Shown here one piece after another: positions 1 through 64,000 of a stretch of DNA of 64,000 nucleotides. The position numbers and the translations under genes are program-made. How positions within the stretch are numbered: the stretch's first letter is position 1; every line of letters begins with the position of its first letter. The notes beneath the pieces were generated by a model. The model had not been told where the DNA came from and made no database searches. It was given only the letters and a program-made list of their open reading frames with translations. Source of the stretch: Escherichia coli (GTDB taxonomy: Bacteria; Pseudomonadota; Gammaproteobacteria; Enterobacterales; Enterobacteriaceae); NCBI RefSeq assembly GCF_024700885.2, contig NZ_CP117014.1. One strand, 5' to 3'.

Positions 1-861
1 ATGGATAAGTCATTTATCTCTGATATTCTTTATGCTGACATTGAAAGCAAGGCTAAAGAATTAACAGTTAATTCGAACAATACTGTTCAACCTGTCGCAC
101 TTATGCGGCTTGGTGTTTTCGTCCCTAAACCAACTAAAAAACAGGGTGAAAACAACGAGATAGATGCATCATCTGTTTTTTCCAAATTGGAAATAGCTCA
201 AGCAGAAGGCTACGACAACATCAAGATCACTGGCCCTCGCTTGGACATGGATACTGATTTCAAAGTCTGGATTGGGGTAATCTACTCATTTAGCAAGTAT
301 GGCTTATCATCGAATACAATTCGCCTTTCTTTTCAAGAATTTGCAAAGGCGTGCGGATTTCCATCTAAGCGACTTGATGGGAAATTAAGAAACACGATCC
401 ACGATTCTTTAGGTCGGTTACGCAACAAAGGCATCTCATTCAAAAGAGGGAAAAGTGCTCGTGGAAGCTACAATACTGGCCTGCTTAAAACGGGATATTT
501 TGACTTTGAAACAGATGTCGTTGAACTGGAGGCTGATTCCAAGTTATGGGAAATCTTCCAGCTAGACTATCGGGTGCTTCTACAGCAACACGCACTTCGC
601 GCTTTACCTAAAAAAGAAGCAGCCCAGGCCATATATACCTTTATAGAAAGCCTCCCGGCACGTCCAATACCTATTTCATTTGCCAGAATACGTGAAAGAT
701 TAGCCTTGATGTCATCGGTAAGTGAGCAAAACAGAACGATAAAAAAAGCTATAGACCAGTTAAAAACAATAGGTTATCTCGATTGCACCATTGAAAAGCA
801 AGGTCGTGAAAACTTCATTATCGTTCACTCTCGGAATCCGAAACTTAAACCAACAGATTAA
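1..861 (+). CDS. repA: Plasmid replication initiator RepA (P1-type, iteron-binding)
   Basis: 286-aa ORF starting at window position 1; protein recognisably P1 RepA-like; immediately followed by an array of ~19-bp iterons. Confidence 0.85.
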   Translation: MDKSFISDILYADIESKAKELTVNSNNTVQPVALMRLGVFVPKPTKKQGENNEIDASSVFSKLEIAQAEGYDNIKITGPRLDMDTDFKVWIGVIYSFSKYGLSSNTIRLSFQEFAKACGFPSKRLDGKLRNTIHDSLGRLRNKGISFKRGKSARGSYNTGLLKTGYFDFETDVVELEADSKLWEIFQLDYRVLLQQHALRALPKKEAAQAIYTFIESLPARPIPISFARIRERLALMSSVSEQNRTIKKAIDQLKTIGYLDCTIEKQGRENFIIVHSRNPKLKPTD

Positions 862-1084
862 ATGTGTGCTGAAGGGATAGTTTCATGTCTGGATGTGTGG
901 TGGAGGGAATTTCAGAGGATTGCTTATTTCAGATGTGTGCTGGAGGGATAAATGACGCTCTTTACATGCGAAATTCCCCTCCAGCACACATGTTGCCATT
1001 ACCATTCCCTCTACAACACATCTTGAGCAATGGGGTTTCCCGGCAGCACACATTTAACGTAAACCTTTCCCTACAGCACACATA
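862..1084. repeat. Iteron array (incA-like copy-control locus), 3 direct then 4 inverted copies of ~GATGTGTGCTGGAGGGAA
   Basis: Copies read at 862-879, 892-909, 932-950 (forward) and 974-992, 1005-1022, 1038-1054, 1067-1084 (reverse); matches the P1 iteron consensus from memory. Confidence 0.8.
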
Positions 1085-1095
1085 ATTAAAGCATT

Positions 1096-1803
1096 TCAGA
1101 ATTTGATCACTCCACTGATAGCCCCCTTTAACGCACTTGTAGCCATGCCAGCGGCACCGTTGACCAAGGCAGAAACACCTGAGCCTGCAGATGTGTATTT
1201 CTGGAAAGTGATTGGGTATGACAAGAACTCTGACACCTGATCACGTGAGCGAGTGATTTCCCCAAGTTGTGTAGGAAATACGCGCATTTCTTCTTCCAGT
1301 TCTTTTCCGCCGTCCTGAGTTACCCGGTAGACACGGATTTTCATCAGATATTCCGGAGGAAGGTTTATTGTTCCATCAGGATTTGTTACACGAGAACGAC
1401 GCTCTTTGAACCAGTCCATGATCTTGCCATCTTCGGTATCCCTCACGGTCATAGTGACCGGTCCAGCGCTAACATAGGTTGGCTTGCTGAATTCTACGCT
1501 GCCGATCACCTTGCTTTCTGTCTCAATGTTTCCACTGCTGTAGGTGATATCCTTCACGAACATATCGAAGCCGTTCAGGCCATCCACTTCAACGGTCCAC
1601 TGCCACCCCTGGGCGTAACGGATACGCATAGCGGCAGCAACAATATTTTTCCCGTAGGCAATATCGCTACTGTAATTCCCGCTTACCCCGCCGCCTGATA
1701 TGGCTTTATCAAGAATGTCGCTAATGAGGTTGCTGGTGAATGATTTCGTGTTAAATGACAATGCGGTGGTCAACGTTCTACCAACGCTGCTGAAAATACT
1801 CAC
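1096..1803 (-). CDS. Virion morphogenesis operon protein, hypothetical (235 aa)
   Basis: GTG start preceded by GGAGG; last gene of a tightly packed minus-strand operon 8190->1096; no recognisable motif. Confidence 0.4.
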   Translation of the reverse strand: MSIFSSVGRTLTTALSFNTKSFTSNLISDILDKAISGGGVSGNYSSDIAYGKNIVAAAMRIRYAQGWQWTVEVDGLNGFDMFVKDITYSSGNIETESKVIGSVEFSKPTYVSAGPVTMTVRDTEDGKIMDWFKERRSRVTNPDGTINLPPEYLMKIRVYRVTQDGGKELEEEMRVFPTQLGEITRSRDQVSEFLSYPITFQKYTSAGSGVSALVNGAAGMATSALKGAISGVIKF

Positions 1804-1818
1804 TCTGCGCCTCCAGCG

Positions 1819-2370
1819 TTAAAAAATGGTAGCCCCCGGAATAATGGCCCGGTTTGAGGACATTTTTTCCTCAATCTCCTGCACGCGGGCATATAGCGTG
1901 GCTTCATCGGGCAGATCGGAGTAGTCAAATTTCCCGTCGATGGACGCTCTACGCTGCCGGGCGACATTTCTTACATTGATAAGCGCCTCCAGATATTCCT
2001 CCAGCATTCCAATGATTGCAGGAGGCACTTGCCATTCATCCAGCTTTCTGTCGCGTAGATTAACCAGATACAGCATTCGAAAAGGCCAGCGTTCTGAACC
2101 TGTTAGCTCTAATTCAATAAATCCGGATAATTCATCCGAATAGACCAACAGGCCATTGTTGTCGGTAACATGAACCAGAGAGAGATAATCTTCTGGTAAT
2201 GGGATTGCAGTACCACCAGCTTTTTCAAGTTTTAACGTTTTCACTACCCCTGCCCTGTCCTGATACGTGGTCAGAGCTTTGATCAGGAAGGCTTTCAGCG
2301 TTTCTTCTTCACGCACAAGCAGTGGATTAAATCGTACTTTAACGCTTTCTAATAATTCGGTTGGTGTCAT
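1819..2370 (-). CDS. Virion morphogenesis operon protein, hypothetical (183 aa)
   Basis: ORF in structural operon; short intergenic spacing. Confidence 0.4.
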   Translation of the reverse strand: MTPTELLESVKVRFNPLLVREEETLKAFLIKALTTYQDRAGVVKTLKLEKAGGTAIPLPEDYLSLVHVTDNNGLLVYSDELSGFIELELTGSERWPFRMLYLVNLRDRKLDEWQVPPAIIGMLEEYLEALINVRNVARQRRASIDGKFDYSDLPDEATLYARVQEIEEKMSSNRAIIPGATIF

Positions 2371-2422
2371 CGTACCTACAACTCAAATACAAGGAGTTCC
2401 CGCCACAAGGGCGGGAAAGAGA

Positions 2423-2914
2423 TCACTCTACCCAGTTGTAAACAATACGCAGGGAAGGCTTAACGACTGCTGTTACGTCTTCGGTGGAGAAGTCCACTGC
2501 GTCGGAATACACTTTGCAGTGATAATATGTGCGGATCAGACCTTTATGGTTACCGCTATTGGATTCAGCCGCTGCCTGTAAGGTAATTTCCAGATATTCT
2601 TTGCCATATACCATTTGTTTTACGGCGGCCAGAACATCCCCTTCGATGGTTTCAGAGCAGGTAACCTGGAATTCACCTGAGTTACGCAATGGCCCGTGCT
2701 GGTTGATCTTCATGCCGCCAGGACCATAGTCTTCCACGTCTTCGCGAGTCATTTCCGGCAACTGAGTGGTACGAACAAGTACAGATAGTTTTTCGTAACC
2801 TTTAATAGTCATCCAGAATTCTGAACCAATAAGTTTTTCGCCCGCTGCCAGGTTTTTGTTCAACCGGGATTTCAGAAAAGCGATATCGGCTTTTGTATTT
2901 GCAAAACCGGACAT
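2423..2914 (-). CDS. Virion structural protein, possibly tail tube-like (163 aa)
   Basis: Size and position downstream of a large structural protein resemble myovirus tube genes; assignment is by context only. Confidence 0.3.
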   Translation of the reverse strand: MSGFANTKADIAFLKSRLNKNLAAGEKLIGSEFWMTIKGYEKLSVLVRTTQLPEMTREDVEDYGPGGMKINQHGPLRNSGEFQVTCSETIEGDVLAAVKQMVYGKEYLEITLQAAAESNSGNHKGLIRTYYHCKVYSDAVDFSTEDVTAVVKPSLRIVYNWVE

Positions 2915-2922
2915 AAATACTC

Positions 2923-3513
2923 CTACACAAAAACAGATGATATGTTGCTACGGTTAATCGAGGTGTTTCCGCTGCATTGCAGGGTTACCGTGTTATGAGT
3001 GAAATAGCCTTCCGGTGTGCGTGGGGCGTCCAGTTGGTAACTCACGCTTTTGATAACAACGTCGGTAAGGGCTATGTTCCTACCTATGTTTAACGTTACT
3101 GTCTCCGGGCGACGACCGAATGGCGCTACATTGTTCAGTTCCGGCGATTCCATCTTCAGCAATGCTGTAATGGCTGCGTTTACTTCAAGTTGCGCGTTCG
3201 TTGTCGCCATGAAATCAATTACCAGATTAAATTCAGGCGGTTGCTGACCTTCCCAAACAAGCATTGAGTTGAAGAGGGTTTTTGTTGTTACGCCGGTTGC
3301 GGTCTGAAGCGTATCTGCAAGAGAGCCAGCCGCAGCGCTAATACCACCAAGCAAACCTCCTACTGACTGGTTTTCAAATGGTGATTGCCACATTGATGAC
3401 AGTTCTGCGGTAGATCCTTCACCGATATAACCGACGACCATATCCTCTGAAGAGAGGATATAAACCTTCATTAACGGACTTATTCCGTCAGGCATTATCG
3501 CGCCGCAAATCAA
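2923..3513 (-). CDS. Virion morphogenesis operon protein, hypothetical (196 aa)
   Basis: ORF in structural operon. Confidence 0.4.
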   Translation of the reverse strand: MICGAIMPDGISPLMKVYILSSEDMVVGYIGEGSTAELSSMWQSPFENQSVGGLLGGISAAAGSLADTLQTATGVTTKTLFNSMLVWEGQQPPEFNLVIDFMATTNAQLEVNAAITALLKMESPELNNVAPFGRRPETVTLNIGRNIALTDVVIKSVSYQLDAPRTPEGYFTHNTVTLQCSGNTSINRSNISSVFV

Positions 3514-3562
3514 ACGCTATTTCTCCCAGGTAGAGGCCACCTTTGCAGACGGCCTATGTCAC

Positions 3563-4303
3563 TTACAAACCGCGTTTTTTGCGAATGCGCATTGATTTTT
3601 TGCGGTTGATATTCGCTACGGATGTATGTGCTTTGCGGCGTGCTTTTTTCAGCGCCTGTTTTTGCAATGACGTCATGCGGCGAGGACGCGGGCGTTTACG
3701 GATGATGGTTACCTTGCCATCACGAACCACTTTTTTACGTACCGCTTCCAGCATTGCGCTATCACCACCAGCAACGGTGTAAATGGCAATAGCTGTTTCC
3801 ATCATGTCGGTGTCGCTTTCGGAAAGAGCGTCATAAACACGTTCGGCAGCTGAGTCATCTTCATCGTCGATCATTTCGGTTACATCATCCTGATCAGCGC
3901 CAAGCGCAACAGCTGCATCAGCAAGAGCTGCGAGTGCATCGTTATAAGCATCGATTTGCTCATCGGTGAAATCGGTGTCTTCATCGATATCAGCCAGGCC
4001 AGCCATAGTGATTGCTAATGCATCAAATGAGTCAGCCTCCGGATCACCATCTTCAACCCAACCAGCAAGCATGGAAGCTGCCAGGCTGCGCATATCACCT
4101 TGTGCACGGGATTCAACCGCTTCCATCATCGCGGTTTCAATGTCGTCTTTGGGCTTTGGTTGAGTGTCCTTTCCTTTCTGTCCTGCGCTTTCCAGCATGG
4201 CGTTATCATTATTGTCCTGCGTGGATTTATCACCGCTTTCAAAGCAGCCAGAACCGAAAATCGCACGCATAAAAGGATCAGCAGTATAATTTTTCATATT
4301 CAA
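3563..4303 (-). CDS. Acidic virion protein with strongly basic C-terminal tail (246 aa)
   Basis: D/E-rich central region followed by K/R-rich C-terminus (KRPRPRR...RKKRGL); composition typical of internal or DNA-associated virion proteins. Confidence 0.35.
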   Translation of the reverse strand: MNMKNYTADPFMRAIFGSGCFESGDKSTQDNNDNAMLESAGQKGKDTQPKPKDDIETAMMEAVESRAQGDMRSLAASMLAGWVEDGDPEADSFDALAITMAGLADIDEDTDFTDEQIDAYNDALAALADAAVALGADQDDVTEMIDDEDDSAAERVYDALSESDTDMMETAIAIYTVAGGDSAMLEAVRKKVVRDGKVTIIRKRPRPRRMTSLQKQALKKARRKAHTSVANINRKKSMRIRKKRGL

Positions 4304-4340
4304 ACCTCTCTCCCCCGCATCATTTAGCGGGGGTTATAAA

Positions 4341-5999
4341 TCAGCGCATCAGAATTGGCTTACCGACGATTCGGCGAGCTGTACCGGTCGGACAAACAGA
4401 CCAGGACACTTCCCACAGATCGATGTCCTTTTGGACAACCTGAACAACGTATGGATCTTCACCCTGGGACTTGTCACGTGGAGTAACCAGCGCACCGGCT
4501 GCAACGTAACGGTCAAGCAATTCAGTCATTGCTTTCATTAGCGTTTCTTTGGTAATGCCATCCGGTTCGTGCTTAATCGCCTGAGCTACTTCATAGAAAT
4601 CTCTGGCGATGGCGTTCATCAAGGAAGACACATGCTGGAATCGCAGATAGTTGTTTTTGCTGTAAGTTGTTAAAGAGTCGTCAATGTAAACGGACCCGTC
4701 AGCAGCAACTGAAACTGGATTAATGCGCGCAAGAACGAACGCTTCACGATCAACTGCACCGATATTTGGAATTCGGGCAATGTTCTGTCGATCAATAATC
4801 GCGCGTGATATACCTGCCGGTGCGTAATGCCAACCACCAACATCCGGTACCAGCGCCACTCCTTTTGCCTTCGCTACGAATGCGTCGCAGCTAATGCCAT
4901 AGACGACATTCATTCCAGTGAAAGTATCTCGGCAGGAGAGTGGGAAGTAGTAACGGCTTGGTTGATGTGAGCCGCCAAAACTATGGCTTTTCGCTTCTGA
5001 AATAGCGTTTTCAGGTGTCTGGTTGCCCTTCAGGTCATAGAACATGTCTACGCGAACATCTTCAGCCAGCTTTTTGATTGCGGCTAAGGCGGATGCGTCA
5101 TAACAACCCAATGACAGCAATGCGGTGTAATTAACCTCTGAAGCTTCGAGAACCTTTAATGCTTCCAGATAGTCTGCAGCGTTAATTTCGGACAGATTTC
5201 CATCAGTACCACCTTCAAAAGCTACATCCTCAAAAATGAGTTGAGCAGCGGATGCTTCTGCATTATCTGCCAGTACGGCACCAATGCGAGAGGACTGGCT
5301 TTCAAGCAGTGTCGGAATCCATGCTGGTTGGCCCATGTCGTTGGTGCCTTCTGGATTGAAAGACACTTGGTGGCTTTCCAGCACCTCAATGGACCCATCG
5401 GTTTGTTTTTCTTTCAGCGTCAGCGTAAAGAGTTCGCTTTCTTCATCATCGCGAGTTAGTGATAACGTACGATTTTGAGATGCATCACCATCTTTGATGA
5501 AGAATAATGCCTTCTCTCCACCTTTAATCTGGGGCGTCTCTTTGGGTGTGAAGGTCACTGATTGAGTCGTTGCAGTTGAAGCAACACCAACGCTTAATGT
5601 GTCACCTGGATTTACTGTGGTTTCAGTAGGTTCAACGGAAAGTTCTTTGCTCGCCTTTGCCGCTTTTGCTTTGCCCACAACGGAAACAGAAATACCCGGC
5701 ACCTTCATGTCTTTAGCGCAAACTCGAACGACATATCCAGAGCCGCCTTTTACTGCACGCTCCACGTGGCGATATGGTTCAAATGCCGCGCCCTGGCGAG
5801 GGTGAATCGGTGAACCTAATACGCTTTGATAAGTCGTATCGTCAACTTTCAGTACCTTACCCGGTGCGCCACGACGCGATATTACAAGCCCAGCAAAGAC
5901 GGATGCGCCACCGCTGGTATTGGTGAGGGTAGCGTCAGCATTTACTGACATTACAGCAACGCCAGCTGCCTGCCCTACCGAAAAACTAATCTTATTCAT
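4341..5999 (-). CDS. Large virion structural protein (552 aa), possibly contractile tail sheath
   Basis: Large ORF in structural operon followed by a 163-aa tube-sized gene further downstream; identity unverified. Confidence 0.35.
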   Translation of the reverse strand: MNKISFSVGQAAGVAVMSVNADATLTNTSGGASVFAGLVISRRGAPGKVLKVDDTTYQSVLGSPIHPRQGAAFEPYRHVERAVKGGSGYVVRVCAKDMKVPGISVSVVGKAKAAKASKELSVEPTETTVNPGDTLSVGVASTATTQSVTFTPKETPQIKGGEKALFFIKDGDASQNRTLSLTRDDEESELFTLTLKEKQTDGSIEVLESHQVSFNPEGTNDMGQPAWIPTLLESQSSRIGAVLADNAEASAAQLIFEDVAFEGGTDGNLSEINAADYLEALKVLEASEVNYTALLSLGCYDASALAAIKKLAEDVRVDMFYDLKGNQTPENAISEAKSHSFGGSHQPSRYYFPLSCRDTFTGMNVVYGISCDAFVAKAKGVALVPDVGGWHYAPAGISRAIIDRQNIARIPNIGAVDREAFVLARINPVSVAADGSVYIDDSLTTYSKNNYLRFQHVSSLMNAIARDFYEVAQAIKHEPDGITKETLMKAMTELLDRYVAAGALVTPRDKSQGEDPYVVQVVQKDIDLWEVSWSVCPTGTARRIVGKPILMR

Positions 6000-6066
6000 G
6001 CTGGTTCTTATCCTCTAAAGCGAGAGAACGAGGCAAGGCTACCCACGGTTAATGGGCAGCCTCTGA

Positions 6067-6345
6067 TCAGGATTGGCTTACCGTGAAGTTATCGCCTACG
6101 GTTACTTCTTTCGTAGTTGGTTCAACACTGACGGTGCTTACGCTTTTATGTGCCTCCCTAACAGTGACTGTGCACTGTGCGGTTTTATTGCCGTCATTTG
6201 TTTTGATTGTCAGCACTGCCTGCCCGACCTTAAGAGCGGTACATGTAGTGCCATCAACCCGGACAATATCAGGGTGATCTGACTCAACAGTGAAAGATTT
6301 GTCTGTTGCGTCAGATGGCGTGATAGTTACTTGAATGTTTGCCAT
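6067..6345 (-). CDS. Small Ig-like (BIG2-type) domain protein, probable virion decoration or accessory protein
   Basis: 92-aa T/V/S-rich beta-strand pattern typical of bacterial Ig-like domains; AGGAG RBS; preceded by a stem-loop at ~6358-6385. Confidence 0.4.
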   Translation of the reverse strand: MANIQVTITPSDATDKSFTVESDHPDIVRVDGTTCTALKVGQAVLTIKTNDGNKTAQCTVTVREAHKSVSTVSVEPTTKEVTVGDNFTVSQS

Positions 6346-6492
6346 TTTTTTCTCCTGAACGCCCCTTAATCAGGGGCGTGTTTTTGCCTTACTTCTGCTT
6401 TGTTTTTTTCTGTGCCTTTGAAGTGTTCGCGGCGATAGTTTCACCTTCATCTACGTCAAGTGACGTTGGTGATACCGACACGTTCGCCACCA

Positions 6493-8190
6493 TCACTTTT
6501 TTTCGTTAACCTTGCCTGTCAGCATGTCGATAGCACCTTCTTTGGCGCGAGTCAGACGCAGGCGGGTGAAGTAGTTTTCACCGTTGCGAGGATGTACTTC
6601 GTTGATGGCACTGCCCCAGAGAGTGGTACGGTTAACGAGAGACGGATTGGTTTCGTGCACGTAAGGGATTGCTGGGACTGCATCACCAGCAATCAGACCG
6701 GCTTTACCGATGCCTTCGCCACGCCCATAGAAGAAGATGTCATCCAGCCCGAAGTCATATCCCTGTGCCTGGAATTGCTCACAGACAGGTTGCGGCACTT
6801 CGTAAATACGAATCGTGCCAAACAGGGTGCCGATGTACTGTACATACGGCGACTGAACGTAACCTGGTGCGATCTGGAAGTGCTGTGGAGGCAGAGAGCG
6901 CAGGAAGTTCGCGGCGTCACCACCAGCAAAGCCGCCACGAATACCCGTTGTCAGGGTACGATTTGCCATTTCTTGAGACAGAGCGTTTACTACGTGACGC
7001 AGGAGGCCGACCCAGGACTCATAGTTTTGAGCTTCCGGCAGAGCCACATCAAATTCACGACCATAAACGGTATGGAATACCAGGGTGCGCAGACGCATGA
7101 TGTCGGTTTCATGGGAGATCCAGTTACGCATCGCGGAGAACTGAAGTGCCGCTAATTCAAGGCCGTGCTCACGGCTTAAATCGGATGCGGACATTACCGT
7201 GTGTTCGGAAGCAATTACGTACTGGGATGGACGAACTTCGTACTTACGCATAGCCTGGTTGATCACAGGAATCAGGCTTGGATTGCGCTCGATGTTAATT
7301 TCGACCTGAACAGCAATTTCAGTACCTTCTGGCGGAGCCTGGGTAAATGTAATGTCAATGACACCAGTGTCATAGGCAACTTTGGCAGTCGCTGAGAAAG
7401 CTTTACCTTTGCTGTCTTTAGCATTGAAATAAAGGTTGCCATCGCCGTCGTCAACTTTGGACGGTTTGCGGTTGATCAGCAGTTTGTTATAACCAGCGCG
7501 AAGCGGGCAGGATTGTCCCTCAAAATTTTGGATGTCGAACTGGAAGGTTTTGGTGCTGCCATCCCCTTTAGTGGAAAGGGTATACAGGCGCTTCATTTGA
7601 GAATAAACACCAGCTGACTGCATATTCAGTTCGTCACCTTGTTTGAAGGTGCCGAATTTTGTGCCTGCTACGTTGACCAGTTCATAAATATTTGACTCGT
7701 CACGATCACAAGGAACAAAAGTACAGGCATCACTGGTAGCAGCGCCCAGAGAGGCAGGCAGAATTAGAGCAGCATATTGAGCAACTTTCATTACGCCGTC
7801 AGAGCTACGCATTGATTGCGCGACAGACTCAAACATTGCCTTACCCGTGCCTTCGTGGGTATCACTGGCACATTCAGTCATCAGGCGCTCAAGAGCCATG
7901 TGTGCGTTCGCCAGGATGTCACTTGCCGGGTAATGACCATGTTGACGTTTATACTCATGCAGAGACATAGCCCACCCACCAGTGATCTGACGAGCGACCT
8001 CTGGATTTACGCCTTCAAACATAGGCACTTTCTGGATTGCTTTATCCAGGTTTTCCATCATTACTGCCTGGTCAGCAATCATGTTGCCTGCTGCATCGGT
8101 GGTCGGATCGACGGTCATAGCCATGACGCTTGCCGCCCGATTCATAATCTCGCGCTCGCGATCACGAGCTGGCTGAATGTTTTTATTCAC
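6493..8190 (-). CDS. Large virion structural protein (565 aa), possibly major head protein
   Basis: First and largest gene of the morphogenesis operon; dispersed motif copy upstream (8317-8335); P1 gp23-like by position only. Confidence 0.35.
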   Translation of the reverse strand: MNKNIQPARDREREIMNRAASVMAMTVDPTTDAAGNMIADQAVMMENLDKAIQKVPMFEGVNPEVARQITGGWAMSLHEYKRQHGHYPASDILANAHMALERLMTECASDTHEGTGKAMFESVAQSMRSSDGVMKVAQYAALILPASLGAATSDACTFVPCDRDESNIYELVNVAGTKFGTFKQGDELNMQSAGVYSQMKRLYTLSTKGDGSTKTFQFDIQNFEGQSCPLRAGYNKLLINRKPSKVDDGDGNLYFNAKDSKGKAFSATAKVAYDTGVIDITFTQAPPEGTEIAVQVEINIERNPSLIPVINQAMRKYEVRPSQYVIASEHTVMSASDLSREHGLELAALQFSAMRNWISHETDIMRLRTLVFHTVYGREFDVALPEAQNYESWVGLLRHVVNALSQEMANRTLTTGIRGGFAGGDAANFLRSLPPQHFQIAPGYVQSPYVQYIGTLFGTIRIYEVPQPVCEQFQAQGYDFGLDDIFFYGRGEGIGKAGLIAGDAVPAIPYVHETNPSLVNRTTLWGSAINEVHPRNGENYFTRLRLTRAKEGAIDMLTGKVNEKK

Positions 8191-8348
8191 GGTTAAGCCC
8201 TAAATTCGGGCGCGGCGTGAAGGTTCTTTTGACGGGATAACAATACCTACTTTGTGATTTAGTCAATAGGTTTAGTAAAATAAAATCTATTAACACTCAT
8301 GTTGTTATGTGATTTAATTTTAGTTTTCTAACACAAATCATTAGAGTT

Positions 8349-8741
8349 ATGGCGTATCGAATCTTTGTTTCGTATAAAAATGGCGCTAAGAGCCACTCTC
8401 TGAACACAACAAGTCGCTTTCTTGTTGAGGCGCAGTTGGCATCAATTCTTGCCGAAAGTGAGATACTCTCGCTCGCTGAACGGATCGTTATCCAGTTTTC
8501 TGGTAGAGATATACTCAATGTCCCCGCTCTCACCCCGGCCTCCGAAGTTATGGAATCAATTAAATGGCCTGTATGCGGATGTCCTGCCAGGGTTGAAGAA
8601 CCGGTAACTGCAACGCTCTACATGCCGAAAGCTGTAAGAGATTGGCTTGCTATGGTTGGCAATGGGAAAGTCAGTGCTGGACTTCGCAAGTTAATTGAAA
8701 TGGCAGATATTCCTGAGTTAAAAAATGCATGGCGACAATGA
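8349..8741 (+). CDS. Hypothetical protein (130 aa)
   Basis: ORF divergent from structural operon; motif copy immediately upstream. Confidence 0.4.
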   Translation: MAYRIFVSYKNGAKSHSLNTTSRFLVEAQLASILAESEILSLAERIVIQFSGRDILNVPALTPASEVMESIKWPVCGCPARVEEPVTATLYMPKAVRDWLAMVGNGKVSAGLRKLIEMADIPELKNAWRQ

Positions 8742-8757
8742 GTAAACAAGGGACAAA

Positions 8758-9216
8758 ATGAGTCACGTTAACCCATCAAAAACACAATATCGCTTAATGC
8801 TGGCGATCGCGTCAGCTATACCAACCAGCCTGAATCCCCCGGCAGGCTATCCCACTGTTGTTGATGATTGTTTTCAGTATTACGGAGAAGACATCCTGAG
8901 CCAGTCAAAAGCGCTCAAGCAGTTATGTAAGGCAGGTATTCTTCACTGTATCGGAGATCCGGACGATTTTGTTGTTATGCTGGCGGATCGTGACTCTTTT
9001 CTACTGTCCTGGAAAGCTGGTGCGCGCGAAGCACGTTTGGGGAATGGTATTGGTTACATAGACTATAGCGATTGTCCGCTGGCATTTGCTGGTGGATATA
9101 TGCATTGGCATGAGCGAAATAGGGGCCGTCAGCGTCAGTATCGTTTGAGTGACTTTAACGTCTGTCACGGTTTCGAAGAAGCTGACAGCCAGGACATCTG
9201 GCTTCAGGAGCCTTGA
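8758..9216 (+). CDS. Hypothetical protein (152 aa)
   Basis: ORF 16 nt downstream of previous gene, same strand. Confidence 0.4.
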   Translation: MSHVNPSKTQYRLMLAIASAIPTSLNPPAGYPTVVDDCFQYYGEDILSQSKALKQLCKAGILHCIGDPDDFVVMLADRDSFLLSWKAGAREARLGNGIGYIDYSDCPLAFAGGYMHWHERNRGRQRQYRLSDFNVCHGFEEADSQDIWLQEP

Positions 9217-9536
9217 TCCCCCTTCCCTTCCCAAATCTCCCTGTTTCTTTGGTTATTCAGTGCGTTTCGTTGGTTGCATTCGTCGATCGTGCTGAATAAC
9301 TGTTCAGCGTATGTCGGATACTTGTTTAACAGCACTGGCGTGTCTTCTGGCACTAAACAAGGGGAGTAATCAATCAGATTTGCCTGCGGCTTGCTGGTGG
9401 CTTCTACGGTAATTTTCACTGGCACGCTGGTTGATGGCTTTTGCCCGTTCCCGCTGCATCCTGATAACGTCATCAGGCACACGCACATCGTTAATCCCAG
9501 CACGGCGTAACGCATTTTCAAGGCGAGTGATTTCAT
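9204..9536 (-). CDS. Rz1-like o-spanin lipoprotein, partly embedded in the Rz reading frame
   Basis: Lipobox LSGC after a hydrophobic signal segment; out-of-frame overlap with the Rz-like ORF; likely true start near 9515. Confidence 0.45.
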   Translation of the reverse strand: MKSLALKMRYAVLGLTMCVCLMTLSGCSGNGQKPSTSVPVKITVEATSKPQANLIDYSPCLVPEDTPVLLNKYPTYAEQLFSTIDECNQRNALNNQRNREIWEGKGDQGS

Positions 9537-9843
9537 TATGGCTTTCCTCCCGTTGTTTGATTAGGTTGGCATTCAGTTCTGCTGTTTTGCGCTGGTACTC
9601 CTTTTCCAGTGCTTTAATTCTTTCGTTTTCGGTCAGCATGGCTGAGCGAGCGTTCTCACTTAACTGTAATGCGGTAGAAAGCGTGTTGTTCGTGCTTTCC
9701 AGTTGTGATTTTGAGTCTTCAAGCGATCGGACATACCTGATGTGTTCGATAACTGCCGTCGTTGTTCGGTAAATTCCAGAAATGGCTAAAACCGCAATTA
9801 CAATCAAAATTATCTTTTTCAAAACCATCCTCTTCAGGTTCAT
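9370..9843 (-). CDS. Rz-like i-spanin (N-terminal transmembrane helix plus coiled coil)
   Basis: N-terminal hydrophobic helix (IILIVIAVLAISGIY) followed by heptad-rich E/K/R/Q region; lipoprotein gene overlapping in another frame. Confidence 0.5.
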   Translation of the reverse strand: MNLKRMVLKKIILIVIAVLAISGIYRTTTAVIEHIRYVRSLEDSKSQLESTNNTLSTALQLSENARSAMLTENERIKALEKEYQRKTAELNANLIKQREESHNEITRLENALRRAGINDVRVPDDVIRMQRERAKAINQRASENYRRSHQQAAGKSD

Positions 9844-9898
9844 TTTTGGTGTTAAACATGTACCAATTCACATCCTTTTGTGTTCCTAAGTGGTGTTG

Positions 9899-10705
9899 CT
9901 ATTGTTCCTTTTTGGTGTTCTTTTGGAGCGCATCGATAACGCCTTGTGGCATGATTAAACTGATTGCCGGACTCATTACTGCATCATCCAGTAGAGAACC
10001 AGTTAACGTGATGGCGACAGCGTTTTCTAAACCTTTGGTTGCCTGAGTGGTTGACGTTTTAATGCGACCTGTAAGGGCTACGACACTCTCACTTGCTGAG
10101 TTAATTTCGGAGAGTAAAACTTCGGCGGCTGTCACTGCTTCCCGTAAAGCATCAATTTCATCCTGAGTAATGACTGGAGCCTGAGCGCCCCCAGTACCAC
10201 CCTGTCCACCATTGCTATCACCACCACCAGCACTTCCGGCAGCTTCTATTTTTGCGTTAATGGCGTTCATGGCGGTTTTCAGAGCATCAAGTTTTAGCGC
10301 CGTCAATGCGTCCGTTAGAGATTGCGGAATGGAAACATTCCCCATCCCCTCAACAAGGGCGAAAGCAGGTATGGGGGTCAGCTCGTTACCTTTTACGTAG
10401 CATTCCCAGCCAATCTTCATCTGTAACAGCTCTGATGGCTTGGTGTATGGGGAAAGAGAATCAGCCAGTAATGAAGACGCTTTGCTGGCCTCATTTAGCT
10501 GTTCAGAAAAGCCAAGCAATTGAGTAGTCCAGGCCGAAACAGAATCAGGATAGGTTTTATCGGCGTGAACTATTCCCTGTATGGCGCTGGCGAGTGATGA
10601 GGCTTTTACAGACGCTGCCCGGCTTATGGTTATAGATTCTGGTGTAGAGATACCGGCATCTGACAGAATTTTGAAGGCTTTAACTTCACCTATTGAATCA
10701 AGCAT
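9899..10705 (-). CDS. Hypothetical tail-associated protein (268 aa; start MLDSIGEV overlapping PAAR stop as TAATG)
   Basis: Translational coupling to upstream PAAR-like gene; Ala/Ser/Gly-rich. Confidence 0.35.
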   Translation of the reverse strand: MLDSIGEVKAFKILSDAGISTPESITISRAASVKASSLASAIQGIVHADKTYPDSVSAWTTQLLGFSEQLNEASKASSLLADSLSPYTKPSELLQMKIGWECYVKGNELTPIPAFALVEGMGNVSIPQSLTDALTALKLDALKTAMNAINAKIEAAGSAGGGDSNGGQGGTGGAQAPVITQDEIDALREAVTAAEVLLSEINSASESVVALTGRIKTSTTQATKGLENAVAITLTGSLLDDAVMSPAISLIMPQGVIDALQKNTKKEQ

Positions 10706-10989
10706 TATGCAACCTGAAAAATATCCTCGCCGTTGGCGATAACAGAACCACAAGAAAGCGGATCGCCTACACAGACAACTCCCTTTCCACCTATCGAAAA
10801 CCATACTCGCGTCGATACAGCTGCCCCTGGATGTGCACTGTTACCGTCAGTGTGACTGGGAAACATGGCACCATCTACAACAATTGGCTTACCGTTAACG
10901 GTGAACCAGGGAACAGTTTCAGCTACCAGTCGCGGCGGAAATCCTCCGTGACCAGAACAAAGGGTGTCGCTGGTGGCTATTGCGCTCAT
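10705..10989 (-). CDS. PAAR-like spike tip protein
   Basis: 94 aa with HGG and GDPLSCG-type motifs characteristic of PAAR repeat proteins. Confidence 0.5.
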   Translation of the reverse strand: MSAIATSDTLCSGHGGFPPRLVAETVPWFTVNGKPIVVDGAMFPSHTDGNSAHPGAAVSTRVWFSIGGKGVVCVGDPLSCGSVIANGEDIFQVA

Positions 10990-11069
10990 TCTTCACCTCC
11001 TGGTTATCCTCCTATTGTCATCACTTTGTTATTTCGTCATTCAAACTGAGAGTAAAATTTCGGAATATT

Positions 11070-11231
11070 TTTGTATTCTCAATTCATCCTCAAATAAATC
11101 TCACTGTCAGACCATCATTCATTGGGTGATTAAGATATTCTCAAAATGAACTCAATAATCACTCTTTATTATCTCTTTTGGTGTGGATTTTTGGGTGCTT
11201 CTCTTTTAAAATTGCATTTTGATTCTCAAAT
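11070..11231. repeat. parC-like centromere: ~5 copies of (A/T)TTCTCAA(A/T) upstream of parM
   Basis: Repeats read at ~11075, 11087, 11136, 11150, 11221; located directly upstream of the ParM gene as in type II partition loci. Confidence 0.45.
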
Positions 11232-11255
11232 GTGTCTCAGAAGTGGAGCAAGAAG

Positions 11256-12212
11256 ATGCGCATTTTTATCGATGATGGTTCAACCAATATCAAAATGCTG
11301 TGGGAGCACGACGGGGAAACTCGCACTCACATCAGCCCTAACAGCTTTAAGCGCGGATGGTCAGCAACATTTTGTGCTGGCAAGCCGTTTAACTATGTCA
11401 TTGACGACGAAAAGTATTCGTATGATTTGATCTCGCCAGATGTTCTGCCGACGAATAACGTGGAATGGCAATACAGCCCGCTTAACGTCCTGGCTGTTCA
11501 CCATGCCCTGCTGACAAGTGGCATTGAGCCGCAGGAAGTAGAAATTGTGGTCACGCTGCCTCTGGCGGAGTTTTACGACGACGACGCGCAATACAATCTC
11601 GATAACATCGAGCGCAAGAAAGCCAGCCTTATGCGCCCCGTCACGCTGAATAAAGGCAATGTGTTCACGATTAAGAAAGTTACGGTACGACCGGAGTCTA
11701 TTCCGGCAGGAATTGGCCTGTGCGACAATCTGAACCCTGCCCATTCTATTCTTATCGTCGATTTGGGTGGAACTACCCTTGATGTTTCAATGGTCGCCGG
11801 GCAAATGACGGCAGTTTCCCGTGTTTTTGGCGATTCGAATCTTGGCGTCTCTCTGGTTACCAGGGAAGTAAGGCAAGCGCTTGCCAGAGCCAATACCGAA
11901 ACGTCAAATTACAATGTTGATCAGCTCATTATTAACCGCCACGATGAAGATTATCTGAATGACAATATCAATGACCCATCAGCGATTGGTGATGTGAAAA
12001 AGGCCATTGCCGCAAGCATTGACCGTCTGCGTACCCGCGTTCTTGATGTGATTGGCGACTTTAAAGGATATACGCATGTCATGGTGATCGGTGGTGGCGC
12101 ACCGCTGGTGGCAGATGCAATTCGCGAGCAAGTTAATATTCGTGATGACCGTTTCTTCGTGGCGGATGACCCGCAACTTGCTCTTGTTCATGGCCTGAAA
12201 GCAATCGGTTAA
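11256..12212 (+). CDS. parM: ParM actin-like plasmid segregation ATPase
   Basis: IFIDDGSTNIK phosphate-1 motif and full-length similarity to R1 ParM/StbA; ATG at 11256 with RBS (track ORF starts at upstream GTG 11232). Confidence 0.85.
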   Translation: MRIFIDDGSTNIKMLWEHDGETRTHISPNSFKRGWSATFCAGKPFNYVIDDEKYSYDLISPDVLPTNNVEWQYSPLNVLAVHHALLTSGIEPQEVEIVVTLPLAEFYDDDAQYNLDNIERKKASLMRPVTLNKGNVFTIKKVTVRPESIPAGIGLCDNLNPAHSILIVDLGGTTLDVSMVAGQMTAVSRVFGDSNLGVSLVTREVRQALARANTETSNYNVDQLIINRHDEDYLNDNINDPSAIGDVKKAIAASIDRLRTRVLDVIGDFKGYTHVMVIGGGAPLVADAIREQVNIRDDRFFVADDPQLALVHGLKAIG

Positions 12213-12218
12213 CGAGGT

Positions 12219-12563
12219 ATGTCCATGTCTCAGGAACGTAAGAAAGTGATGATTTATCTTCGCCCAGAGGCTTATGCCAATGAAAAGGCGGCGAGCGAGA
12301 AGATAAAAAAACATAGCGATATGGCAAGAACTGCATTGTTGGCAGGGCTTGCGCTGGGAGAAGTCGATAGCAGGCTTCCAGGATTACTGGCTTCCCTGCT
12401 GACCGAAGACAATAACCCGGAGCTGATCCGAAAAATGCTGGCATCCTTCCTGGAACTACCAGCTGCGGTTGAGGAGCGCCCTGCCTCCATTGAGCCAGTG
12501 AAGGAGCAAGTTGTTGCCAAAAGCGCGTCGGCGCGCAATCTGGCTGACTCTCTACCTGATTGA
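12219..12563 (+). CDS. parR: ParR-like centromere-binding adaptor
   Basis: 114-aa ORF 7 nt downstream of parM; size and position typical of ParR. Confidence 0.6.
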   Translation: MSMSQERKKVMIYLRPEAYANEKAASEKIKKHSDMARTALLAGLALGEVDSRLPGLLASLLTEDNNPELIRKMLASFLELPAAVEERPASIEPVKEQVVAKSASARNLADSLPD

Positions 12564-12583
12564 CAGAAGATGTGCTGGTTTAA

Positions 12584-12606
12584 GGCTGCAAATTGCAGCC
12601 TTTTTT
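12584..12606 (+). terminator. Rho-independent terminator after parR
   Basis: GGCTGCA-aat-TGCAGCC hairpin followed by TTTTTT. Confidence 0.6.
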
Positions 12607-12607
12607 G

Positions 12608-12730
12608 TGCCTTAATGGTGTCTAATTAGTGTTGAACTGGCACCAGTTAGGTGCTGTTATGGTGCAATTTTGTATCTGGTTCCAATTTAGGGCTGATTTC
12701 GTGTTAAATAGGATGCAATATAAGGTGTAT
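12608..12730. repeat. Centromere-like boxes (GGTGCAATT / GGTTCCAATT / GGATGCAAT) upstream of the ParA-like gene
   Basis: Related 9-11 bp boxes at ~12616, 12637, 12660, 12677, 12710; a similar set recurs downstream at 13790-13885. Confidence 0.4.
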
Positions 12731-12850
12731 TTGGTCTGATTGATGTTATACTTTGCCAAACATTCATGACTCCATTATAGAGCCTGTCCCGCATCAAAAA
12801 GGCTCTTATCTGGAACCGTTTTGATACCAAAATCACACCGAGGAACGGAT

Positions 12851-13492
12851 ATGATTATATTGGTAGTCAGCCAAAAAGGTGGCTGTGGAAAATCAACCAC
12901 AAGCGTAAACATCTGTGCGGAGCTTGCCCGCGCAAATAAGGATGTAGTGTTACTAGATGCAGACAAGCAAGGAACAGCTGCCCGCTGGGCAGCTGACCGT
13001 AACACGGCAGAGGTTTCTCCTGTAATTCATTGTGTCCAGAAGTTTGGTAATATTCGAGAAACACTTCTCGATCTGGATAAGCGTTATGAATTTGTTGTTG
13101 TTGATACAGCCGGGCGCGATAGCAAAGAGATGCGTACAGGCATAACCGCTGCAGATATTGTGTTGGTCCCATTCAGACCATCTCAACCAGATTTAGACAC
13201 GCTGGCACACTTTGTTGAAGTGTTTGAAGAGGCTTTGGACCTGATGCCTAATCCTAGCATTAAGGCGTTCGCAGTCTTAACAATGGCCCCATCCAATCCG
13301 GTTGTGAATGAAACCAATGAGGCCAAAGAGTACCTGGCTGAATATCCGCAACTGAAGTTGCTGAAAACCATCATTCGTGATCGTAAGGTTTACCGCGATT
13401 GCATGGCTGAAGGGAAGGGCGTTGTTGAGATGGACAACGGGAAAGCTAAAGGTGAAATCCAGATGTTGGTTAAGGAGTTATTAAGTGATTAA
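12851..13492 (+). CDS. ParA/Soj-family partition ATPase (small type Ib)
   Basis: Deviant Walker A KGGCGKST near N-terminus; ATG at 12851 with GAGGAA RBS. Confidence 0.8.
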   Translation: MIILVVSQKGGCGKSTTSVNICAELARANKDVVLLDADKQGTAARWAADRNTAEVSPVIHCVQKFGNIRETLLDLDKRYEFVVVDTAGRDSKEMRTGITAADIVLVPFRPSQPDLDTLAHFVEVFEEALDLMPNPSIKAFAVLTMAPSNPVVNETNEAKEYLAEYPQLKLLKTIIRDRKVYRDCMAEGKGVVEMDNGKAKGEIQMLVKELLSD

Positions 13493-13772
13493 GCCTCGTA
13501 AATCGGTAAAAGCCCCCGAAGTAAAAGACCCCGATCTTGAACGCCGAATTGAGGATTTTGCAAGTAAGGCTGATTTGGTGCCGGGTGAGCAACCAGAAGA
13601 CAACAAAGTGCTCGATAAGGACGCTCCACGTGATTTTAAATCTATTCGTGTTGGTTTCAATGAATACGAGTACCAGGTACTTGATGCGTTGAGCAAAAAG
13701 CATAATCGCAGCAAATTGAATATGATCCGCCATGCTATCCTCATGTTAGCGGAGTCTGAGGAAGCAAAATAA
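13485..13772 (+). CDS. ParG-like small centromere-binding protein (putative RHH)
   Basis: 95-aa basic protein overlapping the ParA stop; arrangement typical of ParF/ParG-type loci. Confidence 0.5.
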   Translation: MIKPRKSVKAPEVKDPDLERRIEDFASKADLVPGEQPEDNKVLDKDAPRDFKSIRVGFNEYEYQVLDALSKKHNRSKLNMIRHAILMLAESEEAK

Positions 13773-13789
13773 AGTCTTTCAGGTTGGTT

Positions 13790-13885
13790 TTAGAACTTAA
13801 AAAGTCTTGAACCAAAGGTGCACCAATACACCACTAATTTGGTGCACCTTTACATCCTTTTTGGTTCCAATTGTGTACCATTTGT
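13790..13885. repeat. Second set of centromere-like boxes downstream of ParG-like gene
   Basis: GGTGCACCAAT, TTGGTGCACC, GGTTCCAATT, GTGTACCATT at ~13818-13883. Confidence 0.4.
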
Positions 13886-14040
13886 CATTAATTTACTTAT
13901 GCGCAAAAGTGGGCTTCATGAAAAAGCTCATTATTGAAATAACGATAGAAAGTAATTTCTAATCAACTAGTGGTTGTCAGCCTATTCGGCTTATAAGATC
14001 ATACGCTGTTATACGTTGTTTACGCTTTGAGGAATCCACA

Positions 14041-15702
14041 ATGAGTGAGGCAGAAGCCCGCCCGACTAACTTTATTCGTCAGATCATCGATGAAGATCTG
14101 GCCAGTGGTAAGCACACCACAGTACATACCCGTTTCCCGCCGGAACCGAATGGCTATCTGCATATTGGTCATGCGAAATCTATCTGCCTGAACTTCGGGA
14201 TCGCCCAGGACTATAAAGGCCAGTGCAACCTGCGTTTCGACGACACTAACCCGGTAAAAGAAGATATCGAGTACGTCGAGTCGATTAAAAACGACGTTGA
14301 ATGGTTAGGTTTTCACTGGTCTGGCAACATCCGTTACTCCTCCGATTATTTTGACAAACTCCATGCCTATGCTGTTGAACTGATCAACAAAGGCCTGGCG
14401 TATGTTGACGAACTGACGCCGGAACAGATCCGCGAATACCGCGGCACCCTGACGCAGCCGGGTAAAAACAGCCCGTACCGCGACCGCAGCGTTGAAGAGA
14501 ACCTGGCGCTGTTCGAAAAAATGCGTGCCGGTGGTTTTGAAGAAGGTAAAGCCTGCCTGCGTGCGAAAATCGACATGGCTTCGCCGTTTATCGTGATGCG
14601 CGACCCGGTGCTGTACCGCATTAAGTTTGCTGAACATCACCAGACTGGCAACAAGTGGTGCATCTACCCGATGTACGACTTCACCCACTGCATCAGCGAT
14701 GCGCTGGAAGGTATTACGCACTCTCTGTGTACGCTTGAGTTCCAGGACAACCGTCGTCTGTATGACTGGGTACTGGACAACATCACCATTCCTGTTCACC
14801 CGCGCCAGTACGAATTTTCGCGCCTGAATCTGGAATACACTGTGATGTCCAAGCGTAAGCTGAACCTGCTGGTGACCGACAAGCACGTTGAAGGCTGGGA
14901 TGACCCGCGTATGCCGACCATTTCCGGTCTGCGTCGTCGTGGTTACACTGCGGCTTCTATTCGTGAGTTCTGCAAACGCATCGGCGTGACCAAGCAGGAC
15001 AACACCATTGAGATGGCGTCGCTGGAATCCTGCATCCGTGAAGATCTCAACGAAAATGCGCCGCGCGCAATGGCGGTTATCGATCCGGTGAAACTGGTTA
15101 TCGAAAACTACCAGGGCGAAGGCGAAATGGTCACCATGCCGAACCATCCAAACAAACCGGAAATGGGTAGCCGTCAGGTGCCGTTTAGCGGTGAGATTTG
15201 GATCGACCGCGCCGATTTCCGCGAAGAAGCTAACAAGCAGTACAAACGTCTGGTGCTGGGTAAAGAAGTGCGTCTGCGTAATGCTTACGTCATTAAGGCT
15301 GAACGCGTGGAGAAAGATGCCGAAGGCAATATCACCACCATCTTCTGTACTTATGACGCCGACACCTTAAGCAAAGATCCGGCAGATGGTCGTAAAGTGA
15401 AAGGCGTTATTCACTGGGTGAGCGCGGCACATGCGCTGCCGGTTGAAATCCGCCTGTACGATCGTCTGTTCAGCGTGCCGAACCCAGGTGCTGCGGATGA
15501 TTTCCTGTCGGTGATTAACCCGGAATCGCTGGTGATCAAACAGGGTTTTGCTGAACCGTCGCTGAAAGAAGCGGTAGCGGGTAAAGCATTCCAGTTTGAG
15601 CGTGAAGGTTATTTCTGCCTCGACAGCCGCCATTCTACGGCGGAAAAACCGGTATTTAACCGCACCGTTGGGCTGCGTGATACCTGGGCGAAGTTAGGTT
15701 AA
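14041..15702 (+). CDS. glnS: Glutaminyl-tRNA synthetase
   Basis: 553-aa class I aaRS with HIGH (LHIGHAKS) and KMSKS-like (VMSKR) motifs; essentially indistinguishable by eye from enterobacterial GlnRS; own terminator. Confidence 0.95.
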
Positions 15703-15726
15703 TAGGTATTTCGCCACATAAAAAAG

Positions 15727-15753
15727 TAAACGCCGCTACTGCGGCGTTTTTTA
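15727..15753 (+). terminator. Rho-independent terminator after glnS
   Basis: AAACGCCGC-tact-GCGGCGTTT hairpin followed by T-tract. Confidence 0.65.
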
Positions 15754-17979
15754 CTTCATTATTGCAATTATATCGTTAGCAACTACACGTGTTGACGCCT
15801 TGCAGGACACCGACCGTCTGGCTGCCATATGATGTACTTTAAACCCGTTTCGTTCATATAGTTCACGGATGTTTGGCGCACCACTATTTGTTATCACTAC
15901 CTTAGCGCCGCGCTGGTGGGCTTCCACCAATAGAGATACCAGCCGTTTCTGTTCGTCGAAACGGAAGCTATTTCCTGAATAACTGGTAAACCCTTCTGTA
16001 TCCGGCAGCGGTTCATACGGCGGATCGCAAAAAATCACATCGCCTTCACCAGCCGCCTCGATGACGCCAGCAAAGTCACCTGATACAAAGGACGTGTTTT
16101 TGAGTACGTCATCAGCCAAAAATGCCTCCATCTCTGCATGTGGGAAGTAGGGCGCTTTGTATTTGCCATACCCCACGTTGAACTCGCCATTTTGGTTGTA
16201 CCGCGTTACGCCATTAAAACAGTGCCGATTAAGGTACAAAAAGGCGGCAGCATGATGTAGCTGGTCATACTTTCCTCTGTTAAATGCCTCGCGCACTTCG
16301 AGGTAAGCGTCAGCGTTGTTGTAATTTTTGAAAAAACTATATGCCAGCGTGACGAGCGAATGTCCCTCTCGCTGCAATGTCTGATAGAAGTTAATCAGGT
16401 CACCGTTAATATCATTAAGCAGGTTGTGGCGAAATCCTGCATTCGTAAATACGGAACCGCCACCAACGAATGGTTCTATTAACCGCTTGCCGTGTGGTAG
16501 ATGCTCAAGCACTGTAGGCAACTCTGAGAATTTACCGCCTACCCATTTGAATATTGGGCGTTCATATTCATCCGGAGTCCGGAGTTTTCTTGTGTAGGTA
16601 ATGGTATTTATTGTTTTTTGCTGTTTATCCGCTACGGTCGCAAGAATGCGACACCCTATCCATTGCATAACAGGAACTGCCATGCTGTTGCCGATCGCTT
16701 TGTAACGCGGTCCGTCAGCTGCAAGCATCGCGGCCTCTTCTTCGCTTAAATCTGGATAGTGATTGCGAAGGTATGCCAGTTCATCTGAAGAAACTTTTTT
16801 ACGCTTTTCCGTAGGGATCAACGTGTGCCCGTCAGGAAAGCCCTGCAGGCGTTCGCACTCGACAGGCGTTAAGCGACGTACTGCCACTCCGACGTTCGCA
16901 CTGTCAAAAACAGCCAGGTCGGTTGCATCCTTAAAATCTCTGGCCTTGACCGTGGAAGCCGCCTCATCATCCGCATACTCACCAAATGCTACCATCCGGT
17001 AAGCACCGACAAGCCCACTTCCGCGCTGTGAAAAAATCTCCTGGTTGCTTGCACCCGTCCCGCCGGTATTGTGCGATCGGGCAAGTGTCGGGTGAGGATT
17101 TACAGGGTTATCCCAATGGCTCCCGCTTTTAATGCCATTTCCAACATTTCCGGCAACTTCCTTCCCCTCGCCTCTGCTCGGCGCAATATCCCGGCGCACG
17201 CCTTCGAACTCAAAAAGTACCGTTGCGGGATCGAGGTCTGTTCGAGCACTTGCGACAACAAACACGCGTCGGCGTCGTTGTGCCACTCCGAAGTATTGGG
17301 CATCAAGTATTCTCCAGGCCACCTTTCGCTGCGGTCCATAAATACAACCACACTGCGGCCACTTTGGAGCATGGCAACCGGTTTTGCCATCCCACCGCCA
17401 GAACGCGTTACTTTTTCCTGATTCAGGTCGATCACCTGGTTCAAATGGTGCATCTTCTCCAGCCAATCCGGCAAGGAAACATCCGAAGGCGTTATCTGCC
17501 GATGACAGGACTCCTGGGACATTTTCCCAGACGATAACTGTCGGTTTGAGGAAGGACTCAGACCGTTTGTCGTCAATTGCATTTGCAAGCTCCACATACT
17601 TCAAAGTTAGCGCGCCGCGCTCATCATCAAGCCCACCACGTAATCCCGCGATACTGAATGCCTGACAAGGTGTTCCCCCGACGAGCACATCAGGGGATTC
17701 GATTTCCCCAGCCAGGACTTTTTTGGCAAGTTTTGTCATATCGCCAAGGTTGGCGATATGAGGCCAGCGGTGCGCAAGAACGGCAGATGGAAAAGGCTCA
17801 ATTTCAGCAAACCACGCCGGACGCATACCCAACGGTTCCCAGGCAATGCTCGCGGCTTCAATTCCACTGCAAACTGAACCATATCGAAGGTTAACGTTCT
17901 GCTTCACCGCCAATGGCCTCCACCAGCGCGTTAAACAGTGCAGATAATTCGCCCGTAAAGAGCACGAAATCAGCATCAA
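15751..17979 (-). CDS. dmt: Bifunctional DNA methyltransferase: N-terminal C5-cytosine (Dcm-type) plus C-terminal N6-adenine (Dam-type), P1 Dmt-like
   Basis: Motifs [22 protein letters not shown] in N-terminal half; DPPY and Dam-like region in C-terminal half; start uncertain, ORF overlaps rdgC 3' end by ~88 nt. Confidence 0.8.
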
Positions 17980-18796
17980 ATCGTTGTGCTACATCCTCCC
18001 GGTCGATATCGTCATTCTGGTCATAGAGATCATCACAGAATGTCAGGGCTTTGATACTCATATCATCGTTGACTCTGAACGACGCGCGTTCCATCCAGTT
18101 AATTGCAACGGTCGTAGCTACTTTCCCCGCCTCAATGTGAGACATAATCTCGTCGGACTGTAGATCAACTTTGTTGCAGCGAACGGCACCACCATTATCG
18201 AGCAGACCCTTTAATGTGGCGTCTTCACCTGCTGTAAATCCGGCAGGGAAGCCGCTTTTAAACCACTCGGTCATTGTAATTTCCAGCGGTTCGCGTGGTG
18301 TGAATGGAATGACAGGCAGGCTGCCGAGCGATTTTCGCAATAAAGCCAGCTGGTCCTCTGCCTTTTTGGCGCTGCTTGCCTCAACGAATACCAGATGGTT
18401 GCTGCGGTCGATCAGGATTTTGGCAAGTGATTTTCTCGTGAACGCGCGAGGCAAAAGTGAATGCAGGACTTCATCTTTAAGACTGTCTCTTTCCGTTTTC
18501 TTCAGCTTGCGGGCTTGCTCTTCTTCGAGTTTCAGGACTTTTTTCTGCAACTCTTCCTTGAGCACCTGCGAGGGGAGAATTTTTTCTTCTCGCTTATGCT
18601 GTATTAGCAGAAAACCCTGGTATTCATGTGTGAGGTTGTCACCAAGAACGGAGGTCCAACCAGCTTTAGCCATATCCTGAGAACCGCATGGGGTAAACAC
18701 AAACTTGCTAAGGGCTGCATTTACTTCTGCAGTATCCCAGCTAACTTCGCGTGAAAGACGATAGATGAAGATATTTTTGAAAGCGACTGATCTCAT
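17891..18796 (-). CDS. rdgC: Recombination-associated protein RdgC homolog
   Basis: 301 aa collinear with E. coli RdgC ([40 protein letters not shown]); ATG start, motif copy ~35 bp upstream. Confidence 0.8.
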
Positions 18797-18807
18797 TTCT
18801 CACCATT

Positions 18808-18841
18808 TGTGTTAGAAAATACGCGTTAATTATCTAACACA
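18808..18841. promoter_or_regulatory. Palindromic operator-like site TGTGTTAGAAAA-N-TTATCTAACACA in the rdgC promoter region
   Basis: GTTAGA-N16-TCTAAC read directly; same architecture at 32812-32829 and 35654-35681. Confidence 0.45.
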
Positions 18842-18855
18842 AATGGGTGCATTTT

Positions 18856-19509
18856 CTATCCTTTCTTGAAATCGAAGTTGCCAGCAGTGGCCTGAAAGGT
18901 TCCCCCTGCCTTGAAAGCTATGTCCCCGTTAGCGGTGACAGCAATATTTTCCCCATTAACATTGATGTTGTTGGCTGATTTGACGTTAACACTCCCTCCT
19001 GCATTCACGATTACATCAGCCGGACCAATGATATATATCTGCCCGGACTCATTCATGCCAATCCTTGAGCCTGCTGCCGTATTGGCAATTTCATAGCCGC
19101 CACCAGCAGTTCGTACTTCAAGAATATTGTTGCGGTGAATAACGAAGTCTTTCGTTGCTGAGATTTGGGGGCGGGGAGGTGCTCCATCTACTTCCGGCGG
19201 CGTCCAGCCGTTGCCTTTGCCAGATGCTTCTGGTGCAACGTTTGGAATTCCTCCCGGTGCATCCTGAGCGGCACCAACTATCATTGGGCGTCTGGTGTCT
19301 ATTCGACCGTTAACATCTAAATAAGGAAACTCTACCCAGACCAGGTCACCTTTGACTGTGGGTACAAAAGCGTTTCCGATGGGTAACAGGTATTCCGCCC
19401 AGGGTAGATCGTCATCAGGAACGCCATTCCAGTCAGGTAAAACACGGACTTGAGCACGCATAAGCCCTGCCGGGTGCACAGTTCCAACAATTTGCGCTCT
19501 ACGCTTCAT
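18856..19509 (-). CDS. Baseplate spike/hub protein (gpV-like OB-fold N-terminus, beta-helical C-terminus)
   Basis: N-terminal pattern resembling phage baseplate assembly protein V; C-terminal NINVNGENIAVTANG repeats. Confidence 0.45.
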   Translation of the reverse strand: MKRRAQIVGTVHPAGLMRAQVRVLPDWNGVPDDDLPWAEYLLPIGNAFVPTVKGDLVWVEFPYLDVNGRIDTRRPMIVGAAQDAPGGIPNVAPEASGKGNGWTPPEVDGAPPRPQISATKDFVIHRNNILEVRTAGGGYEIANTAAGSRIGMNESGQIYIIGPADVIVNAGGSVNVKSANNINVNGENIAVTANGDIAFKAGGTFQATAGNFDFKKG

Positions 19510-20486
19510 TTGTTCGGCACTCCTAATATCATTCGTGTTGTGTAGCCTACGCGGTCCTCAAAGTGCGCAACATTTTTTACTATCAGCTTACGGGGCATTG
19601 ATTCATCAATGCGGTTTTCCTGGTCATAGCGGTATACGATAATCTCTATTACCATCCCCGGTTTTATATCAGGATTGCCTGCGACTTCTATATCCATTTT
19701 GGGGACGAGAGACAGCTGCATATTGCGAAGAGTTTCCATATCAGAGTCGGATATATAACGCACTGGGAGTGAGCTATCGCCATATTCGACGTAGCCATCG
19801 GTCATGGAATACCCAACAAAACGATATTGATTCTTTGCTGTTGTCGCATGTTCCTGTTGGAGTAGGCGCATTTTGGACAAAGTGTATTCTGCTTTAGGGT
19901 TATTCCCCTCGTAGGTAAATGATGGCGTTTGCTTCATCAGATCAGCCAGGGTGTAAAAGTTCAATTCCCCCCGGCATACCCAACATAATGCACCTTTGTC
20001 TCGCGCTATCTCCGAAAGCATTTTTGACGGTTTGTCACCGGCATTCAGATGATATGTAACTGCGCGTTTTAGCACGCTGCTGGTAATTTTAAGCTTGCCG
20101 GAATATGCCTTGAATATAGCGTCTGGTGTTTTGTTGGTATGTAAATTTGTGCGCGGGGAGGGGATCTTAAACCTGCGCACGTCTTCACTGACAGCAATAA
20201 CGGTAACAACATCACCAGCCAGCATTGCAGACGTAACAAAGAAATCTGTTTTAAAAGTGCCTGCATTACCGTTTGGATCGCCCATTTCAGCCACCAGCGA
20301 TGCACCGTATTTGGCTTTCCAGTCATCAATTACGGTGCCGGTAGCGTCATGAATTTCCAGTTTTAGCAAAGGGGCTTTGAGGCTGGTTTTTTCTACATAT
20401 ACTGCGGTAAAAATCCAGTCTCGAGGCACTTTGTTATCGTTAATGAGCACTGACTGTAGAAAATATTGTTGTAACTCCTGGGCCAC
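19506..20486 (-). CDS. Putative baseplate protein (326 aa)
   Basis: Translationally coupled to spike gene; no motif recognised. Confidence 0.3.
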   Translation of the reverse strand: MAQELQQYFLQSVLINDNKVPRDWIFTAVYVEKTSLKAPLLKLEIHDATGTVIDDWKAKYGASLVAEMGDPNGNAGTFKTDFFVTSAMLAGDVVTVIAVSEDVRRFKIPSPRTNLHTNKTPDAIFKAYSGKLKITSSVLKRAVTYHLNAGDKPSKMLSEIARDKGALCWVCRGELNFYTLADLMKQTPSFTYEGNNPKAEYTLSKMRLLQQEHATTAKNQYRFVGYSMTDGYVEYGDSSLPVRYISDSDMETLRNMQLSLVPKMDIEVAGNPDIKPGMVIEIIVYRYDQENRIDESMPRKLIVKNVAHFEDRVGYTTRMILGVPNK

Positions 20487-20489
20487 TTA

Positions 20490-21257
20490 TCACCCCATAG
20501 ATATCGAGGTTTCGGTAATAATACGTTTTGCGTCCAACTCCCATGCTGTGATCACGTCTGTAATCACACTTATCGGCGCTTGTGTGGCATAAATACGCTC
20601 TTCTCCAATTGGTGCTGAAACATCCGTAAAGCCGACTTCTTTGGCATCCTGTATCGAGCAAATCAGCGGGACCGGGACACGAACAAGGTGAGTGGTTGCT
20701 TCAAATTGTGTACCTGTCATCAGGCGAAGCCGTGCGCCCAGCGAATTACACATCAGACTCATGGTCGCTTTATCAGTTGCCATTAACGTAACGTCATACG
20801 TCAGAATGGCCTGGGTGTATTCCAGTTCTGCTAAAGGCATTCCGGTATCCGGTTCGCAAAAACTGGCTACTTTTTTGCGGTCAATCTGCTGATCATCGTT
20901 GATATAATTGATATCCATAGTGCGTGAGATATTGACCAGGGGGAGAGCATCCCGGTTAATGTTCTGGTTTTCAGGTTTTCTCCCTTGCCCGGCATTTGCG
21001 CGACGAACTGCTTTAAGAAACTCGATCGCATTGTCGAAACGGGCCACATAGACACGCTCTGCTGGTGGACGATTCAGGAATGACGCAAAGCGTTTTTCTT
21101 CCGGCGCGGGGGCCACCAGTAAGATATCAGAAAAGATATTGCTGATTAGCGTAGCAAACGCGTTATCCACGTTTTCAAAGCCCGTGGTCTGGAATTTCCC
21201 TGTGCGTGAGGTTTGCCATTCACCTGTTCGCGCCAGGAGGGTTTTATTTGAAGTCAT
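20490..21257 (-). CDS. Putative baseplate/tail protein (255 aa)
   Basis: ORF in same operon. Confidence 0.3.
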   Translation of the reverse strand: MTSNKTLLARTGEWQTSRTGKFQTTGFENVDNAFATLISNIFSDILLVAPAPEEKRFASFLNRPPAERVYVARFDNAIEFLKAVRRANAGQGRKPENQNINRDALPLVNISRTMDINYINDDQQIDRKKVASFCEPDTGMPLAELEYTQAILTYDVTLMATDKATMSLMCNSLGARLRLMTGTQFEATTHLVRVPVPLICSIQDAKEVGFTDVSAPIGEERIYATQAPISVITDVITAWELDAKRIITETSISMG

Positions 21258-22087
21258 TCGATCACTCCGTTTTGAGTCGTATCAAAATTTCTGGCAGGTA
21301 TGCAGTAGTAAAGCGAACCAACATGTTGTGTGCCGTAGCTAAAAATACGGTGCACGTACCACCAGCGGCGGGCTACGCCGTTTACCATCTCTTCATTCCA
21401 TTCAAGAATTGATCCGACGGGGACGTTATTTGCTGCAATACGCAGAATCAGAACATCATCGGTTAAGCCATCCTGCTCACCGTCTGCGTCAATCGCATGG
21501 AAAGAGTCACGCCCGTCAGGGTTATCCAGCACATAAACGATTTCAGGTTCCTGGTAAGTCAGTTCGCGTTGGTTGTTATCCAGTTCAGTGAATGACTCTT
21601 CTCCTGTTTCGTCGCTGACTACCCCATATGTGCCAACATCTGGTCGATATAAGAGAGCCTGAAACGCGTCTGGGCTGGATTCAATAATCAGCATCCAGTC
21701 TGCGCGGATTTGGTCGTTAAAGGCTTTATGCCCGTTATAGCGTGCTTTTAGCTGTGGCGTCGGTTCTCTGCCAGCCAAGGAAGGTGGAAGTATGGCTATA
21801 TCTGATTCGCCAGCGTCCGGAGTAAGGCCACCGTTGCTATCAGCAAAATTATCATGGCTATCAGCTTCGGCGGTGGATTGCTCTTCCAGAATGCTGAATG
21901 AATCCGGTCCGGCATTGCCATGTTCCGGCGCGCTTCCTGCATCCGCTTCAACCGTCGCTGGCGTTTCTCTCTGCGTGCTGTCATGTTCTGACTCCTTACT
22001 TGCCAGGTTTGCATCGTCAGCAAACCATTCGTCAAAACGGCCCATAAGCATCCTCAAAGGTCGATTTATCAGGTATCGAGGGTGCAT
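21254..22087 (-). CDS. Putative baseplate/tail protein (277 aa)
   Basis: First ORF of operon, overlaps next gene by 4 nt. Confidence 0.3.
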   Translation of the reverse strand: MHPRYLINRPLRMLMGRFDEWFADDANLASKESEHDSTQRETPATVEADAGSAPEHGNAGPDSFSILEEQSTAEADSHDNFADSNGGLTPDAGESDIAILPPSLAGREPTPQLKARYNGHKAFNDQIRADWMLIIESSPDAFQALLYRPDVGTYGVVSDETGEESFTELDNNQRELTYQEPEIVYVLDNPDGRDSFHAIDADGEQDGLTDDVLILRIAANNVPVGSILEWNEEMVNGVARRWWYVHRIFSYGTQHVGSLYYCIPARNFDTTQNGVIE

Positions 22088-22190
22088 TGTCTGGAGATTG
22101 TGATTTCAATTCATATCCCAGCATGGGACTAAAGTGCTTTACATTGTCCCATATTGGAACTACTATACTTTCAGTGAGAAGGAATCTGTG

Positions 22191-22493
22191 ATGAAAATAA
22201 TTTCGGTAAAAACACTAAGGGATTTTTGGGCGAAGAATCCCGATGCAGAACAGCCTTTAAAGGCATGGGTTGATGAAGCAACAAAGGCTGACTGGAAAAA
22301 TCCGGCTGAGATCAAAGAACAGTACCGGACAGCCAGCATCCTTAAAAACAGGCGCGTGGTGTTCAATATTAAGGGAAATGATTACAGGTTAATTGTCGCA
22401 ATTGCTTATCAGCGAGGATGGATGTTCGTTAAGTTTATTGGAACACACAAGGAATACGATGCCATTGACGCGGATACAATAGAACTGGAGTAA
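22191..22493 (+). CDS. higB: HigB-family type II toxin (RelE/ParE fold)
   Basis: 100 aa with conserved ...FNIKGNDYRLI...FIGTHKEYD pattern; toxin-first gene order. Confidence 0.75.
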   Translation: MKIISVKTLRDFWAKNPDAEQPLKAWVDEATKADWKNPAEIKEQYRTASILKNRRVVFNIKGNDYRLIVAIAYQRGWMFVKFIGTHKEYDAIDADTIELE

Positions 22494-22496
22494 ATC

Positions 22497-22856
22497 ATGA
22501 ACATTAAACCTATCCGTACAGAACAAGATTATGAGGCCGCACTGCGTGCGGTCGAACCGATGTTCGATAACGAACCGGAAATGAACACCCCGGAAGGTGA
22601 TTTCTTTGAGGTCATGTGTCTTCTCATTGAGGAGTACGAGAAAAAACATTACCCAATTGAGCCACCATCACCTATTGAAGCCATTAAATTCCGCATGGAA
22701 CAGCAAGGGCTGACCGTGAAGGATCTGGAACCGGCAATTGGTAAGTCAAACCGTGTTTACGAAGTGCTTAATGGGACACGAAATTTGACGTTACCTATGA
22801 TTCGTCGTTTACATGCCCAGTTTGGTATTCCACTGGAAAGTCTGGTTGGTGTTTAA
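22497..22856 (+). CDS. higA: HigA-family antitoxin (XRE-type HTH)
   Basis: 119 aa, starts 4 nt after higB stop; C-terminal HTH-like segment (GLTVKDLEPAIGKSNRVYEVLNG). Confidence 0.75.
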   Translation: MNIKPIRTEQDYEAALRAVEPMFDNEPEMNTPEGDFFEVMCLLIEEYEKKHYPIEPPSPIEAIKFRMEQQGLTVKDLEPAIGKSNRVYEVLNGTRNLTLPMIRRLHAQFGIPLESLVGV

Positions 22857-22916
22857 GTTTTGCGGTCTGGATGACCGCTTTTACATAAAATCAATGTTTA
22901 AATATTTGGTAATTAT

Positions 22917-23648
22917 ATGAGCGCTGATTCATCAATAGAAAAGGAAAACCCCTCTACCAAAAATCTGTTAGAAGACGCTGTAAAAGATAAGTTGTTTAAT
23001 AAGGTTTTTGCCTATATTTTTATTTCATTTTTAATTTCTAACTGGCAAGAAATATTGATTTTGTTTAAATCAAAATATGATATATACACAACACTATCTA
23101 TAGTATGGATTGGTGACAAATATCAAGTCCCTTATTTGGGAACCTTCATTGTACCTCCGTTTTTAGCTCACTTTGTTATGCCGTTTATATATGGCACTGT
23201 TGCGTCCATAGTAATGCCTTATATTACTATGCGTATATCAAAACTAACTGGTAGAAATTATGCGCAAATAAGACATATTGACCGTGAATTTGACTCAAAA
23301 GAGCAAGCAAGATTAGATGAGTTACAGAAAGAAATAGAACAAAAAAAAGATGAGCGTTTAAGTCTAGAAAAGAAAATAGAAGATCAACGTAAATCATTGG
23401 CTAAAATTGAAGGTGAAAAGAAAGAAGTTGAGGACGCTAGAATATCCCTGTTTTATGGGATAAAGGCAATAGTTGATATATATGAAACCAAAGGCGAAAG
23501 CATTTCCACCCAAGAGGATTTTGCTGATTTACTAAAGGCAGTCGAACAAACTGATTTTTATAAAGATACAGGTTTATACGGTATTAATAAATTGGTAGAT
23601 GATGTAAAAAGAATATACGAACATCAATCTATCTTAAATGATAAGTAA
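22917..23648 (+). CDS. Membrane protein with 2-3 N-terminal transmembrane helices and a long charged coiled coil (243 aa)
   Basis: Strongly AT-rich gene; hydrophobic segments (FAYIFISFLISNWQEILILF; FIVPPFLAHFVMPFIYGTVASIVMPYITM) then E/K-rich heptads. Confidence 0.5.
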   Translation: MSADSSIEKENPSTKNLLEDAVKDKLFNKVFAYIFISFLISNWQEILILFKSKYDIYTTLSIVWIGDKYQVPYLGTFIVPPFLAHFVMPFIYGTVASIVMPYITMRISKLTGRNYAQIRHIDREFDSKEQARLDELQKEIEQKKDERLSLEKKIEDQRKSLAKIEGEKKEVEDARISLFYGIKAIVDIYETKGESISTQEDFADLLKAVEQTDFYKDTGLYGINKLVDDVKRIYEHQSILNDK

Positions 23649-23677
23649 TAACATAGGCGGGATAACCGCCTATGTTA
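23648..23677. terminator. Bidirectional hairpin between convergent genes
   Basis: TAACATAGGCGG-gataa-CCGCCTATGTTA inverted repeat. Confidence 0.45.
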
Positions 23678-23681
23678 TCAA

Positions 23682-24878
23682 TCAAGAACCTTTCTTCACA
23701 TACTCCATGAACATTTTTTCAGCCTGCTCAGGTGACGTTCCTGCCATGACAAGCGCATCAATGAACGCCTGCTTCTTCAGTGCGAACTGATCGGCAAGGC
23801 GTTGCTGAAGCTCCTTGTTTTTCTGTTTCTCACGTTGCAAGGCCGCTTCTTTTGCTGCCGCCCGTTTTTTCTGTGCGTCTGACAACTTTCTGGCTTTGGT
23901 CAATTGGTCACGTAGCTTGTCAATTTTGCCGTTGTCCTTTGCCAGTTTTGTGCTTAAAGCGGCCTGGCGCTTCTGATAGAGCCTCCATTCGCGCTTGGCA
24001 GCGTCAACGTTTGTTTTACTGTTGCGATTGCGATTAAACTCCCTCTCGTCTTCTTTTGAGAAGTGTTTGGTTGTACGGCGGCGATCGTCACCAAATGCAA
24101 TTTGCGTTGCGGCCTTTTGTAACGCACGAGCAATACTCATTTGCCAACTGGCGGACTGTAACCGCGTCATTGAGTGGATCACGTGTTTACAGGCGACGCC
24201 TTGTAGCTTAGGGTTACGAACTTTTGGATAGGCGTATTCTTTTGGCGGGGCCAGGGCAAAGTTACCTGCAGTAGCGATGTAACGATACCAGTATTGATGA
24301 CGACCACAGTCACAATCGAAAGACACCCGCCCAGCGCACAGTGATTTAGTGATTTTCAGAGCTGATTTATCGTCTTCTGCGATGTCATCGACCATCTGAT
24401 CCCATTCTTCAAAGCGTATCCGGACGATATGGTGCTGGTGGACGGATATATCCGATGCTTCTACGCGGATATTAATCACGTTGTGGCGAAGAGATACGGG
24501 TGTAGCTCTTTTGATACCAGATCCGTCATCCACGGCGTTATTTGCACGCTTAATATCGATTGCCTGGCTGGATGCCACCAGCTGGGCGTATGTGATGCCA
24601 GCCGTCTTGCTGTCATATTTTTCGCGTGTTTTACTCCGTAGCTTTTCGAAACCTTTCAGGTCGTCTCGCGTGAAGAACGTGCCGCCTTTTTTCTTCCCTA
24701 ACTTGAGAATATCTTCGGCGGATTTGTTCCTCAGTCTACCTGGCGTCAGCGTCCGGTGAGCTTGTCGGCGCTTACGGGTTTGTTCTTTCCTGATAAGGTC
24801 GAATAAACGCGTGAAGTCCTTAGAGGACAGGCCGTCAGTGATATAGCGCCCGTCCTGGTTTTTCAGGAAATCAGGCAT
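23682..24878 (-). CDS. SWIM-type zinc-finger protein with basic N-terminus and K/R/Q-rich coiled-coil C-terminus (398 aa)
   Basis: CDCGRHQYW...(25)...CKHVIH matches a CxC-Xn-CxH SWIM finger. Confidence 0.45.
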   Translation of the reverse strand: MPDFLKNQDGRYITDGLSSKDFTRLFDLIRKEQTRKRRQAHRTLTPGRLRNKSAEDILKLGKKKGGTFFTRDDLKGFEKLRSKTREKYDSKTAGITYAQLVASSQAIDIKRANNAVDDGSGIKRATPVSLRHNVINIRVEASDISVHQHHIVRIRFEEWDQMVDDIAEDDKSALKITKSLCAGRVSFDCDCGRHQYWYRYIATAGNFALAPPKEYAYPKVRNPKLQGVACKHVIHSMTRLQSASWQMSIARALQKAATQIAFGDDRRRTTKHFSKEDEREFNRNRNSKTNVDAAKREWRLYQKRQAALSTKLAKDNGKIDKLRDQLTKARKLSDAQKKRAAAKEAALQREKQKNKELQQRLADQFALKKQAFIDALVMAGTSPEQAEKMFMEYVKKGS

Positions 24879-25200
24879 TTTCTATCTCCGGTTCCGCGCT
24901 CGCGTAATCACGGATCTTGTTCCTCAGCCATGCCACATCAGGAAGAGTTAACGTGGTCCCGGCGGGCATTTCTTCCATTTCTGACTCATGGCCCACCAGC
25001 ACCCGGAATACCCAGCGCAAATCTGCATTGCCATACGCCCGGTAGGCTGCAAGGTCTGAACGATATACTTCATCAATCTTTATCGTGTACTGGAAATTAT
25101 CAGAGTGATACTCCGATACCCGCTTAATCATTTCCTGGTGAAACAGCGCACGAAAAATATCGTCTTCAATGTACCTATCGTCGAGTCTGCTATAGCCCAT
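24871..25200 (-). CDS. Hypothetical protein (109 aa), translationally coupled to SWIM protein
   Basis: 8-nt overlap with downstream gene. Confidence 0.4.
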   Translation of the reverse strand: MGYSRLDDRYIEDDIFRALFHQEMIKRVSEYHSDNFQYTIKIDEVYRSDLAAYRAYGNADLRWVFRVLVGHESEMEEMPAGTTLTLPDVAWLRNKIRDYASAEPEIENA

Positions 25201-25372
25201 AACAAAGCCTCTCAGTCATAACCTGGGGGAAACTGTATGCAGGGTGTGAAATGCGAGAAACAGACAGGTCACCATAAATCCCCTCACTGGTGACAAGTGA
25301 CTTTCATTAATCTTTATGCGGGGGCCAGCTTCATTTGCTGGCATTAGATTAAAAATTAAACGGAGTGAATGA

Positions 25373-25507
25373 CATGGATGTTATATTCGAATTATTAATG
25401 CTAATTGATCTGTTTATGAACGCTTCATTGACCACTCAAATACTCGCGTCAATATTTTTGTTACTCTTCTACCTGGTATTGAGGGAGTTAACAAAGCTAC
25501 TAATGTG
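25373..25507 (+). CDS. Small hydrophobic peptide (44 aa), candidate membrane-active toxin-like peptide
   Basis: MDVIFELLMLIDLFMNASLTTQILASIFLLLFYLVLRELTKLLM; GGAG 12 nt upstream; below the track's 60-aa cutoff. Confidence 0.3.
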
Positions 25508-25508
25508 A

Positions 25509-26162
25509 TCAAAGTATCACGGTATCTTCATCAACTTCTTTCCCAGCCAGTGACTTTGGCTGGGAGGTGCCTGCTTTAACTTTTTCATGCCCAATAATGG
25601 ACAGGAACGAAGCGAGTATGCCTGTTTTTTGCTCTTTCTCGACTGTACCGGTCATCTGCTCTACATAATCTGCACTGGCAACGTTGTGGTATACGGTCGC
25701 GTAGCAACACAGGATCATCAAAATATGCTCCGGCCTGATATCCTGCCAGTTCACCCTGTAGACTTCTTCTCCGTTACCGTTGTATTCGGTATCAACGATA
25801 GAGTCGGGGATTTCGAAAGCACCTTTGTTATTTTGCGGCAGGGATAATAGTTTCTGGAGTTTTAACTCTCTGTATCTTTCCATCCCAACGATGATTGCTG
25901 CTCTACCATCGGCATGACGGGTCTTGAGAGTCACCTGGCTTGCTCCGGTGCCAGCGGAGATCGTTGGCGTAATTTCGTCTACTAGAACCTTAAATTTGCT
26001 TTTCCGCAGGGCTGCTATAGCTGGAGGAATTTTTTGCTTTTGCTCCAATGCTGACGCGGGAAGGGGTTTTACTTCGTTAATAATGAGAGCACCGTCTTTC
26101 AGTATTGCAGTGAGCATTTGAGGCTTGCTGGTGGTCAGGCTGAATATTGCGATCTTTTCCAT
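25509..26162 (-). CDS. Hypothetical protein (217 aa from ATG 26162, GGAGGAAGG RBS)
   Basis: Track ORF extends to 26204 but a strong RBS precedes the internal ATG and a terminator hairpin occupies 26197-26213. Confidence 0.4.
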   Translation of the reverse strand: MEKIAIFSLTTSKPQMLTAILKDGALIINEVKPLPASALEQKQKIPPAIAALRKSKFKVLVDEITPTISAGTGASQVTLKTRHADGRAAIIVGMERYRELKLQKLLSLPQNNKGAFEIPDSIVDTEYNGNGEEVYRVNWQDIRPEHILMILCCYATVYHNVASADYVEQMTGTVEKEQKTGILASFLSIIGHEKVKAGTSQPKSLAGKEVDEDTVIL

Positions 26163-26189
26163 TTTCCTTCCTCCACGGATGACGGATAC

Positions 26190-26213
26190 AAAAAAAGGCC
26201 GCACATGGCGGCC
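26190..26213 (-). terminator. Rho-independent terminator (minus strand)
   Basis: GGCCGC-acat-GCGGCC with A7 on plus strand = U7 tail on minus. Confidence 0.5.
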
Positions 26214-26430
26214 TGCTTTGGCGTTATGACTCCCTACCGCGCTTCGGCTGAAAGTTAATCGTCAAAAGAACCTTCAACGGGAGCCGTTAGCGCGATGGAT
26301 TATGTGCAGTTTGTGATTTCCAAAATAGTGTCAACCACTTTTTGTGGATTTTATTTTTTGACCGAAATTTGGCCTAAATCATGTTGATGTAGTTAATTGT
26401 TTTTATAACATAAAACTTCATTTTGTTTAC

Positions 26431-27054
26431 ATGAAGGATGGTGTAGTGAAGTTAAGGGTTTTAGGGGCCGCGCTCGCGGCTATGTTGGGATGCGTATCTG
26501 CTAATACTGCCAATGCAACTGCGTTACCTGCACAATTCAGGGCAGGGCAGCAGGTTATGAATAATGCTGGTGGGGATCATTCACAAGCGGCCATTATGGA
26601 CTTTTGCAAGAGGGAGGGCATTCCATTACGGCCTGTTGGAACTCAGTTTATTGGTAAAACTGACTTTTGCGTTTTTGCATATACAGCATATCTGACGGAC
26701 AAAGCTATAACAAAAACAGGTTATTCAACCAAAGATACTCTTTCCAGATTAAGTCAGGGATGGCAGCAATTCGAAGTGTATCGCCAGCAAGGATTAGGTG
26801 AGTTATTGCAACCACTTTTTATGCTTGCGTTGGTGCCCGAGGGGCAGCAATTTTTGGTTAAAAAGGGAATGCTTCGCCAAAGTGATATTGCCGGGTTCGA
26901 TAGCATGATGGCTTATGAGCGCAAACTAACCGAGCAGCGAAATAAAAAACCATCTGCTTCATGTGTGCAAAGTAAAACAGCAGAATACAGTGCAGTAGCC
27001 GGGCCTTTAGCCAAACAAATGGCAGAGCAATGGTGTAAAAAATACGGGCAATAA
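26431..27054 (+). CDS. Exported protein with signal peptide (207 aa)
   Basis: N-terminal LGAALAAMLGCVSANTANA signal-like segment. Confidence 0.5.
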   Translation: MKDGVVKLRVLGAALAAMLGCVSANTANATALPAQFRAGQQVMNNAGGDHSQAAIMDFCKREGIPLRPVGTQFIGKTDFCVFAYTAYLTDKAITKTGYSTKDTLSRLSQGWQQFEVYRQQGLGELLQPLFMLALVPEGQQFLVKKGMLRQSDIAGFDSMMAYERKLTEQRNKKPSASCVQSKTAEYSAVAGPLAKQMAEQWCKKYGQ

Positions 27055-27074
27055 GTTACGCAGCGGAGGCAGAA

Positions 27075-27467
27075 TTGAAAAGATTGACAATTGCTTTACT
27101 GGCGTCTTTCCCTTTGATCGCGAGCGCCGGAAATTTACAAGTTAAGTGCGGTCGGTTTGATATAAAAATCTATCCAGATGCCATATTTCTGAATGGGAAT
27201 AAGGTTGATAACGTACACCGAAAAACTGAATCTGACGTAATGAGCTATGTGTTCCAGGAGTATGCGGAGATGGGGGGAACTTACACGCTGTACTCGCTGG
27301 ATGTTCCTTCTCGCGGTGATATGACATTATCCCATCAATGGCAGAACGCCGATGGCGAAGCTCTGCGCGAAGTTAAAACAGAAAAATGTGGCACTTTCCA
27401 TTCTTTTAAAGGGAAAGTGCCAAATGTTAAATCTGTGCTTGAAAAACAGCGCGCAGGTGATTTTTAA
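27075..27467 (+). CDS. Exported protein with signal peptide (130 aa)
   Basis: MKRLTIALLASFPLIASA signal peptide. Confidence 0.5.
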   Translation: MKRLTIALLASFPLIASAGNLQVKCGRFDIKIYPDAIFLNGNKVDNVHRKTESDVMSYVFQEYAEMGGTYTLYSLDVPSRGDMTLSHQWQNADGEALREVKTEKCGTFHSFKGKVPNVKSVLEKQRAGDF

Positions 27468-27489
27468 ACTGTGTTAGCACTTTGAACAT

Positions 27490-27535
27490 GGCGACAACAC
27501 ATCTTGGTGGCTGCGTTGTCGCTGTATGTTTTTAT
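27490..27535 (+). terminator. Rho-independent terminator
   Basis: GCGACAAC...GTTGTCGC stem followed by TGTATGTTTTTAT. Confidence 0.5.
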
Positions 27536-27555
27536 AATATAAAGCATTAAAGTTT

Positions 27556-28185
27556 TCATTTTTGTCGGATCTTTTCCAGCATATTTAATTCATTATCACT
27601 TTCTGCTGCTGAGACGGTTGGCCTCACATTTCCGAAATATTTCCTGTGAGACTCATGACTTATGTATTCACCGACAGTTTCATTCTTGAATATACGAATT
27701 TGACATATGCGAGATCCAACAATAAGTTCTACAGGGCTATTCCCATGATTAAATAACTCTAAAGATATACAGCCTCTGTACCCTGGTTGTATCATGGTAT
27801 TTAATGAAAGACCAAGCCTTGTATAGCTGCTTCTGGACAATACATCAGCGTAGCAATCTGGTGGCAAACAAACATATTCTAATGTTGTTGCCAGTACCAC
27901 TTGATTCGGGTAAACAATGAACCTATCCCCAAGATCTCTCCTTGTTTCCTGGAAAAATGTTCTGATTGGTTGATGAGTATCATTGTTTTTTGAGGGAATT
28001 AACTCTATTGACGGCTTCCTTGTCATAATAGACACTAAAAAATCGTAACCAAGTCTAAGGTCTATGGTGAAGTTTCCAATTTGGTTTTTATTTAGAAGAG
28101 GTTCAATGAACAACGACTCAGGTTCTTCTGATTCATAATATTGCAGCAATTCAGCTTTGCTTAGGAGATTCATTGTGCACTCCAT
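27556..28185 (-). CDS. dCTP deaminase (Dcd/dUTPase-fold) homolog
   Basis: 209 aa collinear with E. coli Dcd: IDLRLG, LATTLEYVCLP, RSSYTRLGL, GYRGCISLELFNHG; putative catalytic Ser/Arg/Glu conserved. Confidence 0.7.
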   Translation of the reverse strand: MECTMNLLSKAELLQYYESEEPESLFIEPLLNKNQIGNFTIDLRLGYDFLVSIMTRKPSIELIPSKNNDTHQPIRTFFQETRRDLGDRFIVYPNQVVLATTLEYVCLPPDCYADVLSRSSYTRLGLSLNTMIQPGYRGCISLELFNHGNSPVELIVGSRICQIRIFKNETVGEYISHESHRKYFGNVRPTVSAAESDNELNMLEKIRQK

Positions 28186-29243
28186 TTTTCAAGAATCATT
28201 ACGTTTCGAATCGATTTTTCAACCAAATCATTTATAGTTTTTTCTATGGCTTCTTTTGACAACCCAGACCATATACCCGTAGGTTTTTCCCATTCAGAGC
28301 ATAAGTACTGCCAGCTGCTGTTAATAAAAGCATGCATTTCATTGTGGTCGCGAATAACAAAAGGACGCACATTATCAAAAGCTGATTTCACATCAAGCAA
28401 AGGTGTCGGCAATGTCAAACAAGGAGAAATAATCTGCCCACCCTTATGTAAGGCTGATATCACAGCATTGAACATGCCAACAACTGGATTTTCCACTTTG
28501 TTCAAAAAGTCGCTTACAATTTTAACTCTATCTTCTGTGGATGGGTGAGTATAGCTTGCAGGATGAGAGCCAGCTAATTTGTATAAGAAATCTACCCCAC
28601 TTTTTCCAATAAATTGGGCACTAAATAGATCTGCAAAATATTCTCTGCAATGATTTATCCAAATAACATCAGGTAGATTACTCCATTCTGGTCCTGGAAG
28701 TGTGCCTTTGTCCTTGGAACGATAGTTAAGACAGGCAAGCTCAGAAATACCTTTGCTAATATCAACGAAATGTCCCAATTCGTGATATAAAGGTATAGAG
28801 CATAATGGTCGTCTTCTGTACATTTCAGGTAATGAAATCTGAATTAATTCGACCTCGAATTTGACATTTAAAACTTCATCAAATAAAGAATACAAATTCT
28901 TGTTTACAGACTTAAAATAAAACCCATGCATATCTGGAGATAGGGCTGTGGTTATAAGTGTTTTTTCACTTATCCATTTTTTACAGGCATCATTTAAGCA
29001 ATAAACAATCTCGTAGGGAATTTTCTTTGTAGTACTGCCAGTGAAAAAATTAACTGCATCGGTGATAAAAAAAGTACAATCCGCAATTATTTTATCAGCA
29101 ACATTCACATGGTTTTCATAGAGCTTATCTACCGCTTCTTGTAGAACAGCAAGATATTCATGCATGTCTTTAGAAAAATAGGGAGATTCTGATATCTCCC
29201 TTAGCTTATTTCGAACTAATGTAAGTTGTGTAAATGCAAGCAT
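28170..29243 (-). CDS. HExxH zinc metallopeptidase-like protein (ImmA/IrrE-like motif)
   Basis: 357 aa; HELGH at residues 154-158 with downstream EYFADLFSAQFI; 16-nt overlap with Dcd-like gene. Confidence 0.5.
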   Translation of the reverse strand: MLAFTQLTLVRNKLREISESPYFSKDMHEYLAVLQEAVDKLYENHVNVADKIIADCTFFITDAVNFFTGSTTKKIPYEIVYCLNDACKKWISEKTLITTALSPDMHGFYFKSVNKNLYSLFDEVLNVKFEVELIQISLPEMYRRRPLCSIPLYHELGHFVDISKGISELACLNYRSKDKGTLPGPEWSNLPDVIWINHCREYFADLFSAQFIGKSGVDFLYKLAGSHPASYTHPSTEDRVKIVSDFLNKVENPVVGMFNAVISALHKGGQIISPCLTLPTPLLDVKSAFDNVRPFVIRDHNEMHAFINSSWQYLCSEWEKPTGIWSGLSKEAIEKTINDLVEKSIRNVMILEKWSAQ

Positions 29244-29548
29244 TAAATGTACTCTAATACATTCCGGGCCATTACGGGTTCTAACATATCTTCGCTAGTT
29301 ACTTTGGTTAGCACCTGGGCGAGCGCCTTAGTGTGGCGTATCTCTACCGCGAGCGAGATGGACTCTCTGTGAGAAGGAATCTGTAATTGATCACCTTTAT
29401 CTACACTTAAGTTTGAGGCTTCTCTGATCACCTCATAAACCCGTAACTTTAACTGCTGTGACACTTCTTGTTGAGATGCTATAAGCTGAAGTACAGTCTT
29501 GATTAACTTCAAAGAATCAGAAGCTTGCTGAGGAACCGCATAGAGCAT
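29243..29548 (-). CDS. Small hypothetical protein (101 aa), first gene of the three-gene operon
   Basis: Stop overlaps start of the metallopeptidase gene; predicted all-alpha. Confidence 0.4.
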   Translation of the reverse strand: MLYAVPQQASDSLKLIKTVLQLIASQQEVSQQLKLRVYEVIREASNLSVDKGDQLQIPSHRESISLAVEIRHTKALAQVLTKVTSEDMLEPVMARNVLEYI

Positions 29549-29684
29549 AACCCCTCCTTTTCCCTTATCTATAACCGCTTTCTTTTTTCTGTGGATGTTA
29601 AAAGTAGAAGCGGTTTTTACCTTTTATAATATATATAGTGTCTAAAACTAATTTTGGCACTATATATGGCATGATATCTATGTT

Positions 29685-29730
29685 TTAAAGACACAAAAGC
29701 TCTGTTAAAACAGAGCTTTTGTGTCTTTAA
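29685..29730. promoter_or_regulatory. Perfect 20-bp inverted repeat with 6-nt spacer upstream of the three-gene operon
   Basis: TTAAAGACACAAAAGCTCTG-ttaaaa-CAGAGCTTTTGTGTCTTTAA; second IR ATATATAGTG-N17-CACTATATAT at 29631-29667. Confidence 0.5.
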
Positions 29731-29874
29731 CTTGATCATTTTCTCGCTGAAGTGTATGTCAGGCTTAGCTCATAATCAAGTTGCTTCCAAGCTAAAAATG
29801 AGCTATTTCACTGAAACACCAAGAGCGGGATGTTTCATTTATTTGCGTTGGGCCTGACGGTGTGCAGGTGAGTT

Positions 29875-30162
29875 TTAGCTCATCACACTATAACGACGGG
29901 GAACGGAATTCTCCATCAGGTCACGAATTACTCCCGCCTCATGTAGTTCCTCTGTTTCCCAGTATCTGTTTGTCACCAGATCGAGGCTGGCTATGACCTT
30001 GTGCCGGTCATTAGGCATAGCCAATTTTTCTGCTATAACCATCAGTGAAAACTCTTCATCCAGTAGGATTTGATACCAGACTTTTGACAGCTCCAACTCT
30101 CTAATGAGGGTGAAGCGCCGCTCAAGTGTGGCGGCAGAATAAGTGAAATCTATTTTTTTCAT
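29875..30162 (-). CDS. Hypothetical protein (95 aa)
   Basis: ORF downstream of antirepressor-like gene. Confidence 0.4.
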   Translation of the reverse strand: MKKIDFTYSAATLERRFTLIRELELSKVWYQILLDEEFSLMVIAEKLAMPNDRHKVIASLDLVTNRYWETEELHEAGVIRDLMENSVPRRYSVMS

Positions 30163-30221
30163 CGTGCGGATAATCCGATTATTTGGCAGTTAAATCCCCG
30201 GCGTCGCCGGGGATGCAGCAT

Positions 30222-31148
30222 TTAACTAACAATCCAGTCCATAGCAATAACATCCTCTGGAGCTAAATCAATAGCATGGATTTTCCCGTCACGGATGGTG
30301 CGCCAGTGCTTTCGTGATCCACCTTCGGGCCACACCCATATACCTTCAGGCCAGGAAGAACGACGACACACTGTTGCGTATCCAGTCCTGATCTTCTCTC
30401 TGACGGTATGTAGTGACAGATTATCCTTTGGGCTTTCAGGCACAGGATGGTGGATTGCCTGAAACATCCCCATCTTTGGATGATACCAGCGTTTATTGCG
30501 TGGTTCTGCCTCCGACATCACCTGCTTAAAGGCTTTCCGGAAGGGGGCCAGGGCCACAATGGAGCGTCGCGCAAGCAAACCCTCTGGAGTTAAAAACTCA
30601 TGCGTATCGGTGGGAATCCGGAAAGCGTTAACCAGGTTGCGACATTTGGCTTCAGTCAGGCCACATTTCGCCGCCAGCTGGCGGTAGCCAATGTAACCTT
30701 CCGGCATATTGCCTTTCTTGATTTGCTCGAGTGTTTCAGCGACCATCGATACTTGTGCTGATACCTCGGCTACCTGGGCATTTACGGCGTTGATCCGGCG
30801 TTCATGCTCAAGATGCATTTGCGCCATTTCAGCCAGAATTTCGGCTTTTGATTTTAACTGTACCCGGGCATTCTCCAGTTCGCGCCAGCGGTCCACCAGC
30901 CGGGCGGTGAATTCGGGAGAGAGCTGCGCGACGACGACAATACTATCGCGCTTGCCTTGCTCGCCTTCGAAGACGTAATAGCTCGCCGGGCGGCCTGCGG
31001 TGGGCTTTTCCTCAATTTGAGGAAAAGATATTACGCCCCGTTCCGCCAGGTGTTCAATGGTGCGTTTAACGTTATCAGGGCGCTTACCTACCAGTTCCGC
31101 GATCTCAATGCTGGTCATTGTCGCTTTTTGAGAGATGGACAGATTCAT
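30222..31148 (-). CDS. Rha-family phage regulatory protein / antirepressor-like
   Basis: N-terminal ...TSIEIAELVGKRPDNVKRTIEHL... resembles the Rha domain; 308 aa. Confidence 0.55.
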   Translation of the reverse strand: MNLSISQKATMTSIEIAELVGKRPDNVKRTIEHLAERGVISFPQIEEKPTAGRPASYYVFEGEQGKRDSIVVVAQLSPEFTARLVDRWRELENARVQLKSKAEILAEMAQMHLEHERRINAVNAQVAEVSAQVSMVAETLEQIKKGNMPEGYIGYRQLAAKCGLTEAKCRNLVNAFRIPTDTHEFLTPEGLLARRSIVALAPFRKAFKQVMSEAEPRNKRWYHPKMGMFQAIHHPVPESPKDNLSLHTVREKIRTGYATVCRRSSWPEGIWVWPEGGSRKHWRTIRDGKIHAIDLAPEDVIAMDWIVS

Positions 31149-31363
31149 CAGTGCGCCTCCACGCAGTTCATCGGCAGATTCCAGTAATTGAGGATCTCCA
31201 TCGCATCAAGAGTGAAGCGAGCAGCAAAAATGCAGGGTTCTTCGGGAAGGTATGAGCGCGCCTCTGCTTCGGTAGCAGCCATGACGCAGATATACAGGTG
31301 TTTTTGGCAGGAATAGAAACGCCAGATAAATTCAGAATGAGTTGGGGTAGGGATAGTAGCCAT
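31148..31363 (-). CDS. Small protein (71 aa) overlapping antirepressor start; Icd-position gene
   Basis: ATG with AAGGAGG RBS; stop overlaps antirepressor start. Confidence 0.4.
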   Translation of the reverse strand: MATIPTPTHSEFIWRFYSCQKHLYICVMAATEAEARSYLPEEPCIFAARFTLDAMEILNYWNLPMNCVEAH

Positions 31364-31548
31364 ATTGGCAGCCTCCTTTGACTAAGTTAAGGAGCTACCG
31401 CGTGAGGTTCCAATCTCAATGGCGGTAGCACTGACTGGGTTGGAACTACCGGCGTCAAAGGGAACCGGCCTGCCTTTCGGCAGCCCAGCCAGCACTACCA
31501 TTGATCTCTGAGCTAAACGCTACGTATGGCTGTGCGATGGCATGACAC

Positions 31549-31569
31549 AAAAAAGACGCTTTCGGCGTC
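31549..31569 (-). terminator. Rho-independent terminator (minus strand)
   Basis: GACGC-tttcg-GCGTC with A6 on plus = U6 on minus. Confidence 0.5.
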
Positions 31570-31674
31570 TGTGTCGCCTTTGACATTATCCGGGGTTCCA
31601 ATCCCGGCACCCGTTTTTCTAAGGTGCCGTAGAAATATACCCCACGATAATGCTAGGGCGCAACAGTCAGTATT

Positions 31675-31842
31675 TTATGCTTTGGCGGATTTCTTCCGGG
31701 CTTGCTTGCAGGCGTAGGCCATTGCTTTAACTTTCACTTCATCCAGCTTCCCGGTGATCACTTCTTTTCCGAGAGTGACAAACCAGTCATAGCAACCGCC
31801 AGTGATGTTCTGGATTTGAAAGTTGAGGTAGCGAACAGTCAT
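31675..31842 (-). CDS. Small basic protein (55 aa), below track cutoff
   Basis: ATG preceded by GGGGG; MTVRYLNFQIQNITGGCYDWF...KQARKKSAKA; followed by terminator. Confidence 0.3.
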   Translation of the reverse strand: MTVRYLNFQIQNITGGCYDWFVTLGKEVITGKLDEVKVKAMAYACKQARKKSAKA

Positions 31843-32173
31843 TTTGACACCCCCGACGCGAGTAAAGAATGCAGATTATCGCGTGAGTGGTGGACGACGA
31901 GTGATGGGAAAAGACTGTAGTTGTTCATAGTGTAGTGACTCCTTGCTTTCGGAGCCGCCATCGACTGTTCCACGGTCTGGTGGCGGCGCAATAAAGGCTG
32001 GAACACCGTGAGTCAACGGGGGCTTTTCAGCCACCTATATTGCACCGCCATAGGTATGACGGCGGCAATAATACGAAAAACTAAACAGTTTGTCTCAAAA
32101 AGTTGACCGGTGTGCCAATCGGTAGTGAATGTACATCGGAGAAATTTACAATTCAACTTAAAATGTTAGAAAA

Positions 32174-32752
32174 CTAATTTATCGATTCAATCGCCATCTG
32201 ATACAACGTCATTTCATCGGCATTGTGCCGTATGAAATCTGCTTTTCCGCCTATTTTTCCATCAGCATGAACAGGGACCAGCCAGGGATATTGTTCTCGG
32301 ACCTCGGCTGGCGCTGCGTACTGGTGGTGCCATTTACACAAAGGGAGGACATATTTATGCGCGTTCTCTGCCGTTCTCCCGAAGATATGGTGCAGGGATA
32401 CCACTGGGCTATGTTGCCCGTGAATATGGCAGGCAATGCAGGGGAGAGTACCTATAGCGGTCTGTATCCGGCGTTCATCGGCTGTGAGTGATCTGCCTTT
32501 CAGGCCGCGTGACGTGCGTGTTTTTTTGGGCGGAGCGGATACAGCTTTATCTTTTCTCCGCTGTTCATATTGCTTTGCTTTTTCATTTTTCTTTTGCCGA
32601 TATTCAGGCGATGCGGCCTTTTCTCTCGCTCGCTGCTGCTGGCGTTGAGCTTGTTGAAGGCGCTTTGCCCTTTGTTCCTCTCGCCAGGCCGGGTCAGCCA
32701 ATTTTTGCATGGCTTTTTGTCTCTGTTTCTCCCAATAACTCTGTTTCTGCAT
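32174..32752 (-). CDS. HNH-family endonuclease with long basic disordered N-terminus (P1 Ref-like)
   Basis: ~90 aa K/R/Q-rich N-terminus then CIACHIHG...LHHIF...PLCKWHHQ zinc/HNH motif; motif copies on both flanks. Confidence 0.5.
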   Translation of the reverse strand: MQKQSYWEKQRQKAMQKLADPAWREEQRAKRLQQAQRQQQRAREKAASPEYRQKKNEKAKQYEQRRKDKAVSAPPKKTRTSRGLKGRSLTADERRIQTAIGTLPCIACHIHGQHSPVVSLHHIFGRTAENAHKYVLPLCKWHHQYAAPAEVREQYPWLVPVHADGKIGGKADFIRHNADEMTLYQMAIESIN

Positions 32753-32811
32753 GATGGCAGTCTCTTACTTTTCAACGATTTTTCTATGATTGATCAAAAC
32801 GGTTAGATATT

Positions 32812-32829
32812 CAAAATTGATTTTCTAAC
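32812..32829. promoter_or_regulatory. Palindromic operator-like site GTTAGA-N16-TCTAAC upstream of the Ref-like gene
   Basis: GGTTAGATATTCAAAATTGATTTTCTAACACA read directly. Confidence 0.45.
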
Positions 32830-32869
32830 ACAAAACATTAATATCATCACTGATAAATGTTTGGAGGAC

Positions 32870-33025
32870 ATGATGCTTATAGCTTTAAGTGCGATCCACC
32901 AGCCATCTGTGAATGAGATTGGCCTGTTCTATGTGTTGTTTTTCGGGGCGTTGGCGCTACTTGAGCTTGGTATTGAGCTTTTCGCAGTGCTTATGTTTTG
33001 CGTCACGATTTTGGGGAAATTTTGA
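32870..33025 (+). CDS. Small hydrophobic protein (51 aa)
   Basis: GGAGG RBS; stop overlaps next gene start as TGATG; below track cutoff. Confidence 0.3.
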   Translation: MMLIALSAIHQPSVNEIGLFYVLFFGALALLELGIELFAVLMFCVTILGKF

Positions 33026-33636
33026 TGGTGAAACGTGTTTTGAAAATTTACATCGCGGGGCCGATGACTGGTTATCCAGATTACAACCGTGCTGCGTTTA
33101 ATGCGAAAGCGAGCGAGCTGATGGCTGAAGGGCATATCGTTCTGAATCCAGCTGTGTTACCTGGTGGCCTTTGTCAGAGTGAATACATGGATATTTGCCT
33201 GGCAATGGTGCGTTCTGCTGATGCGATCTACTTGCTCAATCGATGGGAGGAATCGATTGGTGCTCGTGCAGAGCACGCGCTGGCTGAAAAGCTGGGGCTG
33301 ACTGTAATTTATGAGTCACCAACCAACATTGAATGCCAGGTTGCTCCGCATATTTACCGGGAACTGGTCAATGCACTGCGTGATATCGCTGCTGTATATC
33401 ACGGCACAGAACAGCTTCGTGAGCGTTTAGCCCATACCATTTCCTATTACCTGTCTTTATCTCATGAGCACAAGCTCCGCCAGAAGGTAATGATCAAATT
33501 TATCATGAGGTTATCGAAATCCCTGGCAAACGCCGATCCAAAGAATCCATTACCGAAAGAGGCAATGAATTACCTGAAGTCCTGCAACGTTGTTTCTGAA
33601 GATGGCGTTCTTTTGGTTAGAAGGAGTTCTGCGTGA
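33025..33636 (+). CDS. DUF4406-like (nucleoside 2-deoxyribosyltransferase-like) protein with C-terminal extension
   Basis: N-terminal KIYIAGPMTGYPDYN...HIVLNP pattern. Confidence 0.45.
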   Translation: MVKRVLKIYIAGPMTGYPDYNRAAFNAKASELMAEGHIVLNPAVLPGGLCQSEYMDICLAMVRSADAIYLLNRWEESIGARAEHALAEKLGLTVIYESPTNIECQVAPHIYRELVNALRDIAAVYHGTEQLRERLAHTISYYLSLSHEHKLRQKVMIKFIMRLSKSLANADPKNPLPKEAMNYLKSCNVVSEDGVLLVRRSSA

Positions 33637-33950
33637 GCTGGCGGGGATGGGGAAGGGCAGAAATCATGATACTCCGCCAGTGCGCCGGAACTATGACGGT
33701 CGAGAGTATTGGGAAGCTGATCGGTCGTACCGGTGATGCCGTCAGGACTAAAGCGCGGGAGTTGGGGATCAGCATGATTCTGAAAGGAGACTTTCATCCG
33801 TCAGCCAAATTCCGGCAGAGCGATATAGAACTGGCGCGGCAGCTTCATCAGTGTGGTGTTCCCCGCCGTGAGATCGCGGAAAAACTCGAAATGCCCCTGG
33901 GCATGATTAATCAGTACGTTTATTTCGAAAGGAGAGTACATGAAGTCTGA
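33633..33950 (+). CDS. Small putative DNA-binding protein (105 aa)
   Basis: HTH-like segment SIGKLIGRTGDAVRTKARELG. Confidence 0.35.
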   Translation: MSWRGWGRAEIMILRQCAGTMTVESIGKLIGRTGDAVRTKARELGISMILKGDFHPSAKFRQSDIELARQLHQCGVPRREIAEKLEMPLGMINQYVYFERRVHEV

Positions 33951-34443
33951 AGGTTTAACGCCAGCACAACTGGCAGAGCGTAACGCTGAGTATGTAACGG
34001 AAATTTCCCGACTTGAGAAAGCGTGTGCTGCGCTGGCGGCGGAGAATGCGAGACTGAATGCGATATGTGAGGATCGCCGCACGTTCATTATGAATGGCGT
34101 GCAGCTTGGCTTTATCAAGGTGCCAACAGTGGAAATAGATCCAGCTCTCGAAACAATTCGTCTCGCCCTATCACCACAAAAAACCACTCCTGCGACCGAC
34201 ACTTTCCTGGATGAAGTGAAGACTGAAGCACGCAAGGAGGGCGCTTACTTTGTGGCGAACAGGATGCTGGCTGCTTGGGAAGCTGGTTTTATTGATGATA
34301 CTGCGAAGAACGCCGCGGATATTGCCCGGATGATTCTTACCTCTACTGAGTTTATGGCTAATGCGCGGGAAGGCGATTTTGACCGCTCATTCTCTGATGG
34401 CGTTCTCGAAGATATCGCCGAACAGCTTAGAAAAGGAAGGTAA
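33940..34443 (+). CDS. Ea22/Ead-like early-region protein
   Basis: Coiled-coil CAALAAENARLNAICEDRR and C-terminal ...TDTFLDEVKTEARKEG... shared with paralog at 37652. Confidence 0.45.
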   Translation: MKSEGLTPAQLAERNAEYVTEISRLEKACAALAAENARLNAICEDRRTFIMNGVQLGFIKVPTVEIDPALETIRLALSPQKTTPATDTFLDEVKTEARKEGAYFVANRMLAAWEAGFIDDTAKNAADIARMILTSTEFMANAREGDFDRSFSDGVLEDIAEQLRKGR

Positions 34444-34446
34444 ACA

Positions 34447-34695
34447 GTGAGTAATACCGCACGACTACAGCTTGGTTTTTCACCGCTATCAAAAACCATC
34501 GTGTTGGCAAAAATGCGTGACTTAGGGGATGGAACAAAACGTCGTGTTGGCAATGATCGCGGTCGTGATGTAACCAACGAGGCCGCTCAACTCCTCTGGC
34601 ATCTGGTCATGGCAGAAGGCGGTGAAATTAATTGGGAGCTGGATGATGGTTCTCGCATGGTATTGAAGGCAGAAAAGCAGGAACCACCACAGTGA
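34447..34695 (+). CDS. Small early-region protein (82 aa)
   Basis: Tightly packed ORF. Confidence 0.35.
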   Translation: MSNTARLQLGFSPLSKTIVLAKMRDLGDGTKRRVGNDRGRDVTNEAAQLLWHLVMAEGGEINWELDDGSRMVLKAEKQEPPQ

Positions 34696-34967
34696 ATATC
34701 GACACCACGATAACGCTCGATACGGCCCTAAATACCGGTCTGGCACTTCTTGGTTGGCTTTACATCATGTCCCGTACCTGGCGATGGCTGGGTTCCATTT
34801 TCCTAAAAGAGTGGAAAAAACGGCGCAAACAGGAACTACGCCAGAAGGCATTAGAAGCGTTCTATGACGCATTTGAACTTAGCCGCATTGAACCAGGCAC
34901 AACAGCCAGAATAGCGACAAAAGGCGACCTGATGATAGTGATGTTCAGACAGGAGAAAACCAAATGA
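34692..34967 (+). CDS. Small early-region protein (91 aa)
   Basis: 4-nt overlap with neighbours; N-terminal hydrophobic segment. Confidence 0.35.
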   Translation: MNIDTTITLDTALNTGLALLGWLYIMSRTWRWLGSIFLKEWKKRRKQELRQKALEAFYDAFELSRIEPGTTARIATKGDLMIVMFRQEKTK

Positions 34968-35188
34968 CAGAACAGACGATGACAAATCGCGAACTTGTTG
35001 ATGCCGCGATTGAACTTGCTGGCGATTTTTATTCCATGATGGGGTACACGCATCGCCCAGGCTTCAAATATTGGGAGTCTCCGCACCCGCAAGAGCAACG
35101 GGTATTTCAAATGGCCTGCCGCGCTTTTGAAGTTATTCGCGGTTCTGATGTGATGGACGCGGTTGCTGATTTGGAGGATGAAGAGTGA
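34964..35188 (+). CDS. Small early-region protein (74 aa)
   Basis: Translationally coupled ORF. Confidence 0.35.
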   Translation: MTEQTMTNRELVDAAIELAGDFYSMMGYTHRPGFKYWESPHPQEQRVFQMACRAFEVIRGSDVMDAVADLEDEE

Positions 35189-35496
35189 ACACAATTAAAG
35201 AAATGCCGGTAGAACGTGATGAATATGGCTGCTGGACACATCCGGAGTATGAGAAGTTTTGCGCAGGTCGTGAATATATTTCCACTGAGGAATTTGACGC
35301 CTGGATGAAGGAAAATAATCTTCAGTGGACTATTCGCAGTATGGATGAAGATGATTTTGATCTGGACGCAGCTGGTCCCGATATTGCCGCCTGGGAACCG
35401 GAGCGACCAGAGGGTGAAGGCTGGTTTGTTGGCTCTATTCATGACACTGAAGATGGTCCGGTTTGTATCTGGCTGCGTGAGAAGGTTGCCGCATGA
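35185..35496 (+). CDS. Small early-region protein (103 aa)
   Basis: Translationally coupled ORF. Confidence 0.35.
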   Translation: MNTIKEMPVERDEYGCWTHPEYEKFCAGREYISTEEFDAWMKENNLQWTIRSMDEDDFDLDAAGPDIAAWEPERPEGEGWFVGSIHDTEDGPVCIWLREKVAA

Positions 35497-35653
35497 CCCA
35501 GGCTCTGCATGAAGTGAATTTATATAGCCGTATTGATGGTTCTGGCTATAGAAACTAGACACGGGCGCGGTTTTTAGCGGAAATCTGACGCTAATGCAGG
35601 TGAAGGGAGGGCAGCTTAAAGTCTGATCAAATCATTTACGCACTCAAAATCAC

Positions 35654-35681
35654 GTTAGAACATTGATTTTAGTTTTCTAAC
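35654..35681. promoter_or_regulatory. Palindromic operator-like site GTTAGA-N16-TCTAAC
   Basis: CGTTAGAACATTGATTTTAGTTTTCTAACATA read directly, ~45 bp upstream of gene at 35725. Confidence 0.45.
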
Positions 35682-35724
35682 ATATTATTTTACCGATCGG
35701 AACAAAACAGAGTCGGTATGCATT

Positions 35725-36720
35725 ATGAGTGCAATAATCACCCCATATGTCGTAAATGAAACTGGTGTGGCTGTCTTTCCTGTAGATAAGCCCACCAGCA
35801 ATTACATCGGCGCAGGACGCCGTTTTCTTATATCCCCATTGCCGCGTGAACAGGCTGAAAACACCCCTGATGGTGTCGTTGACCTGAATTATTCACTGGT
35901 TGCCAACCAGTCACTGGCACCCTTTTTTCAAAGTGAGCGCGTATTTAACGCGTTAGGTGGTGAGGATTCTCTCGTTCACTGGGTTAGCACCAACATTCAC
36001 GATTGCCAGGTGCATGATAAGCGCGATTGCAGCCACCAGCTAACCACCCATTTCTATAACGGTTCTGCCGTTCGCCTGTGCTGGAAGCATGATGCGGAAT
36101 ACATGATGAAGGGATACGGCAAGCTGGAAGACCAACTGTCACTGAATCGCGCCAACTGGATTATGAACTGGGCTGCCAGCGAGTTAAAACTTCCGCCAGA
36201 TCGCGATCTGAGCATGGTTGAACTCACCTTTTGGGCCATTCGCCGGAATCTTAAAGACGAACTGCCTGATGAAGCTGGTCGCATTGCATTTTGTCAGCCA
36301 AAAACTGAAATCCCTACCGGCACTCTGAAAGAGTCGGATATTACTTGGGAGCATAGTACCCGCGAGCTGGTGGATATTTCCGCAGAGCAGATCGTCAATC
36401 TGTCCGTCGATGAAGATTCTGGCCTCCTATATATGCGCCGTCCAAAAACCTTACTCGGAAAAAGCCCGGCTTATCTCCGGTTTGTGGTGTCTCGCCCGTG
36501 TGTAGGCTGCGGCGGCAAGGTTAATCACCCATTCATGTACCGCGCCCGCTCGTTAAACGAACACGACCGCTGGACTGTTCCTCTTTGCGATGACTGCGCC
36601 AGAAGCGCAGAAAACGATGTCCGGGCATGGGAAAAAGCACATGGCATACGCCTTTACGTAGCCGCTAACCAGCTTTTCGACTTCGCCATTGAGCGCGGAG
36701 TGATCACGTTCAATAACTGA
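35725..36720 (+). CDS. Hypothetical protein with C-terminal Cys-cluster (331 aa)
   Basis: CVGCGG...CDDC near C-terminus. Confidence 0.4.
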   Translation: MSAIITPYVVNETGVAVFPVDKPTSNYIGAGRRFLISPLPREQAENTPDGVVDLNYSLVANQSLAPFFQSERVFNALGGEDSLVHWVSTNIHDCQVHDKRDCSHQLTTHFYNGSAVRLCWKHDAEYMMKGYGKLEDQLSLNRANWIMNWAASELKLPPDRDLSMVELTFWAIRRNLKDELPDEAGRIAFCQPKTEIPTGTLKESDITWEHSTRELVDISAEQIVNLSVDEDSGLLYMRRPKTLLGKSPAYLRFVVSRPCVGCGGKVNHPFMYRARSLNEHDRWTVPLCDDCARSAENDVRAWEKAHGIRLYVAANQLFDFAIERGVITFNN

Positions 36721-36733
36721 TGGGAGCAATGCA

Positions 36734-37027
36734 ATGAGTCAAGGTAATGGTGACGGAGCTGCAAAGTGCAGAATCTCCACTTGTTTGATTAATGACAAAA
36801 AAATAGAACCGTGCGCGGCGTTGGCACAATCTCTGGAGAAGGATGCTGAATACACGACGCGGAAAGGTCTGCTGAAATACAAAATCTATAACCATGAATT
36901 AATTCATTCACAAGACCTGATCATGCTGCGGTCTGGTGAATTTTCTAAATCGCCTATTCGAGTTTCATTTTGCCCATTCTGTGGTGAAAGTCTGAAAACG
37001 TGGGAAGCGGAGGCAACCAGTGAATAA
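36734..37027 (+). CDS. Small protein with C-terminal zinc-ribbon-like CPFCG (97 aa)
   Basis: ORF with Cys pairs. Confidence 0.35.
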   Translation: MSQGNGDGAAKCRISTCLINDKKIEPCAALAQSLEKDAEYTTRKGLLKYKIYNHELIHSQDLIMLRSGEFSKSPIRVSFCPFCGESLKTWEAEATSE

Positions 37028-37664
37028 CCGCTTTTACATGATGTGCTTGCGTGAAACTGTGGGTAATAACGCCTCATTCCATTGCCATAACGGCAATGGT
37101 TACAGTTCTGATATCGATCGCGCTCATATTTACACGCTGGAAGAAGCCCAAAAAGCCTGGAATTGTGGGCGAGATATCGATCAGCCTGTTTGTGCCGATA
37201 GTGTGGATGCAATGGCTGTGTGGCACGTTGATTGCCAGTACATCCCTACAGAAAGCCTGATTGAGTCAGATTGCACTGAGTATGTGGCCTACAAAAAAGG
37301 TAGCTGGAACGGCAACGATGTTTACTGGCTTCAACACGGTGGATTGCCAACAGATGACTTCAGTAAAGCGACCATCTTTAGCTTCGCCAACAAAAACGAA
37401 CCAGGAATAGTTTGGTTGCCATTTTCCATTGCTGATGCAGCAAAGCGCCGGACGTTCAATATCAATAACTTTAACCGCAGAACAATGGTTCAGGGCGCAG
37501 GTTTGGTCATGCCTGACTGGTTGAAAGAGCAGAACAGAAGAAAGAAGTCGCGAAGCGGGAAGGTGCGTTGGAATTGTCCGCATTGCGGAAAAATAACCTG
37601 GCAGTACAGCCCATATGATTTTGAAGGCTGTCGTGATTACAACTGTGAAGGATGGCGAGAATGA
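37020..37664 (+). CDS. Cys-rich hypothetical protein (214 aa)
   Basis: Multiple Cys/His pairs including CPHCG. Confidence 0.35.
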   Translation: MNNRFYMMCLRETVGNNASFHCHNGNGYSSDIDRAHIYTLEEAQKAWNCGRDIDQPVCADSVDAMAVWHVDCQYIPTESLIESDCTEYVAYKKGSWNGNDVYWLQHGGLPTDDFSKATIFSFANKNEPGIVWLPFSIADAAKRRTFNINNFNRRTMVQGAGLVMPDWLKEQNRRKKSRSGKVRWNCPHCGKITWQYSPYDFEGCRDYNCEGWRE

Positions 37665-38374
37665 CAATTGACTATCAGGTACTGCGTGAGGCGGCAGAAA
37701 AGGCAACACCAGACGAATGGGTCGCATTTATTTCGACGGATACTGGTACTTATGCGGTGCACACGCCCGGTGATGAACGATGTGAAGACGTTATCAAATG
37801 GACCGGCTTTGATGGACAGAAAAATGCAGAGAACAACGCTCGTTATGTTGCCGCGTTCAACCCAAAGGTTGCACTGGAGCTTCTTGGTGAAATTAAGCGC
37901 CTGGAGGACACAAATATTGATGCTATGTGTCGAATTGCAGAGCTTGAGACTAATCTCGCGGCGCTGGCGGCGGAGAATGAACTGGCTCGTAAGGCAGTTC
38001 AGGCATTCTGCGATGTTGTTGGCGACAACACCGAGGTTATCGCTGAGGAGGTTGGGCGAGATGGCGTTCTGGTTATTTTGGAGGCCATGAAGGCAACAGG
38101 AAATATGCCAGCCACCGATGCTTTTCTGGCTGAAATTCGTGCGGAAGCACGCAACGAGGGAGTTAACTATACCGCCAGCCGTCTTGCTGCTGCGTTCAAT
38201 CACGGATTTATCAATAAGTCTTTGCGTGAAGTTTTCGACGTTACACGCATGATTTTGTCAGCGAAAGAAGAGTTGGCTAATGAAGCGCATCCGATTGATG
38301 GCCTGTCTGGTGAATATGCGGAGAAATCCCTTGAAGAATGGGCGGAACAGATTCGCAAAGGAGCTGACAAGTGA
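37652..38374 (+). CDS. Ea22/Ead-like early-region protein
   Basis: N-terminal YQVLREAAEKAT and AAFNPKVALELL cassettes shared with 39309 paralog; coiled coil. Confidence 0.45.
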   Translation: MARMTIDYQVLREAAEKATPDEWVAFISTDTGTYAVHTPGDERCEDVIKWTGFDGQKNAENNARYVAAFNPKVALELLGEIKRLEDTNIDAMCRIAELETNLAALAAENELARKAVQAFCDVVGDNTEVIAEEVGRDGVLVILEAMKATGNMPATDAFLAEIRAEARNEGVNYTASRLAAAFNHGFINKSLREVFDVTRMILSAKEELANEAHPIDGLSGEYAEKSLEEWAEQIRKGADK

Positions 38375-38781
38375 AGAAGATGATTTTTATCGCGGCATTG
38401 TTGGTGAATATCCAACAAGTGCATGCTTCAGCAGCTATTGTAGCCTCTACCGCCGCGACTACGGCTGCTGTAGCTGCTGCGAACTCTGCGAATATCGCAA
38501 ACCAACAGGCACAGCGTGCTGCTAATGCATCAGCCAGCGTTCACTCAATCACCATTAAGAGCAGTAAGCAAAATCTGGGATTCATAACGTGCGGCACGCG
38601 TTCTAATGAAGCTGTAGGTTCACTTGGATGTACGGTATATGGGGGTAGTGAGAATAGAGAAATTCCATGGAAAACGTGGCCCGGATACGTTCTTGGCTCG
38701 AAGCTCCCGGCCAGTTATGAAGTAAACGCCGTATCGTTTGATCACTATAACGGCGTGGCAACGGTCTATTTTGCATATTGA
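38371..38781 (+). CDS. Secreted Ala-rich small protein (136 aa)
   Basis: Signal-like N-terminus then low-complexity Ala/Thr run. Confidence 0.35.
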   Translation: MKKMIFIAALLVNIQQVHASAAIVASTAATTAAVAAANSANIANQQAQRAANASASVHSITIKSSKQNLGFITCGTRSNEAVGSLGCTVYGGSENREIPWKTWPGYVLGSKLPASYEVNAVSFDHYNGVATVYFAY

Positions 38782-38788
38782 GGCCCGC

Positions 38789-39322
38789 ATGAAATTCTCC
38801 AAATTTTCTGAGTTGGTGAATCGTATTTTGTTGAATCGTATTTTGTCCAACAACCACAGCCATCGTCGCGATATGGATGTAACGATCGTTGTTCATTCGC
38901 CTGGCAGCATTGGTTCAACACCCTCAGTTGAGGTTCAGTCAATTCACGCTGGTTTTGATTGGGATTCCGGGAAAGTGCTGATTTTCCCAGCACAGCCACT
39001 GACCACTCTAACACCAGAACAGATTACTGATATTACTGATAGTGTGCGCAAAGGTCAGTCCTGGCACGCATATCAGGAATACAAGAAGCATAAAGAGCAG
39101 TTGGAAAAATTATCGATTGAACTTGATACCGCAAAACAGCGCATTGCAGAGCTGGAGAGCAATCGCGCGGCGCTGGCGGCGGAGCATGGTATTCAGATTG
39201 CAATAAATGAACTGCTTGCTCTGGCCCCGCGTCTGGATAAACGAGCGGTGGATGCACTCTCTGTGGCTGTGGAGCACCTGTGTAAACTGATTAAGAAGGA
39301 GGCAGTCAGTGAGCAAAATTAA
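38789..39322 (+). CDS. Ea22-like coiled-coil protein (start refined to ATG 38789)
   Basis: IAELESNRAALAAEHG coiled-coil cassette shared with paralogs. Confidence 0.4.
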   Translation: MKFSKFSELVNRILLNRILSNNHSHRRDMDVTIVVHSPGSIGSTPSVEVQSIHAGFDWDSGKVLIFPAQPLTTLTPEQITDITDSVRKGQSWHAYQEYKKHKEQLEKLSIELDTAKQRIAELESNRAALAAEHGIQIAINELLALAPRLDKRAVDALSVAVEHLCKLIKKEAVSEQN

Positions 39323-40064
39323 TTACCAGGCACTGCGTGAGGCGGCAGAGAAAGCAACGTGGGGAGACTGGGACTCATATAAACCACACCGTGGCGCACG
39401 TGGTTATAAGGTCCGACTAAGTGGTCAGGCCATTGCGCAACACGTTCTGAAAAACAACGCTGAATTTATTGCTGCCTTTAATCCAAAGGTTGCTTTGGCA
39501 TTACTGGATGAACTGGAAAGAAACCAGCAATACATCAAACGCCGCGACCAGAAGAACGAGGATATTGCTCTTACGGTTGGGAAGCTGAGAGTTGAGCTTG
39601 AGGAAGTAAAACAACACGCTGAAGAATTATCCGAAACCAAGGCTGTTCGTAACCAATGGCGGCCAGATATTTGCCCAATAACCGGACGTGCATTTTTCAT
39701 GTGGATTGAGCATCCAACATTGGGAAATGTGCCGACATATGGTGGCCCATTAGATAGTTACACCATTCCAACAAAGGACGGTGACGGTGAGTTTTCATGT
39801 GAGCGTTACGATCATGATTTTGGCGGTTGGGTAGAAAGCGAATGTCTTGGGTTATATCTGATTGATGATAGAGAACAATGCAGGGTCTACGAACTGGAGG
39901 AGCGCGTTAAGGAACTGGATGCTCGGGAAATATCGCTCCCGGAACGTAGCAGCATGCTTCATCGAACAGATTTTCACGATGATTACCAAACGGTAATGGC
40001 ATACAAAGTTTCTGAAGTCATCGATGCAATCCGCGCTACTGGCATTCGCATCAAAGGAGAGTGA
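39309..40064 (+). CDS. Ea22/Ead-like early-region protein
   Basis: N-terminal YQALREAAEKAT / AAFNPKVALALL cassettes. Confidence 0.45.
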   Translation: MSKINYQALREAAEKATWGDWDSYKPHRGARGYKVRLSGQAIAQHVLKNNAEFIAAFNPKVALALLDELERNQQYIKRRDQKNEDIALTVGKLRVELEEVKQHAEELSETKAVRNQWRPDICPITGRAFFMWIEHPTLGNVPTYGGPLDSYTIPTKDGDGEFSCERYDHDFGGWVESECLGLYLIDDREQCRVYELEERVKELDAREISLPERSSMLHRTDFHDDYQTVMAYKVSEVIDAIRATGIRIKGE

Positions 40065-40065
40065 G

Positions 40066-40476
40066 ATGAACGCTATAACCAAAGAACGTATCAAATTATT
40101 CATTAAAAATCCGCTTGATAACGGACTTACTCGTGGCGAACAAATGGAACTGGCACGAATTGCTCTGGCATCGCTGGAAGCAGAGGCAGTTATGTTCTGT
40201 ATATCAGGACAAAATGTAGATTCAGAAGAACATGTATCAACCAGCAAAGCGGTTGTTGATGCCTGGGTTGAAGAATGGAATCAGGTTGACGGAAGTCCTG
40301 GCGAACCACTGTACAAAACTATGCCACTCTACTATCACGCTGCCTTGCCAGCGCCGGTAGTGCCGGATGAAATGTATTGGCAGGATGCGCCAGTTGAAGG
40401 CAGCAGCAAAGCGGCTGCATACGCTACAGGCTGGAACGCCTGCCGCGCCGCTATGCTTCATGGGAAAGGAGAGTGA
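40066..40476 (+). CDS. Small early-region protein sharing N-terminal cassette with 40752 gene
   Basis: ITKERIKLFIKNPLDNGLTRGEQMELARIALASLEA near-duplicated at start of next large gene. Confidence 0.4.
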   Translation: MNAITKERIKLFIKNPLDNGLTRGEQMELARIALASLEAEAVMFCISGQNVDSEEHVSTSKAVVDAWVEEWNQVDGSPGEPLYKTMPLYYHAALPAPVVPDEMYWQDAPVEGSSKAAAYATGWNACRAAMLHGKGE

Positions 40477-40478
40477 TA

Positions 40479-40741
40479 TGGCAACTTTAACAAAAAAAGA
40501 ACGGGCATGGTTGAACGAATTACAGGACGTTCTTGATCGCTGTCCATCACCGAAAAAAATTGGTTTTTACACCATTGGCGATAAAAGCATTTACCTGTAT
40601 GACCTGCGCCGCATGGATGAAATCATGGAGACTCTTGATAATCGTTCGTCGATGGATTGGTGTGTTGCTGTTCATGATATGAATGCAGGGTTTGATGAAA
40701 AGATTTTGTTCCCCTCATCAGTTGAAAGCACTGCGGGTTAA
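40479..40741 (+). CDS. Small early-region protein (87 aa; start refined to ATG 40479)
   Basis: AGGAGAG RBS; track ORF extends upstream in overlap. Confidence 0.35.
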
Positions 40742-40751
40742 GGAGTAACAC

Positions 40752-42272
40752 ATGACCACTATTACCAAAGAACGTATTGAATTGTTCATTAAAAATCCGC
40801 TTGAAAACGGGCTTACCCGTGGTGAACAAATGGAACTGGCACGGATTGCGCTGGCATCGCTGGAAGCAGATCCAGTTAAACGAGTTAACTCAGATCAGAT
40901 GCGCCGAGTCTGCTTAGAAGCTAATCGCCATTTAGATAAATATGACGCGATGGCGAAAGAGGTAAATAAGTTGCTTGGACGCATCGCCCCGCCAGCGCCG
41001 GTAGTGCCGGAAGAAGCAACTCCGGAAAACGTAGAAATGCTCTCTGGCTATGTTTCCACGTACAAATTAACCGATAGCGAGCGCGATATTGCTGCCGAAA
41101 TATGGAACGCCTGCCGCACCGCCATGCTTCAGTCCGGAAACTTTCGGGAAAGCAAGAATTCGTCAACCAATAATTTTCGGGAAATCGCGGAAACGTCAAC
41201 CAACTATCCGGTAATTCCTAGTGAGGTGTTGTCAGCAATCCTGAAGTTTGCCAGAGTTCGTGCCGATTTCGATGATTTTGACGGTGACAGGCGAGGTATC
41301 GGTGATTGTCTGGATGAGGCCGAGCAAGAGCTTATCGTTACCATTAACAAATATGCCAGTCAGTTGGCAGCAGAACCGATAGCGACTAATGACGTTCGAG
41401 AGCAAACAGCCGTTCCGCCAATACAGGCTGATGTCGCGCAAGCAATTGAAAATCTCAAGCAGAAGTTAGTGGAATGCAATCGCTATAACTACTGCGCAGA
41501 TGCAGTTAAAGGCGTAGAGGATGCCAGCCGCGTCTTGGCACTCCAAAATCAAAATATGTCAGCACCGGTAACGCCGGAGGCCATTGAAAACGCAATTGAA
41601 TATATCCGCAGTATCGCTTTTCACATCGATGAAGACGATTACCACGGCAAGCATATTGCGTATTTCATGCGACAAGCATTGGCCTGGCTGGAAGGGCATT
41701 CATGCAGCGACGACAGGCTGGGTAAGGCCGACAATCAACCCGCATCTGGTAACCAGTCTGCCGAATCCAATCGCGGTAATGAGTGGACCGGCAATCCTGA
41801 TATTGATAACGCCATCATCATGCTCGACCGCATAGATACGGCGGAAAGTTGCGATGATGACCGTATTGAGGCCGTTAAGGCTGTGTTGCGTAGACTGGCA
41901 GGCAACTATCCGGATATTCCGGATAGTTCGGTGCCAGCGCCAGGAAAGGGCGTCACCGGTGAACGTATCCGCATTAAGCCGCATGTTTATCGCGAACTGG
42001 TTAACCGTCTCCACGATACAGCGATCAAGTGTGCTGGCACCCAGCAATTACGAGAAAGAATTAGCCGTGTTTTGGGCGACGTTATTACACCAGATCATCA
42101 TAAACAAGCCGAGAAAAGTGGCCTGGAAAGGTGTCGCCTTGAGGCGGCATTAAACATTAAGCCGGGGCATACGCTTGGCATTATTGATGCACTATTGGTT
42201 CATAAGATGGCCAGGGCTTTATTGCCGCTGGTGGCTGAAAAGCATGAGGTGGACCATGCCAACGAAAGCTGA
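40752..42272 (+). CDS. Large early-region protein (506 aa) with Ea22-type N-terminal cassette
   Basis: N-terminus duplicates 40066 gene; internal APPAPVVPEE linker also shared. Confidence 0.4.
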   Translation: MTTITKERIELFIKNPLENGLTRGEQMELARIALASLEADPVKRVNSDQMRRVCLEANRHLDKYDAMAKEVNKLLGRIAPPAPVVPEEATPENVEMLSGYVSTYKLTDSERDIAAEIWNACRTAMLQSGNFRESKNSSTNNFREIAETSTNYPVIPSEVLSAILKFARVRADFDDFDGDRRGIGDCLDEAEQELIVTINKYASQLAAEPIATNDVREQTAVPPIQADVAQAIENLKQKLVECNRYNYCADAVKGVEDASRVLALQNQNMSAPVTPEAIENAIEYIRSIAFHIDEDDYHGKHIAYFMRQALAWLEGHSCSDDRLGKADNQPASGNQSAESNRGNEWTGNPDIDNAIIMLDRIDTAESCDDDRIEAVKAVLRRLAGNYPDIPDSSVPAPGKGVTGERIRIKPHVYRELVNRLHDTAIKCAGTQQLRERISRVLGDVITPDHHKQAEKSGLERCRLEAALNIKPGHTLGIIDALLVHKMARALLPLVAEKHEVDHANES

Positions 42273-42540
42273 ATTACAGGTGCGCGTAGATGAGCTTGAA
42301 AAAGAGAACGCGAGCCTCAAAAAAATGCTGTCGCGGGCGGAAAGGGAATTATCAGGCAAATTATTGCCAGAAGAACTGCCACCAGCAGATATACCTGATC
42401 GAGTGTCCTGGTGGATGAAGTATTTCCGTGCACCGTGGGAGGCGTTTTGGTGCTACGACCATCGCAGATGGTGTGATGAGCTTGATAGCAGTTTCCCCTA
42501 TTTTGCAGAAGGGAACTCTTGCCCTGAATGTAGGCGTTAA
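42256..42540 (+). CDS. Coiled-coil / zinc-ribbon small protein, paralog A
   Basis: C-terminal W..PWE.F.C.DH..W.DELD.SFPYF...CP.C shared with next gene. Confidence 0.4.
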   Translation: MPTKAELQVRVDELEKENASLKKMLSRAERELSGKLLPEELPPADIPDRVSWWMKYFRAPWEAFWCYDHRRWCDELDSSFPYFAEGNSCPECRR

Positions 42541-42845
42541 TGATGACCGGCGAGCTTTATTTTAAAATGGCACGGGAGCGGCGTGTGCATCTGGATCGGA
42601 TATTTCATCTCCAGAAGAGAGTAGAAGAACTGGAACGTCGTCTGAACTGTTATCCTGTTGATATGGTGTCTGCAATACCGCCGATTCCAATAGAAATGCA
42701 GATCCGCCTATGGATGGAAGAATATGGAATGCCGTGGGAGATATTTTTCTGCTTCGACCATAAACAGTGGGTAGATGAGCTGGATAATAGTTTCCCATAT
42801 TTCACAGAGAACACATGCCCAGTATGCAGGAAGAACGGAATATGA
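42540..42845 (+). CDS. Coiled-coil / zinc-ribbon small protein, paralog B
   Basis: Tandem paralog of previous gene. Confidence 0.4.
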   Translation: MMTGELYFKMARERRVHLDRIFHLQKRVEELERRLNCYPVDMVSAIPPIPIEMQIRLWMEEYGMPWEIFFCFDHKQWVDELDNSFPYFTENTCPVCRKNGI

Positions 42846-43366
42846 CAAAATTTGGAAAGCTGGAAGCTCATTTGCTAACTCGCAACTACCGCCATGATAT
42901 ACACCCATATAGACAGTGGATCGATGAAAGCGAAGGAGTAGTTACATTCCCTCTCTACAGGTTTGATGGGATGTTGGCTGGGTATCAGACATATAGACCA
43001 GGTGCACCTAAGCAGCATAGCAATCCGAAGATGGCCCGGTATTTCACGCGATCACACGGCAGACAGTTACTTTGGGGAACCTATCTTCCTTTAAAAGATG
43101 GCCCAATATGGATAACTGAGTCTATTTTTAAGAGCGCAGCTGTACACAACGCGGGCGGCAATTCGTGGGCGCTGTTAGGTTCAACTTTCTCCGCAGGATT
43201 ACGCCGTCAACTTGCGATGCTGCCGTATGACTTTCGCGTAATAGGTGACAATGATGCGGCTGGTGAATCACTTGTGAAGTCTTTCGGAAAAGGTTTTGTG
43301 GCCCCGGATCTTGACGAGCTACAACCACATGAAGTGTCTCATTTGATTTTTAGCCATAGCCAATAA
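42815..43366 (+). CDS. Hypothetical protein with Toprim-like acidic motif (start uncertain)
   Basis: ...ITESIFKSAAV...VIGDNDAAGE... resembles a Toprim E / DxD arrangement. Confidence 0.3.
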   Translation: MPSMQEERNMTKFGKLEAHLLTRNYRHDIHPYRQWIDESEGVVTFPLYRFDGMLAGYQTYRPGAPKQHSNPKMARYFTRSHGRQLLWGTYLPLKDGPIWITESIFKSAAVHNAGGNSWALLGSTFSAGLRRQLAMLPYDFRVIGDNDAAGESLVKSFGKGFVAPDLDELQPHEVSHLIFSHSQ

Positions 43367-43574
43367 GCATCTCTCCCCTTTGAGGTCACAATTAGTGGCC
43401 TTAAACAATGTGTTTTCTACCTCGATTTAGCCTTTATTATCGTTTTGCATTTCTCTAATCCGGGCAACGAGGTTACGCTGATTCGTTGGTGATGAATAGT
43501 AGCAAAGCGCACAAAATCATCTGCGGTGGTTGATGTACGTAACGCGTTTGCACCAAATGTGTCTCTTTAATGTA

Positions 43575-43594
43575 TACTGTATAAATGAACAGTA
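43575..43594. promoter_or_regulatory. LexA (SOS) box upstream of humD
   Basis: TACTGTATAAATGAACAGTA = CTGT-N8-ACAG consensus, 20 bp upstream of ATG. Confidence 0.7.
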
Positions 43595-43613
43595 TTATTG
43601 AGGTGAAAACGCT

Positions 43614-44003
43614 ATGGGCTTCCCTTCTCCTGCGGCGGACTATGTTGAAAGCCGAATTTCTCTTGATCAGCAACTAATCAGGCATCCATCAGCGACATAC
43701 TTCATGCGGGCGGCAGACAGCCATCACCGTGAGGGAATATTGCAGGGTGCTTTGCTGGTGGTTGATTCTTCGCTTACTCCAGTTGATGGTTCGCTGCTTG
43801 TGTGCGCTATGGAGGGAGAATATCGCGTAAAAAGATACCGGAAGTATCCGCGCCAGCACCTGGAGGATTTAAGCACCGGGAAGAAAGAGGCGTTACCAGT
43901 AGATGACGATGGTTACACGGGTAGTAATGCTGTTTTTGGTGTGATCACCCACATTATCAATGACGCCAGGGGCGGTGAATTTGATGATAGTCCTGCTATA
44001 TGA
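43614..44003 (+). CDS. humD: UmuD-prime-like S24 peptidase-fold protein (P1 HumD-like)
   Basis: 129 aa aligning with UmuD C-terminal domain (...LLVVDSS...GEYRVKRY...FGVITHII); SOS box upstream. Confidence 0.65.
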   Translation: MGFPSPAADYVESRISLDQQLIRHPSATYFMRAADSHHREGILQGALLVVDSSLTPVDGSLLVCAMEGEYRVKRYRKYPRQHLEDLSTGKKEALPVDDDGYTGSNAVFGVITHIINDARGGEFDDSPAI

Positions 44004-44137
44004 TTTGTTTTCAGAGAAACCATAGAGAGGCATGACTGGATCTATATCGCCCTGGCCATTTAAATGATTCCTCCCATTAGACGCGGTTACTCACTTGAAG
44101 ATAAGATGAGGTTATAATTCTCTTTTTAGGTACGCGA

Positions 44138-44560
44138 ATGAGTTCGTCTGCTTTTGTCACTGTTGTCACTGGAGTAAGCGTTTTTGTCCTAGGTCGACTC
44201 ATCATCAAGGGGGTTGAGTCTTACATTTCATTCAAGGAACAGTTGGGGGAAATATCGCATCTGTTATTGTCTAACCAAGCAAAGCTATCGAATCCCCGCT
44301 CTGACTTAAAACAAGAAATCATCCATGATTTGAAAGATGCGGCAGCACAGTTACGGGTGAAGTACGAACTATTACCTTTCTATATCAAAATGTTACACAT
44401 CGGTTTTCGCCTTGTTCCATCAGAAACTGAAATTCGTAAAGCGGCGCAAGAATTGAATCTGATAGCCTCGATACATGATGGTAAAACCGGAGAGCTGCCA
44501 TATGAGCACATAGCCAAGATTGGATTACTGCTCAGAATTCCAACCACTTATTCTGCTTAA
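44138..44560 (+). CDS. Membrane-anchored hypothetical protein (140 aa)
   Basis: N-terminal TM helix (SAFVTVVTGVSVFVLGRLII); AT-rich gene between humD and phd. Confidence 0.4.
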   Translation: MSSSAFVTVVTGVSVFVLGRLIIKGVESYISFKEQLGEISHLLLSNQAKLSNPRSDLKQEIIHDLKDAAAQLRVKYELLPFYIKMLHIGFRLVPSETEIRKAAQELNLIASIHDGKTGELPYEHIAKIGLLLRIPTTYSA

Positions 44561-44668
44561 TCCCAGCAATTGCAAGACTGCATCTCGAGGATTTAAGGCA
44601 CCAAGAAGTGGTATTCAGCATCATTAAAACCTATAATTGCGTACACATAACGAGCACACGAGGTGTTT

Positions 44669-44890
44669 ATGCAATCCATTAACTTCCGTACCGCGCGCGG
44701 CAACCTTTCTGAAGTGCTCAACAATGTTGAAGCCGGGGAAGAGGTTGAAATCACCCGCAGAGGCCGTGAGCCAGCAGTAATTGTCAGCAAGGCTACTTTT
44801 GAAGCCTACAAAAAAGCGGCGCTGGATGCCGAATTTGCATCCCTGTTTGACACCCTGGACTCCACCAACAAGGAACTGGTTAACCGATAA
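44669..44890 (+). CDS. phd: Phd antitoxin
   Basis: 73 aa from [13 protein letters not shown]...; recognised as P1 Phd; stop overlaps doc start. Confidence 0.85.
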
Positions 44891-45270
44891 TGAGGCATAT
44901 ATCACCGGAAGAACTTATTGCGCTTCATGATGCGAATATAAGCCGCTACGGCGGCCTGCCGGGAATGTCAGATCCGGGTAGGGCAGAGGCCATTATCGGG
45001 AGAGTTCAGGCCAGAGTTGCCTACGAAGAGATCACCGACCTTTTCGAAGTCTCCGCCACCTACCTGGTGGCTACGGCGAGAGGGCATATATTCAATGATG
45101 CCAATAAGCGTACCGCGCTAAACAGTGCGCTGCTATTTCTACGCCGTAACGGTATACAGGTATATGATGATCCCGTGCTGGTGGAGCTTGCAGTGGGGGC
45201 TGCAACTGGTGAAATCCCCGTATCTTCAGTAGCGAAAAAACTACGTGAACTATATGGTTCCAATATTTGA
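44890..45270 (+). CDS. doc: Doc toxin (Fic-fold kinase)
   Basis: 126 aa with HIFNDANKR Fic motif; P1 Doc-like. Confidence 0.85.
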
Positions 45271-45305
45271 AAAGAAGCCCGCTCAACCAGGCGGGCTTCT
45301 TACTA

Positions 45306-46400
45306 TCACTCAATGATTTTTTCTGCTGTCAGCCAGCTAATTTCTTGCCTGTCTTTCGGCGGTTTTAGCATGTGGGCGTATTCAGCGACATTCTCCCACG
45401 GAATTGTTTTTGCCCACTCAACGATAGCATTGTGATCTGCAGTGAAGAGTGGAATGGTGTGCGATTTCAACCATTCTAATGTCGTGACGCCATGTTTTTT
45501 GGCGTGGTGCTGCGCATGATGCCGGGCTATCACTCGTAATGGTATTGTCCATTCACTACCATCAGGCATCGAAAAGCGCATTGTCTTCGGCATATCTGAT
45601 TCAAGAACAGCCTCCCTAATACCAGGGAACTCACCAAGAATCATACGACGATAGTCATCACTATTTCGCCCGCCATACCTTTCGGCAAAATGATCAAGAT
45701 ATTCTTGGGTAATAAATGGTGAATCCTCCGCACTCAGCTTAATGGCTTTATATACACCACTCGGATTATCTTCAGCTAAAGCACGTCCATGATGTGAATC
45801 ATAAAAAAAGCCTATTTCCTCTGGTGACGGAATTGAAGTGAGCAATATGCGTGAATCACCACTAGTCATGCTTGCCCACACAATGCTGTATGCCCGATCG
45901 CTGATATGTGCGGAATCCACAATAATGAATAAAAGATGGTCGGCGTAGTGACCTGCAATGCTATCTTCATAGTTAAGGCGGAAGTTACAAAAGCACATTC
46001 CCCAAAATTCATTGAACATCAGACCGCTATCACCGACCTTAAAATACTCAATGATAAAAGGTTGTTTTTTCAGCAATGCCTCCCAACATTGCCACACATA
46101 TGCAACAATTCCTCTTTTGCAAACATTTGATTTTGGATAAACAATTACTGTCCGGGAATCAGGATACATAATCGTATAAAGGGTACTAATAACAGCAAGC
46201 ACTTGCGGTCGTCCGATCCCATACGGAGTGGTGACAGTAGCTTTTGCATTATTGGGCTGTATAGCTTCAACAATTTGTTGTTGCTGGTGGCTTAAATCAA
46301 TATCAAACAATTCTTTTGCTGCCAGTACCCAATTGTCTTTATATTTCTCCACCAGCGACAGCCAGCGCGGATCTTTATAAATATTGCTCTTAGTCGCCAT
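45306..46400 (-). CDS. PacB-like terminase large-subunit paralog with degenerate Walker motifs (365 aa)
   Basis: Collinear with PacB N-terminal half (SHQQQQI, DSHHGRA, ESPF, YGGR) but Walker A GHGTGKSS replaced by PYGIGRPQ and Walker B LDEAS by VDSAH; start ATG 46400. Confidence 0.5.
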   Translation of the reverse strand: MATKSNIYKDPRWLSLVEKYKDNWVLAAKELFDIDLSHQQQQIVEAIQPNNAKATVTTPYGIGRPQVLAVISTLYTIMYPDSRTVIVYPKSNVCKRGIVAYVWQCWEALLKKQPFIIEYFKVGDSGLMFNEFWGMCFCNFRLNYEDSIAGHYADHLLFIIVDSAHISDRAYSIVWASMTSGDSRILLTSIPSPEEIGFFYDSHHGRALAEDNPSGVYKAIKLSAEDSPFITQEYLDHFAERYGGRNSDDYRRMILGEFPGIREAVLESDMPKTMRFSMPDGSEWTIPLRVIARHHAQHHAKKHGVTTLEWLKSHTIPLFTADHNAIVEWAKTIPWENVAEYAHMLKPPKDRQEISWLTAEKIIE

Positions 46401-47157
46401 CTGCCACTTCCTTAACTTCTTCTTTGGCCTGTTCTGCAATCGCCGCACGGCATTTCGCCCTGGCTGTAGCGATTGCTTCAGCTCGCACATCGTCTGGAAT
46501 CGTTGACGTGATATACATATCCAGTTCTTCGGCACGGAATACTGTTTGGTCCAGATATTCGCGTAGCATCCAGGTAAATTCGAAATCACACGCGATAATC
46601 TCTGCGCTACCTTCTGCACCATTTGGGAAATGAATAAATGCCTGTTTAGCCAAACCGATAACACGACATGCGGTTGCCAAAACAGCGACAACTAGGTTTA
46701 CATTTTCACACGCTACGGGCTGGTTAACGCCGGAGATTACTCCATTTAACTGTCGGTTATATGGAAGGTAGTTTGAGATGCGTTCTACGCGCCATGTGCC
46801 AGTCAGGCTGCCATTTTTAAATATAATTGGTGTAACGGATAGCCCAAGCTCGCGTATAAGTCGTTGCGCTATAGCAGGATCATTAAACAGGTCTAATGCT
46901 ACACATTCGAAAGACTGCGCAAGGGCAAACAGTTCTTCCAGAGAGTAGTCTTTGCCCCTGGCGGTGATGTAACGACGAACGCCGCTGTCTGCATCACTCC
47001 ATATAGCTACGCCATGCTCTTCATTCAGCTCTTCATTAAAGCCGAGATACGTCATGATAGTGCGTTCAATCGTGTCAAACGGCAGTGACATGTCGGCGTT
47101 AACAGCCACCAGCAGGCCATTACGCAAGCGGTATTGAATTGTTTTAGTGCTTTCCAT
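46390..47157 (-). CDS. Hypothetical protein (255 aa)
   Basis: ORF overlapping paralog start. Confidence 0.4.
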   Translation of the reverse strand: MESTKTIQYRLRNGLLVAVNADMSLPFDTIERTIMTYLGFNEELNEEHGVAIWSDADSGVRRYITARGKDYSLEELFALAQSFECVALDLFNDPAIAQRLIRELGLSVTPIIFKNGSLTGTWRVERISNYLPYNRQLNGVISGVNQPVACENVNLVVAVLATACRVIGLAKQAFIHFPNGAEGSAEIIACDFEFTWMLREYLDQTVFRAEELDMYITSTIPDDVRAEAIATARAKCRAAIAEQAKEEVKEVADGD

Positions 47158-47163
47158 GTCAAA

Positions 47164-47604
47164 TCACTCCACAACAAACCAGTCACAGGCCAGCAGGTCG
47201 CCAACTGAAGGCACCCACGGAACAACTACACCTTGTGCATTTTTTAAGGCGAAATAAGCACCATACGGAACGAGGTCGCCGGGGAAATATCCCTTAATGG
47301 CTTCCATTCGTGCCGGGTACTGTCCTTCAGGAACCAGCCAGCAGAATTGGTTTTCGCCGTTCCACCCGCGTCGAGCAACTTTCTTGCCTTCCTTCAGCCA
47401 CATCAGCGCGTCTGAAAAGTCGGCTGCTTCAAGGTCGATTTCTTCTTGCTGGGTGGTGATGCCACCAGCAGAAATAGTTACGCTCCCGGTAAGATTAATC
47501 ATCACGCCGTTGTCATCCGTAATGATGACCGTGGTTCCATTTTTTTTGTGAGCTTTGTATTTGGGACGGAACTTAAAAAGCTCTTTCGTTGCCATGTTAT
47601 TCAT
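47164..47604 (-). CDS. DUF2829-like (Tad2-like) domain protein with N-terminal extension
   Basis: C-terminal half ...DALMWLKEGKKVARRGWNG...VGDLLACDWFVVE matches the DUF2829 pattern from memory. Confidence 0.5.
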   Translation of the reverse strand: MNNMATKELFKFRPKYKAHKKNGTTVIITDDNGVMINLTGSVTISAGGITTQQEEIDLEAADFSDALMWLKEGKKVARRGWNGENQFCWLVPEGQYPARMEAIKGYFPGDLVPYGAYFALKNAQGVVVPWVPSVGDLLACDWFVVE

Positions 47605-47618
47605 AGTCTTTTCTCTGC

Positions 47619-48113
47619 TTATAACTTTTCGTACTGAAGCGGTGAACGCTTAATTTCAAAGTGGCCTTCCGATGTGCTACCAAAGCCACCAGCACCACGC
47701 TCCGTTTCGTTGAGTTCCTCAACCTCGACTAGTGAGACTTGTTCAACACGCTCAAAAATTCCTTGCATGACAGCCATTCCAGGCTTGAGACAAACGCCTT
47801 CCCCGCCGGGATCAGTAATCAGTTTTGCCATGATTTCGCCGCGATAATCGGAGTCGATAATTCCTACGCAGTTAGCCAGGCGAGTATGTTTTTTGCAGCC
47901 CAATCCTGATCGCGGATAGAGTTTCAGACACCAGCCGGGCGGGATCTCCATAGCCAGTCCGGTATACACCCACCAGCTTGAGGAAATTGCACCATTGCTA
48001 TCGACGCATGGTTTTATTTCAACAGCCTCAAAATCCATCGCCGCCGATCCGGAGGTGGCATAAGCTGGAAGTTTTGCTGCCGGATGTAGGCGTTTCACTT
48101 TTACGTAAATCAT
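47619..48113 (-). CDS. dut: dUTP diphosphatase
   Basis: Motifs AYATSGSA, PRSGLG, GIIDSDYRGE, GAGGFGSTS. Confidence 0.8.
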   Translation of the reverse strand: MIYVKVKRLHPAAKLPAYATSGSAAMDFEAVEIKPCVDSNGAISSSWWVYTGLAMEIPPGWCLKLYPRSGLGCKKHTRLANCVGIIDSDYRGEIMAKLITDPGGEGVCLKPGMAVMQGIFERVEQVSLVEVEELNETERGAGGFGSTSEGHFEIKRSPLQYEKL

Positions 48114-48592
48114 TGTTTTTTAGCTCTCTGCGTGAAGGTGTAAACCCGACGTTTGATATGTGGAACGGTAGGAACAGGAAGACAGGAACTTTCAATAACT
48201 CCTTGCTCATCCAGCGATCGCACCGCCCGCAAGAACTGCGACGTGTCGCCGCCAAACTGGCGGGCATAGGTGCTGCCGTTATGAAGTATTTGAGCTATTA
48301 CCCGAGTTTTTGTCTGGCTGTCACGATATGCGAATAGCCGCACGGCCTCTTCTGGCGCAATCGCTAACTGATAGCCTTTCCCGGCACGGTGTCGAATGAA
48401 TCCATGCGCCAGTAGGTTTTTGAGTTCGTTACGAGTGCGAACAGATCCGTAACCCAGGAAGTGTGGATTGATAACGACTGGCTTAAACCATTCCGTAGGT
48501 GCTTTAGCTAATAGAGCTAACAGCTTCCCGGATAATTCTGGATAGGAAGACGGGTAACAATTCAGAGATGGGTAATAAGTTTTCACCGACAC
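48110..48592 (-). CDS. Hypothetical protein (160 aa)
   Basis: 4-nt overlap with dut. Confidence 0.4.
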   Translation of the reverse strand: MSVKTYYPSLNCYPSSYPELSGKLLALLAKAPTEWFKPVVINPHFLGYGSVRTRNELKNLLAHGFIRHRAGKGYQLAIAPEEAVRLFAYRDSQTKTRVIAQILHNGSTYARQFGGDTSQFLRAVRSLDEQGVIESSCLPVPTVPHIKRRVYTFTQRAKKQ

Positions 48593-48927
48593 CCCCTTGC
48601 AGGATATCGACCGGCATTAGTATCCGGTGCAATAAAGCCGGTAGTGGGGCGAGTGAAAGCGAGATTAATCTTCTCGACCATAGTGCGATAATTTTCCTGA
48701 TAGTGGGCCAGGAGTTTTTCGGCGGCAATGATGGTTACTTTCCGGACGTAGCTTTCTGCTTCCTCCAGATTTCGCCAGTTTTTTTCGAGGGTAAACACAG
48801 GGACGGCCTCAAGCCCGGTCATGATGCCGAACACAACGACAGCATGACTGTTCTTAACACCAGCGGCGAAGGTTACGGTGTAACCATCCACCTTGAAGCG
48901 TCTTGATTCCGTGATTTGACTCTGCAA
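48583..48927 (-). CDS. Hypothetical protein (114 aa)
   Basis: First gene downstream of recombinase. Confidence 0.4.
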   Translation of the reverse strand: MQSQITESRRFKVDGYTVTFAAGVKNSHAVVVFGIMTGLEAVPVFTLEKNWRNLEEAESYVRKVTIIAAEKLLAHYQENYRTMVEKINLAFTRPTTGFIAPDTNAGRYPARGCR

Positions 48928-49000
48928 AGCACCCTCCTAAATAGGCGAGGGTACTTTACAGCAAAGGCGTTAATCTAAAAAGATGTGTTAGAAATTTAAT

Positions 49001-50029
49001 TTACGAATCCATCAGGCGGCTATTAGCCCCCACAGACACGCCGCCACGGCGAAGATACCGCATAAGTGTTTCCGGTTTCTTCCAGGTTCCTTCCTGCATG
49101 ATCTCCACCATAGACACCTGCTTTTCAGCCATATCAATAGCGGCCCCGACGCGTGCACTATGCCCGGTCCACGTCCGGTATCTTCCTTTGTTTGGCGTAG
49201 CATCTCTTTTATTCAGCAACACCCAGGCGTCGCTGAATATTTTCTCCATTGCAGGTGCAGTAAGGGGCGTTGTCGTGATCCTGGCCTTATTGCTACGGTG
49301 TATCGGCGGGAACAGCACTGCGTCAGGATGTTCGCGAAGCCCGGAAACATCCAGCCAGTCATTCAGCACAGCGGTAGTGCGACGGGAAAGCACCTTATCA
49401 AGCCCGGCGGCGGTCGTTATTGTCTTCGTGTGTGAAATATGTAGCGTGACAGTGTCACCTGTTTGATCCAGATCTCCTACACGAATACGCGAGATTTCCG
49501 ACATACGCATCAGCGTATTGTATGCAACAAAGAGAAAAGCCCGGTTGCGCAGGTCCACCAGCCGTTCTGACCTGGACAACAGGACGTCGAGCAGTTTCAG
49601 ATCGTCCCACCGAAGCGGTATAGCCTGGCCTGTTCGTTCGCCTTTTTCAGTTGCCGCTTCGCGCCGGATGCGCCGCATAGCCAGAGAAACACTTTTATCA
49701 TCCGAAAGTGGCGGAAGGCCACAATGCGAAAGCAGCATATTCAGCATGGCGTAGTGCTTATCAATGGTGGTCGAAGCCAGATCGGCATCATGCAGCTGAA
49801 GAAAATACTCGCGGGCCATTTCTGGTGAGATCGGAAACCAGGCAAGCTGGCGAGCGTGACACCAGCGCGCCCATGAATGAAACACCAACCGGAGGTCGCG
49901 CAGAGTATTCGGCGCATAAGCCCCCTGGTCATTCATGAACCGCATAAAGTTTTCTGCAGCCTCCTGGTACTCTTTGCCAATGTTGCGCAGAAAACCACCG
50001 GAGCTGCCAGAGATAATTAATTCACTCAT
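49001..50029 (-). CDS. Cre-like tyrosine site-specific recombinase
   Basis: 342 aa collinear with P1 Cre (…WTGHSARVGAA.DMA……IMQ.G.W……Y.R), conserved R/H-x-x-R/W/Y; lox-like site ~150 bp upstream. Confidence 0.8.
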   Translation of the reverse strand: MSELIISGSSGGFLRNIGKEYQEAAENFMRFMNDQGAYAPNTLRDLRLVFHSWARWCHARQLAWFPISPEMAREYFLQLHDADLASTTIDKHYAMLNMLLSHCGLPPLSDDKSVSLAMRRIRREAATEKGERTGQAIPLRWDDLKLLDVLLSRSERLVDLRNRAFLFVAYNTLMRMSEISRIRVGDLDQTGDTVTLHISHTKTITTAAGLDKVLSRRTTAVLNDWLDVSGLREHPDAVLFPPIHRSNKARITTTPLTAPAMEKIFSDAWVLLNKRDATPNKGRYRTWTGHSARVGAAIDMAEKQVSMVEIMQEGTWKKPETLMRYLRRGGVSVGANSRLMDS

Positions 50030-50180
50030 GAAACTATTTAACCTCTATATACAGATAACGCTACGCGAAAAATATAAAAATGACAGGGTAGCTATAAGTT
50101 AATTTTCAAGATTCAAGCCTTTGATTCGAGGCGCGTATTTTCAGTGATGTCAATACTGATCATCTACCCATAATTATAGC

Positions 50181-50214
50181 CTAACTTTAAATAATGCCAA
50201 TTATTTAAAGTTAT
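50181..50214. other. lox-like recombination site: 13-bp inverted arms with 8-bp asymmetric spacer
   Basis: CTAACTTTAAATA-ATGCCAAT-TATTTAAAGTTAT; outer AACTT/AAGTTAT shared with loxP. Confidence 0.6.
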
Positions 50215-50395
50215 AAAATGCCGATTTTTTTTAATCCATCATAGATTGATGATGACCAGTAACACGTTGCCTTCATGGTCTTTAATTTGCGAAGTGTGGT
50301 TTCTACGGTTGGTTTTCTAAAATTGATGACAAAAAATCACAGTTCGATCCTTTACTCACTCTGTTATTCGACATAAATTTGTCATAGTAATTTTA

Positions 50396-50411
50396 TGTTA
50401 GAAAACTAAAT
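50396..50411 (+). promoter_or_regulatory. Dispersed motif copy TGTTAGAAAACTAAAT in promoter of gene at 50424
   Basis: Read directly, ~13 bp upstream of ATG. Confidence 0.45.
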
Positions 50412-50423
50412 CGAGTAGGAATA

Positions 50424-51461
50424 ATGAGTAAGAAGTCGATCGAGAAAGAGTACAAACGGTTCCTGCAAACCGCTGAACGGTGGAAAGAGCTGGTGGTCGC
50501 AAACTCTGTTTTCCATGATACCAGTTATGCTGGCGAGGAATTCCGCCATGTTGCATTAACGCATGACCAAAACATATTAGAAGAAGCTGAAAAATGTCTT
50601 GCTGAATGGAAAGCCTTCGTTGACATGTGCCGCGATGCCGACGGCAAAGCGTCGAACATTGTTGAGTCTGTATATTCTCCGATCCCATTCATCATTGAGG
50701 ACACCAATCAAAGCACGCATGTCGTTGTGCAAAGCGCTACAACAACACGTACATTTACACGTGAACAATTGCTAAAAAAATACGACAAAATCATAAAGAA
50801 AAGCCTTAAAAATAGGGTTTTTTCTCAAATCGTAGGTGATCTTGAAGAAGAACAGCGCTTCTTTGAAGCTGAGCCTGAAGGCGAGATCTACCGGGCGCGT
50901 AAAGAGGCATATACAGATGTTGTGCTGACAACAAACATCGAAGGCAGCAATGCCCTTTCTCGCTTTAGAGTTGGCGCACATGGTGCATTGGTTTTCGCAA
51001 GACTACCGAAGACAACGATCCCCGTTGTCAATAATGTTGGTGAACGCCGGAGCATTACAATTTATTCTGGCGTCGAATCGGTACCTTGCAGCCTTCTCGG
51101 CGATTTTAACTTATATCGTGTTCGTGACCTGGAAAAACACCAGCCAAGCTATGTTGCGAAGTCGTACATCTTAAGGAACATCGATATTCGCAATGAAAGC
51201 CTTAAGCAGAAATCCGCTAAGATGCTGGAGGATGCCGATCCGGCTATTCGCCATATCATTGAGCGTAAGATACGTACATCACGTGAAGCAATGGCAAGGC
51301 TGGATAAAATGGATCTGGAATTGTTAGACGTAATGATGGCCTCTGGAGACGACCTGACCGGCATTAAACTGAATGAAGCTCGTAAAAAATACGGCAAAGC
51401 AATCGAAGAACGTTACGGATACACATTCCCCCAAACGCAGTACGCCGCGAAGCTCTGGTAA
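50424..51461 (+). CDS. Hypothetical protein in the c1-equivalent position (345 aa); candidate regulator
   Basis: Convergent with pacB and adjacent to lox-like site, as for c1 in P1; motif copy in own promoter; no recognisable P1 C1 similarity. Confidence 0.4.
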   Translation: MSKKSIEKEYKRFLQTAERWKELVVANSVFHDTSYAGEEFRHVALTHDQNILEEAEKCLAEWKAFVDMCRDADGKASNIVESVYSPIPFIIEDTNQSTHVVVQSATTTRTFTREQLLKKYDKIIKKSLKNRVFSQIVGDLEEEQRFFEAEPEGEIYRARKEAYTDVVLTTNIEGSNALSRFRVGAHGALVFARLPKTTIPVVNNVGERRSITIYSGVESVPCSLLGDFNLYRVRDLEKHQPSYVAKSYILRNIDIRNESLKQKSAKMLEDADPAIRHIIERKIRTSREAMARLDKMDLELLDVMMASGDDLTGIKLNEARKKYGKAIEERYGYTFPQTQYAAKLW

Positions 51462-51468
51462 TCACAAC

Positions 51469-51490
51469 CGGCCCCGCATCGCGGGGCTTT
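51469..51490. terminator. Bidirectional hairpin terminator between convergent genes
   Basis: GCCCCGC-atc-GCGGGGC followed by TTTATATAT. Confidence 0.55.
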
Positions 51491-52997
51491 ATATATCCAG
51501 ATCCGGCATTTCGATATCCGCCAGAACCTGATCTCGGAAAGTTGCCATTTCGGCACCAATATCTTCATTAGCAGGCACATAGTCCACCAGCATAGTGAAG
51601 CAGTAGGTATCCCATCGGTCAGGCGATTTGATGTTTAGCTTTTGCCGCATGTGCTCTTTGCGCATCATCGCCATTTTCCCTTCTTCATTCAGTAAAAAGG
51701 GGATTTTTGACGCTTGCTCTGCCGTTTTAGGGTCACTGTCTATCCGCATACGCCCTGACTTTATGGCATCACGCGCCATAATGTTTGCGTAGGCACGCTG
51801 ATTAACAAATCGCTCCCTGTCTTTGTTCGCAAACATGGGTTTTCCCCACCGAATACGTACCGGGTTCGCACCACGACGCACCAACTGCGCACACGTATCA
51901 GAACCAAAACCATCAGCATCAACCGCGATTGTTATATTCGGGTATTTTTCCGGCGTACATTCGTTATATATGAAGTCAGCAAAGGCCAATGGGTCCATAG
52001 TGCCAGGCATCTCCATTACCTTAAAGTTAACAACGCGCCGCTTATCCCTGTGACCTGATACCTTGCAGATGTTGAGGACCGACTTATCTCGCCCATTACC
52101 AACGTCAGCCGTTGCCACCCATCCCCAGTTTTTCTCCAACAACACCTTGCGGCGAGCAGAGCGATCGCATTCATCACGACCAAGCAAATAGCCGTTAATT
52201 TCTCGTGGGAACTGACCAAGCACCTTGACCATGTACTCAATAGAATCGCGCCCACCATATTCCAGAAGCTTCTCCTTGATGAATTGTGGTGTGACGAACG
52301 GTGATTCTTCCGAGTTAAGAACAATTGCTGTCCAGATCCCTTTCGGGTTGTCTGGGGTTTTTGCTCGAGAATGGTGCGAATCGTAGAAATAACCACTTGG
52401 CCTTGTTGGCTGGGATAGCATCAACATCCGGTTATCTTCTTCAGTAAGAGCACCGGTCATTACGCCGATCGCCTTATCAGATATACCAGATGCTTCATCC
52501 AGAATTAGAAGCAAATGTGCCGCGTGTTCCCCCGCCAGCGCTTCTTCGTTGCCGAGTCGATAACCTTTGCAGAGAACTTCCCAAATCCCCTTACGGGAGC
52601 GCTCATAAAACATGGTGTCAGAGAGGACAAAATAGGTCTGCAACCACCCATGACGCTTAACTGCATTCGCCCAATACTGTTTAACGTATTTGAATACGCC
52701 TGTTTTTACCTGGCCTATCTTGTTAGCAACAATGATGACACGGGCATCGGGGAACAGGATCATAAAAATCAACAGCAACATCGCGGTAAGGGACGACTTC
52801 CCCGTTCCGTGTCCGGACGTGACGGTCGTCCTACTCCCCGTTTCCTGCACTGACTGAATGATCTGCTGCTGCTGGTGGGAGGGGAACATCCCAAAAATAT
52901 CGACTACAGCCTGGGTAAAGTTGTAGCGGTATTTGATTACCATATCGCGCCAGCGTGGATCGCTGGTGACGCATTTAATCTTGCGCCCGCCAGCCAT
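51489..52997 (-). CDS. pacB: Terminase large subunit (PacB-like)
   Basis: Walker A GHGTGKSS, Walker B LLLILDEASG; 502 aa; start overlaps pacA stop. Confidence 0.8.
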   Translation of the reverse strand: MAGGRKIKCVTSDPRWRDMVIKYRYNFTQAVVDIFGMFPSHQQQQIIQSVQETGSRTTVTSGHGTGKSSLTAMLLLIFMILFPDARVIIVANKIGQVKTGVFKYVKQYWANAVKRHGWLQTYFVLSDTMFYERSRKGIWEVLCKGYRLGNEEALAGEHAAHLLLILDEASGISDKAIGVMTGALTEEDNRMLMLSQPTRPSGYFYDSHHSRAKTPDNPKGIWTAIVLNSEESPFVTPQFIKEKLLEYGGRDSIEYMVKVLGQFPREINGYLLGRDECDRSARRKVLLEKNWGWVATADVGNGRDKSVLNICKVSGHRDKRRVVNFKVMEMPGTMDPLAFADFIYNECTPEKYPNITIAVDADGFGSDTCAQLVRRGANPVRIRWGKPMFANKDRERFVNQRAYANIMARDAIKSGRMRIDSDPKTAEQASKIPFLLNEEGKMAMMRKEHMRQKLNIKSPDRWDTYCFTMLVDYVPANEDIGAEMATFRDQVLADIEMPDLDI

Positions 52998-54361
52998 TAA
53001 TCATCCTCCGGCGGTTCTATCGCGATATCATCATCTCCGGCGTCATACCCTGCATCAGATGCATCATAATCACCGTAAATTTCAGCCGTTGCCGAAGGGT
53101 CAATATCCAGCTCTTCGTCGTTGGCCTCGAATTCTCCAGCTTTACGCTCGCCATTGCGGTCGTAATCTCCGCACCCCAATTCTTCAACAATGGTTGCCAC
53201 ATCCGCCCGGCGCTCTGCCAGCCATTGCGGATGGTTAGCCTGAAGCGTTGCAAACTCCCTTGCCTCTTTGTCCAGCTGTTCATCATCAACATCATTGACG
53301 TCAGAAACAGGTGGTTCGAGAAGAGTGATAGCTTTCGCCGCGCGCGCCGCGAGGATAGCCGGGACGCTGACACCCTGGCGCTCGATGTATTCAGCAACAC
53401 CGATATCATCCAGTTCCTCGCGCTCACGCATACGTATAGCGGCGGCGATAACTCTGGCTGCGCGTGCGTCAGCGCCAATGCGATATTCAATCTCTTTGCC
53501 ACGCTGTTCGGCCTGTAGGCGTGCTAATTCGAGTTTTTCTCTGGCCTCAGCCTCTTTGAATGCTTGCTGGCGAGCGCTCTGACGAAGCTTTTCATCCCCC
53601 TGTCGCAGCTTTTGTTCGGACTGATATATAGCTGCCAACCTACTGATAAAATCATTCATGTAGTAGGCCGCGTCACTGATTAGACCGAGAAGGCGCTGCC
53701 CAGGGTGCATTCCTTCTGGCTCTTTATCGCCCAAGGCGTCTATTTCCGCCTGTAGACGTTCGGCCTCCTGATCAACAATGCTTTGATACTGAAGTGCGCG
53801 CTCTTGCGCCATTTGAATTGCTAACCGCAGGTGTTCTTCTGCGCCGTTCTTCATCATATCGCGAGCCACATTCGTAGTTGGCAATGTGGCACGCTGCACA
53901 GCACCGTCAGGGATCATTGCAGAAGATCCCTCAATTTTTGGGGCGTTTTTATCTTCTTCGGGGATCATTTTCGCCATTTTTTCGCGCAATGATCTCCTGA
54001 CAGATTCTTTTATCTCATTGTTATTATTTGAATTATTTTCATGATCCGAAGTTTTCTTTCTCGGCATACTTCGGAAAGAACCTGCGCCCTGCGAATTGTC
54101 AATTTCTGTAAATTTTGTTTTTTCTGCACCCTCTTCCAGCTTTTTTGTTGCTCTTCCCGCCCGTTTTTTTTCAGGTGATTTGGTGCTTTTTTTTGTTGTC
54201 TTTACCTGCGACCGCACCTCATTTTTTTTCATATTGAGATGCTTTCTGGCTGTATTGAAGCTAAGGCCATGCTCCTCACAGTATTCCTTTACAGTGATCC
54301 CTTTTTCTTCACGCAACGCTATAAAGCGGGCGCGGTGCTCCTCCCAATTAACCAGACTCAT
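52997..54361 (-). CDS. pacA: Terminase small subunit (PacA-like) with N-terminal HTH
   Basis: N-terminal ...KEYCEEHGLSFNTARKHL HTH; acidic C-terminus; internal GATC cluster. Confidence 0.7.
   Translation of the reverse strand: MSLVNWEEHRARFIALREEKGITVKEYCEEHGLSFNTARKHLNMKKNEVRSQVKTTKKSTKSPEKKRAGRATKKLEEGAEKTKFTEIDNSQGAGSFRSMPRKKTSDHENNSNNNNEIKESVRRSLREKMAKMIPEEDKNAPKIEGSSAMIPDGAVQRATLPTTNVARDMMKNGAEEHLRLAIQMAQERALQYQSIVDQEAERLQAEIDALGDKEPEGMHPGQRLLGLISDAAYYMNDFISRLAAIYQSEQKLRQGDEKLRQSARQQAFKEAEAREKLELARLQAEQRGKEIEYRIGADARAARVIAAAIRMREREELDDIGVAEYIERQGVSVPAILAARAAKAITLLEPPVSDVNDVDDEQLDKEAREFATLQANHPQWLAERRADVATIVEELGCGDYDRNGERKAGEFEANDEELDIDPSATAEIYGDYDASDAGYDAGDDDIAIEPPEDD
53912..54046. other. 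Candidate pac site: cluster of five GATC (Dam) sites within pacA
   Basis: GATC at 53912, 53925, 53963, 53991, 54043 (~0.5 expected by chance); GGGATCATT duplicated. Confidence 0.4.
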
Positions 54362-54750
54362 AAAGCAACACCACGCTTTTTAACGGCGGCATTCCACAGC
54401 TTATTCGCCATGTCCACCAGCTCTCGTTGCTCTTTTCGCGCCTGTTCGACTGATTTCCTGCTACAGTTTTTAACCAGTAAACTGCCATATTCAGGGGTTC
54501 GCCCACGCACCTTGAACTGATATCCGTTCAGGCCATGCAACCAGTATTTTCGTGGGTAAACACGATCATCAAGCTCACAGATTGCCCTGCTTGAACGAAC
54601 AAAATGACGAATGATGTTAGTTACACTTACTCGTGAAACATGGAGATGAGGGTATTTTTCTTTGGCGAGAGTGGTAATTTCAGTGACTGTCAGATAGCAG
54701 TCAGCCCTGATCATGATATCCGCAATTTCTGCGCTGCTGATTTGTTCCAT
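54358..54750 (-). CDS. Small protein immediately upstream of pacA (Lpa-position gene; putative late activator)
   Basis: 130 aa, 4-nt overlap with pacA start; assignment by synteny with P1 lpa only. Confidence 0.4.
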   Translation of the reverse strand: MEQISSAEIADIMIRADCYLTVTEITTLAKEKYPHLHVSRVSVTNIIRHFVRSSRAICELDDRVYPRKYWLHGLNGYQFKVRGRTPEYGSLLVKNCSRKSVEQARKEQRELVDMANKLWNAAVKKRGVAL

Positions 54751-54858
54751 TAATCCCCCGGGCAGGAAATGACCGAGGGGATGATAATGAGAATGTTAAA
54801 ACTGTATAGACTGGTAAAAAGATGAATGTATTAGAAAATTAATACTAAATATCTAATG

Positions 54859-55251
54859 CTACCAGCTAGACAAACGAACAACATGTTTCACTTTTGCGAT
54901 CCACTGTCCGCGATAACTATTGATTACGGCCTGTGCCAGCTTCAAATTGGCTTCAAAATCAGCCTTACTACCATCAGACTCCACCAGCATTCCTCCATCT
55001 ATTTCTGGTAAACATAGATAATCCTGCTCAACCTGCAGCGGCATTGATGGCTCTCTGAATGGGGTTACTTGCTCTGCTTTCCAGCGAAATCTAACCCTTA
55101 TCCCCCTGGTGGTCATTACTAGATAGCCTGTTATAGTGCTTTTATGGCCCACATCAGTACGCGTGGCATTGCATGACTCGATCTTACAGTTAGCGATAGA
55201 CCACTCCATATTGGTGGCCTGTTGAGTGCTTAATTTGGTAGTCCCGTACAT
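54859..55251 (-). CDS. Hypothetical protein (130 aa)
   Basis: ORF, stop/start coupled to upstream gene. Confidence 0.4.
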   Translation of the reverse strand: MYGTTKLSTQQATNMEWSIANCKIESCNATRTDVGHKSTITGYLVMTTRGIRVRFRWKAEQVTPFREPSMPLQVEQDYLCLPEIDGGMLVESDGSKADFEANLKLAQAVINSYRGQWIAKVKHVVRLSSW

Positions 55252-55826
55252 CAGAAAGCCTCCCAGTCAGTCGCGATAATATCCACACCAGTTGCAAACC
55301 AGTCTGTCTGCGCCTGTAAATCCCCATTCATCATTACCAGGCGAGGCATCACCATCACATCGCACCCTTCCACAATATCGAATGCCTCTTCCGGCAAGAA
55401 TTCGAAGAGCTTTTCTTTGCTGCCAATACTGCCACGGAACATCGATATATAGCTCCCTTTGGGCCATGATGTCCGCCGGGCATCAAGCCCTTTCATCATC
55501 CAGTAAAAAGCCGAGGAAAAAGGGATATTCTTTTTGCCAATGATTACATTATTCGCTTCTGTGTATTTCAGGAACTTAACTAACCTTACCATTGACTCGG
55601 ATAACGCAACGTATGGCTCATGATTGATTGCTGACACGCTTACACCGTGCAATCCAACGCTTACCACTGTCATATCGCCGCTCTGTGCGGTTTCGATATT
55701 GACGCCTTTGCGAACTAATGAGGCGTAAATTTCCTCTCGCTTTTGGGTCCAGCGTTCACGCTTCCCTATGAAGTCACTCAAAATGAGATCTTCTTCTGTA
55801 TATGCGTTATCGTTCGCCATTAACAT
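55251..55826 (-). CDS. Hypothetical protein with DUF2829-like C-terminal region (191 aa)
   Basis: ...FYWMMKGLDARRTSWPKGSYI...VDIIATDWEAF resembles the G-K-x-x-R-x-x-W and D-l-l-A-x-D-W pattern of 47164 protein. Confidence 0.35.
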   Translation of the reverse strand: MLMANDNAYTEEDLILSDFIGKRERWTQKREEIYASLVRKGVNIETAQSGDMTVVSVGLHGVSVSAINHEPYVALSESMVRLVKFLKYTEANNVIIGKKNIPFSSAFYWMMKGLDARRTSWPKGSYISMFRGSIGSKEKLFEFLPEEAFDIVEGCDVMVMPRLVMMNGDLQAQTDWFATGVDIIATDWEAF

Positions 55827-56278
55827 AACGTTTCCTTTTTTACACGCGCGACTATCCCCCGGAAGTACCGGTAGTGATGTCGTAACTTCGTATTAATTAA
55901 GGGGTACAGCCTGAGCGGCTATATGATGAATTGAAAGGAGTTGTGGCGGTGGTGCCTCCACCTGCCAGGTTAGCCACTCCTGGCGACGTCACTTATCAGA
56001 ACGTAGTGAATGAAAATGGCTTCGTCACGAGCGCATAGCCGCAATTACCACAACGGAAACGGCGCTCACGCTAATTAAACGCCTTTTCCTGTTGTGCGCC
56101 GTGCTCTTCCGGCTGTCACACCGAATCGCCAGGATGGTGAATCCGCAGTCCGACGCTATGAACGGGGCTTGCACATTCCGGCTACCTGGTGTGCCCATGC
56201 AGTGTTAGTAAAAGGTACCTAACAGCTACACCAGACCGCTAACGACGCATGTGCCATACGCCGTGTTACAACCAAATG

Positions 56279-56354
56279 TGGTGGCCCCTACCGGACTTGA
56301 ACCGGTGACCGTGCGATTATGAGTCGCCCGCTCTAACCACTGAGCTAAAGGGCC
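56279..56354 (-). tRNA. tRNA with CAU anticodon (Ile2/Met-type)
   Basis: Reverse complement gives 76-nt cloverleaf ending CCA, anticodon loop CTCATAA; very similar to E. coli ileX from memory. Confidence 0.8.
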
Positions 56355-56783
56355 AGATTACTGTTAATTACGCTTACGCTTTTTGCCAGAACCGCGTAAG
56401 GCTTTTGCCGCTTGCTCTACCCCGTATGCAACCACCAGCAGAAACAATAATGTCCACTCCGGGTTTTTATCGGCAAACGCCCAAAAATCCATCACTTGCA
56501 GCCACCTTTTAAGACAAAACGCCATTGCTGTTAGGTTGCGGTGCCGGGCGCCTCCCGGTGACGTTAACCAGTTAACAATTAACGCCGGATCACTTATGGA
56601 TTCTCGTTACGCCAGTAAAAAGACCACCTTTACTGTTTTAACTGTTCCGCGTGCGCTTAGCCGCATTCACCGCAATGGTAAGAGCATTTGGCTGACTGGG
56701 CGGCGATGACGCCTGTACGCATTTGGTGATCCGGTTCTGCTTCCGGCATTCGCTTAATTAGCCAAATACCCTTAATGTTGCAC

Positions 56784-56870
56784 TGGCGGAGAGTAATGGA
56801 ATCGAACCATCATCGCTTGCGCAATGGGACGGTTTTCAAGACCGCTTGAGCACCATGCTCCCTACTCTCC
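56784..56870 (-). tRNA. tRNA-Ser (UGA), type II with long variable arm
   Basis: 87 nt, acceptor GGAGAGT/ACTCTCC, anticodon stem GCGGT/ACCGT, loop CTTGAAA, T-loop TTCGATT, 3' GCCA. Confidence 0.7.
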
Positions 56871-57324
56871 CGTTATTGTGGCGACCGGTGCTGATCTCCG
56901 GCTTGCGGTTATTTCAGACTCTCACGGGCGTTTAATTGCCCCGCCGAACAGCTCTTTTCCGCAATAGCTGCAATGTCTTTCGCGCATCAGCCTGCGCATT
57001 CACCACAATGTTGAGAACACTGGTTGTCACGCTGCAACGCAACATTTATTCGTAGATTGGGATATGACCCCGTTACGCCAGTGTTCTCAACGTTGTAGTG
57101 CCGGTTACGGTTCCGGCCAGACCTCTTCCTCAACGGGGTGTTCTCCATACGGACTACCGTTTATTGGTCGTTCCTGCGGTTTATGTTGTGAAGCCAGATG
57201 CTTATCTTCTGGTTGCTTCAAAGAGCTGCACTTCATCACAACGGTAAGAGCATTTATGGCTCGCATCGCGGGAAAAAGCCCACGGTAGAGAGTCGAACTC
57301 TACAAATGCTCTTACCTGTTGTGT

Positions 57325-57400
57325 TGGTGCCGGTTAACGGGATCGAACCGCTGACCATTCGCTTACAAAGCGACTGCTCTACCAACTGAGCTAAACCGGC
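57325..57400 (-). tRNA. tRNA-Thr (UGU)
   Basis: 76 nt, acceptor GCCGGTT/AACCGGC, D-arm GCTCAGTTGGTAGAGC, loop TTTGTAA, T-loop TTCGATC, CCA. Confidence 0.8.
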
Positions 57401-57404
57401 AATT

Positions 57405-57491
57405 TGGTGGGGAGTGATGGAGTCGAACCACCCGAGTCGCAATGACAGTAGATTTACAGTCTACCCCGCTACCCCTACGGACTAACTCCCC
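57405..57491 (-). tRNA. tRNA-Tyr (GUA), type II
   Basis: 87 nt, acceptor GGGGAGT/ACTCCCC, anticodon stem GTAGA/TCTAC, loop CTGTAAA, CCA. Confidence 0.75.
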
Positions 57492-57496
57492 TAAAT

Positions 57497-57573
57497 TGGC
57501 GATGGTGGGTGGATTCGAACCACCTACCGAAAGCTTAGAAGGCTGCTGTTCTATCCTACTGAGCTACACCATC
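57497..57573 (-). tRNA. tRNA-Arg (UCU)-like
   Basis: 77 nt, acceptor GATGGTG/CACCATC, loop CTTCTAA as in E. coli argU, T-arm GGTGG-TTCGAAT-CCACC, CCA; one mismatch in anticodon stem. Confidence 0.6.
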
Positions 57574-58808
57574 ACTTGCCGGGTACGTCTCCGGCGAGGG
57601 CTTCCACCTCCGTATGCTTTTCGGCGCACCGCGCCCTGGCTGCAATTCGGTAACAGGGGATGCACAACCCTGGCTTCCAGCGTGATTAGCGCCTTCAGCA
57701 TGACGGGATATACCCGTTACAAGAAGTTCTCCCAGGATGCCATTAAGCAATGGCTGTTACGCGGGAAGGACGCAACAGGTAAGGGCGCTGACCAGAAAGA
57801 CCTGACCCTTCTCATTCATCTGGTTAATCACACCAGCGCCCTTGCCTGTTATGCCTCCCCGTTCCCTAATACACAGACGGGGACACTCTGCGGTCGATTT
57901 TTTTGACGGGGGACGACTCATACCCCGTGGCGTCTGGCTTCTTAGGCCGCTACCATCATCAGATCATCGTTTGCATTTACTTTAATGGTCAGTTTCTAAA
58001 CCGCCGCAAAGTCGCTAACCATGACGAAAACCCTAAAAAAGCCCACCCGAAGATGGGCAAATACGCTACATCTCACACAAGAAAGAAGCCGACTGCCTGA
58101 GCTGGATTCACTTTCAAATGCCCGCTGAAAGGGATCACAAGTCGGCTTCTTTCTTGATGCGGCACTCTCTCCGCCCGTCACCGCTCTGTCTCGGTTGTCG
58201 CGTTTGCCACGCCAGCCGTAACGAGGTTTAAAGTCTTTACACGTTTCCATCACTCGACTGCCGTCTGTGGCTGTTCGTTGCAGCGGGGGTGCCTCCCCCT
58301 GGGGATATCCCCGGCCTTACCCCATTCTTTCAAGACACAATGCAAGGCCACATCCGCATAGGTGCATTACCGCAACATTAAGGAGACTCAGGGCAAAAGG
58401 TAACCGCCACAAAAATCCCTATGCCTCCTTAATGTTGAAGATGTGCATTGATGATTAGATGCAGCATGTACCGTTACTCTCTGCCGGACCATCATCAATG
58501 AACACCTTAAAAAGACCTTCCGTGGCTCAACATGTATTGTCGTTTACTCCGCAAAGTGCTCTCTCTGAAACCACTTTCCGCACTAAACCTGCTGAACTTT
58601 GGCCTGCACGGTGCCAAAGCGTGCTCTTGCATTACTATACATTTCTAACACTTTAATTTGTTAAATGCTGGTGGGCGAACAATAACCAATAAGTGACTAT
58701 CAAGCCCAGCAAGCGAAACGTGGGTACCGCCCACCAGCAAGGAAAATTCTATGTTAAGTTATCTTCACAATCAATACATTCGAATTGTGATTTTAGATTT
58801 CTAACACA

Positions 58809-60017
58809 TTATTTCCCATAAAGATCTTCTACACCCCCATTCTTCTTATCCCATTCGTTCGCCCATACCCGGCAAGCGTCAATGATTTCCTGACGACGAT
58901 CTCCTTGCATGAACGGGATGCTTTCATGGAAACAGCTTGGAATGCAGGCCACACTGAATACAGTATCAAACTCCGTCTGCTTGATTGCCTCCAGCGTCTC
59001 CGGACGCATTTTTAATTCATCGATTGGCGCATCCTTAGAGTCCATAATCCGGCGATATAAGCGCGGAAAATCCGTCTCCAGATACGCCATAATTTTATCT
59101 GCGAGACATTCGTCTATGTCGGTATTCCAGTCCTTTTCGAAGCCCGGCAGGCGATAGTAAAGCGGCGTTCCCCATACCGATGGGATCACATCCATCGTTA
59201 ACAGGCGATTGGTTCTGATTTGTTGATGGTAATTAGCCGTCAGCAGTGCTTCGCCACGCTGCCCAGTTTCCGCAACCAGGCCGTGCGGATACTCATGGAT
59301 GTAGGCAATGGCATCCCTTCCATCATACATAAGTGGAAATGTCTCTGGTCTTTGTCCCATGCCACAAGCACGGTTCAGATCGTGACCAAGCTGTGAGCAC
59401 TCTCGCTTTAATGTTTCGATAATGCTCTGCGCTGTAGCCAACTTTTTACGCAGTGTGACGCCTTCGCCTTGATAATCAATGCATTGCTGATTGAGCTTGG
59501 TTAAACGCTCTTTTAGTTCCCGGCGCTCTCTTTTCAGCGTGCGGTTATCCTTCTCCGCAACATCCAGCCGCTTTGTCAGGCTTGGCGGATAGTCTTTTTT
59601 GTAACGGTTCAAATCGGCTTCGGCAGATTTACGCAGTGTATTTGCCTGTTCAAGACGCGCTTCCAGATTGCCGATCTCATTACGCATATTCGCGGCAAAT
59701 TGATTAACTGCATCACCCAGGCTTTCAACTGTCGCTGATACGCCTGTGACTTGTGAAAAACGGATCAAGCCATCATTAACTGCTTGTTGGTATTCCTCAA
59801 ACTGATCCACCAGCTTATTGTAATCAACTGCCCCATCATCAAGCAGCTTGTTGATTTCCGCCACCAGGTTATCTGTAGTGGCAATGACACTCTCGTGCAG
59901 TCGCTTTGACAGGTCATCACCCGGATTCCGTTTCTGTATAAGAGCGATTTGTGTGCGCAGCGTTTCAATTGCTGTCGAGATAATTTCCAGATTAGAAGTA
60001 TCAGTGTGTTGACTCAT
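58809..60017 (-). CDS. Hypothetical protein with N-terminal coiled coil (402 aa)
   Basis: Motif copies flank both ends (58786-58807 and 60038-60056). Confidence 0.45.
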   Translation of the reverse strand: MSQHTDTSNLEIISTAIETLRTQIALIQKRNPGDDLSKRLHESVIATTDNLVAEINKLLDDGAVDYNKLVDQFEEYQQAVNDGLIRFSQVTGVSATVESLGDAVNQFAANMRNEIGNLEARLEQANTLRKSAEADLNRYKKDYPPSLTKRLDVAEKDNRTLKRERRELKERLTKLNQQCIDYQGEGVTLRKKLATAQSIIETLKRECSQLGHDLNRACGMGQRPETFPLMYDGRDAIAYIHEYPHGLVAETGQRGEALLTANYHQQIRTNRLLTMDVIPSVWGTPLYYRLPGFEKDWNTDIDECLADKIMAYLETDFPRLYRRIMDSKDAPIDELKMRPETLEAIKQTEFDTVFSVACIPSCFHESIPFMQGDRRQEIIDACRVWANEWDKKNGGVEDLYGK

Positions 60018-60130
60018 TGCTATTCCCGTTACTTTGTTAAATTATTTTTCTAACATATTTTATTAGTTTGATGACAGTATCGAAAGATGCAATAAACAAA
60101 AAACCCGCTAATTGGCGGGTTTTTATGCAA

Positions 60131-60445
60131 TTACTGTGTTGCAGCCTGATAAATAAGATACGCGATAAATACAGGTACGATGGCCCATTGCAGCAATGAA
60201 AGTAGCCTCATTACTGTTATTGGGGTAACTCCATCCACGTATTGTTTCTCTGACATTTTCCCGAACCAACTAACCGACAACAGTGCCGAGTTTTCCCCCA
60301 ATTCCAGCTCTCTGAGAGCTTCACGGATTAACGGCGCTGTCACAGCCTTAACCGGTGTGCTCAACGTGATACTCCGCGTCCTCCCCGCATCGTCAGCGAA
60401 CGCCAGACTCACATAATATTTTTTGCTCAATGTACAAACTCCCAA
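60131..60445 (-). CDS. Small protein with C-terminal transmembrane helix (104 aa)
   Basis: C-terminal LLSLLQWAIVPVFIAYLIY hydrophobic segment. Confidence 0.35.
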   Translation of the reverse strand: MGVCTLSKKYYVSLAFADDAGRTRSITLSTPVKAVTAPLIREALRELELGENSALLSVSWFGKMSEKQYVDGVTPITVMRLLSLLQWAIVPVFIAYLIYQAATQ

Positions 60446-60641
60446 TCATCAGCGCTTGCACTTTCCGGGGTTATGTGAACCTTATCGCCAGTAACAATAT
60501 TGCGAGCTTCAAAACTTCCATTGATACGTTTCGAGATCTCAATACATAGAGCCTGCTGCCATGAGCGACGACGAGCGATAGCATTAGTTCCTGCAGGGAT
60601 AAGTTCTGCCACGTTAAGTAACCGCAAAACGATTTCTCCGT

Positions 60642-61136
60642 TTAATCAAGACAAACATACTCCGTGATAGCTTTTATGGCTTCAGCGGCACTGCGCGCCT
60701 CAAAGCAGTAGTAACCGGCTTCTGTGAGGCGAGTCATCCAGACGAGTTGTTCGGGAGTCAGGCGATTTCTCCCATGTTTCATCTCAATGCGCATTCCGTG
60801 GTATCCCCCACAAGCAAGGTCTATAGAAAGATCGGGATATCCCTTCTTTTGGCCCTCTGCCACCATTTTTATTGCCGTCCTTATGCCTCGCAGGCCACCG
60901 TTTGGAGTGGCGTGAGTATGCTCATACACATAACGCATATTGCGATACATCCAGTCCAGGACGCGAACCTGCTCGTAATGCTCATGGTTCCTTTTGATTA
61001 GATCTGGGTTTTTCTCCAGTTCTCTAAGAGCTGCGGCATGTGGGGATGTTTCAGAATATTCACTGCGACGCCTTCTCTTTCGCGCTATTTTTCTAACACA
61101 CCCATTGATAGTAAATATGCGAAATAATAACAACAA
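60642..61136 (-). CDS. VRR-NUC domain nuclease (start uncertain)
   Basis: ...PNGG...KGYPDL...GGYHG.RIEMK.G.N.LTPEQ..W...L...GY pattern; motif copy at 61083-61100 lies inside the 5' end of the track ORF. Confidence 0.55.
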   Translation of the reverse strand: MLLLFRIFTINGCVRKIARKRRRRSEYSETSPHAAALRELEKNPDLIKRNHEHYEQVRVLDWMYRNMRYVYEHTHATPNGGLRGIRTAIKMVAEGQKKGYPDLSIDLACGGYHGMRIEMKHGRNRLTPEQLVWMTRLTEAGYYCFEARSAAEAIKAITEYVCLD

Positions 61137-61272
61137 CGTTAGATTTGTAAAACAAGAGAGATACTACTCAAGGATGGTCTATATGCAACAGGTCGGATTT
61201 GCTTTTAGAGTAAAGAGTGACCTTAATCAACAAGGAGGGTAAATCGCATGGCATTTACCCAACCTGTTATTT

Positions 61273-61533
61273 TTAAAGGGTTATTTTATCCTGTTCGGAT
61301 AATTCTTTGATTGTCTTGTCGATTGCGATCAACCAACCTTCATAGGTTAAATCATCAACAAGTTCTACCAACTTATCATCGGTGTGAGGAAAGTATATCC
61401 AGCTCCAGTTCGCAGGGTTTTCTGCTTTTCGCAGCGTAAAAACCTTCTTGTATCGGTGGAACTCAAGGATATACCCCTTCGATATGGAATATTCCTTTAG
61501 GTCTTCGACCGTAAACCTACGATTCTTTCGCAT
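61273..61533 (-). CDS. Hypothetical protein (86 aa)
   Basis: ORF with short spacing to neighbours. Confidence 0.35.
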   Translation of the reverse strand: MRKNRRFTVEDLKEYSISKGYILEFHRYKKVFTLRKAENPANWSWIYFPHTDDKLVELVDDLTYEGWLIAIDKTIKELSEQDKITL

Positions 61534-61535
61534 GG

Positions 61536-61970
61536 CTACCCCATAATTCGATATTTCTCTATAGACTCGTCGTAACTTGTGTACACGTATGGCTCTGTAT
61601 CATCGGCATAAGGTGCGACTTCCAGAGCATGAACAGGATTGTATACCGCGTCATTTTCCAGGCGATCGCTCGAATACAGATGCCCAGCCAAAACCGTAAG
61701 CGCCGGGCGACTCATTTTGTAGATCTCTGCCACATCACTATCTACAACTTGTCCAAATGATATGTCGCCGCGCTCCAGCAATAACGTTTTAAGCGCAGGC
61801 CACCACGGCCCATAAAGGTGATAAAGCTGTGGATCTCGTTTCAGCCTTTCCACCATGCCATTCAGATATGCATCCAGAAACGCCTCTTCACTCCTGCCAT
61901 TGAGCGCCTGCGGCAAAATGTCCTCAAGGTAGGATTCCGTCGGTTTTACAGTGTCAATTAATGTCGTCAT
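61536..61970 (-). CDS. Hypothetical protein (144 aa)
   Basis: ORF. Confidence 0.4.
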   Translation of the reverse strand: MTTLIDTVKPTESYLEDILPQALNGRSEEAFLDAYLNGMVERLKRDPQLYHLYGPWWPALKTLLLERGDISFGQVVDSDVAEIYKMSRPALTVLAGHLYSSDRLENDAVYNPVHALEVAPYADDTEPYVYTSYDESIEKYRIMG

Positions 61971-62006
61971 TCAAATTCGGCCCCAGTTGGGGCCGCTCCT
62001 TATCTG

Positions 62007-63962
62007 TTAGGCCGCATCGGCGATTATTTTACGCAGTTCATCTACCGAGTAACGCGTAGATACCATCCATGCAGGACGGTCAAAGTTCACATCAGCAACC
62101 GGGTTTGCTTCAAAATTCCAGAAACGTCCGCCAATCTTCTTAATCGCGTCTTTGGCGTTCCGTATTGTCGAGGAACCTGGTTGGTCGGCAATGAGATAAA
62201 CCGCGCCAACGTCCTCGCTGACGCTCCACCAGCGCCCGCGAACACGCGCCTTAGCGCGAATCGGCTTATCATTAACCACAATGATATAGTCATCATTCGC
62301 CGCTTCATCAGCTCTGGCTTCAGCCACTGCCGCCTGCTCTTCTCTTTTGCTTTCAGCCTGCTCAAGCCTTTCCGCGATCTCTGATTCAGTGGCCCCGCCG
62401 TTTTTCAGCGATACATAGTCCTGCCACGTTGCCGATTTGAGCGTATCCGGCAACTCATTCACATAGTCGCCGTCTTTCAACTCACGGGCGCGGCGGGTAG
62501 CCATTTCTACCAGGCGATTAACAGAAACAGCATCAGCAAAATCGTCCTTACTAATGTGTTTTTCATCAAATGCATTGATGACAGCCCCCACCTTAATCCA
62601 CTGTGCTGCCGGTGATTCCAGGGGGTTATCAGCCTGAACAATGGCGAGTTTCGCTCCATCTACCCCATTATTCGCCAGCTGTTCCAATGCCGCCCATCCA
62701 TCTGCATCACTGAGTGATTTATATTGCTCAAACAATGCATCGCGCCAGGCCACCAGCGCAGAACGTGTTTTTTCGATCTTCGCCTTAATTTTCGCGATCT
62801 TGACCTGATTAAACATCCGTTCAATATCATCGATATTGCTAAAGGCTTTCATCCTGCCCTGGAATAAACGGTATGCCAGCACGGTCCTCCAGAATGATTC
62901 CAGACCTTCTCCGGACGGTTTGCGGAACAAGCTAAGAATATCTTCAGAAGTGACTTTATTAAGCGAACGACCTGACAGACCACGCCCAGCCATCCAGTTT
63001 TCGAACTCATGGGCAACATCATCCATCGTTGCCTGTGCGCCCCATGCCTGCATTCCCTGGGTGTAATCATACCCATACAATGCCTGGAGGAATCCCTCGC
63101 CGTCCACGATATTCAGCGGGTTATCACTGGCTTGTATTTTTGCCACTTCACGCTTCAGCGCCTCGTCGTTGCCATCAGGATATATCCATCGCTCAGGTGC
63201 TATATCCGATGCTCGCCCGATTTTTTGGCCTATCACGCCATCATAGGCCGATGACAGCGCGATCTGACCATCATCTGTGCGATATGCCCAGTATTTAATA
63301 GCTGACCCACCGCCCCATGCATTACCAGGTTTACCAGCAATAACATTCATTACCCCATTGCGAATAGCATCATAGAACTGATCGCGAGTAAGTATTGTTG
63401 ATAGCTGGTGGCACTGAACACCACGCGCAGCCGTTGCGCGCGATTCAGCTACCCCCTCTTCAAAAGTTACCGCTTCAATCACAGAGTCAAACGGCAATGT
63501 AACGATTGACCCCGGTGCTCGAGCGTAACGACTTGCTCTATCCAGCCAGGCGATACGGCAGAGGTATTGTGCTTTTTCACCGTCAATTTTTTCCACCCGG
63601 ACAATCGCTGTTGTTTCGCGATCATCAATGACTGCACGGTAATAACTACCTTTATGCAACAGGATATTCTTGTCAGTGCGCATATATTCCTGTGGGTTCT
63701 GAATAACATCGATACTGATATCCAGCACACCAGACTTAATAGCGCGCTCCACCTCACCACGAGAGCGTTTCATTATGGTATCCGCGTCTTTTGCCCTGGT
63801 GATCGCAAACCGCAGCACCCGCGCACGTTTTCTGTAGCTACTCAACTGCTCAAGCGCGTATTTTTGCCCATTCCTGTTCGTACCCGCTTTTATCAGGTCG
63901 TCAAGATTGCGCTGGTAATACTCTATCTGTTCCATCGCGCTTTTCAGTTCTGTCTCCATCAT
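62007..63962 (-). CDS. Large hypothetical protein (651 aa)
   Basis: Long ORF, no recognisable motif; upstream region runs off the window. Confidence 0.45.
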   Translation of the reverse strand: MMETELKSAMEQIEYYQRNLDDLIKAGTNRNGQKYALEQLSSYRKRARVLRFAITRAKDADTIMKRSRGEVERAIKSGVLDISIDVIQNPQEYMRTDKNILLHKGSYYRAVIDDRETTAIVRVEKIDGEKAQYLCRIAWLDRASRYARAPGSIVTLPFDSVIEAVTFEEGVAESRATAARGVQCHQLSTILTRDQFYDAIRNGVMNVIAGKPGNAWGGGSAIKYWAYRTDDGQIALSSAYDGVIGQKIGRASDIAPERWIYPDGNDEALKREVAKIQASDNPLNIVDGEGFLQALYGYDYTQGMQAWGAQATMDDVAHEFENWMAGRGLSGRSLNKVTSEDILSLFRKPSGEGLESFWRTVLAYRLFQGRMKAFSNIDDIERMFNQVKIAKIKAKIEKTRSALVAWRDALFEQYKSLSDADGWAALEQLANNGVDGAKLAIVQADNPLESPAAQWIKVGAVINAFDEKHISKDDFADAVSVNRLVEMATRRARELKDGDYVNELPDTLKSATWQDYVSLKNGGATESEIAERLEQAESKREEQAAVAEARADEAANDDYIIVVNDKPIRAKARVRGRWWSVSEDVGAVYLIADQPGSSTIRNAKDAIKKIGGRFWNFEANPVADVNFDRPAWMVSTRYSVDELRKIIADAA

Positions 63963-64000
63963 GCCGATATCTTTTCCGGCGGCGTTTGCCGCTTTCAGGT

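Follow-up and report, generated by a model that had tools for sequence, protein, structure and literature searches.

A catalytically degenerate paralog of the terminase large subunit PacB carried by P1/D6-type phage-plasmids

Introduction

The terminase large subunit (TerL) is treated as a single-copy and strictly catalytic hallmark of tailed phages, as a phylogenetic marker, and is a principal target of bacterial pattern-recognition immunity. A 64,000-nucleotide stretch of Escherichia coli DNA (the window) carries, besides an intact pacB gene, a second open reading frame that resembles pacB but has degenerate ATPase motifs. The first-pass annotation described it as a truncated terminase paralog that could act as a packaging regulator, decoy or interference factor. 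The question raised by this locus is whether the gene is a remnant of a duplicated pacB or encodes a protein with a function of its own, and what that function might be. Our analysis indicates that the paralog is very probably a selected, catalytically inert and non-essential derivative of PacB. The gene belongs to the accessory complement of P1/D6-type phage-plasmids and lies outside the packaging machine.

Reading frame, product and local signals

The features to which the following description refers are:

45306..46400, minus strand: complete gene of the pacB paralog, an open reading frame of 1095 nt encoding 364 aa plus stop, with a predicted pseudo-ATPase domain, a linker and a small C-terminal domain
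45621..46382, minus strand: N-terminal domain of the paralog (aa 7-260), with the terminase large-subunit ATPase fold according to BLASTP, motif table, AF2 and Foldseek
45309..45596, minus strand: C-terminal domain of the paralog (aa 269-364), a beta-hairpin and four helices
45269..45299, minus strand: intrinsic terminator hairpin, found by terminator scan, between the stop codon of the paralog and that of the convergent doc gene
51489..52997, minus strand: resident PacB (terminase large subunit), the parent-type paralog, with all catalytic motifs and the nuclease half intact

The product was found to be 364 aa long, one residue shorter than first stated (365 aa). Its start codon coincided with the RefSeq start in plasmid p702_18_3, which is 100% identical and in which the protein (WP_000201932.1) is labelled 'hypothetical protein'. 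The Shine-Dalgarno sequence AAGGAAG ends 7 nt 5' of the ATG, and this ATG overlaps the isaA stop by 11 nt. A longer reading from a TTG codon (461 aa, to 46691) was discarded, as it only overlaps isaA in another frame. Downstream of the gene, the terminator consists of the hairpin AAGCCCGC-ctggttga-GCGGGCTT followed by TCTTTTC. The convergent doc gene ends at 45270, which leaves a gap of 35 nt.

The profile of PHROG 5902, a family of 359 positions without assigned function, covered the paralog from end to end (residues 4-363 on positions 2-358, E 8.6e-165) and also picked up PacB. Searches of Pfam, NCBIfam, PADLOC and PDB sequences gave no match for the paralog, its C-terminal domain or IsaA; PADLOC likewise gave none for the neighbouring genes, and the paralog matched no known anti-defence family.

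Homology to PacB and loss of the catalytic motifs

BLASTP aligned residues 7-259 of the paralog with residues 10-264 of the resident PacB over 258 positions, with 37% identity, 62% positives and an E value of 6e-57. Judged from this alignment, the similarity is far beyond chance, and the collinearity of the N-terminal part with PacB that had been proposed was borne out. The identity of the paralog to any PacB was 33-37%. The resident PacB itself was 99.2% identical to PacB of phage D6 and 55-57% identical to PacB of P1, P7 and SJ46. No counterpart of PacB residues 265-502, the RNase H-like nuclease half, was found in the paralog by BLASTP, and the AF2 model showed the terminase ATPase fold only, so that the earlier statement on the missing nuclease half was also correct. 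The description as a truncated terminase held only in so far as just the ATPase domain is present: the nuclease half has left no remainder, and its place is taken by an unrelated, widespread domain of ~100 aa.

The two motif replacements read from the sequence at first were both seen in the BLASTP alignment, in which PYGIGRPQ of the paralog pairs with the Walker A motif GHGTGKSS of PacB, and VDSAH with the Walker B motif LDEAS. In the Walker A segment (TPYGIGRP), Lys is replaced by Arg and Ser by Pro. In the Walker B segment (LLFIIVDS, versus LLLILDEA in PacB), Asp-Glu is replaced by Val-Asp. In the coupling (C) motif (SIPSPE, versus SQPTRP in PacB), SQPT has changed to SIPS and the Arg after the motif is lost. 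An alignment was then made of the window paralog and 11 relatives with 28 canonical PacB-type terminases, taken from a search of 1.8 billion proteins, and columns were counted after removal of redundant rows. All 28 canonical terminases keep SGHGTGK[ST], hhhhDEAS and SQPT/GNPT-R. The Walker A Lys is absent from 12/12 representatives of the paralog clade, which have R, Q, H, E, M, C, T or I instead, and an intact P-loop concealed by misalignment was therefore not the case. The Walker B Asp and the Thr and Arg of the coupling motif are missing from the same 12/12. Altogether, 11 columns invariant in the 28 terminases were lost in every paralog (S58, G59, H60, K64, A88, H152, D161, E162, S164, T192 and R194). 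The segments that define the fold (QQ, G-x-G, LAG, FYxSHH, SP, YGG and GxF) were common to paralogs and terminases, and the N-terminal helices were conserved in both clades. Conserved residues specific to the paralogs were almost absent from the 12-member alignment, so there was no sign of a new active site.

The AF2 model of the paralog had a mean pLDDT of 86, with ~95 for the N-terminal domain, ~75 for the C-terminal domain and a disordered linker at residues 261-268. The top Foldseek matches in the PDB were TerL ATPase domains, namely those of Sf6 gp2, P74-26, T4 gp17, D6E and HK97 TerL (E 2e-8 and below); the Avs3-bound PhiV-1 terminase (8dgc_E) was also retrieved. The net charge differed from that of PacB. 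PacB-type ATPase domains are mostly basic, and the N-terminal domain of the window PacB has a net charge of +7 and a pI of 9.3, whereas paralog N-domains are mostly acidic or neutral, that of the window having a net charge of -6 and a pI of 5.65. This reversal argues against DNA gripping by the paralog. By its sequence, then, the protein is a predicted pseudo-ATPase, with a homologous fold, lost catalytic residues and retention under what appears to be selection (see below).

The C-terminal domain

Relatives of the C-terminal domain, which had no Pfam or PDB match, were found by profile search as stand-alone phage proteins of ~100 aa, mostly acidic, in >1000 clusters. In AFDB it matched uncharacterized proteins of many different phyla. 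A median pI of 4.4 makes the stand-alone family strongly acidic. In enterobacterial lambdoid prophages the stand-alone gene is located within the nin region or close to the integrase gene, and its neighbours in such nin/ea-type regions are accessory genes of the DUF551, Ead/Ea22 and Lar types. The domain also occurs as a gene of its own in the P1-like Cronobacter phage JK004, and as the C-terminus of ORF36 of Xanthomonas phage CP2, the N-terminal part of which matches only DUF1351. A Klebsiella michiganensis protein contains the same two domains as the paralog in reverse order, although a Tn3-type transposase truncates this copy. When intact proteins of reversed domain order were sought, only this truncated one came up. 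The reverse-order fusion, a single observation, supports a functional link between the N- and C-terminal domains.

Genomic setting and expression

At 97-99% identity, the window matched plasmids of ~90-96 kb from E. coli and Salmonella. It is syntenic with D6, a phage-plasmid of the P1 family, in cre, two small ORFs, dut, DUF2829, isaA, doc, phd and humD. The genes around the paralog are:

46390..47157, minus strand: isaA homologue, the upstream partner of the paralog in D6-type and P1-type elements (48% identity to P1 IsaA, 97% to D6 orf113)
47164..50029, minus strand: upstream co-oriented genes of a probable operon, from the annotation of a 100%-identical plasmid
47164-47604, minus strand: DUF2829 Tad2-like protein, two genes upstream of the paralog, with isaA between
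47619-48113, minus strand: dut
49001-50029, minus strand: cre-like recombinase, followed by two small ORFs
51489-54361: pacA and pacB, ~5 kb from the paralog, across cre and lox

The paralog is thus unlinked to pacA and pacB. In the P1-type phages without IS1 (MH422554 and vB_EcoM-813R1), the isaA-paralog pair lies between ssb and hxr, and in P1-type genomes the paralog adjoins the ddr/dar antirestriction genes. When P1 was compared with its paralog-bearing relatives, homology stopped at the isaA stop codon, after which P1 carries IS1 and an unrelated isaB. This isaA-IS1-isaB segment is a documented hypervariable region of P1-like plasmids, RD-2 (PMC6906374, PMC9603915). CRISPRi of P1 has shown that isaA and isaB are non-essential and that pacA and pacB are essential (PMC10695390). 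P1 IsaB showed no similarity to the paralog and is not a remnant of it. IsaA was also considered as a paralog of the small subunit PacA, which would make the pair a duplicated pacAB, but no similarity was found.

The position next to phd-doc, to which attention had been drawn at first, is real in the window, where the paralog and doc are convergent. It is nevertheless specific to D6-type elements and incidental, given that P1-type copies lie between isaA and hxr. A role as a third component of phd-doc was not indicated: linkage and co-orientation are not conserved, a terminator separates the two, and phd-doc occurs alone in D6 and in pLD93-1-90kb. In D6 and many D6-like plasmids isaA is followed directly by doc, with no paralog between them.

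On the minus strand of 45100-50500, a consensus scan found only one sigma70-like site (50200-50173), upstream of cre, and only one convincing terminator, directly after the paralog, with no terminator-like site before 45292. Because the lone promoter precedes cre and the lone terminator follows the paralog, an operon from cre to the paralog is plausible, the promoter being called from the consensus scan alone. The P1 record has a C1-controlled operator ahead of ssb and lists no promoter in front of isaA; this suggests early, repressor-controlled expression of the paralog in P1-type elements. No site matching the P1 C1 operator consensus was found in the 64-kb window, but the immunity of D6-type elements differs, so the negative result has little bearing on regulation.

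Clade, selection and distribution

In a neighbour-joining tree the 12 paralogs were monophyletic and nested among PacB-type terminases (100/100 bootstrap). Further clade members with equally degenerate motifs were P0042, P0047, P0073, P0111, P0148 and P0150. Members are 30-40% identical to one another and all are still open reading frames, and the overall pattern points to one old duplication with loss of catalysis and later diversification. Pairwise dN/dS was 0.08-0.32 in both domains, including allele pairs with saturated synonymous sites. With these values and an open reading frame intact in many plasmids, the gene is not a disrupted pseudogene, the outcome that had been named as fatal to a functional reading. 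Distant clade members come after unrelated genes, for a Ref-like nuclease or for a radical SAM protein, or after small ORFs, and one of them overlaps the gene for a Ref-like RecA-dependent nuclease; IsaA was accordingly rejected as a universal partner.

Of 5,426 complete E. coli genomes, 35 had the full-length paralog, in each case on a plasmid. It was also found in Salmonella, with related alleles in E. fergusonii and E. albertii; the copy of vB_EcoM-813R1 has an altered 3' end. Only a relic of 37-43 nt was found in plasmids of >50 complete E. coli genomes; among all complete E. coli genomes, deletion variants are commoner than the intact gene. In pLD93-1-90kb, for example, the last ~40 nt of the paralog and the terminator remain. 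Such relic-only plasmids imply that the gene has been lost repeatedly and is dispensable. The paralog is absent from P1, P7 and D6, and tblastn in P1 and P7 found only pacB, which also disposed of P1 pdcB as a candidate homologue. As P1, P7 and D6 lack the paralog, and D6 does so with a nearly identical PacB, packaging has no need of it.

Among D6-type plasmids at least 3 alleles of the N-terminal domain were distinguished, which are ~50% identical (64-66% over the whole protein) and are joined to nearly identical C-terminal domains. Between two alleles dS fell from 1.6 to 0.08 at the domain boundary, marking a recombination breakpoint, while the backbones were near-identical; isaA and the N-terminal domain had been exchanged together as one recombination tract. 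Divergent N-domain alleles on near-identical backbones would fit a specificity determinant.

Comparison with known systems

Compared with PacB of P1 and D6, the N-terminal 260 aa of the paralog are collinear and share the ASCE ATPase fold, the Q-motif, FYDSHH, EDSP, YGG and GEFP. Unlike PacB, the paralog lacks the Walker A Lys/Ser, the Walker B Asp-Glu, the coupling motif with the next Arg, and the nuclease; its domain is acidic instead of basic, its gene is not adjacent to pacA, and it is dispensable and often absent. The paralog occupies the same locus as the RD-2 region of P1, directly after isaA and in place of IS1 and isaB, but P1 IsaB is an unrelated protein.

The paralog family was not described in any paper found by literature searches on inactive terminase paralogs and on decoys of terminase. 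The closest described protein is vs.8 of T4, which has intact Walker motifs. This uncharacterized protein, whose gene lies apart from the packaging module, is a second homologue of the T4 terminase ATPase domain without a nuclease, has conserved Walker A and B motifs and activates Avs2 (bioRxiv 10.64898/2026.04.30.721860). The paralog family is likened to it by description only, and differs from it in having lost both Walker motifs and in carrying an extra C-terminal domain. Ksap1 and Ksap2 are non-essential small accessory proteins of phages that trigger KpAvs2, Ksap1 being 74 aa long (PMC11564622), and they are structurally reminiscent of the terminase ATPase core (bioRxiv 10.64898/2026.04.30.721860). 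Unlike the paralog, they are much smaller, have no detectable sequence homology to terminase and are known only as immune triggers.

A further group of proteins comes from satellites. SaPI Ppi and PICI Rpp are small satellite proteins that bind terminase components stoichiometrically and block or redirect packaging, and stoichiometric binding is the kind of mechanism proposed below for the paralog. Unlike the paralog, they bind TerS, are not derived from terminase, are encoded by satellites and have no known homology to it.

Possible functions

The loss of all residues required for ATP use and the fusion to a small uncharacterized phage domain suggest that the paralog most likely acts by binding a partner and not by packaging DNA. 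As to the partner, our working proposal, a tentative one with clearly less than an even chance of being right, is that the paralog mimics the terminase ATPase fold, binds PacA or PacB and interferes with pacase assembly. According to this proposal, an old duplicate of the PacB ATPase domain would have lost ATP binding and hydrolysis, the basic DNA-gripping surface and the nuclease domain, and would have acquired a small accessory domain that is frequent in the early regions of phages. Its expression would be early, or constitutive and low, from the last gene of a cre-dut-DUF2829-isaA operon in D6-type elements or of a C1-controlled ssb-isaA operon in P1-type elements. By stoichiometric mimicry of the fold it might occupy a partner that otherwise docks onto the ATPase domain of PacB, either PacA or another subunit of the PacB ring. 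Pacase would then assemble late, or into inactive or poisoned complexes, whether that of a related competitor or, early in the cycle, that of its own element, and the C-terminal domain may provide a second contact or an effector function. Subunits without catalytic activity act as dominant negatives in packaging motors of the ring ATPase type. Several observations weaken the proposal. At 33-37% identity to any PacB, the paralog need not be able to join a ring of real PacB; the family of the C-terminal domain occurs in many phages without a terminase paralog, in early regions unrelated to packaging; distant clade members lie beside Ref-like nuclease and radical SAM genes; and the DUF2829/Tad2-like and dut neighbours indicate counter-defence as much as packaging. 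Superinfection exclusion in particular is disfavoured, since a C1-repressed promoter in P1-type elements implies that the gene is not expressed in lysogens.

Counter-defence is itself the main alternative, though an unlikely one on present evidence: a dead terminase fold made early could engage Avs1-3 or Upx without activating them, or shield PacB, and so protect the element on entry or induction. The terminase ATPase domain is a direct ligand of Avs2, Avs3 and Upx, and for Upx the ATPase domain alone suffices and its catalytic residues are not needed (bioRxiv 10.64898/2026.04.30.721860). The Foldseek match to 8dgc_E points the same way, as do the upstream DUF2829 gene, DUF2829 being the domain of the anti-Thoeris sponge Tad2 (10.1101/2023.05.01.538930), the adjoining ddr/dar genes in P1-type genomes, the acidic stand-alone relatives of the C-terminal domain beside Lar, Ead/Ea22 and DUF551, and the allelic diversification and presence/absence polymorphism, which are typical of conflict genes. 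However, the known accessory proteins with a terminase fold (T4 vs.8, Ksap1 and Ksap2) activate Avs2 and do not inhibit it; EcAvs2 contacts terminase-bound ATP and Mg2+, features that the paralog has lost, so that it may go unrecognised; and PADLOC and anti-defence families gave no match. The more specific version, in which the sensed pattern itself has been turned into an early, ATP-blind decoy that blocks Avs1-3 or Upx, and its acidic C-terminal domain prevents receptor oligomerisation or effector activation, would be more doubtful still. The fold might instead have been re-used outside terminase partners, for work alongside IsaA or other neighbours, in DNA metabolism early in the cycle, in recombination or in host take-over, which we regard as improbable to the same degree as counter-defence in general. 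Such re-use would agree with the coupling to isaA, whose 11-nt overlap is kept between D6-type and P1-type elements at ~50% protein identity, with the joint exchange of isaA and the N-terminal domain, with an operon shared with ssb (P1-type) or with cre and dut (D6-type), and with the distant member that overlaps the gene of a RecA-dependent nuclease. It is opposed by the many cases in which isaA occurs without the paralog (P1, D6 and many plasmids), by the distant members without an IsaA neighbour, and by the scarcity of clade-specific conserved residues that could point to a new active or binding site.

The commonest role of a pseudoenzyme is to regulate its active paralog, and the dead paralog could join or regulate PacA-PacB of its own element, for instance by setting the time of pac cleavage or adjusting transduction, comparable to the non-catalytic subunits of ring ATPases. 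The N-terminal helices and the QQ, FYxSHH, SP, YGG and GxF segments conserved in both clades are consistent with this, and the similar divergence between D6- and P1-type elements (51% identity for the paralog and ~56% for PacB) is compatible with long co-residence. Such an auxiliary subunit is nonetheless rather unlikely, slightly more so than counter-defence or re-use, because D6 manages without the paralog although its PacB is 99.2% identical, deletion variants outnumber intact copies in complete E. coli genomes, the gene lies ~5 kb from pacA/pacB across cre and lox, and very different N-domain alleles occupy the same locus between nearly identical flanks (C-domain and doc), a comparison limited to this locus and its flanks. 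Finally, a non-functional remnant of pacB on its way to loss has very little probability, and this reading can be considered largely refuted already. The lost catalytic motifs, the frequent deletion, the altered 3' end in vB_EcoM-813R1 and the one relative truncated by a transposon would fit decay, but low dN/dS in both domains even with saturated dS, full-length copies in Salmonella and 35 complete genomes of E. coli with related alleles in E. fergusonii and E. albertii, a deep monophyletic clade whose members are all open at 30-40% identity, a retained Shine-Dalgarno sequence and terminator, and a confident AF2 model all speak against it.

Significance

The finding adds to the terminases a diversified and apparently selected clade of ATPase domains that has given up catalysis and serves as an accessory in phage-plasmids of Enterobacteriaceae. 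The family may offer a naturally occurring dominant-negative or decoy version of such an ATPase, for which isogenic plasmids with and without the gene exist in nature. The two fusions, which have the domains in opposite order, also connect the terminase fold with a very large family of uncharacterized early phage proteins of ~100 aa. If the paralog were indeed an immune decoy, it would be the first factor against Avs or Upx to have arisen from the very protein that is sensed, and a function would be suggested for >1000 clusters of uncharacterized small phage proteins. The labels of clade members in databases were found to vary between 'terminase large subunit', 'DNA packaging protein' and 'hypothetical protein', and members labelled so inconsistently could confound marker-based analyses.

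Loss of the paralog from D6-like plasmids

The pseudo-terminase gene, which encodes the 364-aa PacB paralog, was found to be absent from many D6-like plasmids, in which its final 37–43 nt and the terminator were nevertheless retained.

Window 45269-45345; L015 (comparison locus), about 2800-2880: 3' relic region of the paralog

This relic with the terminator, lacking the rest of the gene, occurred in >50 complete E. coli genomes. The 37–43-nt relic is a deletion scar, and the paralog has therefore been lost repeatedly from a paralog-bearing ancestor.

Limits of the open reading frame

Taken mechanically, the ORF spans 45306-46691 on the minus strand, with a TTG at 46691 as its upstream limit, and encodes 461 aa; the extension runs over the isaA homologue in a different frame. 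A start over-extended in this way was observed in one public entry, P0002, which is titled "MAG TPA: Terminase large subunit" and is 438 aa long.

L003 5950-7020: paralog copy in phage vB_EcoM-813R1

Compared with the copy in MH422554, that of vB_EcoM-813R1 was 24 nt shorter and differed in its C-terminal peptide, the remainder being near-identical, which suggests a frameshift close to the 3' end.

Neighbouring genes in the window

47164-47604 (-): DUF2829 protein gene, directly 5' of isaA and two genes 5' of the paralog

The DUF2829 gene and the paralog apparently lie in one operon. Tad2, a sponge that counters Thoeris, is likewise a DUF2829 protein (10.1101/2023.05.01.538930). The encoded protein has 146 aa in the window, compared with 216–220 aa in related plasmids.

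50424-51461 (+): 345-aa ORF between the end of cre/lox and pacB, hypothetical protein in RefSeq

The position corresponding to this ORF is occupied in P1 by c1. No match to the P1 C1 operator consensus was detected across the whole window; D6-type immunity differs from that of P1, so this absence is little guide to regulation.

Distant and rearranged relatives

L021 5336-6792: locus of P0012, on a phage-plasmid-like contig of ~84 kb
L027 6001-8384: reverse-order protein, Klebsiella michiganensis contig ABHTOV040000060.1

The gene of P0012, a 263-aa pseudo-terminase, overlaps the stop of a gene for a Ref-like RecA-dependent nuclease (PF16786); that of P0013, another member of the clade, is preceded by a radical SAM gene. 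In the K. michiganensis protein the ~100-aa domain is N-terminal and followed by the degenerate PacB-like ATPase domain, the opposite order to that in the window. A Tn3-family transposase gene in the opposite orientation cuts this protein short, and its surroundings include a gene for a Ref-like RecA-dependent nuclease.

The C-terminal domain family

L016-L020: family loci in lambdoid prophages (Enterobacter, Atlantibacter, others)
L011 2771-4306 and L010 5001-5297: further family loci
Window 42815-43366 (+) and upstream (L001 1-2538): Toprim-domain protein, Ead/Ea22-like and DUF551 genes

The C-terminal domain of the paralog belongs to a family of >1000 clusters of acidic, unannotated phage proteins of ~100 aa, for which neither a Pfam model nor a PDB relative was found. 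Their genes are typically located in nin or early-left accessory regions. Directly upstream of humD in the window, a Toprim-domain protein gene was observed together with Ead/Ea22-like and DUF551 genes; these accessory gene types are those flanking the stand-alone C-domain genes of lambdoid prophages.

Follow-up and report, generated by a model that had tools for sequence, protein, structure and literature searches.

The tad2-like gene and its phage-plasmid setting

The 64-kb window (the whole stretch of DNA analysed here) carries a tad2-like gene whose product differs at two residues from that of phage D6 orf114 (YP_009914791), annotated as ‘DUF2829 domain-containing protein’, and is identical in sequence to the RefSeq entry ‘MULTISPECIES DUF2829 domain-containing protein [Enterobacteriaceae]’. 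The surrounding region shares 97.9% nucleotide identity with Escherichia phage D6, a P1-family phage-plasmid with a Dre/rox recombination system, and matches E. coli plasmids of ~90–95 kb (e.g., NZ_CP074704) at 99.5% identity. The family assignment is already public, both through the DUF2829 annotation and through the report of Tad2 in D6-like elements, a 2025 preprint having listed ‘Tad2 AcrIIA7 (anti-Thoeris)’ in phage-plasmids of clinical Enterobacteriaceae, with a frequency of 93% among D6-like and 56% among P1-like ones (bioRxiv 10.1101/2025.09.12.675607). Coordinates of the gene, its segments and its neighbours are collected in Table 1.

Table 1. Features of the tad2-like gene and the surrounding gene string, in window coordinates.
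Feature	Position	Strand	Basis and remarks
tad2-like gene	47164..47604	(-)	ATG-to-stop ORF, 146 aa + stop; from ORF list
Residues 1–20 (MNNMATKELFKFRPKYKAHK), N-terminal stub of a deleted Dec-like OB-fold domain	47545..47604	(-)	DNA alignment; AF2 pLDDT <50
Residues 21–58, predicted β-strand segment (KNGTTVIITDDNGVMINLTGSVTISAGG) similar to the first part of the C-terminal spike of phage L Dec, then acidic linker (ITTQQEEIDLEAA)	47431..47544	(-)	AF2, phmmer
Residues 59–146, Tad2 (PF11195) sponge domain	47167..47430	(-)	Pfam, AF2, Foldseek, alignment, dN/dS
dut (dUTPase)	47619..48113	(-)	Directly upstream, same direction, 14-nt gap; PHROG 135, 5.4e-62; D6 annotation
isaA-like gene	46390..47157	(-)	Directly downstream, 6-nt gap; PHROG 2326, 9.7e-134
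364-aa ORF	45306-46400	(-)	Directly 3' of isaA-like gene; PHROG 5902 (unknown function), 8.6e-165; weak terminase large subunit match, phrog_2, 9.4e-9
Candidate sigma-70-like promoter TTGGCA-16-TATAAT (11/12), upstream of dre	50173..50200	(-)	Consensus scan
Putative terminator-like hairpin after last gene of the string	45277..45292	(-)	Consensus scan

An earlier sequence-only reading had placed the gene in a block with dut and other accessory genes, and a dUTPase (PHROG 135) indeed lies directly upstream of it. On the other side, the isaA-like gene is a conserved partner of tad2 in P1-like and D6-like elements, as seen from the synteny of D6, SJ46, Ro157c2 and a D6-like plasmid (L004, GCA_012590785.1). 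Where the window has the 364-aa ORF, phage D6 and L004 carry small pdcA-like genes, and neither this ORF nor any other neighbour of tad2 was matched by PADLOC. As in D6 and P1, the accessory block is flanked by a toxin-antitoxin pair resembling phd/doc and by a humD (UmuD')-like gene (44663-45270 (+), 43614-44003 (+)).

Within the string, the stop codon of one gene overlaps or almost touches the start codon of the next; together with one strong sigma-70-like promoter upstream of dre and the terminator-like hairpin, this arrangement suggests a single operon, dre-orf117-orf116-dut-tad2-isaA-(364-aa ORF), from which we infer co-transcription of tad2 with dre and dut. A search for the P1 C1 operator consensus (ATTGCTCTAATAAATTT, up to three mismatches) gave no match in the 64-kb window, so C1 control of the operon is unsupported in this D6-like element. 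In P1-like relatives tad2 follows ssb, whose operon carries the C1-controlled operator Ossb in the P1 annotation; this suggests that the P1-like tad2 is repressed in the prophage and switched on by induction or infection, in keeping with a role in anti-defence. Strong enrichment of Chi is a known property of P1, and the window holds 47 copies of Chi (GCTGGTGG) per 64 kb, where shuffled sequences lead one to expect 1.7. Two copies in the same orientation lie 224 bp apart, one inside tad2 (47462-47469 (-)) and one inside dut (47686-47693 (-)).

A conserved Tad2 domain

The sequence-only reading had assigned the ORF to the DUF2829/Tad2 family, with the family signature in the C-terminal ~85 residues behind an N-terminal extension of ~60 residues, and had proposed an HMM search and a structure prediction as checks. 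Both support it. The translation carries the strings quoted at the time, and the Pfam-A search returned the ‘Thoeris anti-defense 2-like domain’ (PF11195) with an i-Evalue of 9.5e-23 (81 bits), covering residues 62–145 and model positions 2–73 of 73, a match far beyond chance. Comparison by phmmer with all PDB chain sequences retrieved MoTad2 (9eib, 8e-21; 8v3e, 1.1e-20), HgmTad2/AcrIIA7 (8kbi, 3.7e-11; 9kzr, 1.2e-10) and SPO1 Tad2 (8sme, 1.4e-9). The protein falls into PHROGs families 872 and 1048, neither of which has a known function; NCBIfam has no family for it, and PADLOC gave just a chance-level match to PbeA (E 0.017). Residues 1 to ~58 lie outside the domain without a Pfam match and therefore form a real N-terminal extension, as the earlier reading had it; the only internal methionines, M4, M35, M68 and M100, are unable to start a Tad2-only product.

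The AF2 monomer model, computed with 81 homologues, reaches pLDDT 89–96 over residues 61–146 and shows the Tad2 fold, with helix α1, an antiparallel β-sheet and the short loop helices α2 and α3. It matches solved Tad2 structures: all significant Foldseek matches in the PDB are Tad2 proteins, led by 9eib (ModTad2 with hisADPR, E 3.4e-10) and followed by 8v3e, HgmTad2 and SPO1 Tad2, with target-normalised TM-scores of 0.78–0.90. The core of the ligand pocket is formed by W81, N82, W130, S133 and D136. In SPO1 Tad2 the main contacts to 1''-3' gcADPR are made by W25, N26, W73 and D79 (Yirmiya et al., bioRxiv 10.1101/2023.05.01.538930); these align with W81, N82, W130 and D136 and are invariant in two alignments, one of them with the tested homologues. 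Peripheral second-shell contacts of SPO1 are altered (T78 to G135, H71 to V128, T65 to N122, D67 to Q124), so that ligand specificity is not readable from sequence. The β2–β3 loop (residues ~92–118) is long, of the length found in MoTad2 and Tad2_68, and AF2 predicts additional flanking strands at residues 94–97 and 111–114, of the kind described for MoTad2.

Compared with the D6, SJ46 and Ro157c2 alleles, the Tad2 domain shows 8–9 synonymous changes and one non-synonymous change (dN/dS 0.03). Selection on the domain is strongly purifying, and it is no relic; the gene product belongs to Tad2, a known family of sponge proteins of phages, and is well conserved.

The N-terminal extension and the modular locus

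Close homologues of the protein are mostly 216–233 residues long, and in the syntenic L004 the dut and isaA-like genes likewise enclose a 233-aa allele. Alignment of the DNA with this allele reveals a clean in-frame gap of 237 nt, common to the window and phage D6, which corresponds to codons 21–99 of the long allele and has a CAAAAA microhomology at both edges; the junction falls between codons 20 and 21 of the short allele (47544/47545). Retained are the first 20 residues, the segment KNGTTVIITDDNGVMINLTGSVTISAGG, the acidic linker and the Tad2 domain, whereas the Dec-like OB-fold domain present in the 225–233-aa alleles is absent. The N-terminal extension is thus the remnant of this deleted domain and not an added module.

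Within the remnant, AF2 predicts four short strands in residues 24–51 (monomer, pLDDT 62–72), and phmmer aligns the identical segment of a longer allele (P0010, INLTGSVTISAG) with ITLTGAVTGSAS of Dec, at the start of its spike, a resemblance extending over 12 residues. The Dec spike is a trimerising antiparallel β-structure (bioRxiv 10.1101/2024.09.08.611893). Against the SJ46 allele, dN/dS of the residue 21–58 segment is 0.44. The exact 146-aa protein occurs on at least 1000 contigs, compared with 102 for the commonest 225-aa allele listed in the same cluster; the deletion allele being more abundant than the long ones, loss of the OB domain is evidently tolerated.

This deletion is one of several rearrangements at the P1/D6 tad2 locus, a modular hotspot with Sequestin fusions and mosaic loops, and absent from classical P1. 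Tad2 is fused to Sequestin (PF21825), a 3'cADPR sponge (PMC12265669), in P0036 and P0050, and to the OB domain in P0001 and P0010; P0149 unites OB, Tad2 and Sequestin, and in P0089 the OB domain is C-terminal of Tad2. Across P0036, P0050, P0149, P0152, P0089 and P0183 (at or near the locus, Klebsiella phages), partner domains are shuffled in either order, including an OB-Sequestin combination. A natural dUTPase-Tad2 fusion (P0028, 241 aa, on public contigs; window counterpart 47462-47693) has its junction (...ERGAGG|ITTQQEE...) exactly at a 9-nt repeat common to dut and tad2 (GCTGGTGGC), and is therefore attributed to a deletion between two Chi-containing repeats. Variation reaches into the Tad2 domain itself: when the window gene is compared with L004 6001-6702 and P0063, the β2–β3 loop and helix α2 (window 47251-47330 (-), residues ~92–118) appear in at least three unrelated versions, EGQYPARMEAIKGYFPGDLVPYGAYFA, DKQGASRLTPIKHAANGDLEINFDSPLAPYGAHFV and AGSVNLHDIQVPYGDHFV, in otherwise near-identical P1/D6 alleles, a pattern that suggests recombinational swapping of a specificity loop. 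This loop forms a second pocket in MoTad2 and HgmTad2. Classical P1 (L006, NC_005856, 21051-22531) is without tad2, with isaA directly after ssb and with isaB and IS1 on the other side of isaA; its annotated IsaA (320 aa) starts with a 56-aa leader that in SJ46 precedes the start of tad2. The locus thereby provides a natural allelic series, with OB, without OB, Sequestin-fused, dUTPase-fused and absent, which together with the widespread Dec-like OB domain makes a ready comparison for the roles of sponge partner domains.

The lost partner domain belongs to a large family. An exhaustive profile search, used for the count after a word-indexed search had given fragments only, found 4386 clusters (50% identity) at E ≤1e-3, many of them stand-alone proteins of 83–96 aa (e.g., P0151, P0164, P0168), with the motif LP.Y.CHK.V.AAKI...KH.P..GGYFV.YEDGY.SYSPA.AFE.GY. 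Neither Pfam nor NCBIfam has a model for the domain, and it occurs in 44 sequenced phage records. In Ralstonia phage GP4 (L007 3004-3279) the homologue is a 91-aa ORF located between the genes for the portal and the major capsid protein and next to a CsrA-like gene.

Three identifications of the OB domain with described proteins were rejected. Acb4 has, by its description, a three-stranded core with helices on its flanks and not an OB fold, and neither P0010 nor stand-alone members matched PF13876 even at an E-value cutoff of 10. INPHARED genomes are reported to lack Lockin, in contrast to the 44 phage records found here. The cement protein of phage GP4 is the Ig-like gp1, of 157 aa and encoded by a separate ORF.

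Tal et al. found Sequestin by a ‘guilt by fusion’ logic, and the same logic makes the OB domain a candidate anti-defence module. The ssb/dut-tad2-isaA locus might then encode a modular multi-sponge, in which the OB domain would serve as an anti-defence module, either a signal sponge or a capsid/virion anchor, and the window allele would be a natural deletion mutant. This conjecture is prompted by a family of more than 4000 clusters that has no Pfam model, occurs in fusions with Tad2, Sequestin or both, in either order, and was excluded from published screens; we put it forward tentatively, as a speculation with the chances against it. Alternatively, the OB domain may be a plain Dec-like capsid-binding domain. 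In the multi-sponge reading, the Dec-spike-like segment that remains in the window allele might drive the Tad2 domain into an assembly that is non-tetrameric or of higher order.

Candidate signals, rival readings and known systems

By analogy with characterised relatives, we consider the protein likely to be a functional Tad2-family sponge for Thoeris signals that bears the N-terminal remnant of a 237-nt in-frame deletion. From the solved family members we infer that its C-terminal 88 residues assemble as a homotetramer. In pockets between the protomers, with W81/N82 and W130/S133/D136 in their walls, it would trap the ADP-ribose-derived alarm molecules that Thoeris TIR (ThsB) proteins produce, likely His-ADPR (type II Thoeris) and probably 3'cADPR (type I) as well. 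Sequestration would inhibit Thoeris by keeping the ThsA effector off, and would allow the phage-plasmid to establish or replicate in Enterobacteriaceae that carry Thoeris. Sponge activity probably does not need the N-terminal 58 residues, the remnant of a Dec-like OB-fold module.

The choice of ligands follows the nearest relatives. Among experimentally tested Tad2 proteins with a retrievable sequence, identity over the Tad2 domain is highest to Tad2_68 (68%) and MoTad2 (47%), all others being at or below 39%. [quoted passage not shown] Type II Thoeris (His-ADPR) is thus indicated by the nearest tested relatives no less than type I, and our best estimate, based on relatedness, is a sponge for His-ADPR and probably also for 3'cADPR. 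An assay with type I Thoeris alone could therefore give a false negative. G135, a small residue at the position of SPO1 T78, is shared with most type-II-active homologues and also with Tad2_82, which is active against type I only.

As to the extension, HgmTad2 (151 aa) has one at its N-terminus and is active, so that an extension as such is tolerated. The Dec-spike-like segment retained here could interfere with tetramer assembly. The tested homologues Tad2_69 and Tad2_78 inhibited none of seven systems (Hadary et al., bioRxiv 10.1101/2025.08.24.671296). That screen left out Tad2 homologues also matching PF21825 or PDB 6E3C (Dec-like), and the exact window sequence was not found in its supplements (bioRxiv 10.1101/2025.08.24.671296). 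If active, the protein would explain how D6-like phage-plasmids, which many STEC, Shigella and Salmonella lineages carry, establish in Thoeris hosts; given how difficult His-ADPR is to come by, an active enterobacterial Tad2 allele close to His-ADPR binders would also be of use as a reagent.

A different main target is conceivable for a protein of this fold. Its chief ligand could be a Pycsar signal (cUMP/cCMP), a CBASS cyclic dinucleotide or the N7-cADPR of type IV Thoeris, bound in a second pocket formed by the long β2–β3 loop and helix α2. At this second interface MoTad2 binds cUMP and cCMP and HgmTad2 binds cGAMP and cGG, while Tad2_71 and Tad2_79 block type IV Thoeris. The window loop has the MoTad2 length and the same predicted flanking strands (94–97, 111–114), and no other part of the gene is so mosaic across P1/D6 alleles, as would be expected of a specificity determinant. 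However, Tad2_68, with a near-identical loop (VPAGEYPARMEAVKGEFENDQVPYDAY), was negative for two of two CBASS systems, two of two Pycsar systems and type IV Thoeris, and we regard a main target outside the His-ADPR/3'cADPR pair as rather improbable.

Still less probable, to the point of being very unlikely, is a decaying remnant, in which the deletion would have disabled a two-domain protein and the ORF would persist through operon linkage only. Such decay would be in keeping with the gene being an internal deletion derivative of the 225–233-aa alleles, with the predicted disorder of its N-terminal 22 residues, and with its complete loss from classical P1, where the lack of the gene is evidently tolerated. 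Against it, the reading frame is kept, the Tad2 domain evolves at a dN/dS of 0.03 with all family-invariant residues retained, and the deletion allele outnumbers all other forms (at least 1000 contigs) and is common to E. coli and Salmonella.

The E. coli and Salmonella hosts of D6-like elements have type I CRISPR-Cas and are not known to carry type II-A, which counts against an AcrIIA7-type anti-CRISPR directed at type II-A Cas9. DUF2829 proteins were first reported under the name AcrIIA7, still attached to 8kbi and 9kzr (matched at 3.7e-11 and 1.2e-10), but Cas9 binding was never shown, the family has been re-interpreted as sponges (bioRxiv 10.1101/2023.05.01.538930), and identity to HgmTad2/AcrIIA7 is ~36% only, leaving this reading scarcely credible.

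A Thoeris-signal sponge thus being the preferred reading, the protein is best placed by comparison with known systems. Its closest tested relative, the metagenomic (IMG/VR) Tad2_68, shares 68% identity over 82 aligned Tad2-domain residues, the same β2–β3 loop and the same LKNAQG...PW.PS.GD motif, but is a stand-alone protein of 87 aa, whereas the window protein has 58 extra N-terminal residues. Among solved proteins, the best match in both sequence (47% identity) and structure is MoTad2/ModTad2 from a Myroides odoratus prophage (9EIB with His-ADPR, 8V3E apo), which has the same extended-loop architecture; with 88 aa it lacks the extension, and it spares type I Thoeris and binds cUMP/cCMP. SPO1 Tad2 (gp34.65; 8SME/8SMF/8SMG) has the fold and the core gcADPR contacts in common with the window protein at an identity of only ~36%, and differs in a shorter loop and in the stacking of F44, which closes the second pocket. 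The layout of an N-terminal extension before Tad2 recurs in HgmTad2/AcrIIA7 (8KBI-8KBM, 9KZR), where ~45 residues precede the domain of a still active sponge; that extension is helical and unrelated in sequence to the one described here, and the much longer loop binds cyclic dinucleotides.

Same-locus P1/D6 alleles are fused in the manner of the described multi-sponge fusions, namely Acb4-Tad2 of Pasteurella phage Pm86 and Tad2-Sequestin (PF21825; PMC12265669). The window allele, in contrast, has no partner domain, and the partner it has lost is a Dec-like OB fold, neither Acb4 nor Sequestin. Phage L Dec itself (6E3C) has the OB domain that the window protein lacks, and forms a trimer, as opposed to the tetramer of Tad2.

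Follow-up and report, generated by a model that had tools for sequence, protein, structure and literature searches.

The window analysed here, 64,000 nucleotides of the Escherichia coli contig NZ_CP117014.1, carries a tyrosine recombinase gene (dre) and, divergent from it, a prophage repressor gene (c1), and the 394-bp intergenic region between the two holds a 32-bp palindromic recombination site (rox); the terminase genes pacB and pacA are found beyond c1 (Table 1). The initial annotation had placed a lox-like site about 150 bp upstream of the recombinase, and its 34-mer, CTAACTTTAAATAATGCCAATTATTTAAAGTTAT, is indeed present exactly as written at 50181-50214. The cognate 32-bp rox, TAACTTTAAATAATGCCAATTATTTAAAGTTA, has its exact match there, adjoining dre upstream of the start codon, with 152 bases between the site and the ATG.

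Table 1. Features of the dre-rox-c1-pac region, in coordinates of the window.
Feature	Coordinates	Strand	Basis
dre, 342-aa tyrosine recombinase	49001..50029	-	ORF call, ATG start; 342/342 to AAV84949; Pfam
sigma-70 promoter-like site directed at dre	50173..50200	-	11/12 consensus match only
rox, 32-bp recombination site, TAACTTTAAATAAT GCCA ATTATTTAAAGTTA	50182..50213		exact match to annotated rox
rox left 14-bp arm, dre-proximal	50182..50195	+	inverted repeat, 100% complementary
rox spacer GCCA, 4 bp, asymmetric, sets site direction	50196..50199	+	repeat finder; 14-4-14 in PMC4777119, PMC12331466
rox right 14-bp arm, c1-proximal	50200..50213	+	inverted repeat, 100% complementary
c1, prophage repressor, 345 codons, divergent neighbour of dre	50424..51461	+	position as c1 (AY753669), D6_1 (MF356679); phrog_1678, E 4.9e-170
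pacB and pacA, terminase genes	51489..54361	-	synteny with annotated D6 pacB, pacA

The earlier description of the recombinase as Cre-like proved well founded. Two Pfam domains were detected in the protein, the catalytic domain PF00589 (residues 157-327, E 4.6e-16) and the N-terminal SAM-like domain PF02899 (residues 26-97), and this is the Cre-type layout of a SAM-like core-binding domain followed by a catalytic domain, without an arm-binding domain. When solved structures were searched with the protein, all 17 matches were to Cre of P1 or to engineered forms of it, the top one being a Cre chain (E 5e-69) aligned over residues 22-341; the PDB copy searched held no structure of Dre, only those of Cre and its variants. 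In pairwise alignment, Dre and Cre share 41.8% identity over 328 aligned residues. The Cre-type catalytic set R-(E)-K-H-R-W-Y of the C-terminal domain is kept in full (7/7 pocket residues), with R175, E178, K202, H290, R293, W316 and Y325 pairing with R173, E176, K201, H289, R292, W315 and Y324 of Cre, and the list of Dre catalytic residues given in PMC4777119 agrees with the residues conserved here.

As to the identity of the module, megablast of positions 48930-50430 against phage records matched three records, all of them Escherichia phage D6, and the features annotated under the match are 'dre: tyrosine recombinase' and 'region of crossover (rox) site for Dre recombinase'. The window protein is identical to D6 Dre (AAV84949) at 342 of 342 positions with no gaps (BLASTP), and the window site is identical to the misc_recomb feature 'rox' of AY753669 and MF356679 in 32 of 32 bases. 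The intergenic region between dre and c1 is 98% identical to that of D6, with rox and one base on either side of it invariant, and the gene order orf2-dre-rox-c1-pacB-pacA is common to the window and AY753669, where lpa then follows. At the nucleotide level, dre differs from D6 dre (L001:1524-2552) at 31 of 1029 positions, 29 of them third and two first codon positions, and none alters an amino acid. All the differences being synonymous, the Dre protein is under strong purifying selection, and the gene is a copy of dre that has diverged in nature and not D6 sequenced again. Discrete Dre lineages, each tightly conserved, seem to exist, with the window and D6 proteins identical and other plasmid copies at 89-94%.

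Nothing contradicts the identification as Dre/rox, and what the window carries is almost certainly the site-specific recombination system Dre/rox, borne on a plasmid prophage of the D6 type. With Cre alone for comparison, one might suspect a Cre/lox-type pair of new specificity, unlike any recombinase and site characterised so far, given the 12 of 34 positions at which the site differs from loxP and the limited identity of the proteins, but this possibility is refuted by the complete identity of protein and site to Dre and rox, which are published and widely used, and can be given practically no credence. The Dre/rox pair is thus already known and experimentally characterised, and is not new.

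The system was reportedly described by Sauer and McDermott in 2004 (Nucleic Acids Res 32:6086) as a homologue of Cre that shows no cross-reaction with loxP. Protein and site identity, gene order and catalytic residues come from the comparisons made here, while statements on recombination of rox and on the lack of crosstalk with Cre/loxP are taken from later papers that cite and repeat the 2004 work (PMC3082901, PMC12331466, PMC4957104, PMC4777119). In PMC3082901, rox with its native D6 flanks is given as (A)TAACTTTAAATAAT TGGC ATTATTTAAAGTTA(G), and the reverse complement of the site with these flanks matches window positions 50181-50214 exactly. Efficient recombination of rox by Dre, without cross-reaction with Cre/loxP, is documented in PMC3082901, PMC12331466 and PMC4957104, and when Cre, Dre, VCre and SCre were assayed on loxP, rox, VloxP and SloxM1 in E. 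coli, no cross-reactivity was observed (PMC3082901). From sequence identity combined with these published assays, the window Dre would be expected to recombine rox and not loxP, and Cre would not be expected to recombine rox. The distinct specificity pair suggested in the initial annotation is consequently heterospecific to Cre/loxP, as published tests had established, but its novelty does not hold, and the proposed use as an orthogonal recombination tool had already been borne out by published Dre/rox experiments. Recombination tests of the kind suggested there were reportedly carried out as early as 2004 and on many later occasions. Dre/rox has been an orthogonal partner to Cre/loxP since 2004 and is one of the standard tools for work in E. 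coli, Bacillus, mammalian cells and mice, and a genome search had located Dre and rox in E. coli genomes (PMC4957104). With protein and site identical to the known pair, the module is of little importance as a discovery; it could serve as a positive control, in which a heterospecific Cre/lox-type pair was correctly recognised from raw sequence alone.

The rox palindrome is a real feature and not a product of chance. Only two places in the 64 kb hold a perfect inverted repeat whose arms are 14 bp and whose loop is at most 10, against a mean of 0.005 in 200 first-order Markov simulations, and the 32-bp rox core, present in one copy in the window, had no counterpart in 100 dinucleotide-preserving shuffles even with up to 3 mismatches allowed. 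No second rox was found in the window at the same tolerance of 3 mismatches, and a built-in inversion or excision cassette was rejected, as there is no second copy to recombine with. A 24-nt direct repeat overlapping rox (50182-50205 and 50206-50229, two copies with 75% identity) was treated as chance, because it comprises only two copies of low identity and its right flank differs among relatives.

The geometry of the site differs from the one originally proposed. A palindrome with an asymmetric spacer is present, but in the 13-8-13 register of loxP the arms CTAACTTTAAATA and TATTTAAAGTTAT are complementary at only 12 of 13 positions, the outermost C and T being unpaired, and complementarity runs two bases further inward on each side, into what that reading takes as an 8-bp spacer. 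Accordingly, rox does not have the perfect 13-bp arms and 8-bp asymmetric spacer of a lox-type site, and the actual perfect repeat is 14-4-14, which is also how rox is defined in PMC4777119 and PMC12331466. Furthermore, resemblance to loxP is not limited to the outer AACTT/AAGTTAT, as had been stated; in the 13-8-13 register the two sites share 22 of 34 positions, the inner ATA-ATG included. On the other hand, the 13-8-13 register is a reasonable functional hypothesis, though it does not describe the structure of the palindrome, because the functional crossover region of rox was argued to be probably lox-like in length (PMC4777119). In that study, positions 1-8 (ATGCCAAT) were mutated, with positions 2 and 7 found to be critical, and these eight positions are exactly those assigned to the 8-bp spacer in the initial annotation; according to the same source, the cleavage sites in rox still need direct mapping.

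Compared with Cre/loxP of P1, the Dre/rox module shows the same fold family, protein length and catalytic residues, a lox-like palindrome, a position next to the immunity and pac region, and a presumed role in dimer resolution and cyclisation. The two systems differ in protein sequence (41.8% identity, as given above) and in site architecture, 14-4-14 in rox and 13-8-13 in loxP, and no recombination between them has been reported (PMC12331466, PMC3082901). They also differ in what lies between site and recombinase gene: in P1, the interval between lox and cre holds cra and three annotated promoters of cre, all outside lox, whereas in the window there is the 152-bp gap between rox and dre, with a promoter-like site overlapping rox. 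A further related system is Panto/pox of Pantoea sp. aB, with a Cre-like recombinase and pox arms that are nearly those of rox. Panto is 52% identical to Dre, and each of the two recombinases acts on the site of the other, yet rox and pox do not recombine together because their spacers differ (PMC4957104). Homologues on Pantoea plasmids showed 40-43% identity.

Among closer relatives, rox is kept exactly beside recombinases with 320 (L005), 321 (L006) and 307 (L008) of 342 residues identical to Dre, and in L006 and L008 the outer base is also complementary, which extends the arms to 15 bp. A single T-to-C change in the right arm of rox was found in L004 (recombinase 338/342; site 1553-1584) and in L007 (305/342; site 1806-1837). 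More pronounced divergence is present in a Shigella dysenteriae plasmid (L009:1803-1834), where the site reads TAGCTTTAAATAAT ACTA ATTATCTAAAGTTA, that is, with the spacer ACTA and changes in the arms. When IMG/VR was scanned for perfect rox arms with any spacer, 23 contigs were obtained, of which 21 carried GCCA, one CCCC (L018) and one GCTA (L026). The base just outside the arms varied in IMG/VR contigs (C..T in 13, C..G in 6 and T..T in 2), and this variability supports the definition of rox arms as 14 bp long. Even beside recombinases that have drifted to about 90% identity, the arms of rox remain unchanged, and natural spacer variants are rare; the natural variants of rox may represent heterospecific sites.

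In regard to the mechanism, the chemical steps can be outlined by analogy with Cre. One Dre monomer would bind each 14-bp arm of rox, two per site, and two occupied sites would come together in a tetrameric synapse. Tyr325 would then cleave one pair of strands through a 3'-phosphotyrosine link, assisted by R175, K202, H290, R293 and W316, and a Holliday junction would form and isomerise before the second pair of strands is exchanged. The reaction is expected to proceed without accessory proteins or cofactors, and the asymmetric centre GCCA would fix the orientation, so that recombination between direct repeats would lead to excision or resolution.

The role of the module in the life of the element can be considered in the same way, here by analogy with P1. 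Dimers of the plasmid prophage would be resolved to monomers by Dre/rox, allowing partition to work, and after injection Dre would circularise the terminally redundant phage DNA, both ends of which carry rox. Dimer resolution of the plasmid prophage, proposed in the initial annotation, is in line with the assignment of multimer resolution to this recombinase and site in D6-like plasmid prophages of Salmonella (PMC6799933); the literature searched yielded no experiment in which dimer resolution or circularisation had been followed directly in D6. The circularisation role is suggested by the short distance, 3-4 kb, between rox and pacA, the gene within which the start of packaging would be expected by comparison with P1. 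Five GATC sites are grouped within 53912-54043, compared with 3.5 per kb on average, and this cluster may mark pac. Clusters of the P1-type hexamer TGATCA/G were also sought in pacA, and only one such hexamer was present.

It is also possible that rox has a second function, related to the expression of the recombinase. In the promoter-like site directed at dre, the -35 hexamer TTGGCA (50200..50195) falls inside the centre of rox and the -10 hexamer TATAAT is located at 50178..50173. The -10 hexamer is retained in 31 of 32 rox loci, though the sequence further to the left diverges into several unrelated versions. On the other hand, promoter-like sites are no more frequent in the region than expected, with two observed against a shuffle mean of 2.4. 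A literature search for rox as a promoter returned only irrelevant papers, and this search did not extend to the 2004 primary description. We therefore regard it as a rather doubtful, though conceivable, proposal that the centre of rox doubles as the -35 element of a predicted dre promoter and that bound Dre would shut off its own transcription. If true, the supply of recombinase would be coupled to the occupancy of the site, an arrangement absent from P1 Cre/loxP.

A stronger version of this proposal would hold that the palindrome is mainly regulatory, an operator or promoter for the divergent dre and c1, and that recombination is secondary. The 11/12 consensus match, the position of its -35 within rox and the persistence of the -10 could be read in this way, but recombination at rox is experimentally established (PMC4777119, PMC4957104, PMC12331466, PMC3082901), the promoter is a consensus match in a region with no excess of such sites, and any regulatory role would add to recombination rather than replace it. 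A mainly regulatory palindrome is for these reasons extremely improbable.

The element that hosts the module is related to D6 without being D6 itself. In blastn against the 91,159-bp D6 genome, 50.1 kb of the 64-kb window (78%) was collinear at 82-99% identity, and eleven stretches of at least 100 bp had no D6 counterpart. Numbering of the D6 record starts at the centre of rox, hence the split of the D6 match at window positions 50197/50198. The element agrees with P1/D6-like phage-plasmids, in which genes for phage structure, immunity, pac and plasmid maintenance are collinear on a plasmid of about 90 kb, and the closest records are non-mobilizable plasmids of 86-97 kb from E. coli, Salmonella and Shigella. 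Judged from these alignments, the host element is a mosaic relative of D6 and a D6-like phage-plasmid. Compared with D6, the window therefore has the same Dre protein, the same rox with its flanking bases and the same gene order, and it differs in the 31 synonymous changes in dre and in the mosaic make-up of the element around it.

The distribution of the module is consistent with such a host. The dre-rox segment was found in 143 PLSDB plasmids (117 from Escherichia, 16 from Salmonella, 9 from Shigella and 1 from Enterobacter), mostly of about 90 kb, with 115 of the 143 typed as non-mobilizable. Likewise, it was present in 123 of 5426 complete E. coli genomes, where 123 of its 126 places were on plasmids and three were chromosomal. 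In terms of natural history, Dre/rox is common among the D6-like phage-plasmids found in E. coli, Salmonella and Shigella. The three chromosomal places, together with the matches of Dre to generic phage integrase families (phrog_1 'integrase', its PHROG match, and PF00589), could suggest an integrase that inserts the element at an attachment site in the chromosome, the palindrome serving as attP core. However, nearly all copies are carried by plasmids of about 90 kb that have plasmid replication and partition genes, Dre has the two-domain layout of Cre without an arm-binding domain, and a simple 32-bp palindrome suffices for reciprocal recombination in heterologous hosts (PMC4957104, PMC12331466, PMC3082901), which leaves an integrase with next to no chance of being the correct explanation, and Dre/rox as a recombination module of a phage-plasmid is retained.

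Several structures outside the module were also observed in the window. A 3.4-kb stretch absent from D6 (26489-29897) contains a gene at 27559-28185 (minus strand) for a 209-aa dCTP deaminase homologue (TIGR02274, 113 bits against a cut-off of 92.8) and three further ORFs belonging to PHROG families of unknown function. The second perfect inverted repeat with 14-bp arms in the window, at 29689-29716, lies close to the edge of a D6-absent stretch and has arms of about 18 bp and a 2-nt centre (AGACACAAAAGCTCTGTT..AACAGAGCTTTTGTGTCT).

In another D6-absent stretch, a gene on the minus strand (45306-46382) encodes a product related to the PacB terminase of the same element. The similarity is confined to the N-terminal ATPase half of PacB (37% identity over 258 aa, E 5e-57), the C-terminal half being unmatched, and the Walker motifs of the product look degenerate (TTPYGIGRPQ for A, LFIIVDSAH for B). 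The product is a member of phrog_5902, a family of unknown function. PADLOC, run on the genes of the D6-absent stretches and on this PacB-like gene, gave no matches. Finally, a cluster of five tRNA genes, for Met, Ser(tga), Thr, Tyr and Arg(tct), was detected by ARAGORN at 56279-57573 on the minus strand. At the matching place in D6, ARAGORN detected Met, Ser, Thr and Asn, of which the D6 record annotates only three, on the opposite strand; the tRNA segment of the window is only 82% identical to D6.

Follow-up and report, generated by a model that had tools for sequence, protein, structure and literature searches.

The open reading frame analyzed here very probably encodes C1, the master repressor of lytic functions of a D6-like phage-plasmid and a distant orthologue of the C1 proteins of phages P1 and P7, acting by the mechanism that we propose below. 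Homology to P1 C1 and synteny with its locus were observed directly, as were the statistics, placement and conservation of a dispersed DNA motif, and by analogy with P1 biology we infer that the protein binds DNA, represses transcription and confers immunity. The gene lies in a 64,000-nucleotide stretch of DNA that was analyzed as a whole (the window), where the open reading frame call confirms the 345-aa protein of the preliminary description on the + strand, with an ATG start that is preceded by an AGGA Shine-Dalgarno sequence (Table 1). Over all 345 residues its product is 99.7% identical in amino acid sequence to c1 of Escherichia phage D6 (AAV84948.1 in AY753669; ASR76322.1, the D6_1 'prophage repressor', in MF356679), which GenBank labels 'c1: phage repressor protein; similar to the C1 repressor of phage P1'. 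It is 100% identical to a 326-sequence cluster named 'phage repressor protein' and is found in 111 plasmids, each of ~90 kb; most of the plasmid records listed call the gene 'hypothetical protein'. The window is a D6-like phage-plasmid that shares with D6 the neighbors dre, rox, pacB, pacA and lpa, in flanking DNA that is 98.6% identical, but it differs from D6 in being a mosaic with several segments replaced and another set of tRNA genes. The D6 gene was reportedly sequenced and named c1 by Sauer and McDermott in 2004, and is said to have been re-annotated by Gilcrease and Casjens in 2018. The gene is already known and annotated and is not a new repressor family; as first stated the finding matters little, since D6 c1 has its name and belongs to the P1 C1 family.

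The order of genes around c1 is that of P1, namely a recombinase gene, a lox or rox site, c1, and then the convergent pacB-pacA-lpa genes, and the same arrangement is present in three relatives (L007, L008 and L009), down to 44% C1 identity. The gene had been described as lying at the position of P1 c1, convergent with pacB and adjoining a lox-like site. This description holds: pacB is on the opposite strand and the lox-like site is the rox site of Dre, 210 bp from c1 (D6 coordinate 1 corresponds to window position 50198). A bidirectional terminator had also been placed between c1 and pacB; a hairpin with an 8-bp stem, seven of whose pairs are G-C, does lie within the 27-bp gap that separates the two stop codons, but the terminator scan is positive only on the c1 (+) strand, where there is a T-tract, and the pacB-sense side has none.

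Table 1. Features of the c1 locus and copies of the dispersed motif in the window
Feature	Coordinates	Strand	Basis or remark
c1, probable primary prophage repressor of D6-like phage-plasmid	50424..51461	+	ORF, D6 match, phrog_1678, PF27008
N-terminal core (~aa 1-265), common with P1 C1; predicted Tus-like fold, presumed DNA-binding part	50424..51218	+	
C-terminal module (~80 aa)	51219..51458	+	alignment blocks, length classes, model
dre, Cre-like tyrosine recombinase	49001..50029	-	
rox (32 bp), lox equivalent for D6 Dre recombinase	50182..50213		sequence TAACTTTAAATAATGCCAATTATTTAAAGTTA; annotated rox in AY753669 and MF356679
GC-rich hairpin terminator between c1 and pacB stop codons	51470..51488	+	scan
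pacB, large terminase subunit, convergent with c1	51489..52997	-	phrog_2/5902
Proximal operator-like copy TGTTAGAAAACTAA, 14 bp before c1 ATG	50396..50409	+	motif scan
Distal operator-like copy TTTTAGAAAACCAA (- strand), inverted, 101 bp before c1 ATG	50309..50322	-	2 mismatches
Copy 78 bp upstream of lpa (54358..54750, -)	54829..54842	+	motif scan
Copy upstream of orf117-orf116-dut operon, just downstream of dre	48986..48999	+	
Copy heading leftward immI-like module	32164..32177	+	
immI-like module: isrK-like RNA			
immI-like module: c4 antisense RNA	31418..31505		
immI-like module: icd			
immI-like module: ant	30222..31148		
Copy in divergent ref / orf88 intergenic region, 64 bp upstream of ref	32817..32830	-	
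Copy 29 bp upstream of hrdC-dmt	18826..18839	-	
Copy 42 bp upstream of pdcB-like HNH endonuclease gene	35669..35682	-	
Copy in divergent major-capsid / orf52 intergenic region	8320..8333	-	
Copy ~25 bp upstream of pmgS ORF start at 60017	60042..60055	-	
Copy just downstream of pmgS, right edge of ORF-poor gap	58793..58806	-	
Weaker copy inside 5' end of pmgM ORF	61085..61098	-	2 mismatches

The preliminary description saw no recognizable similarity to C1 in the protein and suggested that it might belong to a different repressor family; neither statement survives comparison with P1 C1. BLASTP aligns the two proteins co-linearly over 268 aa with E = 1e-8, and phrog_1678 is matched over its full length by both the D6-type C1 and P1 C1 (E of 4.9e-170 and 2.6e-140, respectively). 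The pairwise identity is just 21%, which could be read as the mark of a non-orthologous replacement in which a protein from a family unrelated to P1 C1 has come to occupy the c1 position, and the same might be said of a scan of a Pfam-A release with the c1 product and all 52 family members, which gave nothing significant; however, PF27008 (Phage_P7_repressor_C1) postdates the release that was scanned, and it is recorded for the protein and its relatives in precomputed Pfam annotations, through which alone it came to our notice. Also in favor of such a replacement are the additional C-terminal module, a length that exceeds that of P1 C1 by 62 aa, the lack of the P1 operator from the window (below), and the score against NCBIfam NF041318 (phage_rep_C1), to which the c1 product has a weak but co-linear match that lies far under the equivalog cut-off (25.9 bits where 500 are needed; P1 C1 scores 607.5). 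Against it, an alignment of 52 sequences shows an unbroken gradation between D6-type and P1-type proteins, R41, W62, P88 and R159 being invariant, a search of 1.84 billion proteins finds the intermediates between the two types to form a continuum, and a search of AFDB50 for the fold of the predicted model returns entries named 'Repressor protein C1' and 'Primary repressor of lytic functions' with E ~1e-9. Sequence and profile evidence thus refutes an unrelated family, to which we leave very little probability. Searches of PDB sequences found no relative, whether the query was the protein or the family profile.

As judged from these comparisons, the c1 product is truly homologous to P1 C1, although the two have diverged far. 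The two proteins are homologous over ~260 residues, are encoded at the same site, convergent with pacB beside a recombination site, and appear from their sequences to share a regulatory plan in which numerous scattered, asymmetric operators serve lpa, repL, ant, ref, dmt and c1. The D6-type protein has diverged from that of P1 in its specificity, since it has another operator, and in its accessory parts, since Coi and ImcAB are missing and a C-terminal module of ~80 aa has no counterpart in P1 C1. A different operator fits the status of family member rather than equivalog that the NF041318 score implies. Repressors of the lambda CI and LexA type have the same role in prophage maintenance and immunity, but they use palindromic half-sites clustered at one switch, whereas the D6-type sites lack symmetry and are spread throughout the genome; neither a helix-turn-helix nor an S24 peptidase domain is found by Pfam in the c1 product or the 52 family members.

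The dispersed motif of the preliminary description is real. At no more than 2 mismatches TGTTAGAAAAYTAA has 12 copies in the window, where 1.14 are expected from dinucleotide-preserving shuffles, which control for AT-richness, and no single one of 100 shuffles contained more than 5. Ten of the 12 copies lie outside open reading frames of at least 100 aa (P = 3.5e-7), and in the D6 genome, which has 18 copies, 13 are 9–345 bp upstream of start codons. The motif is not palindromic. It precedes the D6 counterparts of genes reported to be under C1 control in P1, namely lpa, repL, ant, ref, dmt and c1 (PMC8546580 and PMC4713147, the latter for ref and dmt); the lpa copy matches P1 Olpa (Op94) in its position and its orientation relative to the gene, according to the annotation and sequence of P1, and at hrdC-dmt D6 has an adjacent inverted pair of copies.

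Two inverted copies lie upstream of c1 itself, and an inverted TTTTCTAA(A/C) copy occupies the equivalent spot in L007, L008 and L009. The earlier suggestion of a repressor at the c1 position that is probably autoregulated through the motif agrees with these two copies and with the GenBank annotation of D6. That the c1 promoter carries a copy is borne out only in part: the copies are there, but the promoter is unmapped, and a sigma-70 scan from rox to the c1 ATG gave no consensus match, manual candidates in that interval all being poor; because of this we assign the copies to the upstream control region and not to a promoter. When diverged c1 upstream regions are aligned (from relatives with C1 proteins 89, 51 and 44% identical), TGTTAGAAAA, at the proximal copy, is the sole unbroken invariant block, and this core stays the same in relatives with C1 proteins that are 44–100% identical. 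Such conservation supports a functional footprint, but the core does not covary in specificity with the protein, and covariation therefore does not tie protein to site.

It might be argued on this last ground, the core being constant while C1 diverges to 44% identity, that the protein is C1 but the motif is something else, a promoter element or the site of another factor such as Lpa or a host nucleoid protein. Both the motif and the intergenic DNA around it are AT-rich, as might be so for such a site, but the shuffles with which it was compared already control for that composition. Some copies also precede morphogenetic genes (pmgS and the capsid / orf52 region), and in P1 the morphogenetic genes are mostly late genes; other copies, however, precede lpa and c1, neither of which should need Lpa, and the annotated P1 late-promoter element at LPpac (ATGTGACTT, then a -10 hexamer) is unlike the motif, so that the motif was rejected as a late-promoter element. 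In addition, the motif has its TCTAA core, its length class, its asymmetry and its set of genes in common with the C1 operators of P1, and the copy at lpa stands where Olpa stands in P1. We therefore think it unlikely that the motif is a promoter element or serves another factor, and we treat it as the putative operator of the D6-type C1.

This putative operator is not that of P1, since the P1 operator ATTGCTCTAATAAATTT has no match in the window at 3 or fewer mismatches, which argues that P1 operators are not the ones used by the D6-type C1. The likeness between the two sites is only suggestive when judged from their sequences, with 11 of 17 positions identical to the P1 consensus in the best of ~20 registers of AT-rich sequence and with the TCTAA core in common.

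We propose the following mechanism. The N-terminal core of ~265 residues, which is predicted to be Tus-like, would bind non-palindromic operators of ~16–17 bp with the consensus (T)GTGTTAGAAAAYTAA; read on the other strand this is TTARTTTTCTAACAC, which has the TCTAA core in common with the P1 operator. The sites, at least 12 in the window and 18 in D6, lie in the control regions of the late-gene activator lpa, of repL (in D6) and of two c4-icd-ant antirepressor modules, and likewise at ref, hrdC-dmt, pmgS, pdcB, the dut operon and also c1; one protein could therefore shut off the lytic program in the plasmid prophage. The two inverted copies that bracket the c1 control region suggest autoregulation, possibly by looping as in P1. 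Candidate roles of the C-terminal module are oligomerization for such looping or docking of an antirepressor.

P1 has coi and imcA/imcB upstream of c1, whereas the D6-type immC is without them: a tblastn search of the window and of D6 finds no homologue of Coi, ImcA or ImcB (E > 0.7), and the 210-bp interval from rox to c1 contains no open reading frame. Given this, the Ant antirepressor module or modules, checked by c4 RNA, are the expected source of derepression; c4 RNA is matched in the window with 77 bits, and Ant is also present. A search of the window for LexA boxes gave a single site, at 43577 upstream of a humD-like gene; the surroundings of immC and immI have none, and thus SOS control by a coi-like route is not supported. 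The Lxc corepressor was not detected in a D6-like plasmid (PMC6799933).

The protein falls into two parts (Table 1), and the lengths of its relatives into two classes, of 345–380 and 250–290 aa. The C-terminal module is conserved only in the long, D6-type subfamily (345–380 aa) and is predicted to form a long helical hairpin and a small helical bundle (helices at residues 233–270, 273–307 and 316–342). The sole solved structural relative of the predicted model is Tus (PDB 1ECR and 4XR0; PF05472), the replication terminus site-binding protein of E. coli, which has no counterpart of the C-terminal helical module; TM-scores with Tus are modest at 0.33–0.50. The predicted model has the two alpha/beta domains and the interdomain beta strands of the Tus fold, and in the AFDB50 fold list the Tus family takes up the places after the C1 family. 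Sequence comparisons draw no such connection: the c1 product has no Pfam match to PF05472 and one of its 52 relatives has a weak one with E = 0.03 (0.032), the family profile retrieved no Tus from the PDB sequences, and hhalign gave a probability of 7% for the C1 family against a shallow Tus alignment whose members are 81–100% identical, a search for Tus homologues having returned only close relatives among its best 120 matches. We therefore make no claim of homology between C1 and Tus at the sequence level. We put forward as a tentative idea, one to which we give somewhat less than even weight, that the whole P1/D6 C1 family (PF27008) may be built on the Tus fold. A literature search found no paper that joins Tus with C1; the description of PF27008 and older work, which were outside its scope, may record the link.

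Until now the Tus fold has been considered unique to the replication terminator. It is a long-standing oddity that P1 C1, to our knowledge, has no helix-turn-helix motif and recognizes single asymmetric 17-bp sites, and Dreiseikelmann et al. (1988) are said to have found it monomeric. If the Tus-like fold is confirmed, clamping of the DNA as by Tus on Ter would supply a mechanism for this recognition of asymmetric operators without a helix-turn-helix, and the narrowly distributed Tus would be linked in evolution to phage-plasmid repressors, a possible source or sibling for it.

Such a fold could also mean that the protein acts at the dispersed sites mainly as a polar barrier to replication forks, or as a regulator of plasmid replication, and not as a transcriptional repressor; Tus is after all its sole solved structural relative, and the sites are asymmetric, as Ter is. 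Yet the protein has no membership of the Tus family by sequence, its sites lie in the control regions of genes, as with the 13 of 18 D6 copies noted above, and their orientations, in the window as in D6, are mixed and lack the two-armed polarity of a fork trap. Homologous P1 C1, moreover, is described as a transcriptional repressor that binds 22 operators, which are asymmetric (PMC8546580), and that is antagonized by Coi and Ant (PMC8546580; PMC4713147). By analogy with it, C1 would differ from Tus in repressing transcription at many sites, whereas Tus arrests forks, and a fork barrier seems to us extremely improbable.

If the protein is, as we believe, the D6-type repressor, the operator consensus maps the D6-type lytic regulon in a testable way. 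It does the same for heteroimmunity between phage-plasmids of the P1 and D6 types, elements that spread resistance genes in the Enterobacteriaceae. In such a map the weaker copy within pmgM may be there by chance. The ORF-poor gap beside the copy downstream of pmgS is 1.2 kb long and is followed by five tRNA genes that are all on the same strand.

The open reading frame at the c1 position is present exactly as claimed in the preliminary description, and it is convergent with the terminase gene pacB and lies beside the lox-type site rox, as was also stated there. In the phage collection, tblastn picked up three records, all of Escherichia phage D6, at 99.7% identity and full length; the D6 gene is annotated in AY753669 as 'c1: phage repressor protein; similar to the C1 repressor of phage P1' and in MF356679 as 'prophage repressor, similar to P1 gene C1'. 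A 326-sequence cluster named 'phage repressor protein' has this exact protein at its head. The c1 gene and its control region are shared by 111 sequenced plasmids about 90 kb in size (93 from E. coli, 16 from Salmonella and 2 from Shigella); c1 is labelled 'hypothetical protein' in most of the plasmid records among the matches listed. Since the gene had already been described and annotated, the finding as first stated is of low interest. Most blocks of the window are 97-99% identical to D6 and several segments are replaced; judged by sequence, it is a D6-like mosaic distinct from D6 itself.

Features of the c1 region and of the antirepressor module
Feature	Coordinates	Strand	Remarks
c1 ORF	50424..51461	+	ATG start, 345 aa
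AGGA Shine-Dalgarno of c1	4-7 nt upstream of ATG	+	from sequence
Motif copy, c1 proximal	50396-50409	+	14 bp before ATG
Motif copy, c1 distal	50309-50322	-	inverted relative to proximal copy
rox, 32-bp lox-type site	50182-50213		left of c1; rox per D6 record
dre, Cre-like tyrosine recombinase	49001..50029	-	left of c1; named Dre in D6 record
GC hairpin, single, strong	51470-51488		in 27-bp gap between c1 and pacB stop codons
pacB, terminase	51489..52997	-	right of c1, convergent
pacA, terminase	52997..54361	-	right of c1, after pacB; convergent with c1
lpa	54358..54750	-	after pacA
C4 antisense RNA	31418-31505	-	Rfam, 77 bits; upstream of icd and Ant-family gene
isrK-like Hfq-binding RNA	within 31418-31627	-	Rfam, 62.7 bits; directly upstream of C4
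Ant-family antirepressor gene	30222-31148	leftward	behind C4 and isrK-like RNAs and icd

The preliminary description recognised no similarity to P1 C1 and suggested that a different repressor family might be involved. Neither view survives: BLASTP against P1 C1 (sequence from NC_005856) gives a co-linear match of 268 positions with 21% identity (E = 1e-8), each of the two proteins has a full-length match to phrog_1678 (E = 4.9e-170 and 2.6e-140), and precomputed annotations assign PF27008, 'Phage_P7_repressor_C1'. The NCBIfam C1 equivalog model NF041318 matches residues 7-240 with E = 6e-6, its 25.9 bits lying far below the cut-off of 500, and a profile search against one Pfam-A release gave no match. 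When 1.84 billion representative proteins were searched exhaustively with phmmer, only 60 clusters came back. Their identities run without a break from 44% to 21%, and by length they separate into a D6 type of about 345-380 aa and a P1 type of about 250-290 aa. R41, W62, P88 and R159 are invariant, and several blocks conserved, in a 52-sequence alignment that includes P1 C1. The first reading was largely sound in what it observed, correct as to role and wrong as to family. A non-homologous repressor is excluded by this sequence evidence, and the D6-type protein is a deep branch of the C1 family. It differs from P1 C1 in belonging to the long class, whose C terminus is a conserved module of about 80 residues (about 266-345) where P1 C1 has a short basic tail.

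An AlphaFold2 model built with the family alignment is confident (mean pLDDT 93.1, pTM 0.82), and the only significant Foldseek matches in the PDB are four E. coli Tus-Ter DNA complexes (E = 9e-7 to 5e-6, probability 1.00, about 275 aligned columns, 7-8% identity). The AFDB50 ranking by fold is headed by D6-type 'phage repressor proteins', then uncharacterised family members, followed by 'Primary repressor of lytic functions' and 'Repressor protein C1' entries (E about 1e-9) and then, almost without interruption, by entries named 'DNA replication terminus site-binding protein' (E = 2.5e-7 to 5e-6). Sequence comparison gives no significant link to Tus: a C1-family profile search of PDB sequences did not find Tus, hhalign of the family against Tus gives a probability of 7%, and the Tus family PF05472 weakly matches one of the 52 family members (E = 0.03). 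TM-scores between the C1 model and Tus are modest (0.33-0.50), which may reflect domain movement between apo and DNA-bound forms. We therefore claim a predicted Tus-like fold for C1 and not homology with Tus. Tus binds its asymmetric site as a monomer, and P1 C1 was reportedly found by Dreiseikelmann et al. in 1988 to be a monomer in solution. C1 operators are likewise asymmetric (PMC8546580). A full-text search that covered a minority of the older P1 papers found no literature linking Tus and C1; the Tus-like fold of the C1 family may be the one new point here, and merits follow-up.

The candidate operator, the dispersed motif TGTTAGAAAAYTAA, was recovered by taking k-mers of the sequence before c1 as the starting point. 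At up to 2 mismatches the window contains 12 copies against 1.14 expected from dinucleotide-controlled shuffles (maximum 5 in any of 100), and 10 of the 12 lie outside ORFs of at least 100 aa, in sequence that makes up 15% of the window (P = 3.5e-7). Its informative part is non-palindromic and about 16-17 nt long. The earlier assertion that the c1 promoter carries a motif copy holds in that two inverted copies lie upstream of c1, but a promoter scan found no sigma-70 consensus promoter between rox and c1; nor is there an ORF in the 210 bp that separate rox from the c1 ATG. The best sigma-70-like match near rox (TTGGCA-16-TATAAT, 11/12, 50173-50200, - strand) has its -35 hexamer inside the rox spacer and is directed toward dre, and a weaker + strand match upstream of rox (ATGTCA-16-CATAAT, 50147-50174) reads through rox toward c1. 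At the other end of the gene, the supposed bidirectional terminator is indeed a strong hairpin between the stop codons, but the scan calls it an intrinsic terminator on the c1 strand only, because the T-tract is on that side only, so that the bidirectional claim holds just in part.

Synteny at c1 is identical in all three relatives compared, whose C1 proteins are 89%, 51% and 44% identical (L009, L007 and L008, respectively). In every one of them TGTTAGAAAA stands just before the c1 ribosome-binding site, with an inverted TTTTCTAA(A/C) copy about 75-100 bp upstream, and TGTTAGAAAA is the only unbroken invariant run when the 140 bp preceding c1 are aligned. We read this conserved run as a phylogenetic footprint supporting function, rather than as specificity covariation, because the motif core is unchanged among the relatives.

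The complete D6 genome has 18 motif copies, of which 13 precede an annotated start codon by 9-345 bp. The genes concerned are c1, lpa, pmgS, icd/ant (twice), repL, those of the divergent capsid/orf52 region, hrdC-dmt (an adjacent inverted pair), mat/simB, ref/orf88, pdcB and the orf117-dut operon. P1 C1 binds 22 dispersed, asymmetric 17-bp operators with the consensus ATTGCTCTAATAAATTT, and RepL and Lpa are under its control (PMC8546580), as are ref, dmt, kilA, ban and ssb (PMC4713147); operators are annotated in the P1 record both at lpa and at c1/coi. The motif-bearing D6 genes and these C1-controlled P1 genes therefore form strongly overlapping sets. At lpa the D6-type copy corresponds to P1 Olpa in position (78 bp against 70 bp to the ATG) and faces the same way with respect to the gene. 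The P1 consensus itself has no match in the window at up to 3 mismatches, and the reverse complement of the D6-type consensus agrees with it at 11 of 17 positions in the best register, with the central TCTAA in common. That the motif is something other than a C1 operator is unlikely in view of its placement at lpa and c1, this resemblance and its dinucleotide-controlled enrichment. Immediately 5' of the lpa operator in the P1 sequence (L003, 893-906) is TGTTAGATAAAATT, which resembles the D6-type core TGTTAGA in opposite orientation, probably by chance in AT-rich DNA.

The comparisons made here establish the homology with P1 C1 and the synteny, and also the motif's enrichment, siting and conservation. 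By analogy with P1, from which we infer DNA binding, repression, immunity and stoichiometry, D6-group C1 would bind single asymmetric operators through its Tus-like core and, at many scattered sites, repress lpa, repL, the antirepressor modules, ref, dmt and other early functions. The autoregulation proposed earlier is probable, through the two inverted sites that bracket the c1 control region. It is unlikely that C1 is instead a Tus-like replication-fork barrier, as the motif sites are promoter-proximal and their orientations mixed. Homologues of P1 Coi, ImcA and ImcB are absent from the window and from D6 (tblastn E > 0.7), and in a D6-like Salmonella plasmid Lxc was not detected and the c4, icd and antirepressor homologues are in two copies (PMC6799933). 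With Coi absent and Lxc apparently so, derepression of C1 control would be expected to depend on the c4-controlled Ant module or modules. In the window, the C4 RNA, isrK-like RNA, icd and ant together make up an immI-like module with a motif copy (32164) at its head. A search of the window found no LexA box near immC, the region around c1, or immI; the sole LexA box (43577-43592, perfect core CTGTATAAATGAACAG) is just upstream of the umuD'-like humD gene (43614-44003).

Other parts of the window deserve brief mention. Five tRNA genes (Met, Ser, Thr, Tyr, Arg; ARAGORN and Rfam) lie on the - strand at 56279-57573, and the corresponding stretch of the D6 GenBank record carries three on the + strand (Ser, Thr, Asn); either the sets differ or the strand is wrong in the D6 annotation. 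Between pmgS and this cluster is a 1.2-kb ORF-poor stretch (57574-58808) with no convincing ORF, no annotated gene in D6 (7850-9085) and only sub-threshold tmRNA-like Rfam matches (E about 0.02). A motif copy (58793) lies at its right edge, where D6 has two tandem copies (8913 and 9069), and the stretch could be a C1-controlled non-coding transcript or a tRNA-operon leader. Finally, in a region that aligns only partially with D6, the middle part of a 461-aa ORF (45306-46691, - strand; '...DPRWLSLVEKYKDNWVLAAKELFDIDLSHQQQQIVEAIQ...') resembles the N-terminal region of PacB/large terminase ('DPRWRDMVIKYRYNFTQAVVDIFGMFPSHQQQQIIQSVQ' in PacB); the ORF has the look of a further terminase-like gene, only a few kb away from pacB.
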